Origin: Micromonosporaceae bacterium
GTDB lineage: Bacteria; Actinomycetota; Actinomycetes; Mycobacteriales; Micromonosporaceae
Length of the DNA stretch: 26,346 nt
Reading direction: 5' to 3'
Assembly (NCBI GenBank): GCA_050264675.1
Contig: JBLNGJ010000562.1
Coordinates: forward strand, 1 to 26,346
The notes beneath the pieces were generated by a model. It was not told the origin of the DNA. It made no database searches and saw only the letters and a list, made by a program, of their open reading frames with translations. Made by a program: the position numbers and the translations under genes. Positions 1-26,346 of this stretch are shown piece by piece (within the stretch, counting starts at the first letter, position 1; every line of letters begins with the position of its first letter).

Positions 1-2
1 CC

Positions 3-290
3 GGCGACGACCCGCCCGAGCAGCTGTACCAGCTCTGGGATAGTGCGGTTGAACGCTCCCGAGCGAGGCTCGATGTCGCGCTGGCCAACGGCGGACTCGA
101 CCAGTCGGTCCACGCCAGCGCATCCGACGGTCGGCACGCCAGCCTGCGCCGCCTCGTCTGCGACCTGATCGAGGAGTACGGCCGGCACACCGGGCACGCG
201 GATCTGCTCCGCGAGGCGGTGGACGGGCGGGTCGGCGAGGACCCACCGGCTGGCTGGCGACCGCGATCCGGTCGATTACGCCAGGCCTGA
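3..290 (+). CDS. DinB/DUF664-family protein (mycothiol transferase-like), 5'-truncated by the window edge
   Basis: Not in the ORF track. Frame 3 reads ...LRRLVCDLIEEYGRHTGHADLLREAVDGRVGEDPP... to TGA at 288-290. EEYxRHxGHADLLRExxDG is the typical DUF664/DinB C-terminal motif. Confidence 0.85.
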   Translation, partial: GDDPPEQLYQLWDSAVERSRARLDVALANGGLDQSVHASASDGRHASLRRLVCDLIEEYGRHTGHADLLREAVDGRVGEDPPAGWRPRSGRLRQA

Positions 291-320
291 TCGGACCGTC
301 GGGCCGTAGCATGGGGCGCG

Positions 321-1094
321 ATGCCGCCGCATGTGAAGCGCCGTGGTGTGCCGCAGCCCGGCTCGATCCCCGAGGCGCTGGACATGTTCCGGGCCGAGGT
401 GCGGTTCTACCGGGAGATCGCGCCGGTCGTCGGCGTACGCGTGCCGGTGTGCTACCACGCCGAGGCCGACGATCGTGGCACCCTGCTCGAGCTTGAGGAT
501 CTGGCCGCGTGGCGGTCCGGCGCCGAACCAGTGGCCGCGGCGCGCGGGCTGACCGGCCTGCACCGGCGCTGGGAAGGCCAGGCGCTCCAACGCTGGCCGT
601 GGCTGCGGCGCATGGGTGCCGCCGCCGAGCTGGTCGGTCAGGTCTTCGACGATGTGTGGTCGGCGATGGCCGGTCGCGCGGACATCACCCCGGCCACGCG
701 CGCGGTGGGTGACCGGCTGGCCGGTCATGTCGTCCAAGCGGAACGCGCGGTGGCCCGGGTCGGCCCCGTCACGTTGCTGCACGGCGATGCATCGCTGCGC
801 AACCTGCGCACCAGCCCCAGCGGCGAGGTCGCGTTTCTCGACTGGGAGGACGTCTCCGCTGGCCCGGGCGCACGCGATCTCGCCTGGCTGCTGGTCTCCT
901 CGGTAGAACCCGAGCGGTGGCAGGAGGCTATCGCCGCGTACGGCGACCGCCCGGATCTTACCGCCATTCTGCCTGCCCTACTGGTCCAGGGTCTGCTCAG
1001 CATGTCGGGCACGGCCGAGGAGTCCGCCGAGGCGATCGCGTGGAGCCGACGGCTGGACGCGGCGGCCCACCTGGTGGGCGAGACTCCGGTCTAG
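321..1094 (+). CDS. Aminoglycoside/choline kinase-like phosphotransferase (APH superfamily)
   Basis: Catalytic HGDASLRN (HGDxxxxN), metal-binding LDWE, and N-lobe EVRFY motifs. The start codon is uncertain because there is no clear RBS. Confidence 0.8.
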   Translation: MPPHVKRRGVPQPGSIPEALDMFRAEVRFYREIAPVVGVRVPVCYHAEADDRGTLLELEDLAAWRSGAEPVAAARGLTGLHRRWEGQALQRWPWLRRMGAAAELVGQVFDDVWSAMAGRADITPATRAVGDRLAGHVVQAERAVARVGPVTLLHGDASLRNLRTSPSGEVAFLDWEDVSAGPGARDLAWLLVSSVEPERWQEAIAAYGDRPDLTAILPALLVQGLLSMSGTAEESAEAIAWSRRLDAAAHLVGETPV

Positions 1095-1152
1095 CCGGTG
1101 AGTCAGCCTGCCGCTGTTCGAGCGGTTCTGAGCTGGTGCTCCCGAAACAGGG

Positions 1153-1357
1153 TCAGGTCGACGGCGGCGGGCCAGCGCAGCCGGCAGCTGCAGGGAATCC
1201 GCCTTCGACCACAGTGGACGCTTGGTCGGGGGATGCGTTTGTCGATCGCGATGACGTCGGGTCGCTTTGGCAGCGAGCACAGCGCGTCCAGGCAGGAATG
1301 CGGTCGTTGATAACGATTCCGCGGCACAACGACGACCGTGACGCCGGCGGCAGGCAT
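1153..1357 (-). pseudogene. Glycosyltransferase family 2 N-terminal relic (frameshifted, truncated)
   Basis: The minus strand reads MPAAGVTVVVVPRNRYQRPHSCLDALCSLPKRPDVIAID. Dropping one base of the TTT at 1238-1240 continues it as NASPDQASTVVEGGFPAA to TGA at 1155-1153. This matches the GT2 start consensus VxVVxxTRNRxxxLxxcLxxL..pxVIVVDNaSxDxt. Confidence 0.65.
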
Positions 1358-1450
1358 GCGGGGGTGCCGCTACCCCGGGCTTATCCGGACAGACCCGGTG
1401 CGGAGTGGTCTCGCCCGTCCGTGGGTGATGGGCCCCCGAGGCCCCCACGT

Positions 1451-1468
1451 CGGTCGTCAAGACGACCG
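1451..1468. promoter_or_regulatory. Perfect inverted repeat CGGTCGTC-AA-GACGACCG upstream of the two-component operon
   Basis: 8-bp arms with a 2-nt spacer, read directly. The regulatory role is inferred from position. Confidence 0.4.
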
Positions 1469-1535
1469 TCCAATGTTGTGTCGCCATTGAGACATTTCCC
1501 ACCGGCGTTGGTCGGCCGCTGCCATCCTGCTGCCT

Positions 1536-2690
1536 GTGGTCGTCGGTGCCGGGGGGCTGGCGCACCTAACCCCGGTCCGCGTGACCATGGGCCGTCTCGC
1601 GGCCGGCGCGCGGGGCACCGTGACGATTGCGGCGGTCGCGTCCGCCGCCGTAGGTACGGTTCCGCCGCTGTCGTGGGGGTGGGTGGCGCCGGTTCTGATC
1701 GCGCTGGTCGCTTGGACCAGCGTCTATGTCCGCGTGGCTTGGACGGTCGGCATGCGTCCCTGGGTGGCCTTCGTCGACCTTGCCTTTGGTGCCTTTATCT
1801 GTCTGAACATTGGCCATCTGGTGCCAGCTGCCGCCCTGCAAGGATCCAGCTGGGTCAGCAACGTCGCCAGCATGATCGTCGTGTGGGCGCAGGTGACCGG
1901 CTCACCGGCCATCTATGTACCTTCAGGTCTAGCTGTCGCGGCCACCTTCGTCGCGGGTTGCCAGATCGCGCACATGCCTAACGGCCTGAGCTACAGCATC
2001 ACCATGGCGACCCAGGTGATCGCCGGTGCCGCGGTGATGCAGATCGCCGTGCGGGCAGGGAGGGTGGCTTCGCGAACCTTTGACGAGTTGCAGGGTGCTT
2101 AGCGGGCAGCGGCAATCGAGACCGCCCGTCGGGCCGACGAGCGGGCCCAGCTGCGCTTGCTCCACAATGGTCCGCTCACGACGCTGACGATGGCCATCCA
2201 CGGCGACAGCCAGCGCCATCCCTCGGCCCTGCTGCGGCAGCGGGCTGCCGCAAACCTCGTGGATCTGCAGCAACTCGCGAACGAGACACCGGACGCTGAG
2301 CTGACTGAGGATGCCCGCCTGGACGAGCGCCTGGCCCAGGTGGTCGTGTGGTACGAGCCGATGCTGCTCGTATCCACCCGCCTACCGGCCTGCCAGGTGC
2401 CGAGACCGATCGCCGACGCGTTCGCCGAGGCCGCCGCCGAGGCATTGGAGAACATCGTGCGTCACGCCCAGACCGAACGCGCGCTGCTCGCCCTCGACAA
2501 CGTTGACGGCCTGGTCCGGGTCACCGTGACCGACCATGGCCGCGGCTTCGAGCCGGCCGGCCGAACCGACCAACACTTCGGGCTCCGGGAGGCGATGCTC
2601 GGGCGGATGGCCGCGGCCGGCGGCAAGGCCCGCGTCGAGTCGCGACCCGGGCACGGGACTGTCGTGGTGCTGGAGTGGCGCCGTGGCTGA
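1536..2690 (+). pseudogene. Membrane sensor histidine kinase (NarX/DesK-like HATPase), interrupted by an in-frame TAG at 2100-2102
   Basis: ORFs 1536..2102 (multi-TM) and 2157..2690 are in the same frame and join as ELQGA*RAAAIETARRADERAQLRLLHNGPLTTL. H-box LHN (His codon 2163-2165), N-box EALENIVRHA, G1 VTDHGRGF, G2-like GHGTVV. The true start is uncertain (1536, 1581 or 1587). Confidence 0.8.
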
Positions 2691-3805
2691 CACCGTCGTG
2701 GCCTCTGTGGAGCGCTATGAGCGGGGGGCGTTGCGGGCGGCGATCGTGGTGATGCTCGGTTGGCATCTCTTCGCCGTCCTGCCGACTGCGGTTGGCGGGT
2801 GGCCGTACTACCGCCCGGCCTGGACGGGACTGGCCGTCTGGCTGGTCGATGCGGGTGGTTGGTGTGGTCATCGCGGTGGTGGTGTGGCGTGGCGGCGGCC
2901 GCAGAATCGGTGGCGTCCAGTCGGTGGCGGTGATTGTCCTGGTCGGCGTCGTTGTCGTCGCGTGGGCCAGCCCTACCCGCGCCCCGATGGACCCGTACAG
3001 CTGGGCGTACTCGACCTCGGCCTGGTTTGTGATGGTTGCGGGATGGCGGCTGCGGATCCGGGCGCTGATGTGGTTCCTGGTGGCCAACACGCTGGTCGGC
3101 TTGGCCGCATTGATCGCCTCAGGCAACACCGACCGGGTCAGCGTCGCCCGCTTCGTGATAGTCAGCTACGGCGTGAGCGTGCTTCAGGTCTCCGTGCTAG
3201 TGGGCAGCCGCGTCCTCACGACCGTCGCGCGTCGCACCGCCGAGGCGCAGGAAGCTCAGGCCCGCCTGGCCAACCGGCGGCTCGCCGCCGGCGCCGTTCA
3301 CGAGGCGCGCCGAGCGCGCTTCGACGAAGTTCGGCAGGCGGCCGCGGAGCTCCTCGCAGACCTGGCCGAAGACCGCTTGGACCTCACCAACACGACCACC
3401 CAGCAGCACATGCGTATCGCAGTCTCCCGGCTGCGCCGGCTCATCGTGGAAACCGATGAGGTGCCCGAGCCACTTCAGCACGAACTGCGGGCGTGTGCCG
3501 ACGCGGCGGAGCGGCGTGGAGTCGAGGTGGATCTGCAGGCACCGGTCGGGCACCTGCCCGCGTTGCCGGTGGCCGCACGTCGGGCATTAACCGAGCCCGT
3601 GATCCATGTGCTGGCCGGTGCCCGTACACGGGCCCGGATCACCGTCGTGGCCCGACCGACCGACATCACCGTGGCGGTGGTCGCGGATGCGCCACCGGAT
3701 ACCACCGTCGCTGGTGGTGCCGAAACCGAGTTGACCTTCGACCGCGAAGGAGACGTGCTGTGGGCTCAGACGCGCTGGAACGCCCGGTCACCGTTGCTGT
3801 CATAG
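2683..3805 (+). pseudogene. Second multi-TM sensor-kinase-like protein (degenerate kinase core) with a +1 frameshift at about 2853-2855
   Basis: GTG at 2683 overlaps the HK1 stop. Frame 1 reads VADTVVASVERYERGALRAAIVVMLGW...WLVDA; frame 2 continues VVGVVIAVVVWR...PLQHELRACADAAERRGVEV...RRALTEPV to TAG at 3803-3805. Removing one G from GCGGGTG gives a continuous TM helix. Confidence 0.75.
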
Positions 3806-4461
3806 AGGACATTGACGTCGTTGTCGAGGGCGTCCGGTCGTGGATCGCCAGCGACCCGCAGCGGCGGGCCACCGTCGTGGCGGTCGCCGACACCGTCGAG
3901 GCGATCCTGGACGGACCGGGTCGCGAAGCGGATGTGCTCGTGCTCGACCTCGAACTCGGCGATGTCATGGTCACGCCCCGCGTGGCGGAGCTCAGCGACG
4001 CCGGCTACCGCGTGGTGGTCTACTCCGTGCACGTCGAGCCGCTCGTGGTGAAGGAGGCGCTGGCCGCCGGAGCCTGCGCCTTCCTTGACAAGCGGACGGA
4101 GAAGGCCGAGTTCGTCGACATGATCGTCGACGTCGCCCACGACCGTCCACACGTGACTCAGTCCATGGCCGGCGGCATCCTGCAGAGCGTTGACCTTTCG
4201 GGTCGAGAGCGGGAGGCGCTGCTGCTGCTCTTTCAGGGCATGACCTACGCGTCGATGGCGCGCCGGATGACCAAGCCAGGCGATAGCACACCGATCAGCC
4301 GGGAGACGGCCAAACAGTACGTGGAGCGGGCTCGGGCGAAGCTGGCCGCCACCGGTAGACCCTGCCGGTCGAACTTCGCGCTGCTGGCCCGCTGCATCGA
4401 GCTCGGCCTGATCCGACCGGATCAGGTGGCCGACTACCGATCCGCCGCTCACTCGGAATAG
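3760..4461 (+). CDS. NarL/LuxR-family two-component response regulator
   Basis: Receiver motifs VAVIED, VLVLD (phosphoacceptor), VVVYS and FLDK, then a C-terminal LSGRERE...HTH. GTG at 3760 has AAGGAG 7 nt upstream. The ORF-track start at 3493 is an upstream extension. Confidence 0.9.
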   Translation: MGSDALERPVTVAVIEDIDVVVEGVRSWIASDPQRRATVVAVADTVEAILDGPGREADVLVLDLELGDVMVTPRVAELSDAGYRVVVYSVHVEPLVVKEALAAGACAFLDKRTEKAEFVDMIVDVAHDRPHVTQSMAGGILQSVDLSGREREALLLLFQGMTYASMARRMTKPGDSTPISRETAKQYVERARAKLAATGRPCRSNFALLARCIELGLIRPDQVADYRSAAHSE

Positions 4462-4477
4462 CTTGTCGGCACTTCGT

Positions 4478-4495
4478 GACCTCTGGATGGAGGTC
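4478..4495. promoter_or_regulatory. Inverted repeat GACCTC-N6-GAGGTC upstream of the giant secreted protein gene
   Basis: 6-bp arms read directly in the intergenic region after the response regulator. Function is inferred only. Confidence 0.3.
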
Positions 4496-4592
4496 TATGC
4501 CGATCGCAGGCAATCACGACACGCTGACTCATGCACATGCGCTGTTCTGTGCTGCGCGTGTTTGGGGAGTTGTCGTGCCGGGGAGGGCGGAC

Positions 4593-7500
4593 ATGTTCCA
4601 CGTTGCTCAGCGCTATGTCGCGTGGGTTGCCGGAGTTGTCGTTGCACTGCTTGTCCTGGCGATGCCGGATGTAGCGCATGCGGCTGGCAGTGTGCACCTT
4701 TCCGGGACGGTTACCGACCAAAGCGGCGCCGGCGTTCAAAACGTGTCGGTGACCGCAACGGCGCCGGGCGGCACTACCGTGCTGTTCGGTCCCAGCTTGA
4801 CCGCGGCGAACGGTGCCTACCAGCTTGACGTTGACCCCGGCACTTATGATATCCATTTCACACCCCCGGCGGGCAGCGGCCTGAACTCTATCACGAGCAA
4901 CAATCTGATAGCTCAAGTGGACCAGGTTGTAAGCGTTCAGTTGACGCCGCCCACGCACACTATTTCGGGTGTTGTGCGTGATGGTGCGGGTAATCTGCTG
5001 CCGGCGTTGACGGTGCAATTTCGGCTGGTGAGTACGGACGCCTCGGCCGAGACGGTGACGGATGCCAATGGCCACTACGTGGCGACGTTGAACGCGGGTG
5101 TGTACTATCTCAACGCACTATTTGGCACCGCCCCGCAGCCTCTGGGGTTCGTTAGTGTTAGCCGGCGGGACTCGCCGTCGAGTATGCCGCAGTTCGATGT
5201 CGTTAACGCCGACGTGGTTCAAGACTTCCAGCTGCCCACGACTGTGTTGACGGTGACAGTCAAGGATGGCTTCGGTAACCCGGCGTCGGGGGTAGCGGTG
5301 GGCGCAACCGGTGGGGGGAACTTCGCGCTGACCGCCGGCGGCGTTTCGTTGTATGGAAACAACTCGTTCCGGGGCGGCACGACCAACGCTCTCGGCGTGA
5401 GCACCATCACGCTGTTCAAGACGACCTACCCCACCGCCACGATATGCGCGACTGTGACCGGCAACCAAGTCTGCAACACGACCCCCGTCACCATCACCGG
5501 ACCAACCAACCTACTCTTCCAGTCGGCCTCCCAGGTGCCGCCTGCGCCGACCGGCCTCACGGCAACGACCCCGACCGCGAACGCACCGGCGCTGAGCTGG
5601 AACACCGTGAGCGTCGCGGCGAGTTATCGCGTTTACCGCAGCGGTCAGTTGCTGGGTAGCACCACGACGACGAGCTTCGTCGATAGCGCCCTCGACGCCG
5701 GCGGCTCCTACAGCTACACGGTGACTGCGGTGAGCGCGCTCAACATCGAGAGCCCGGCGTCGATGGCATTTGTGGTCGTCTACACCTCGGGCCCCGCCGT
5801 GACCAACGTCGCCGTAAACCCGAGCACGATATCCGTCGGCCAGACGGCAACACTCAGCGCCACGGTCACCGACGCGGTCGCCAGCGTCGTGGCGGCCGAG
5901 TACTTCGAGAGCGCCGATCCAGGCGAGGGACATGGCCTCGCCATGACAGTCTTCGGCTCGACCACGTCGGTGACGCTGCCGAGCAACCTGGCGCTTGGAC
6001 CGCACACGTTCACGGTCCGGGCCAAGGACAGCCTCGGCAGCTGGACCAGAGGCACGCTGCCATCGGCAACCCTCACTGTCGTGCTTCCCACCCTGAACGG
6101 GCGCGTGCTCAACGGCGCAAACCAGGGCCTCTCCGGCGTGCGCATCGACGTGGTGAGCCCGAGCAACCATTCAAACGTCCTAGCCACCACCACCTCCGGG
6201 TCCACTGGCGACTACTCGGTCAGCGCGTCGCCCGGCACCTACGACGTCATCTACACCCCGACCGGCACCACCTACCAGCCGACGACCAAGACCGCGGTCA
6301 ATCTGACCACCAGCACCACAATCGACGTGGTCCTGGTGTTGGTGCCACGTATCTTCAGCGGCACGGTCAGCGACAAGAACGGCATACCGATTCCCGGCGT
6401 GACCGTACGCCTCAACAACGCCGGCGGGCAGACGTTCAGCACGATCACTGCCTCCGACGGCTCCTTCTCCGTCGACGTGAACCCGGCGACGTACTCGGTG
6501 ACGCTGAGCGGCACCCACACGTTGGCCCCAGCGGCGTTGGTGCCGGCGACGTTCAGCCTGGGCGGCGGCGCCCTCGACCTGACCGACAACGTGGATCAGA
6601 ACTTCACGATCAGCGCCGTTACGGCGACCTTCGTAACGAGGAGCGCGCTGACCGGAGCCACGGTTGGCGGGGTTGCGCTGACGATCTCCACGTCGACCGA
6701 CACCACCGTCTACGCCGGATCCGGTTCGTACGCCGGTGGCTCCAGCTACGGGGCCATGACCGATGCCTCCGGCTCGGTCTCGGTCGTGCTGCTGTCGGGT
6801 AGCCGGTACACGGTGACCGCGGTGCCGCCGACCGGGTCAGGTGTGGTGGCGACCTCGTTCCCGCAGGCCGGCCCGATCGTTGCCGACATCCTCGTACCGC
6901 TGCCGCTCACGGCCGACATCCGCCACTTCACCGGCGCCTTCACTGACAACATCGGTGCCGGGCTTACCGGCGCGACCATCCGGCTGACCGGTCCGCTCGG
7001 TACGTTCCAGGCGACCACCGGCCCCGGCGGTAGCTTCGACGTGGAGGCGGCCGCCGGGACCTACACGTTGACGGTCAACGGAAGCCGACCGTCCGGATCA
7101 GGGCTGCACATCCCGGACACGTTCAGCCTCAGCGGCGCCAGCATCGACATCAGCAGCGCCGACCGGGCGCAGCACCTGACACTGGACGCCGCCACGGTGG
7201 ACGTGACCGCCAAAAGCCCGTTCGACACGAACGTGCCGGACGTCGAGATCCTCATCACCAGCGCTGGCGGCAGTGCGACGCTGTTCCCGGGTGGCTCGTT
7301 CACGGCAACCGCATCCAGTGCGAAGACCACCAATGCCAGCGGCGTGGCGAGCCTCTTCGCCACCAAGGGCCTGACCTACACCACCAAAGCCACACCGGCA
7401 CCCGGCAGCGGCTACCGCGTGACCAACCTCGCCGCGTCGCCCGTCGTCGCTACCAACACCGCGTGGCCGATACCCCTTGCCCGCGATCTGAAGACGTTCA

Positions 7501-9878
7501 CCGGCGTGGTCCGGGACAAGAACGGTGCGGCCGTTACGGGCGCGAACGTGCGCTTGGACGGCAATGAGCAGGACCAGCACTACGTCGCGGTCACCAATGG
7601 TTCGGGCGCCTTCAGCCTGCTGGTCGCCCCGAATGGCGCGTACGCGTTGCAGATCAGCGGAACCGAGGCGGCATCACCCGATGCCTATGTTCCTGACGAC
7701 TTCCTGCTGACCACCACGATCGGCGTAACCGGCGACACCACCCGTGACGTCACCGTCGGCGCCGTCAAGCTCGACATCGTCGCCCGCGACGACCGCCTCA
7801 CCGCCATCGCCGGCGCCGGCATCAGCTTCTCCTCCACCGGCAGCCAGGACGGGTTCGCCGCCAGCAGCACGGGTATCACGCGCACGACCGGGGCCGACGG
7901 CCGCACGTCGCTGATCATGTTGACGGGGACCACGTACACCATCAGCGCCACGCCGCCACCGGGCATGGGTTACATCAACACCACGTTCAACGGCACCTCT
8001 CCCATCACGCAGGACAGCGAAACGATCATCGAGTTCCAGAATCACATCCCGCTCGCGCCCACTGGACTGAGCGCGACGTCACCTACGACGAGCCAGCCGG
8101 CCCTGACCTGGAACCCGATCGCGAACGCGGACCACTACGCCATCTACCGGGGCACCAGCATCGTCGGCACCTCGGCGACCACGTCGTTCACCGATACCAC
8201 CTTGACCGCCGACGGGAGTTATGCCTACCGGGTCAGCGCCGTCAGTGCTGACAACTACGAGGGACCACGGTCAAGCAGCGTGACCGTGCTCTATGACACC
8301 ACCGCGCCAACGGTGGGCGACCCGCAGTTCTCGGCCAACCCCAAGCAGGTCAGTCAGCCGACCGACGTGAACGCGACCGCCTCGGACAGCGGCTCGGGCG
8401 TCGCCGGCGGCGAGTATTTCCTCGGCACAGACGACCCCGGTCAAGGGCAGGCGACAGCCATGGCGTTCGCCGCCGGAACACTGACGGCCACGATCGGCAC
8501 CGACCTCACCGCTGGCTCCTACACCGTGAACGTCCGGGCCCGTGACATCCTGGGCACCTGGTCGGCGATCCGGTCGGCCACACTCATTGTGGCCCGCCCA
8601 GCCGCACCGTCGGGTCTCACGGCCAATACACCAACCAACCAAGACCCCGTCCTGAACTGGGCCGCCTCGCCCGACGCGGCAGCCTACTACGTCTACCGCG
8701 ACGGCACTAAGCTCGTGGATGAACCAACCACGCCAACCTTCACCGACACTGGCCGCACCGATGGTTCCTACAGCTATAGCGTACGGGTGGTGAACGCCTT
8801 CGGCGATCAGAGTGATCTGGCCGGCCCGGTGACCGTGCTGGTCGACAAGCTCGCACCGACGATCAGCTACACGTTGGATCCGACTCCGAACAGCGCACTG
8901 TGGAACAACACCGCGGTTACTGTGACGTTCACCTGTCAGGACACCGGCGGGTCGGGGATCGTGGCCTGCACCACCCCGGTGACGGTCTCCGCCGATACGC
9001 CCGGCCTGGACGTCGTTGGCACCGCCGTCGACGCCGCGGGCAACACTAGGTCCATTCCGGCGACGGTTCACGTTGACCGGACCGCGCCGGTATTGGGTGT
9101 GCCGACCTGGGCCATCAATCCCAAGCCGCTGACGAGTTCCACCACCCTTACGGTCGCGGCGACCGACAACCTCAGCGACGTCGTAGCCGGCGAGTATTAC
9201 ATCGACACTGACCCGGGTGCCGGCGCTGCGATCGCCATGAGCGCCAGTGCTGGCAACCTCTCGGCGACCCTGGGCGCTGCCCTCGGTGTCGGCGTCTATC
9301 AGGTCGGTATTCGGGCCAGGGATGGGGCGGGTAACTGGAGCGCGACGACCACCACGATGCTGGTGGTCTACGACCCGGGCATCACGGTCGGCATAACCGG
9401 CAAGAACAAGAAGGACCTGGTGCCCAGTCTGGCCAACGGTGACGTGCTGCCCGGCCTCACCAGCGTCACGCAGACCGAGGCGGCCGACTATGGCTTCACG
9501 GTCGACTACGCCGGCGGTGTGCTCGATCCGCACAACGACTTCATGTTCACCTACAACACCGGCATCCAGTGCAACTCGCCGTATGGCCAGAACTGTCACA
9601 GCTTCGTCCTGAGCGCCACCAGCTTCGACTGGATGATCATCGATCAGACGAACAGCTCCCGCGGACGGTTCCAGGGTGTCGCGACCGTCACCGTCGACGG
9701 CGTCAGCACGACCAACCCGTTCACCGTGCAGGGCATCGACGGCGACCGGCTCACCCCAGCGGCTAACGACCAGTTCACGCTCAAGATTTACGCTCCTGGG
9801 GCCAACCCGACGACCGCGAGCCCGCTCTACCAAGTCACCGGCACGCTGGCATCCGGCAACAGCGTTCGGGTGCGGTGA
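4593..9878 (+). CDS. Giant secreted multidomain protein (~1760 aa): carboxypeptidase-regulatory-like/prealbumin-fold repeats, FnIII-like repeats and Ig-like domains
   Basis: ATG at 4593 after a GGGAGGG RBS. Signal peptide MFHVAQRYVAWVAGVVVALLVLAMPDVAHA|AG. Repeated (L/I/F)(S/T)GxVxDxxGxx(V/L/I)xGxxV starts and three PxAP(T/S)GL...W...YxxYR...FxD...GSYxY units. Thr/Gly/Val-rich. No catalytic motif or C-terminal anchor seen. Confidence 0.9.
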   Translation: MFHVAQRYVAWVAGVVVALLVLAMPDVAHAAGSVHLSGTVTDQSGAGVQNVSVTATAPGGTTVLFGPSLTAANGAYQLDVDPGTYDIHFTPPAGSGLNSITSNNLIAQVDQVVSVQLTPPTHTISGVVRDGAGNLLPALTVQFRLVSTDASAETVTDANGHYVATLNAGVYYLNALFGTAPQPLGFVSVSRRDSPSSMPQFDVVNADVVQDFQLPTTVLTVTVKDGFGNPASGVAVGATGGGNFALTAGGVSLYGNNSFRGGTTNALGVSTITLFKTTYPTATICATVTGNQVCNTTPVTITGPTNLLFQSASQVPPAPTGLTATTPTANAPALSWNTVSVAASYRVYRSGQLLGSTTTTSFVDSALDAGGSYSYTVTAVSALNIESPASMAFVVVYTSGPAVTNVAVNPSTISVGQTATLSATVTDAVASVVAAEYFESADPGEGHGLAMTVFGSTTSVTLPSNLALGPHTFTVRAKDSLGSWTRGTLPSATLTVVLPTLNGRVLNGANQGLSGVRIDVVSPSNHSNVLATTTSGSTGDYSVSASPGTYDVIYTPTGTTYQPTTKTAVNLTTSTTIDVVLVLVPRIFSGTVSDKNGIPIPGVTVRLNNAGGQTFSTITASDGSFSVDVNPATYSVTLSGTHTLAPAALVPATFSLGGGALDLTDNVDQNFTISAVTATFVTRSALTGATVGGVALTISTSTDTTVYAGSGSYAGGSSYGAMTDASGSVSVVLLSGSRYTVTAVPPTGSGVVATSFPQAGPIVADILVPLPLTADIRHFTGAFTDNIGAGLTGATIRLTGPLGTFQATTGPGGSFDVEAAAGTYTLTVNGSRPSGSGLHIPDTFSLSGASIDISSADRAQHLTLDAATVDVTAKSPFDTNVPDVEILITSAGGSATLFPGGSFTATASSAKTTNASGVASLFATKGLTYTTKATPAPGSGYRVTNLAASPVVATNTAWPIPLARDLKTFTGVVRDKNGAAVTGANVRLDGNEQDQHYVAVTNGSGAFSLLVAPNGAYALQISGTEAASPDAYVPDDFLLTTTIGVTGDTTRDVTVGAVKLDIVARDDRLTAIAGAGISFSSTGSQDGFAASSTGITRTTGADGRTSLIMLTGTTYTISATPPPGMGYINTTFNGTSPITQDSETIIEFQNHIPLAPTGLSATSPTTSQPALTWNPIANADHYAIYRGTSIVGTSATTSFTDTTLTADGSYAYRVSAVSADNYEGPRSSSVTVLYDTTAPTVGDPQFSANPKQVSQPTDVNATASDSGSGVAGGEYFLGTDDPGQGQATAMAFAAGTLTATIGTDLTAGSYTVNVRARDILGTWSAIRSATLIVARPAAPSGLTANTPTNQDPVLNWAASPDAAAYYVYRDGTKLVDEPTTPTFTDTGRTDGSYSYSVRVVNAFGDQSDLAGPVTVLVDKLAPTISYTLDPTPNSALWNNTAVTVTFTCQDTGGSGIVACTTPVTVSADTPGLDVVGTAVDAAGNTRSIPATVHVDRTAPVLGVPTWAINPKPLTSSTTLTVAATDNLSDVVAGEYYIDTDPGAGAAIAMSASAGNLSATLGAALGVGVYQVGIRARDGAGNWSATTTTMLVVYDPGITVGITGKNKKDLVPSLANGDVLPGLTSVTQTEAADYGFTVDYAGGVLDPHNDFMFTYNTGIQCNSPYGQNCHSFVLSATSFDWMIIDQTNSSRGRFQGVATVTVDGVSTTNPFTVQGIDGDRLTPAANDQFTLKIYAPGANPTTASPLYQVTGTLASGNSVRVR
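5538..8845 (+). repeat. Three FnIII-like protein repeats in the giant protein (starting at about 5538, 8049 and 8598)
   Basis: PPAPTGLTATTPTANAPALSW, PLAPTGLSATSPTTSQPALTW and PAAPSGLTANTPTNQDPVLNW, each followed by YxxYR and FxD...GSYxY. Confidence 0.8.
5898..9240 (+). repeat. Three EY(F/Y)-x(2-4)-DPGxG domains in the giant protein (Glu codons at 5898, 8412 and 9192)
   Basis: AAEYFESADPGEGHGLAM, GGEYFLGTDDPGQGQATAM and AGEYYIDTDPGAGAAIAM, each followed by a VRA(K/R)DxxGxW-like strand. Confidence 0.8.
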
Positions 9879-9930
9879 TGCCAGCGCCAAGCGGCTGCAA
9901 TCGGTATGGGCCGCGGGTGGTCCGGGTTAG

Positions 9931-10084
9931 GTCGTGGCGGGCGCACAACAGCGCCAGGTTGGTGGGCTTGCCGTCGGCTCAGGCGATCGGGTGGTGGGCG
10001 TCGCACCAGTCGGCGGGCGGTCGCCGCCTGGGAACCGGCATCCGCCAGCACCAACGCCCGGCGCAACCCGGTGGGGACGGCCAC
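9931..10084 (-). pseudogene. HNH endonuclease relic (C-terminus of the DUF222/13E12-repeat type)
   Basis: Three minus-strand frames join as VPTGLRRALVL / GCRFPGGDRP / DWCDAHHPIA*ADGKPTNLALLCARHD. This matches the family pattern RRALxxRDxGCxFPGCxRPxxWCDAHHxxxWxxGGxTxxxNLxLLCxxHH. There are two frameshifts and a TGA at 9981-9979 where the conserved Trp is expected. Confidence 0.85.
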
Positions 10085-10155
10085 GCACGTTGTGGACTGC
10101 TGCTGTTTCGGAGCGGGCGTTTCCGGGCCCCAGGTTCACAGGCGCGAGAGGGTGG

Positions 10156-12297
10156 TCACAGCAGATCGGCCAGCAGGGCCGCGGCCCGCTGCGCGCCGTC
10201 GGTTTCGACCGGACGATAGGTCGGCTCCCGGGCCATCTCAACGGCAATCGCCTCGGCCAGAACGTCGGGGGCCAGGTCGTCGTAGTCGAGGCGGCGCCCG
10301 GCCCGGTAGCGGTCGAGCCGGCGCGCTACGTGGAAGTTCTGTTCGAAGTGGTGCCGTAGCGGGATGTAGATAAAGGGCCGGCCGGCGGCGGTCAGCTCCA
10401 TGCAGGTCGTCAGTCCACCTTGGACAATGGCCAGGTCGCTCGCGGCCAAGTGCCGGTACAGGTCGGGCACGAACGCCCGCACCTCGAGGCCCGCCCTCGT
10501 GGGGATGGATGCGAGGTCGATGCGCGGCCCGGTGACCACGACCATGCGCAGCCCCGGCACCCGTGCCGCCGCTGGTTCGAAGGCCGCCATGACACGGCGC
10601 AGCAGGTGTCCGCCGACGCCGGAGCCGCCGACCGTCACCACGCAGATCCGCTCGTCGGGCCGGTAGCCCAAGTCGGTCCGCAGCGCCGTCCGGTCGGCGA
10701 CCATGGTTGGGTCGAACCCGGTCACGTATCCGGCGAATTCGTAGTGCTCGCGGGTCCACTCGCGGATCAGCGGCAGATTGGGGCCGAAGCGGTCGTCCAC
10801 AATGTCGTCCGGGTTGCCGACGAAGATGGCGCGGTCGCGCAGGCGGGGCAGTCGGGCGATGTGCTCGATCATCTCGGCGTTGTAGTCGGCTGCGACAAGC
10901 GCCTCACGCGCGTCACCGTCGGGCATCGGCAGGTAGCCGACGAAGTCGGTGAACCAGGCATAGGCGAACCGCTTGAGTTCGGGATTCTCATGCAGGAAAT
11001 GATCGACCTCCCACGCCTCGTCGCCGATGACGAGGTCGTAGTCGGTCTCGGTCACGAGGTCGTGGAAGACCATGAAGTTGGCCAGCAACACTTCGTCCAT
11101 ACGCCGCAGCGCCTCGAAGCAATGCAGGTCGTGCTCGCCGGCCTCGCTCTCGATGTGCGCGGACTCGTTGGCCAGCAGCCGGCTGGCCGGGTGGACGTGT
11201 TCCCCGGCCGTGTCCAGCACCTTCGTCACCGGATGCTGCGCGAGCCAGTCGATGACGAGGTCGGGGCGTCGTTGCCGCAGGGCCGCAGCGATCGCGATAT
11301 CCCGGCGAGCGTGGCCCAGGCCGATCGGCGAGGAGATGTAGAGGACCCGCTTAGGCCGGTGCGACCAGCGTGACCAGGTTTGGCGCCGGGCCGGTGCGCC
11401 CAGTCGCGCGGCGAAGTCCCGGATCAGCAGATTGATCCTCACCGGGTCGCGGGTCAGCGGAATGTGTCCGCCCCCGTGCACCGTGACCAATTCACCGCCA
11501 GTGAGCTCGGCCAGGATCTCGCTGCGCCGCACCGGACTGACCCGGTCGTCGTCGCCGTGTATGAGCAGGACCGGCCTGGTGATCCGCCGGCACCAGTCGG
11601 CGAGCGTGTCCGCGTCCGGCCAGGCCGCGTGGGCGTCGGCGATCAGCACCTCGGCCGATGTCTCACGACCCCAGCCGACGGCGTCATCGACCTGTTTGGT
11701 GGAGTGGCGCTCGGAGAAGCACTGTCCAAAAAAGAACCAGAGGAAGTCATCGTAGTTTTCCCGCCAGTAGTCGTGGTTGTACTTCGCCCAATGCTCGGCC
11801 GGGTCCGCCGCCACCTGCGGCACCCGGGACGGTTCGAGCGTGGTGGGCGCCGCGTCGAGAGCCGAGTGGGCCACCCGGGCGGCACTGGCACTGCCCAGGG
11901 CCACCGACGCTCCGATGAGGACGGTTCCGTGCACCCGATGCGGGTGGTTGGCAGCGAGATCGAGTGCCCAGTTCGCGGCCTTGGACAGACCAACCAGCAC
12001 GGCCCGGTCGGTGCCGCTAGCGTCGAGCACCTTCAGTGCGTACGCGACCTGGGCCTCCTGCCGATAGGCGGCGGGCTCGAGCGGTCGGTCGGAGCGGCCG
12101 TTGCCGGGGCCGTCGTAGGTGACCAGGCGATGGTTGCGGGCGAGATATGGAATCTGCGCCTTCCACAGGCGCTTGTGAATGATCGTCCAGGTCGGCATCA
12201 GCAGGAGGGTCGGCTCGCCCTCGCCGTACACCTCGTAATGGACCTTGATTCCGCGGTGCTCGACGAAGCCCTCCCCGTCCGCCACTCGTGCCCGCAT
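10156..12297 (-). CDS. Alpha/beta-fold hydrolase fused to a GT-B glycosyltransferase (GT28/MurG C-terminal-like)
   Basis: N-half: YDGPGNGRS, nucleophile elbow GLSKA, HGDDD and GGGH. C-half: SSPIGLGHARRD, VTVGGSGVG, DLAIVQGGLTTCMEL and HFEQ. One uninterrupted 713-aa ORF with a GAGGG RBS. Confidence 0.85.
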   Translation of the reverse strand: MRARVADGEGFVEHRGIKVHYEVYGEGEPTLLLMPTWTIIHKRLWKAQIPYLARNHRLVTYDGPGNGRSDRPLEPAAYRQEAQVAYALKVLDASGTDRAVLVGLSKAANWALDLAANHPHRVHGTVLIGASVALGSASAARVAHSALDAAPTTLEPSRVPQVAADPAEHWAKYNHDYWRENYDDFLWFFFGQCFSERHSTKQVDDAVGWGRETSAEVLIADAHAAWPDADTLADWCRRITRPVLLIHGDDDRVSPVRRSEILAELTGGELVTVHGGGHIPLTRDPVRINLLIRDFAARLGAPARRQTWSRWSHRPKRVLYISSPIGLGHARRDIAIAAALRQRRPDLVIDWLAQHPVTKVLDTAGEHVHPASRLLANESAHIESEAGEHDLHCFEALRRMDEVLLANFMVFHDLVTETDYDLVIGDEAWEVDHFLHENPELKRFAYAWFTDFVGYLPMPDGDAREALVAADYNAEMIEHIARLPRLRDRAIFVGNPDDIVDDRFGPNLPLIREWTREHYEFAGYVTGFDPTMVADRTALRTDLGYRPDERICVVTVGGSGVGGHLLRRVMAAFEPAAARVPGLRMVVVTGPRIDLASIPTRAGLEVRAFVPDLYRHLAASDLAIVQGGLTTCMELTAAGRPFIYIPLRHHFEQNFHVARRLDRYRAGRRLDYDDLAPDVLAEAIAVEMAREPTYRPVETDGAQRAAALLADLL

Positions 12298-12359
12298 CGC
12301 AGTCGCCCTCTCTGCTCAGCCTGCCTGGCCCTACGCCGACAGCCCTCGGCGGGAGTCGC

Positions 12360-12410
12360 TCGGTCGACCGACCGAATTGGCGCAGGCTATCATTCGGTCG
12401 ACCGACCGAA
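12360..12410. promoter_or_regulatory. Two palindromic TetR-type operators, TCGGTCG-AC-CGACCGA (12360-12375) and TTCGGTCG-AC-CGACCGAA (12393-12410)
   Basis: A 17-nt exact direct repeat with a 34-bp period; each copy is itself an inverted repeat. It lies between the divergent hydrolase-GT and TetR genes and overlaps a possible TCGACC-N18-TATCAT promoter. Confidence 0.8.
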
Positions 12411-12437
12411 CAAGGGGCGCCGACGGGAGCTTTCTGC

Positions 12438-13058
12438 GTGGCTCGAGACACTTCTGACAAGATCATGGAGGCAGCCCGAGACTGCCTGCTCGCCGACGGC
12501 TATGTCAACCTGTCCACGCGCAAGGTGGCCGAGCGCGCCGGTGTGCCGCTAAGCCAGATCCACTACCACTTCGGCGGCAAGCAGGGCATGGTGCTGGCGG
12601 TGCTGGACCGGGAGAACCAACGCCTGGTCGGTCGACAGCGGCAGATGTACGCGGCCAGCGTCCCGCTGTGGAAGCGGTATGAGCAGGCGTGCGACTTCCT
12701 CGACGACGATCTCACCTCGGGCTACGTCCGGGTGCTGCAGGAGATGATCGCCGCCGGCTGGTCGGCGGACGCGGTGGCCGAGCAAGTGCTGGTCATGCTC
12801 AAGGCCTGGATTGACATCCTCGAGGCGGTGGCCGCCGAGGCCGACGCTCGGCTGGGTCCACTCGCGCCCTTCACGGCGGGTGAGCTCGCCACACTCATCG
12901 GCCTTGCCTTCCTCGGCGGCGAAGCGATGATCCTGCTGGGTGACCAGGGTTGGACCCAGCGGGTGCGTACTTCGCTGCGCCGGGTCGGCGAGTTCGTCCG
13001 TACCTGGGAGGAGGGCGTCAGCTCGCCACCGTTGCCGGCGGCGCCGGTTCGGGCGTGA
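12438..13058 (+). CDS. TetR/AcrR-family transcriptional regulator
   Basis: N-terminal HTH DKIMEAARDCLLADGYVNLSTRKVAERAGVPLSQIHYHFGGK. GTG at 12438 has GGGAG 8 nt upstream. Confidence 0.92.
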   Translation: MARDTSDKIMEAARDCLLADGYVNLSTRKVAERAGVPLSQIHYHFGGKQGMVLAVLDRENQRLVGRQRQMYAASVPLWKRYEQACDFLDDDLTSGYVRVLQEMIAAGWSADAVAEQVLVMLKAWIDILEAVAAEADARLGPLAPFTAGELATLIGLAFLGGEAMILLGDQGWTQRVRTSLRRVGEFVRTWEEGVSSPPLPAAPVRA

Positions 13059-13593
13059 CCGGAACGTGTTGCGGCTGCAAGTGGATCCGCTTCAAGGAGC
13101 GCTGGAACAGCGGGTGTGCTTGCCCACCCGGCATGGCTACGCCGAGTTCGCCCGCGGCCGCGGCCGTGCCGGCGCCGCAGCCGGTGACGTGGCCCTCCAA
13201 CACATTGACGGTGATCGCGTCGATGTCCAGCGTGAGGGCCAGGGCGAGCTCGAGGATGGGCACCTGGGCGCCGGCCACGTCGAGGTAGACCCGCGGCTGC
13301 TGGCTGGTCTGCAGTGTGTGGTTGGCGACGACGACCGAGGCGGTCGCACCGGGGACGCCGCGGGTCTGCTCGCACGCTTTCAGGATCGCCTGCTGCTTGC
13401 GCCAGGCCTGCAGGACCAGGCCGCCGATCGGCAGGTCGAGCAGGCTGGCGATGGCGGTGGCGACCTGCCGGGTCAGGCCTGGTACGCCGTGGCTGAGCAG
13501 TCCCAACGCCCCGGCCCGCTGCTCCAGCTGCCGGTTGATCTGATCGGCCCGGTCGGCTGGGCGCTCGAAGAGCAGTTCCGCGACGGTGGTCAT
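13018..13593 (-). CDS. Hypothetical protein (191 aa, soluble, helical N-half and beta-rich C-half)
   Basis: ATG at 13593 with a GGAGAG RBS and an ATGA overlap with the upstream gene's stop. Protein-like sequence MTTVAELLFE...LLDLPIGGLVLQAWRKQ...; the upstream part of the 611-aa track ORF is a shadow frame. Confidence 0.75.
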   Translation of the reverse strand: MTTVAELLFERPADRADQINRQLEQRAGALGLLSHGVPGLTRQVATAIASLLDLPIGGLVLQAWRKQQAILKACEQTRGVPGATASVVVANHTLQTSQQPRVYLDVAGAQVPILELALALTLDIDAITVNVLEGHVTGCGAGTAAAAGELGVAMPGGQAHPLFQRSLKRIHLQPQHVPVTPEPAPPATVAS

Positions 13594-14999
13594 GGCGAGG
13601 TCCTCTCCGTCCAGGTGTGGCTGGCGGTGCCGGGAAGAAGCAGCGCCGAGACCGCGATGTGCGGGCCGGCCATGCGGATGACGTCGGTCGGGGTGGCCGG
13701 CGCGATGGTGACCAGCGCCGCCGGAGCGGCCGGCGCCGGGCGACCGCGCCGGGCCCGGCGTCGCACCGACCGCAGCGCGAGCGCCGCCAGGACCACCAGC
13801 AGCAGCCCGAGCACCGCCCAGGGCAGGAGCGAGCGCACCTGCGCCGCCAGGTCCCGGTTCGGCGGGATGGTCTCCGGGCCCGGCGGGTTCACGACCCCGA
13901 CGTCCGGTGTCGGCTCGACCACGGAGGCGCAGACCGCGAGCGTGGGGTACTGGGTGTCGGCCTTGATGGCGGGGTCGTCGGCCGGGACGGCGGGTCGCCG
14001 TTGTTCGAGGGTCAGGCTCCATCCGGACGCATCGGAGGAGTCGAACGGCTGGCCGGGCAGGCTCATCGTGACGGTCGAGAACGAGTCCCACCCGTTGCTG
14101 TCGAAGCGACCGTTGGGGTCCACAGTGAACGGCGCCGTCGCTCCGGCGACGAGCACGCCGTTCGGGCAGGTGAGAAACATCTGCCCAACCCGGTGGAGAT
14201 CGCAGACCGGCGTGGCGAACAGCTCGTAGCAGAATGGTGCCGGGTCCGGCGGCAGCACGAGGGCAGGTCCGCGGACGACGGTGGTGTCCAACCCCGACCG
14301 GCTCGCACACACGGCGTAGGTGAACTCTGGCATGGGGAGGAAGCCGCCGTCGGACTCGCGCATCAGCCCGAAGACGCTCCACCGCGCGAGTGCCGAGTCG
14401 GGCAGGCTCGCCACCACGGTCTGGTCCGACGTCTTGCCCGGATCCTCGGTGGTCCGAAAACCGCCACCGGTCAGCCGCTCGCCGCGCGGGCAGCTGACCT
14501 GCGTCTCGGTCACCGACTTGCCGAACGTCTGCGATGTCAGGTACGAGCGGCTCAACCATTGGGGATCGGCGACGCAGGCGACGTAGACCTCGGCCGCTGG
14601 ATCCTTGCCGACCGGCTTCTCGACTGGGCGCACCTCCACGGTCCATGAGTCGACCACCGCCGCGTCCGGGGCGGGTTCGCCGTTGGCCAAGGACGGGAAG
14701 CTGCTCATGACCTTCTCGGCCTGGATGAGCTGGTAGCCACCGCTGACCAGCTGCTCGCCCGGCTGGCAGCTGGCCGTAGCCCGCTCGAGGCCCGGCTGCG
14801 CCGGCTGGGTTGACACGTGCCGGCGGATGACCGTCGGCTCGGCCACCTGCCAACGCGCCGGCGCGATCGTCCCGCCGCCATCAACCGGGCCGCCGGGCGA
14901 CGCAACGGGCGCGGCCACGAACCCCAGAAACCCGGCCAAAACCGCCAGCGCGACCGTCCGGCCGAGCCAGCGGCCGCGGCGAACGTCAAGCGTGCTCAT
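13590..14999 (-). CDS. Exported, C-terminally membrane-anchored protein with three Cys-containing repeats
   Basis: N-terminal signal-like segment (RRGRW followed by a hydrophobic stretch). Repeats SCQPGEQLVSGGY, SCPRGERLTGGGF and TCPNGVLVAGA, each closed by (A/V)C(V/A). C-terminal TM LLPWAVLGLLLVVLAALAL followed by RSVRRRARRGR. ATG at 14999 with a GGGAGA RBS. Confidence 0.75.
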   Translation of the reverse strand: MSTLDVRRGRWLGRTVALAVLAGFLGFVAAPVASPGGPVDGGGTIAPARWQVAEPTVIRRHVSTQPAQPGLERATASCQPGEQLVSGGYQLIQAEKVMSSFPSLANGEPAPDAAVVDSWTVEVRPVEKPVGKDPAAEVYVACVADPQWLSRSYLTSQTFGKSVTETQVSCPRGERLTGGGFRTTEDPGKTSDQTVVASLPDSALARWSVFGLMRESDGGFLPMPEFTYAVCASRSGLDTTVVRGPALVLPPDPAPFCYELFATPVCDLHRVGQMFLTCPNGVLVAGATAPFTVDPNGRFDSNGWDSFSTVTMSLPGQPFDSSDASGWSLTLEQRRPAVPADDPAIKADTQYPTLAVCASVVEPTPDVGVVNPPGPETIPPNRDLAAQVRSLLPWAVLGLLLVVLAALALRSVRRRARRGRPAPAAPAALVTIAPATPTDVIRMAGPHIAVSALLLPGTASHTWTERTSP

Positions 15000-15177
15000 G
15001 TCGATCTCCCCGGGGGTGATGACGGAGGCGCTCCTGGAGGAGATCACGGCCGAGCGGATTGCGATAGCGCCGAACCGCCACTGATGTGCTTCCGACAGAT
15101 ACCGTCCAGCTGCCCGGCCGTGGCGGTGCGGCGAAAACAGCTTTGCATGCGGCCGAGCCGGCTGATGTGATCAGGAC

Positions 15178-16449
15178 ATGCCGGCCCGGTTCACCCTGAC
15201 CAGACTGCTGCCACCACCAGGGTTGGCCCGCGCCATCGCGCTCCAGTCGGCGGTGATCGCTGTCGGTGGTGGCACCTTCCTCACCGGCAGCGTCGTGTTC
15301 TTCACCCACGTGCTCGGGCTCAGCCCGGTGCAGATCGGTGTCGGGCTCTCCCTGGCCGGCCTGATCAGCCTGGCCACGTCGCTGCCACTGGGCAGCCTGG
15401 CCGACCGGGTGGGCGGCCAGCGGGCCTGGGTGATCGGCGCCCTGGTCGAGGCGGCGGGCTTCGCCGCGTACCCGTTGATCCGGTCGTTTCTCGGCTTCGC
15501 GCTCGTCATGATGGTCACCGCGGCGGCCGACTCGTTCGCCAGTAGCGGTCGGACGATCTACACCGTCGACGCGCTGCCACCCGACGGGCGGGTCCGGGCG
15601 ATGGCGTTCGCCCGGTCGTATCTCAACGTGGGTTTCACCGTGGGTGCCGGCGTGGGCGCGGCCGCCCTCGCCATCAGCTCCACCTCCGCCCTGGTCGGCA
15701 TCGTGCTGCTGAACGCGGCCGTGCTGGTCGTCAACGCGTTCATGGTGGCCCGGCTGCCCGCCGCGCCGATCGTGCACCACGAACAGGTCCGCCGCTCACA
15801 GTTGGCCGTGCTGAGGGACCGCCCCTACGTGGTGCTCTGCCTGGTCATGGGCGTCATCTGGTTCCACGGCGTGATCTTCGCCGAGATCATTCCACTATGG
15901 GCGATCACGCATACCGATGCGCCCAAGCCCATTCTCGGCGCGCTCTTCGCGCTCAACACCGTGCTCGCCGTCGCGCTGCAGGTGCCGGCGGCGCGCGGCG
16001 CCGACTCACTCGCCGGCACCGCCCGGCTGTTGCGCCGGGCCGCGCTCGCCTCGGCGCTCGCCTGCCCGGTGGCCGCGTTCGCCGGAATGACGGCCGGCGC
16101 ATTGACCGTGGCCGCGCTCGGCCTGGCCGTGGTTCTGGTGACGACGACCGAGCTGTGGAACTCGGCCGCCCAGTGGTTCATCCAGACCGACGTGCCACCC
16201 GCCGGCCAGCGGGGCGCCTACGTCGGGCTGGGTCGCACGGTCGGCTCCGCCGCCCGGATGGTGGCCCCGGCGGGGCTCACCCTGCTCGCGATCCAGACGG
16301 GCGGTTGGGGCTGGTGGGTCATCGCGAGCATCTTCGTGGGCGCCGCCGTCCTGGCCGGACCGGCGGTTGCCTGGGTCGCCCGTACGCCGAGGATCGGCCG
16401 GTCGACCGCCGCGGACGAGGAGCTGGTCGCGGCCGTACCGGCCCATTAG
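15178..16449 (+). CDS. MFS transporter
   Basis: 423 aa with about 12 hydrophobic segments and MFS motif A-like GSLADRVGGQR. Confidence 0.9.
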   Translation: MPARFTLTRLLPPPGLARAIALQSAVIAVGGGTFLTGSVVFFTHVLGLSPVQIGVGLSLAGLISLATSLPLGSLADRVGGQRAWVIGALVEAAGFAAYPLIRSFLGFALVMMVTAAADSFASSGRTIYTVDALPPDGRVRAMAFARSYLNVGFTVGAGVGAAALAISSTSALVGIVLLNAAVLVVNAFMVARLPAAPIVHHEQVRRSQLAVLRDRPYVVLCLVMGVIWFHGVIFAEIIPLWAITHTDAPKPILGALFALNTVLAVALQVPAARGADSLAGTARLLRRAALASALACPVAAFAGMTAGALTVAALGLAVVLVTTTELWNSAAQWFIQTDVPPAGQRGAYVGLGRTVGSAARMVAPAGLTLLAIQTGGWGWWVIASIFVGAAVLAGPAVAWVARTPRIGRSTAADEELVAAVPAH

Positions 16450-16466
16450 TCGCGACACCTCGGCGC

Positions 16467-17024
16467 TCAGTGGTGCCAGGGCAGCTGGACCGCCGGCTGC
16501 GGCACCCGGCCGGCGAGCAGCTCGGTCAGCAACCCGACCAGGCCGTACGGGTAGATGGTCTCGGTCGTCGCGACCAGCTCATCCACCGTCCACCAGCGGT
16601 GGCCGGCGTGGTGTCGGCGTTCCCGCGCCTCCATCCGGCTGATGTCGATGTCGTGCGCGTCGACGCGGTGGCAGAAGAAGTCATCCCGGAAAAGGCCGTT
16701 GGCCCAGCCGAGCTCGGCGTGACCGGTGGCGAACGCGACCGGCCGGCCCAGCTGATCACCGGTCACGGCGAGCCCGGTCTCCTCGTACAGTTCCCGCGCC
16801 GCGGCCTGGGACAGCGATTCGCCGCCGTGCACACCGCCGCCGGGCGTCACCCAGCCGTGGCTCGGCTGGCCCGGGTCGGCCGGTGCAGAAGCGTTGCGGT
16901 CGACATGGAACCGCAGCAGCAGGATGCGCCCGGTCTCGTCCAGCAGCAGCACCCGGGCGGAACGGCGAACGTACGGTTCCTGGTCGGGCACCGGCGTCGG
17001 GTCACTCGGCCCGGATGTCGTCAA
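16467..17024 (-). CDS. NUDIX hydrolase
   Basis: Complete Nudix box GGVHGGESLSQAAARELYEETGL, preceded by RRSARVLLLD. The TTG at 17024 overlaps the upstream stop (TTGA); an alternative start is GTG at 16991. Confidence 0.88.
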   Translation of the reverse strand: MTTSGPSDPTPVPDQEPYVRRSARVLLLDETGRILLLRFHVDRNASAPADPGQPSHGWVTPGGGVHGGESLSQAAARELYEETGLAVTGDQLGRPVAFATGHAELGWANGLFRDDFFCHRVDAHDIDISRMEARERRHHAGHRWWTVDELVATTETIYPYGLVGLLTELLAGRVPQPAVQLPWHH

Positions 17025-19414
17025 CCGGAATCCAGGCTCGATGGAGTTGGCGGTCGCCAGCGCGCGTGCCGGGTGAGCGGCGGGCCCTCGCGTACCAGCT
17101 GCAGGCGGGGCCGGGGGCCGTCGGTGCGTCCGGTCGGCGGCTTGGCCCGGCCGGCCCGGAACTGCGGTGGCCACTCCGCGCCGGGGCCGGCGTACTCCTG
17201 CTCGGCCGCGGCATGCAAGGTCCACTGTGGGTCGTACAGGTGCGGACGGCCCAACGCCACCAGGTCGGCCCGGCCGGCCAGCAGCACCGAGTTCACATCG
17301 TCGTAGGAGGAGATCGCCCCGACCGCGATCACCGCGATGCCGCATTCCCGGCCGACCTCGTTGCGGATCCGGTCGGCGTAGGGCGTCTGGTAACTGCGGC
17401 CGAAGGCCGGGCGTTCCGAGCGCACCACCTGGCCGGTCGAGACGTTGATGGCGTCGGCGCCATGCTCGGCGAACGCGCGGGCGATCTGCACCGCCTCCTC
17501 GACGTCGTTGCCGCCCTCGGCCCAGTCGGTGGCCGAGATGCGCACGCTGATCGGCCGCGCCGACGGCCACGCGGCGCGCACCGCGTCGAAGACCCGCAAC
17601 GGATAGCGCAGCCGGTTGACCATCGGCCCGCCGTACTGGTCCACCCTCCGGTTCGACAGCGGCGACAGGAACGAGGAGAGCAGGTAGCCGTGGGCACAGT
17701 GCAGCTCCAGCAGGTCGAACCCGGCCCGGCCGGCGGCCTCGGTCGCCGCCGCGAACTCGTGCACGATCTGTTCCATCTCGGCCTCGCTGAGCTCGCGGGG
17801 CGTCTGGTTAGCCGGTGAGTAGGGCAGTGGCGACGGGCCGACGACCGGCCAGTTCCCCGCCGGCAGCGGCTCGTCGATGCCTTCCCACATCAGCTTCGTC
17901 GACCCCTTGCGGCCGGAGTGGCCGAGCTGCACGCCGAGCTTCGCGGTCGTGGTGCGGTGGGTGAACTCGACAATGCGGGCCCAGGAGCGCTCCTGCTCCT
18001 CGGTGTAGATGCCGGCGCACCCGGGGGTGATGCGGCCGGTGGGGGAGACGCAGACCATCTCGGTCATCACCAGCCCAGCCCCGCCGAGCGCCTTGCTGCC
18101 CAGGTGCACCAGGTGAAAGTCGCCGGGAACTCCGTCTGCGGCCGAGTACATGTCCATCGCCGAGACCACGACGCGGTTCTTCAACTCCAGCTGACCCAGG
18201 CGGAACGGCTGGAACATCGGCGGCCGGGGGGCGGCCGGGCCGGGCAGCACACCTCGCCGGACCCCGTCCCCGGCGAACCAGGTGTCCATTGTGGTCATGA
18301 ACTCCGGGTCCCGCAGCCGGTGGTTGTCGTTGGTGATGCGCCGGCGGCGCGTCTTGTTGTTGAATGCGAACTGGGTCGGCTCCTGGTGCACGTAGTGGCC
18401 GATGTTCTCAAACCACTCCAGGCTGGCCTGGGCGGCCCGCTGGGTGGAGAGCACTACCGGGCGCCGCTCGGTTTCGTAGGCATCCAGGGCGGCCTCGACC
18501 CCGTCGTGTTCGTGCAGGCACGCGGCGAGCGCGAGCGCATCTTCCATGGCCAGTTTGGTGCCCGAGCCGATGGAGAAGTGGGCGGTGTGTGCGGCGTCCC
18601 CGAGCAGGACCACGTTGCCGGTGCGCCAGGTCTGGTTGCGAACGGTGACGAAGCTCTGCCACTTGGAGTTGTTCGCCAGCACCTCGTGGCCGTCGAGCAG
18701 ATCGACGAAGAGGGTGCGGATGGTGGCGATCGACTTCTCGTCGCTGACCCCCGGCGGAAACTCCCCCGCGGCGAACCCGGCCCGCCGCCAGACGTCCTCG
18801 TGCATCTCAACGATGACCGTGCTGCGATGCGCGTCATACGGGTAGCCATGGATCTGCATGACACCGTGCGGTGTCTCGTAGACGTAGAACTTGAACGCGT
18901 CGAAGACCAGGTCGGTGCCGAGCCAGATGTACTTGCTGCGGCGCACGTCGATGCTCGGGCCGAAGGCGTCGGCGTAGCGGCCGCGGACCGTGGAGTTGGC
19001 GCCGTCGGCCCCGACGACGAGGTCGTACTCGCGGCGCAGCCCTTCGACATCGGGTGCCTCGGTGCGGTAGTGCACGGTGACGCCCAGCTCGGCGCAGCGT
19101 TCCTGCAGGATCTGCAGCAGCTCGGTGCGGCTCATCGCGGCGAAGCCTTGGCCGCCGAGCGTGGTCACCGTGTCGTGGAAGTGCACGTCGATGTCGTCCC
19201 AGCGGGCGAAGCGCTTCGCCATGCGGGCGTGGATAACCGTGTCGGCGTGCTCGATGCCGCCCAGCGTCTCGTCGCTGAAGACCACGCCGAACCCGAACGT
19301 GTCGTCGGGGGCGTTGCGCTCCCAGACCGTTACCTCGTGCCCGGCGTTCATCGCCTTGACCAGGGCGCCCAGGTAGAGGCCGCCCGGGCCGCCACCTACC
19401 GTTGCGATCCGCAC
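17021..19414 (-). CDS. Bifunctional salicylyl-CoA 5-hydroxylase/oxidoreductase (SdgC/AbmA-like; FAD monooxygenase plus OYE-like domain)
   Basis: GGGPGGLY, GADGANS and GDAAHTAHFSIGSGTKLAMEDA flavin motifs, plus WERNAPDDTFGFGVVFSD. The C-terminal OYE domain has ELHCAHGYLLSSFLSP. GTG start at 19414 (VRIATVGGG). Confidence 0.9.
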   Translation of the reverse strand: MRIATVGGGPGGLYLGALVKAMNAGHEVTVWERNAPDDTFGFGVVFSDETLGGIEHADTVIHARMAKRFARWDDIDVHFHDTVTTLGGQGFAAMSRTELLQILQERCAELGVTVHYRTEAPDVEGLRREYDLVVGADGANSTVRGRYADAFGPSIDVRRSKYIWLGTDLVFDAFKFYVYETPHGVMQIHGYPYDAHRSTVIVEMHEDVWRRAGFAAGEFPPGVSDEKSIATIRTLFVDLLDGHEVLANNSKWQSFVTVRNQTWRTGNVVLLGDAAHTAHFSIGSGTKLAMEDALALAACLHEHDGVEAALDAYETERRPVVLSTQRAAQASLEWFENIGHYVHQEPTQFAFNNKTRRRRITNDNHRLRDPEFMTTMDTWFAGDGVRRGVLPGPAAPRPPMFQPFRLGQLELKNRVVVSAMDMYSAADGVPGDFHLVHLGSKALGGAGLVMTEMVCVSPTGRITPGCAGIYTEEQERSWARIVEFTHRTTTAKLGVQLGHSGRKGSTKLMWEGIDEPLPAGNWPVVGPSPLPYSPANQTPRELSEAEMEQIVHEFAAATEAAGRAGFDLLELHCAHGYLLSSFLSPLSNRRVDQYGGPMVNRLRYPLRVFDAVRAAWPSARPISVRISATDWAEGGNDVEEAVQIARAFAEHGADAINVSTGQVVRSERPAFGRSYQTPYADRIRNEVGRECGIAVIAVGAISSYDDVNSVLLAGRADLVALGRPHLYDPQWTLHAAAEQEYAGPGAEWPPQFRAGRAKPPTGRTDGPRPRLQLVREGPPLTRHARWRPPTPSSLDSG

Positions 19415-19421
19415 CCAGGAC

Positions 19422-21050
19422 TCACGTGGGGGTGGCGCCGACGTCGCGGCGCTCGCGGAGGTGGAAGCGTTGCAGCTTGCCGGTGGCGGTGCGGGGCAGG
19501 GAGTCGACGAACTCGATGGCCCGCGGGTATTTGTACGGCGCGATGAGACCCTTGACGAACTCCTGCAGCTCGGTGACCTTCGCCGCGTCGCCCAGGACGC
19601 CCTCGCGCAGCACCACCACACCGGCGACGATCATCCCCCGCTCGTCGTCGGGGCGGCCGACGACGGCACACTCCGCCACGTCCGGGTGTTGCTCGAGCGC
19701 CCACTCGACCTCGGGCGCGCCGATGTTGTGCCCAGCCGAAATGATCATGTCGTCGCTGCGGGCCTGATACCACAGGTAGCCATCGGCGTCGCGGATGTAG
19801 GTGTCGCCGGTGACGTTCCAGCCGTGCTGCACATAGGACGCTTGCCGGGTATCGGCGAGGTAGCGGCACCCGGTCGGGCCGGTCACGGCCAGCCGGCCGG
19901 GCGTGCCATCCGGCACCGGCTGACCGTCGGCGTCGAGCACCGCCGTCTCGTACCCGGGCACGGCGCGCCCGGTGGCCCCGGGGCGGATGTCATCGTCGGC
20001 CGCGGAGACGAAGATGTGCAGCATCTCGGTCGTGCCGAGGCCGTTGATGATGCGCACCCCGGTCACGTCGAGAAACTCCTGCCACACCGACTGCGGCAGG
20101 TGCTCGCCGGCCGAGACGGCCCGGCGCAGGCCGGTCAGGCTGGCACCCTTGCCGGCCCGCAGCATCGCCCGGTAGGCGGTGGGTGCGGTGAAGAGCACGT
20201 TCGCCCCGTACGCCTGCACCGCGTCGGCCAGTTCGGGCGGCGCGGCCCGCTCGAGCAGCAGGCTTGCGGCGCCCACCCGCAGGGGGAACACCACCAGACC
20301 ACCAAGGCCGAACGTAAAGGCCAGTGGCGGCGTCCCGGTGAACAGGTCGGTGGGCTCGGGCTTGAGGATGTACCGGGAGAACGTGTCGGCGTTGGCCAGC
20401 ACGTCGCGGTGGAAGTGCATGGTCACCTTGGGCACACCGGTCGTGCCCGAGGTCGCCGCGAGCAGGGCCACGTCGTCGGCGGCGGTTGCCACGTTGTCGT
20501 AGCGCCCGTCCTTGCCGGCACACCGGCCCAGCAGATCGCCGTCGTCCGCGCCGCCGTAACGGATCAACGGCAGGTCGGGTGCGGCGTCGTCGAGTTCGTC
20601 CACCAGCCGGGCGTCGCAGATCAGCACGGCCGGCCGGGTCAGCCCGATGAGTGTGGTCAGCTCGGCCCGGCGCAGGAGCGGCATGGTGGTCACCACCACG
20701 CCGCCCGCCTTGAGCACGCCGAACCAGCTCGCCACCAGCCAGGGGTTGTTGGGCCCGCGCAGCAGCACGCGCTGACCCGGCACCAGGCCGAAGTCGTCGG
20801 TGAGCACCGCGGCCACCTGGTTGGCCCGGGTGAGCAGCTCCTGGTAGGTCCACGTCTGGCTCGGCGCGCGCAGGCAGGTCCGGTCGCCGCCCAGGCGCGC
20901 AATGGTCTCGTCGAGCAGGGCCTCGGCACAGTTGAGCCGTTCTGGATAGGCCAGCTCCGGCAGGGTGAACTGGAACCGCGGCCACTGCTGGGCCGGGGGA
21001 AGGTTGTCCCGGCAGAAGGTGTCGACGTGGGCAGAGGGTGACAGCTGCAC
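19422..21050 (-). CDS. Aryl-CoA ligase (benzoate/2-aminobenzoate-CoA ligase family, AMP-binding)
   Basis: A3 TSGTTGVPK, GLGTTE, GD motif, RSDDMI and A10 YKYPR. GGAGG RBS 7 nt before GTG at 21050. The N-terminus SAHVDTFCRDNLPP is typical of AbmG-like ligases. Confidence 0.9.
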   Translation of the reverse strand: MQLSPSAHVDTFCRDNLPPAQQWPRFQFTLPELAYPERLNCAEALLDETIARLGGDRTCLRAPSQTWTYQELLTRANQVAAVLTDDFGLVPGQRVLLRGPNNPWLVASWFGVLKAGGVVVTTMPLLRRAELTTLIGLTRPAVLICDARLVDELDDAAPDLPLIRYGGADDGDLLGRCAGKDGRYDNVATAADDVALLAATSGTTGVPKVTMHFHRDVLANADTFSRYILKPEPTDLFTGTPPLAFTFGLGGLVVFPLRVGAASLLLERAAPPELADAVQAYGANVLFTAPTAYRAMLRAGKGASLTGLRRAVSAGEHLPQSVWQEFLDVTGVRIINGLGTTEMLHIFVSAADDDIRPGATGRAVPGYETAVLDADGQPVPDGTPGRLAVTGPTGCRYLADTRQASYVQHGWNVTGDTYIRDADGYLWYQARSDDMIISAGHNIGAPEVEWALEQHPDVAECAVVGRPDDERGMIVAGVVVLREGVLGDAAKVTELQEFVKGLIAPYKYPRAIEFVDSLPRTATGKLQRFHLRERRDVGATPT

Positions 21051-21100
21051 GGCCGACCTCCCGCGGTGTGGGACGTGCGGAGACCCTCAGTATGCGCTCT

Positions 21101-21134
21101 CCTTGACGACAGTCAAGGCTGCGACATATGTCGC
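21101..21134. promoter_or_regulatory. Divergent promoter/operator region with two adjacent palindromes, CCTTGAC-N4-GTCAAGG and GCGACATATGTCGC
   Basis: Both palindromes read directly (21101-21118 and 21121-21134). The first places TTGAC(G/T) -35-like hexamers on both strands. On the minus strand CATACT (21094-21089) lies 16 nt downstream of TTGACT. Confidence 0.65.
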
Positions 21135-21163
21135 GCGGGCTGGGAAGCAACTACGGTGAAGCA

Positions 21164-22012
21164 ATGCCGGTGACGCGCAGCGCGGCGACGGTCGGCCGCG
21201 CCGAGCGCCGGCACGCCGAGGCGCAGCCGCGCGAGCTCATTGTGAGCCTCTACGGCCTCTATGCGCGGGAGCAACCGAACTGGCTGTCGGTGGCGTCGCT
21301 GGTGCGGTTGATGAGTGAGCTCGGTGTCGACGCGCCGGCCGTCCGGTCCTCGGTGTCGCGGCTCAAACGGCGCGACACCCTGCGCAGCCTGCACATCGAC
21401 GGCGCCGCCGGCTATGCGCTCTCGCCCTCGACGCTGAAGGTGCTGCGGGCCGGCGACGACCGCATCTTCAACGGGCGTCGGGCGATGATCACCGACGGCT
21501 GGGTGCTGCTGGTCTTCTCGGTCCCGGAGACCGAGCGCGACCGGCGCCACGAGCTGCGCAGCTACCTGAGCCGGCTCGGGTTCGGCACCGTCACCCCCGG
21601 GGTATGGGTCGCCCCCAGCCACGTCGCCGCCGAGGCGCAGGACGTGCTGGCCGGCCGGGGCCTTGACTCCTATGTGGACATGTTCCGGGCCGACCATCTC
21701 GCCTTCGGTGACGTGCGGGCCAAGGTCGGCCAGTGGTGGGATCTCGCAGAGCTCTCCGCCCGCTTCGCTCAGTTCATCGCCGCGTACGCGCCAGCGGCCC
21801 GGCGACGCGGCGTACGGTCCGACCCGGCCGCCTTCCGCGAGTACGTGCCGATGCTGACCGCCTGGCGGCGGCTGCCCTACCTCGACCCCGGGCTACCGCT
21901 GGGGCTGCTCCCGGCCCGCTGGAACGGGGTGACCGCGGGCTCGGTCTTCGCCCGGCTCGACGGTCGGCTACGCGAGCCCGCCCGGCGTCACGCCCGGAGT
22001 CTCATCGGGTAG
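21164..22012 (+). CDS. PaaX-family transcriptional regulator
   Basis: SLYGLY, VRSSVSRLKRR, LGFGTVTPGVW and DPGLPLGLLP motifs. The start could be 21128, 21164 or 21170. Confidence 0.9.
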   Translation: MPVTRSAATVGRAERRHAEAQPRELIVSLYGLYAREQPNWLSVASLVRLMSELGVDAPAVRSSVSRLKRRDTLRSLHIDGAAGYALSPSTLKVLRAGDDRIFNGRRAMITDGWVLLVFSVPETERDRRHELRSYLSRLGFGTVTPGVWVAPSHVAAEAQDVLAGRGLDSYVDMFRADHLAFGDVRAKVGQWWDLAELSARFAQFIAAYAPAARRRGVRSDPAAFREYVPMLTAWRRLPYLDPGLPLGLLPARWNGVTAGSVFARLDGRLREPARRHARSLIG

Positions 22013-22438
22013 CTCGGTCTCATCGGGTAGCTCGGTCTCATCGGGTAGCTCGGCCAACCCTTGCAGCTCCACCAGAGCCTCGGCGTCCCAGAGCCGGGCC
22101 ACCCCGACGCCGGCCATCGCCGGGTAGTCCCGGCCGACCAGACGCCGCCAGACCGCCCCGATCTCGGCCGCGTGGCGATGGTAGTCGTCCATGTCGACGA
22201 TGTAGACGGTCAGGCTGGCCAGGTGGTGCGGCTGGCCGCCGGCCGCCCGCAGCGCGGTGAGCAGGTTGGTCAACGCCTGTTCGAACTGCTCCACGACACC
22301 GGCGCCGACGATCTGGCCGGCGCCGTCCAGCGCGGTCTGCCCGGCCAGGTGCACGGTGGTGGTGGCGGTCGCGCGTACCGCATGGGAGAAGCCCGACGGC
22401 GTTGGCAGCTCGGCCGGGTTGATACGTTCGAGGGTCAT
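21968..22438 (-). CDS. RidA/YjgF/YER057c/UK114-family protein with a repeat-extended C-terminus
   Basis: GFSHAV, LAGQTALD and YPAMAGVGVARL...VELQGLA. The tail is (ELPDET)x3, and the gene overlaps the PaaX 3' end. Confidence 0.88.
   Translation of the reverse strand: MTLERINPAELPTPSGFSHAVRATATTTVHLAGQTALDGAGQIVGAGVVEQFEQALTNLLTALRAAGGQPHHLASLTVYIVDMDDYHRHAAEIGAVWRRLVGRDYPAMAGVGVARLWDAEALVELQGLAELPDETELPDETELPDETPGVTPGGLA
21999..22052. repeat. Perfect tandem repeat, 18 bp x 3 (GTCTCATCGGGTAGCTCG)
   Basis: Copies at 21999-22016, 22017-22034 and 22035-22052, read directly, with no spacers. Confidence 0.97.
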
Positions 22439-22450
22439 CGCGGGGCCCCG

Positions 22451-23281
22451 TCAGCGCCCGGTCCACCGGGGCGGGCGGCGCTGTGCGAACGCCGCGTGGA
22501 ACTCGGCGTGGTCATCGCCGGTCATGAGCAGCGCCTGGGTCATCGCGTCCAGCTCCAGTGCGCCGGACAGCGACATGTCCAGCTCGCGGGTCAGCAACGC
22601 CTTCGTCTGCGCGAAGGCCAGCGTCGGCCCCTCGGCCAGCCGGCGGGCCAACTGGCGCACCGCGCCATCGAGTTCGTCATCGGCGACCAGCTCGCTGACG
22701 AGGCCGTAGGCGTCGGCGGTGGCGGCGTCGATGGTGTCACCCAGCATGAGCAACTGGGTGGCCCGGCCCAGGCCGACCAGCCGGGGCAGCAGGTAGGCCG
22801 AGCCCATGTCGCCGCCGGAGAGGCCCACCTTGGTGAAGAGGAAGGCGAACCGGCCCGACGTGCTGACCACCCGGAAGTCCGACGCCAGCGCGATGACCGA
22901 GCCGGCACCGGCGGCCATGCCGTGGATGGCGGAGATGATGGGGATGGGCACCTCGCGCATCGCCTTGATGACGTCGCCGGTCATCCGGGTGAAGCCGATC
23001 AGCTCATCCGGCTTCATGCGCAACAGCTCACCGATGATTTCGTTGACATCACCACCGGCACAAAAGCCCTTACCGGAGCCCCGGATCACCAGCACCTTCG
23101 TGTCGCCCCGGTAGGGCAGCTCGTGCAGCAGGTCGCGCAGGTCGGCGTAGGCCGAGAAGGTCAGCGCGTTGAGCTTGTCCGGACGGTTGAAGACCACCGT
23201 CGCCACGTCGTCGCGGACCTCGAACTCGAAATGGTTCCAGTGCTGCGTCAGCCCGGCCGACGCCCGGTAGCGGCTCGCCAC
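22451..23281 (-). CDS. Enoyl-CoA hydratase/isomerase (crotonase) family protein, PaaG-like
   Basis: NRPDKLNAL, FCAGGDV, AAGAG, FTKVGLSGGDMG and LLPRLVG motifs, with a GGAAGG RBS. Confidence 0.9.
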   Translation of the reverse strand: MASRYRASAGLTQHWNHFEFEVRDDVATVVFNRPDKLNALTFSAYADLRDLLHELPYRGDTKVLVIRGSGKGFCAGGDVNEIIGELLRMKPDELIGFTRMTGDVIKAMREVPIPIISAIHGMAAGAGSVIALASDFRVVSTSGRFAFLFTKVGLSGGDMGSAYLLPRLVGLGRATQLLMLGDTIDAATADAYGLVSELVADDELDGAVRQLARRLAEGPTLAFAQTKALLTRELDMSLSGALELDAMTQALLMTGDDHAEFHAAFAQRRPPRWTGR

Positions 23282-23316
23282 ACGCCTTCCTTCCCGCTGG
23301 CGGCCGCTCGGCGGCC

Positions 23317-24444
23317 TCAGCGCGTCAACGCTCGACCGATAATCGTACGCTGCACCTCGGATGCCCCCTCGTAGATGCGGGGCGCGCGCACCTCGCGGTA
23401 GAGGTGCTCGAGCAGGTGGCCCCGCTGCAGCGCGCGAGCGCCATGCAGCTGCACCGCGGTGTCGACCACGAACTGCGCGCTCTCGGTGGCGAAGAGCTTC
23501 GCCATCGCCGAACGCTTGGTTATCTCGGCCGGATCGGCGCCCTCGTCAATGGCCGACGCGGCTGCGTAGACCAGCAGCCGGCTCGCCTCGGTGCGGGTGG
23601 CCATCTCGGCCAGTGCATGCGAGACGGCCTGCTGCTGGTGCAGCGGCTTGCCGAAGGCGTGCCGTTGTCCGGTGTGGATGATCGTCGCGTCCAGCGCCGC
23701 CTGGGCCATGCCCACGGCGAACGCGCCCACGCTCGGACGGAAGAGATCGAGCGTACGCATCGCCACCGCAAACCCGCGATCCAGCTCGCCGAGCACGTCG
23801 TGCCGTTCCACCCGAACTCCGTCGAAGGTGAGGCGGCCGATGGCGTGCGGCGCCAGCATGTCCAGGTGCTCGCCGCTGAGGCCTTTGGCATCGCCGGCGA
23901 CCACGAACGCGGTGATCCCGTCGGCCCGGCCCGGAGTCGTGCGGGCGAAGACCGAGTAGACATCGGCCTCGGGGGCGTTGGAGGCCCAGGCCTTCTCGCC
24001 GACGAGGCGCCAGCCGTCGCCGTCGGGCTCGGCCTTGAGGCTGAGCGCGGCCGCGTCGGAGCCGGCCCCCGGCTCGGAGAGGGCGTACGCCGCGACGGCG
24101 GTGCCGGCGAGCACGGCTGGTCGCCAGCGCTCGGCTGTCTGCGGGCTGCCGAAGTGCAGGAACGGGTAGCTGCCCAGGCCCTGCAGCGCGAGCGCGGTCT
24201 CGGCGTCGGTGTTCACCGTCGCCAGCGTCTCCCGGGCCAGGCAGATGTCCATCGCCGACGCTTTTCGTTCGGCCGTGCCGAAGACCCGTTCCAACAGGTC
24301 GTGCTCGCCCATGGCGGCGACGAGGCTGCGGTTGACGTGACCAGGTTCGCCCCGGGCGGCCAGCGGCGCCAGGACCGAGGTGGCGATCTGCCGGAGGTCT
24401 TCCACGAACGCTTGCTGCTCGTCGGTCAGCCCGAACCCTGTCAT
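23317..24444 (-). CDS. Acyl-CoA dehydrogenase family protein
   Basis: ALSEPGAGSD, GEKAW, RHAFGKPL, QLHGA and IYEGASEVQR motifs. ATG at 24444 (MTGFGLTDEQ). Confidence 0.92.
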   Translation of the reverse strand: MTGFGLTDEQQAFVEDLRQIATSVLAPLAARGEPGHVNRSLVAAMGEHDLLERVFGTAERKASAMDICLARETLATVNTDAETALALQGLGSYPFLHFGSPQTAERWRPAVLAGTAVAAYALSEPGAGSDAAALSLKAEPDGDGWRLVGEKAWASNAPEADVYSVFARTTPGRADGITAFVVAGDAKGLSGEHLDMLAPHAIGRLTFDGVRVERHDVLGELDRGFAVAMRTLDLFRPSVGAFAVGMAQAALDATIIHTGQRHAFGKPLHQQQAVSHALAEMATRTEASRLLVYAAASAIDEGADPAEITKRSAMAKLFATESAQFVVDTAVQLHGARALQRGHLLEHLYREVRAPRIYEGASEVQRTIIGRALTR

Positions 24445-24724
24445 GGTCTGCGATGGTACGGGCAAGTGCGCCCGGAGCGTTCGGCTATTTGGCACGTCTT
24501 CTCCTCCGACCACCGGTCGACCTCTGCCGGGCGATGTGGTCGACAGCGTACGAAGGCGACCCCCACGTGGGTCACCTCCAGGCTTGCGGTCGCCGCTGCA
24601 CCTACCGCTGCCGGGAAGAGTCCGTGCTCCTCGGGTCACATCAACGCGGCACAATCAAGGAGCATGCCCGCACCGCCTCGCGCGAGAGGGCGGAGTTCAG
24701 GAAACTGCCAGTCATGGGGGCCCC

Positions 24725-25222
24725 GTGCGACTGCTGATCATGGCCGACACTCATGTGCCGTCGCGGGCGCGCGACCTGCCGGCCGAGCTGTGGGCCGCGG
24801 TCGACCTGGCCGATGTAGTGGTCCACGCCGGCGACTGGACCGCGCCCGACCTGCTGCATGCCCTGCAGGCCCGCGCGGCTCGGTTGATCGGTGTGGTCGG
24901 CAACAACGACGGCGTCGACCTGCGGGCCGAGCTGCCGGAAGTGGCGCGGGCGGAGCTGGCCGGCGTACGCCTGGCGGTCGTGCACGAGACCGGCCCGGCG
25001 CCGGGCCGCGAGCGCCGATGCGCGGCCCGCTTCCCGCATCTTGACGTGCTCGTCTTCGGTCACTCGCACATCCCGTGGGACAGCGTCGCGCCAAGCGGGC
25101 TACAGCTGCTCAACCCCGGCTCGCCCACCGACCGGCGCCGCCAGCCGCACGCCACCTACCTCACCGCGACAGCCGACCGCGGCCGGCTGATCGACGTCGA
25201 GCTGCACCGCGTCGGGGTGTGA
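24725..25222 (+). CDS. Metallophosphoesterase (YfcE/MJ0936 calcineurin-like family)
   Basis: DTH, HAGD, GNND, GHSH and NPGS motifs. GTG at 24725 (VRLLIMADTH). Confidence 0.9.
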   Translation: MRLLIMADTHVPSRARDLPAELWAAVDLADVVVHAGDWTAPDLLHALQARAARLIGVVGNNDGVDLRAELPEVARAELAGVRLAVVHETGPAPGRERRCAARFPHLDVLVFGHSHIPWDSVAPSGLQLLNPGSPTDRRRQPHATYLTATADRGRLIDVELHRVGV

Positions 25223-25233
25223 GGCCGGCCGGG

Positions 25234-26019
25234 TCAGCGCAGCGCGACGATCGCCAGCAACAGTACGCAGTTGACCATCTCCAGCAACCCGACCCGCTTG
25301 GGGCTCAGCGGCCGGCCGGGCAGCAGCGCGGCCCGCGCCAGCAGCCAGGCGAAGAACCCGGCGACCCAGGGGCCGAGCCAGGCCAGGGCGGCGAGGGCGG
25401 TCGCGTGATACCCGATCGACCAGCGGCGGTAGGTGCGGCTCTCCCGTTCGCGGATCATGGTCTTGACGTACAGCACCGTGCCCAGGAAGTAGGCCAGGCA
25501 CAGCAGGAAAGGCGCCACGACGGCCCGTGGTGACACGCCGGCGACCGTCGCGACGACGAAGACAATCAGGCAGCTCTGCCCGACCAGCGCGATGTCGTTG
25601 AGCATGGCGCGTTCGCGCCGCCGGGCGGCGAAGAATGCATTGACCGCGAAGAGCGCGGCATAGACCGGCGCGTAGAGCAGCAGCCGGGGCCGGGCCACCA
25701 GCACGGTCAGCAGCAGCGCAGCGGTGACGCCGCCCCAGAGCAGCAGCTGGTCTCGCTGGCGGCGCCACCGGCGCGATTTGACCGCCTGGAAGGCGAAGTA
25801 CGAGAACAGGTACCCGCCGAGCCAGGCGCCGAGCAGCGGCAGATCCGGCCAGCGGTATCCGGCCGCGAAGAGCCCGGCCAGGTACGGCACGGCGAGCATC
25901 GCCCAGGCACCATGCTGCGGCGGTAGGAACCGTCGCCGCCATTCGCCCCGGCGGTGCAGCACCGGCGGCCGGGTGGACGGCGCGACCGGGGCGGCGTCCG
26001 GTGTGGACGGTGTTGACAC
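25234..26019 (-). CDS. YwiC-like family membrane protein
   Basis: Signature PPQHGAWAML, multiple TM segments, YVKTMIRER, and a GAGGTG RBS before GTG at 26019. Confidence 0.85.
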   Translation of the reverse strand: MSTPSTPDAAPVAPSTRPPVLHRRGEWRRRFLPPQHGAWAMLAVPYLAGLFAAGYRWPDLPLLGAWLGGYLFSYFAFQAVKSRRWRRQRDQLLLWGGVTAALLLTVLVARPRLLLYAPVYAALFAVNAFFAARRRERAMLNDIALVGQSCLIVFVVATVAGVSPRAVVAPFLLCLAYFLGTVLYVKTMIRERESRTYRRWSIGYHATALAALAWLGPWVAGFFAWLLARAALLPGRPLSPKRVGLLEMVNCVLLLAIVALR

Positions 26020-26092
26020 GGATCACCTCGTTCGGGCGAGCAGGCCGCGGGTCATCGGCGGTAAAACTACCAGGATCGATGCCGAGTCACCC

Positions 26093-26128
26093 GGGGCGTT
26101 CGTCCGGACATGAGGTGACCTGCGGCCC
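26093..26128. promoter_or_regulatory. Two DosR/DevR-like boxes, GGGGCGTTCGTCCG (26093-26106) and GTGACCTGCGGCCC (26115-26128)
   Basis: Both resemble the GGGACnnnnGnCCC core of DosR sites, are 22 bp apart, and lie upstream of an Acg-like gene. Confidence 0.5.
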
Positions 26129-26163
26129 TGACGGACAAGCCGAGCGCGATCGAAGCTGGGTCG

Positions 26164-26346
26164 ATGAGCACGACCATCGACCTCGCCGCCGGGCCAGCGC
26201 AACGGGTCCTGGCCGAGAAGTTCGACGTCCTGGTGGCCACGGCCGCCCGTGCGCCCTCGGTGCACAACACGCAGCCATGGCGCTTCCGCCTCGCCGGCCC
26301 GGTGCTGGAGTTGCACGCCGACCGCGCCCGACAGCTCAACCACGTC
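26164..26346 (+). CDS. Acg-family FMN-binding nitroreductase-like protein, 3'-truncated by the window edge
   Basis: Not in the ORF track. Reads MSTTIDL...AARAPSVHNTQPWRF...LELHADRARQL and is open to the window end. APSxHNxQPWRF followed by LxLxADxxRxL is Acg-like. Confidence 0.85.
   Translation, partial: MSTTIDLAAGPAQRVLAEKFDVLVATAARAPSVHNTQPWRFRLAGPVLELHADRARQLNHV

What the first reader, a model, noticed from the sequence alone, without database searches (positions are those of the whole stretch)
10156..12297. Serine hydrolase-glycosyltransferase fusion under dedicated TetR control
Seen: one polypeptide with an apparently complete Ser-Asp-His set (GLSKA rather than GxSxG, HGDDD, GGGH) and a full GT-B module, standing alone and divergent from a TetR gene. 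Known: GT-B enzymes glycosylate lipids and small molecules, and TetR ligands are often the substrate of the divergent enzyme. I know no characterised enzyme with this architecture. Inference: a two-step unmask-then-glycosylate (or glycosylate-then-acylate) enzyme for an inducing small molecule, possibly a detoxification or resistance route.
Basis: partly seen in the sequence, partly recalled or inferred. Interest (0 to 1): 0.66.

Follow-up and report, generated by a model that had tools for sequence, protein, structure and literature searches.

The report
TetR-controlled hydrolase-glycosyltransferase fusion enzyme
One 713-residue protein joins an apparently working esterase-type hydrolase to an apparently working sugar-transferring enzyme and sits next to its own repressor; it belongs to a large, widespread family of soil bacteria that nobody has studied and that most likely modifies a small molecule in two steps.

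Summary
The Ser105-Asp251-His278 triad is in canonical positions. So are GT1-type residues: His329, Asp426 and a QGG..E634..E652-Q653 donor motif.

A TetR gene (12438-13058) lies divergent from it. The 140-bp spacer holds two copies of the palindrome TTCGGTCG-NN-CGACCGAA, which occur nowhere else in the 4.6-Mb assembly.

The fusion is not an oddity of this genome. At least 589 species genomes carry it (Actinomycetota, also Chloroflexota and others), and the catalytic residues are kept. In 51 of 80 named genomes a TetR homologue lies directly upstream, and 26 also carry the same operator. Where TetR is missing, the upstream co-directional gene is often an Rv2258c-like SAM methyltransferase, a P450 or a luciferase-like monooxygenase. 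In some genomes the thiol methyltransferase MddA is inserted.

No scaffold or sugar-biosynthesis genes were seen in the annotated loci. I found no characterised member and no paper.

Best reading: a ligand-induced, two-step small-molecule modifier (ester or lactone cleavage plus UDP-sugar glycosylation). Substrate and order of steps are unknown.

First readers of this scan noted the same fusion in about eight other genomes.

The parts
10156..12297 (-). Coding sequence of the 713-aa alpha/beta-hydrolase-glycosyltransferase fusion (P0001), stop codon included
   Evidence: ORF and translation; Pfam domains; full-length homologues
11398..12297 (-). Alpha/beta-hydrolase domain (aa 1-300). Ser105 = 11983-11985, Asp251 = 11545-11547, His278 = 11464-11466. 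A P35-T36-W37 loop replaces the usual HG motif. The lid carries a conserved H-S199-T-K201 motif.
   Evidence: Pfam; model secondary structure; VIA Z 31.3 to Est816 and about 30 to aryl esterases and perhydrolases; conservation counts; codon positions
11350..11397 (-). Basic linker (aa 301-316; R310 and R314 conserved). This is the lowest-confidence stretch of the model.
   Evidence: pLDDT 64 for aa 301-310; alignment A1
10159..11349 (-). GT-B glycosyltransferase domain (aa 317-713). SSPIGLGH329..RD333 loop (His329 = 11311-11313), Asp426-Glu427 after strand 422-426 (11017-11022), GGSG 557-560, and the donor motif Q626-G-G-L-T-T..E634 (10396-10398)..H650-F-E652-Q653.
   Evidence: Pfam; profile against PDB; domain model with pLDDT 93; VIA Z 26.5 CalG1, 26.3 YojK, 25.7 SpnG; conservation
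12298..12437 (.). Divergent 140-bp control region between the fusion gene and tetR
   Evidence: Sequence; start of tetR fixed by alignment with orthologues
12359..12376 (.). Operator copy 1, CTCGGTCGACCGACCGAA (one mismatch to the palindrome)
   Evidence: the same motif lies upstream of tetR in other genomes
12393..12410 (.). Operator copy 2, TTCGGTCGACCGACCGAA (perfect 8-2-8 palindrome), 34 nt from copy 1
   Evidence: 2 matches against 0.05 expected; the only sites in the assembly
12364..12393 (+). Promoter-like site (TCGACC-18 nt-TATCAT) facing tetR, lying between and over the operators
   Evidence: Consensus scan only; weak evidence
12438..13058 (+). TetR-family repressor, 206 aa from GTG 12438 (GGGAG lies about 10 nt upstream). 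The ligand-binding half is 62-73% identical to orthologues in Catellatospora, Cryptosporangium and Nonomuraea.
   Evidence: Pfam TetR_N; alignment A4; sequence

Best explanation
The locus is a self-contained inducible module. With no ligand, the TetR dimer binds the two TTCGGTCG-NN-CGACCGAA operators and shuts off both itself and the fusion gene. A small, probably hydrophobic, compound releases it. The cytoplasmic fusion protein then acts on that compound or a close derivative with two active sites. A Ser105-His278-Asp251 hydrolase of the esterase/lactonase type cleaves an ester, lactone or thioester. A GT1-like inverting glycosyltransferase, with His329 as base backed by Asp426, transfers a sugar from a common UDP-sugar to a hydroxyl or other nucleophile. 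The net effect is conversion of the inducer into a polar glycoside, that is, inactivation, detoxification or conditioning of an exogenous compound or signal. Shown here: the architecture, the conserved catalytic residues, the fold relationships, the TetR pairing and the operator. Inferred: repression and induction, that both domains work on one molecule, the order of the steps, and the UDP-sugar donor. Unknown: the compound.
For: Both domains are intact and their catalytic residues are conserved over distant homologues. The full-length model is confident with a fixed domain arrangement (pTM 0.94). The hydrolase is nearest to Est816 AHL lactonase, PcaD enol-lactonase and aryl esterases. The GT is nearest to small-molecule GT1 enzymes: CalG1, YojK/YjiC, SpnG and a mite detoxification UGT score Z 25-26.5, against MurG 22.6 and MGD1 22.1. 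A TetR homologue lies directly upstream in 51 of 80 named genomes, 39 in the same operon and 12 divergent. The operator is conserved in 26 of these 80 named loci, and in loci, and is unique to this locus in the assembly. A stand-alone GT homologue sits in a tetR-GT operon. The genes that replace or join TetR upstream are small-molecule tailoring enzymes: an Rv2258c-like SAM methyltransferase within 3 kb in 17 of 80 loci (11 directly upstream), a P450 in 4, a luciferase-like monooxygenase in 1, and MddA in 6. The loci annotated by precomputed Pfam show no PKS/NRPS/terpene core or NDP-sugar pathway genes.
Against: No substrate, ligand or activity has been measured for any member. The protein is 55-80% identical across orders and even phyla. 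The acceptor half of the GT and the hydrolase lid carry many invariant charged residues. That fits one specific, conserved and perhaps polar or endogenous metabolite better than a promiscuous xenobiotic enzyme. The usual HG oxyanion motif is replaced by P-T-W. Alpha/beta hydrolases can also be acyltransferases, so 'hydrolysis' is an assumption. Structural Z-scores for small-molecule and lipid-linked GT-B enzymes differ by only about 4 units. Distant members below 50% identity lack TetR.
Confidence: 0.55

Rival explanations
1. Biosynthetic acyl-sugar or glycolipid synthase. The alpha/beta domain acts as an acyltransferase (as RhlA, PhaG or mycolyltransferases do). The GT domain attaches the sugar, giving an RhlA-RhlB-like single-chain maker of a surfactant or acylated glycoside.
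For: The domain order alpha/beta fold plus GT-B mirrors the RhlA/RhlB pair (general knowledge). Tandem extra hydrolase domains or genes occur in some relatives. The fixed domain arrangement could channel an intermediate.
Against: No RhlA, RhlB or PhaG entry appears among the listed NCBIfam, PDB or fold matches. The nearest hydrolase folds are true esterases and lactonases. Autoregulated tetR-enzyme operons without acyl-donor or sugar-pathway genes are more typical of inducible catabolic or detoxification modules. The partners are a P450 and methyltransferases, not lipid-synthesis genes.
Confidence: 0.13
2. Membrane-lipid or cell-envelope enzyme. The GT glycosylates a lipid acceptor (diacylglycerol, polyprenyl phosphate or similar, as in GT28 MurG/MGD) and the hydrolase is a lipase that remodels it.
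For: The only Pfam GT hit is Glyco_tran_28_C, and MurG is the best NCBIfam GT hit. MurG and MGD1 still score Z about 22. The linker is basic. In some genomes the integral-membrane methyltransferase MddA is co-transcribed. ABHD6 and phospholipase A are among the hydrolase fold matches.
Against: There is no signal peptide or membrane segment. GT1 small-molecule enzymes rank above the lipid GTs. The distribution is patchy: 45 of 401 genomes in the phylum and 2 of 9 in the sampled sister family of the same order, which is odd for an envelope function. Soluble P450 and O-methyltransferase-like partners do not fit. All MurG and MGT family cut-offs are missed by a wide margin.
Confidence: 0.1
3. The two domains do not share a substrate. 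Either the hydrolase domain is a regulatory or scaffolding appendage, or the GT-B domain is a nucleotide-sugar hydrolase like PseG rather than a transferase.
For: A stand-alone GT under TetR exists without the hydrolase, so the GT can work alone. PseG gives a weak N-terminal hit and Z 18.6.
Against: The triad is conserved through more than 50% sequence divergence, and a Ser-to-Cys swap keeps a nucleophile, which argues for catalysis. The fusion is kept in at least 589 genomes. Transferase-type His329/Asp426 and the E-Q sugar motif are conserved. PseG is far down the list.
Confidence: 0.08
4. The fusion is an annotation or assembly artefact, or a decaying gene.
For: The genome is a fragmented MAG (742 contigs).
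Against: The frame is uninterrupted and codon bias is normal. Hundreds of co-linear homologues exist in complete genomes. The full-length model has high confidence.
Confidence: 0.01

Closest known systems
GT1-family small-molecule glycosyltransferases (CalG1, SpnG, Bacillus YjiC/YojK, OleD/OleI and the MGT macrolide-inactivating group)
   Same: GT-B fold with Z 25-26.5 over about 330-340 residues. A His sits at the end of the first strand-loop (GLGH329), an Asp after the fourth N-domain strand (D426), and the C-terminal nucleotide-sugar motif ends in E-Q. Some of these (MGT, OleD) inactivate a compound by glycosylation.
   Different: Only about 17% identity. Only the donor half matches by sequence. 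The MGT model scores 34 bits against a cut-off of 260. The acceptor half is a family of its own with many invariant charged residues. The domain is fused to a hydrolase, which none of these enzymes is.
MJ1255/VC2487-type (Glyco_trans_1_3, 'GT28-like') uncharacterised glycosyltransferases of archaea and bacteria
   Same: These are the best Swiss-Prot model matches for the GT half: MM_1636, MA_0452 and MK0977, E 2e-17 to 5e-15, TM by hit 0.70-0.77. There are weak TIGR00661 and PF13528 hits.
   Different: TIGR00661 scores 36 bits against a cut-off of 196. Those proteins have a single domain and no known function, so the match gives no information on activity.
Esterase/lactonase branch of the alpha/beta hydrolases (Est816 AHL lactonase 5egn, PcaD 3-oxoadipate enol-lactonase 2xua, Pseudomonas fluorescens aryl esterase/perhydrolase)
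   Same: Same fold at Z 30-31 and rmsd about 2 A over about 250 residues. The Ser-Asp-His order is the same. Best sequence matches: 5egn 3e-21 and PcaD model 86 bits.
   Different: 20-26% identity. The PcaD model is far below its cut-off of 256. The HG oxyanion motif is replaced by P-T-W. The nucleophile elbow is G-L-S-K-A. The lid has its own invariant H-S-T-K motif. A subset uses Cys.
TetR-repressed single-enzyme or pump modules (TetR/TetA, QacR/QacA and similar)
   Same: A TetR gene lies next to, or in an operon with, its target, with paired palindromic operators in the promoter region.
   Different: The target is a two-domain enzyme rather than a pump. The ligand is unknown. No close characterised TetR exists, and only the HTH region matches PDB entries.
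RhlA-RhlB rhamnolipid pair
   Same: An alpha/beta-fold protein combined with a GT-B enzyme working on one product (general knowledge).
   Different: Neither half gave a specific match. The comparison is an analogy of architecture only.

Membership tests
Alpha/beta-hydrolase fold serine hydrolases (Pfam Abhydrolase_1/6) | Fold: eight-stranded sheet with a helical lid; Pfam score above the gathering cut-off | tested here: met
   Abhydrolase_1 72.2 bits against 25.8; Z 31 to solved esterases
Alpha/beta-hydrolase fold serine hydrolases (Pfam Abhydrolase_1/6) | Nucleophile elbow small-x-Nu-x-small directly after strand 5 | tested here: met
   G103-L-S105-K-A107 follows strand 99-104. The position is Ser in 43 and Cys in 6 of 51 sequences.
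Alpha/beta-hydrolase fold serine hydrolases (Pfam Abhydrolase_1/6) | Acid after strand 7 and His after strand 8 | tested here: met
   D251 in 49/51 and H278 in 50/51 sequences, located after strands 243-248 and 269-273
Alpha/beta-hydrolase fold serine hydrolases (Pfam Abhydrolase_1/6) | HG-type oxyanion-hole motif after strand 3 (common, not universal) | tested here: not met
   The motif is P35-T36-W37 instead. Backbone amides could still form the hole, but this was not testable here.
PcaD 3-oxoadipate enol-lactonase (TIGR02427) | Score at or above the curated cut-off | tested here: not met
   85.7 bits against 255.85, and only the first 120 residues align
Alpha/beta-fold macrolide esterases (EstT, EstX and related NCBIfam models) | Score at or above the curated cut-off | tested here: not met
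   27-45 bits against cut-offs of 420-600
GT1-type inverting GT-B glycosyltransferases | GT-B two-Rossmann fold | tested here: met
   Models with pLDDT 93-95; Z 26.5 to CalG1
GT1-type inverting GT-B glycosyltransferases | Catalytic His at the first strand-loop, with a partner Asp after N-domain strand 4 | tested here: met
   H329 in 50/52 and D426 in 51/52 sequences. Equivalence to the GT1 dyad is inferred from position, not from a residue-level superposition.
GT1-type inverting GT-B glycosyltransferases | C-terminal nucleotide-sugar motif (..[HQ]-G-G..S/T..E.. and terminal D/E-Q) | tested here: met
   Q626-G-G-L-T-T..E634 and E652-Q653 are near-invariant and align to YjiC-type UGT 7vlb
GT1-type inverting GT-B glycosyltransferases | Membership of the MGT macrolide glycosyltransferase subfamily (TIGR01426 cut-off) | tested here: not met
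   34.2 bits against 260
GT28 (MurG / MGDG synthase) | C-terminal domain Glyco_tran_28_C | tested here: met
   42.3 bits against 22
GT28 (MurG / MGDG synthase) | N-terminal Glyco_transf_28 domain, or the murG equivalog score | tested here: not met
   No N-terminal GT28 Pfam hit. murG scores 39 bits against 250.
MJ1255/VC2487 glycosyltransferase subfamily (TIGR00661) | Score at or above the curated cut-off | tested here: not met
   36.3 bits against 195.9, although these are the best Swiss-Prot fold matches
TetR-family repressors | N-terminal TetR_N helix-turn-helix | tested here: met
   40.8 bits against 24
TetR-family repressors | Palindromic operator in its own or the divergent promoter | tested here: met
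   Two copies at 12359-12410 against 0.05 expected by chance. They are unique in the assembly and conserved in orthologous loci. Binding itself was not tested.
TetR-family repressors | Ligand-induced release from DNA | not testable with these tools
   Needs EMSA, thermal shift or a reporter assay
RhlA/RhlB-type glycolipid synthases | Specific sequence or fold similarity to RhlA and RhlB | tested here: inconclusive
   Neither appears in the listed best matches. No direct pairwise comparison was possible because no RhlA or RhlB sequence was available from a tool.

The most novel reading that the evidence does not exclude
The family is a widespread, inducible two-step inactivation system for a common soil ester or lactone compound, either a signal or an antibiotic. 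The hydrolase opens the ester or lactone. The fused glycosyltransferase at once caps the freed hydroxyl, so that ring opening cannot reverse. This would be a new enzymatic logic for quenching or resistance. The TetR protein and its operator would also be a ready-made biosensor for the unknown compound.
Probability: 0.2. Interest if true: 0.75.

Novelty: new variant of a known kind. Interest (0 to 1): 0.5.

Why it matters
Both halves are familiar enzyme classes. Their conserved fusion is not described in any source I could search, and the same holds for its dedicated repressor, a defined 18-bp operator and the recurrent methyltransferase or P450 partners. The family is present in at least 589 species genomes across several soil phyla.

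The regulator-operator pair gives a direct experimental handle. A reporter built on it could identify the inducer, and so the substrate, of a large orphan family. If the enzyme inactivates an antibiotic or a signalling lactone, it would add a new two-step mechanism to the environmental resistome or to quorum quenching. If it acts on an endogenous metabolite, it would point to an unknown glycosylated compound shared by many soil bacteria. It may also be useful as a one-protein deacylation-glycosylation biocatalyst.

Tried and rejected
1. Macrolide esterase plus macrolide glycosyltransferase. NCBIfam lists both kinds of model, but every score is 5-20 times below its cut-off, so this is superfamily similarity only.

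2. MurG/GT28 membership. Only the C-terminal donor domain matches, and the murG equivalog fails.

3. PseG-like sugar-nucleotide hydrolase. The match is weak: Z 18.6 and E 4e-4.

4. RhlA-RhlB analogy. No specific match was found. I kept it only as a low-probability rival.

5. A catalytically dead domain. Rejected by the conservation counts.

6. Assembly artefact. Rejected.

7. The MFS transporter at 15178-16449 as part of the regulon. No operator copy lies near it, and a minus-strand gene intervenes.

8. Six literature searches found nothing on this architecture or on COG4671/MJ1255/PF13528 function. The original MddA paper is not held, and the 2017 MddA paper says nothing on gene context.

9. 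The search for related loci with the wide alignment A2 failed for lack of a conserved stretch. It worked with A1.

10. Contexts of the stand-alone homologues P0137, P0181 and P0240 lay on contigs too short to tell anything.

11. PDB search with the TetR protein matched mostly the DNA-binding region, so it gives no hint about the ligand.

12. I could not inspect model coordinates, so the distance and orientation between the two active sites remain unknown.
Full report
THE GENE. On the minus strand, window:10156-12297 is one open frame of 713 codons. Its codon-position GC is typical of this 70% GC genome (GC3 0.86), and GAGAGGG lies about 10 nt before the ATG. Orthologues begin with the same MRAR... 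N-terminus. Pfam finds Abhydrolase_1 at aa 43-281 (7e-20) and Glyco_tran_28_C at aa 553-694 (1e-10). The own assembly is a MAG of 4.6 Mb in 742 contigs, 88% complete, and carries one copy.

STRUCTURE. AlphaFold2 was run on a 55-sequence alignment. It gives pLDDT 94.9 and pTM 0.94 for the whole chain. Only the basic linker (aa 301-310) has low confidence, pLDDT 64. The high pTM points to a defined arrangement of the two domains. I could not inspect coordinates, so the geometry between the active sites is unknown.

The N-terminal half is a canonical alpha/beta hydrolase. Z is 31.3 to Est816 (an AHL lactonase) and about 30 to aryl esterases and perhydrolases, PcaD-like hydrolases and many others. 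Ser105 follows strand 99-104, Asp251 follows strand 243-248 and His278 follows strand 269-273.

The C-terminal half was also folded alone (pLDDT 93). It is a GT-B enzyme nearest to GT1 small-molecule transferases:
- CalG1 Z 26.5, YojK 26.3, SpnG 25.7, YjiC 25.3, a spider-mite UGT 25.2.
- MurG 22.6, MGD1 22.1, PseG 18.6.

By sequence profile only the donor half matches solved structures: YjiC-type 3e-10, MurG 1e-7, OleD. Among Swiss-Prot models the best matches are uncharacterised archaeal MJ1255-type transferases. Every curated NCBIfam model is missed by a wide margin, including PcaD, BioH, the macrolide esterases, murG, MGT, MJ1255 and PseG.

CONSERVATION. Hundreds of full-length homologues of about 710 aa, at 66-80% identity, are on record. 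All are named only 'alpha/beta hydrolase' or given COG names.
- The exhaustive representative search gives 1128 50%-identity clusters at E<1e-30.
- One Atlas cluster alone has 2426 members.
- In a sample of 401 genomes of the phylum, 45 carry it, in 30 of 249 genera.
- A scan of one genome per species found at least 589 carriers.

The 80 best are Micromonosporaceae, Streptosporangiaceae, Nocardioidaceae, Propionibacteriaceae, Nitriliruptorales, Acidimicrobiia and Solirubrobacterales/Gaiellaceae. They also include Ktedonobacterales and Chloroflexia, Longimicrobiales, Eremiobacterota and Dormibacterota, at 57-76% identity. Such identity across phyla suggests horizontal spread; this is an inference.

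In a 55-sequence alignment reaching down to 32% identity, the counts are as follows:
- Nucleophile: Ser 43, Cys 6, other 2.
- Acid: Asp 49 of 51.
- His: 50 of 51.
- GT residues H329, R332, D333, D426, E427, D451, G557-G558, G627-G628, T631, E634 and E652: present in at least 50 of 52.

His329 lies at the end of the first strand-loop (SSPIGLGH). Asp426 lies at the end of strand 422-426. These are the positions of the GT1 base and its partner; this is inferred from position. The Q-G-G..E634 and E652-Q653 motifs correspond to the nucleotide-sugar motif.

Two peculiarities stand out. P-T-W replaces the HG oxyanion motif, and the lid carries an invariant H-S-T-K motif. Some relatives are ABH(Ser)-ABH(Cys)-GT triple-domain proteins with both triads intact, or have extra stand-alone hydrolase paralogues upstream.

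REGULATION. The divergent ORF is a TetR-family gene. Alignment with orthologues places its start at GTG 12438, giving 206 aa. Its ligand-binding half is 62-73% identical to those of Catellatospora, Cryptosporangium and Nonomuraea, which suggests one conserved ligand.

The 140-bp spacer holds CTCGGTCGACCGACCGAA (12359-12376) and the perfect palindrome TTCGGTCGACCGACCGAA (12393-12410), 34 nt apart. That is two matches against 0.05 expected by chance. They are the only sites in the whole assembly at one mismatch or fewer. A TATCAT -10-like hexamer lies between them (weak evidence).

The same palindrome, usually in two copies 34-55 nt apart, lies upstream of tetR or in the divergent spacer in many orthologous loci. 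Over 80 named genomes:
- A homologue of this TetR lies directly upstream of the fusion in 51, on the same strand in 39 (often overlapping it) and divergent in 12.
- The operator is present in 26; 24 of these have a detected upstream TetR, at 45% identity or more to this one.

In the earlier 30-locus sample the TetR was adjacent in 18. One of those 30, L025, comes from the unpublished genome G120. L025 is also one row of alignments A1 and A2. No claim here rests on it alone. A stand-alone GT homologue (47% identity) sits in a tetR-GT operon without any hydrolase.

OTHER PARTNERS. In Catellatospora and Cryptosporangium, and in Catelliglobosispora, Dactylosporangium and one Actinoplanes, a gene for MddA lies between tetR and the fusion and overlaps or abuts its start. 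MddA is methanethiol S-methyltransferase (NF045656, 327 bits against a cut-off of 270). Two more genomes have it just downstream. The window's genome has no close MddA.

Where no TetR is found, the co-directional gene directly upstream is an Rv2258c-like SAM methyltransferase in 11 genomes. That methyltransferase lies within 3 kb in 17 of the 80. The upstream gene is a cytochrome P450 in 4 and a luciferase-like monooxygenase in 1. Large STAND-type regulators (BTAD/AAA_16, AAA_16-GerE, cyclase-AAA_16-TPR) recur within a few kb. These are abundant in such genomes, so their significance is untested. One distant member is followed by a PIG-L deacetylase. The loci annotated by precomputed Pfam show no PKS, NRPS or terpene synthase and no NDP-sugar pathway.

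INTERPRETATION. The evidence is: an autoregulated tetR-enzyme module with a private operator; a GT nearest to small-molecule GT1 enzymes; an esterase/lactonase-type hydrolase; partners that are classic small-molecule tailoring enzymes; and no scaffold or sugar-biosynthesis genes. The best-supported reading is a ligand-induced, two-step small-molecule modifier that cleaves an ester, lactone or thioester and transfers a sugar from a common UDP-sugar. I put this at about 0.55.

The order of the steps, the donor and the compound are unknown. One point argues against a broad xenobiotic role: the very high conservation and the many invariant charged residues in the acceptor half and the lid fit a single specific compound, possibly an endogenous one. 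The rivals are acyl-sugar or glycolipid synthesis with the alpha/beta domain as acyltransferase (0.13), a lipid or envelope function (0.10), independent or non-transferase domains (0.08) and an artefact (0.01).

COMPARISON AND NOVELTY. It works like a GT1 transferase joined to an esterase or lactonase, but it is a member of no curated family below the superfamily level (see the membership table). Searches of PDB, Swiss-Prot models, NCBIfam and the paper library found no characterised protein with this architecture. Databases hold thousands of copies under generic names, so the gene is not new as a sequence. The fusion, its regulator-operator pair and its partners are undescribed. I therefore rate it a new variant of a known kind, with interest 0.5.

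First readers of this scan noted the same fusion in about eight other genomes, some with TetR or methyltransferase neighbours. I tested those neighbour claims here on independent loci.

Noticed in passing
L034:7246-7998 (Catellatospora), L035:7234-8004 (Cryptosporangium); also L064, L066, L069, L071, L098, L120: A gene for the membrane enzyme MddA (methanethiol S-methyltransferase, above the NCBIfam cut-off) is co-transcribed with the fusion gene, lying between tetR and the fusion or just downstream. This hints at a link to thiol chemistry. It is absent from this window.
   Followed up: partly
L081, L082, L088, L103, L110, L111, L124, L133, L135, L140, L143 (about 1850-2995 in each); L073, L074, L076, L083: In genomes without the upstream TetR, an Rv2258c-like SAM methyltransferase (11 loci) or a cytochrome P450 (4 loci) sits directly upstream on the same strand as the fusion gene.
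   Followed up: partly
P0004, P0028 (about 1000 aa); L023, L026, L027, L028, L100, L101, L121: Variants have two hydrolase domains in tandem before the GT: the first with a Ser nucleophile, the second with Cys (T-H-C-H-S). Others have stand-alone hydrolase paralogues upstream. Both triads are intact.
   Followed up: partly
window 4476-9878 (+): An 1800-aa protein is built of CarboxypepD_reg, Big_1, SdrD_B and fn3-like repeats, probably a surface or secreted protein. It is convergent with the fusion gene.
   Followed up: no
window 17021-25100: An aromatic-acid-CoA type cluster: an 866-aa FAD monooxygenase plus Old-Yellow-Enzyme fusion (which resembles 2-aminobenzoyl-CoA monooxygenase/reductase, from general knowledge), an AMP-dependent ligase, a PaaX-type regulator and an acyl-CoA dehydrogenase.
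   Followed up: no
window 13590-15047 (-): A 485-aa ORF with good codon bias and no Pfam hit. It has an N-terminal hydrophobic segment, repeated Cys-containing modules and a C-terminal membrane anchor-like stretch.
   Followed up: no
L034, L035, L037, L042, L043, L054, L056, L057, L059; L039, L041: Large STAND-type regulators (BTAD/AAA_16, AAA_16-GerE, adenylate cyclase-AAA_16-TPR) recur within a few kb of the fusion gene, even near distant members. It was not tested whether this exceeds their high background frequency.
   Followed up: no
L084, L091, L095, L096, L104, L108, L113, L120, L121, L135, L141: Homologues at 57-62% identity occur in Chloroflexota, Gemmatimonadota, Eremiobacterota and Dormibacterota MAGs. 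That is as close as many actinobacterial copies and suggests transfer between phyla. No tree was made.
   Followed up: no
window 321-4461: An APH-type kinase, a histidine-kinase ATPase fragment and a response regulator with a sigma-70 region-4-like output lie upstream of the repeat protein.
   Followed up: no
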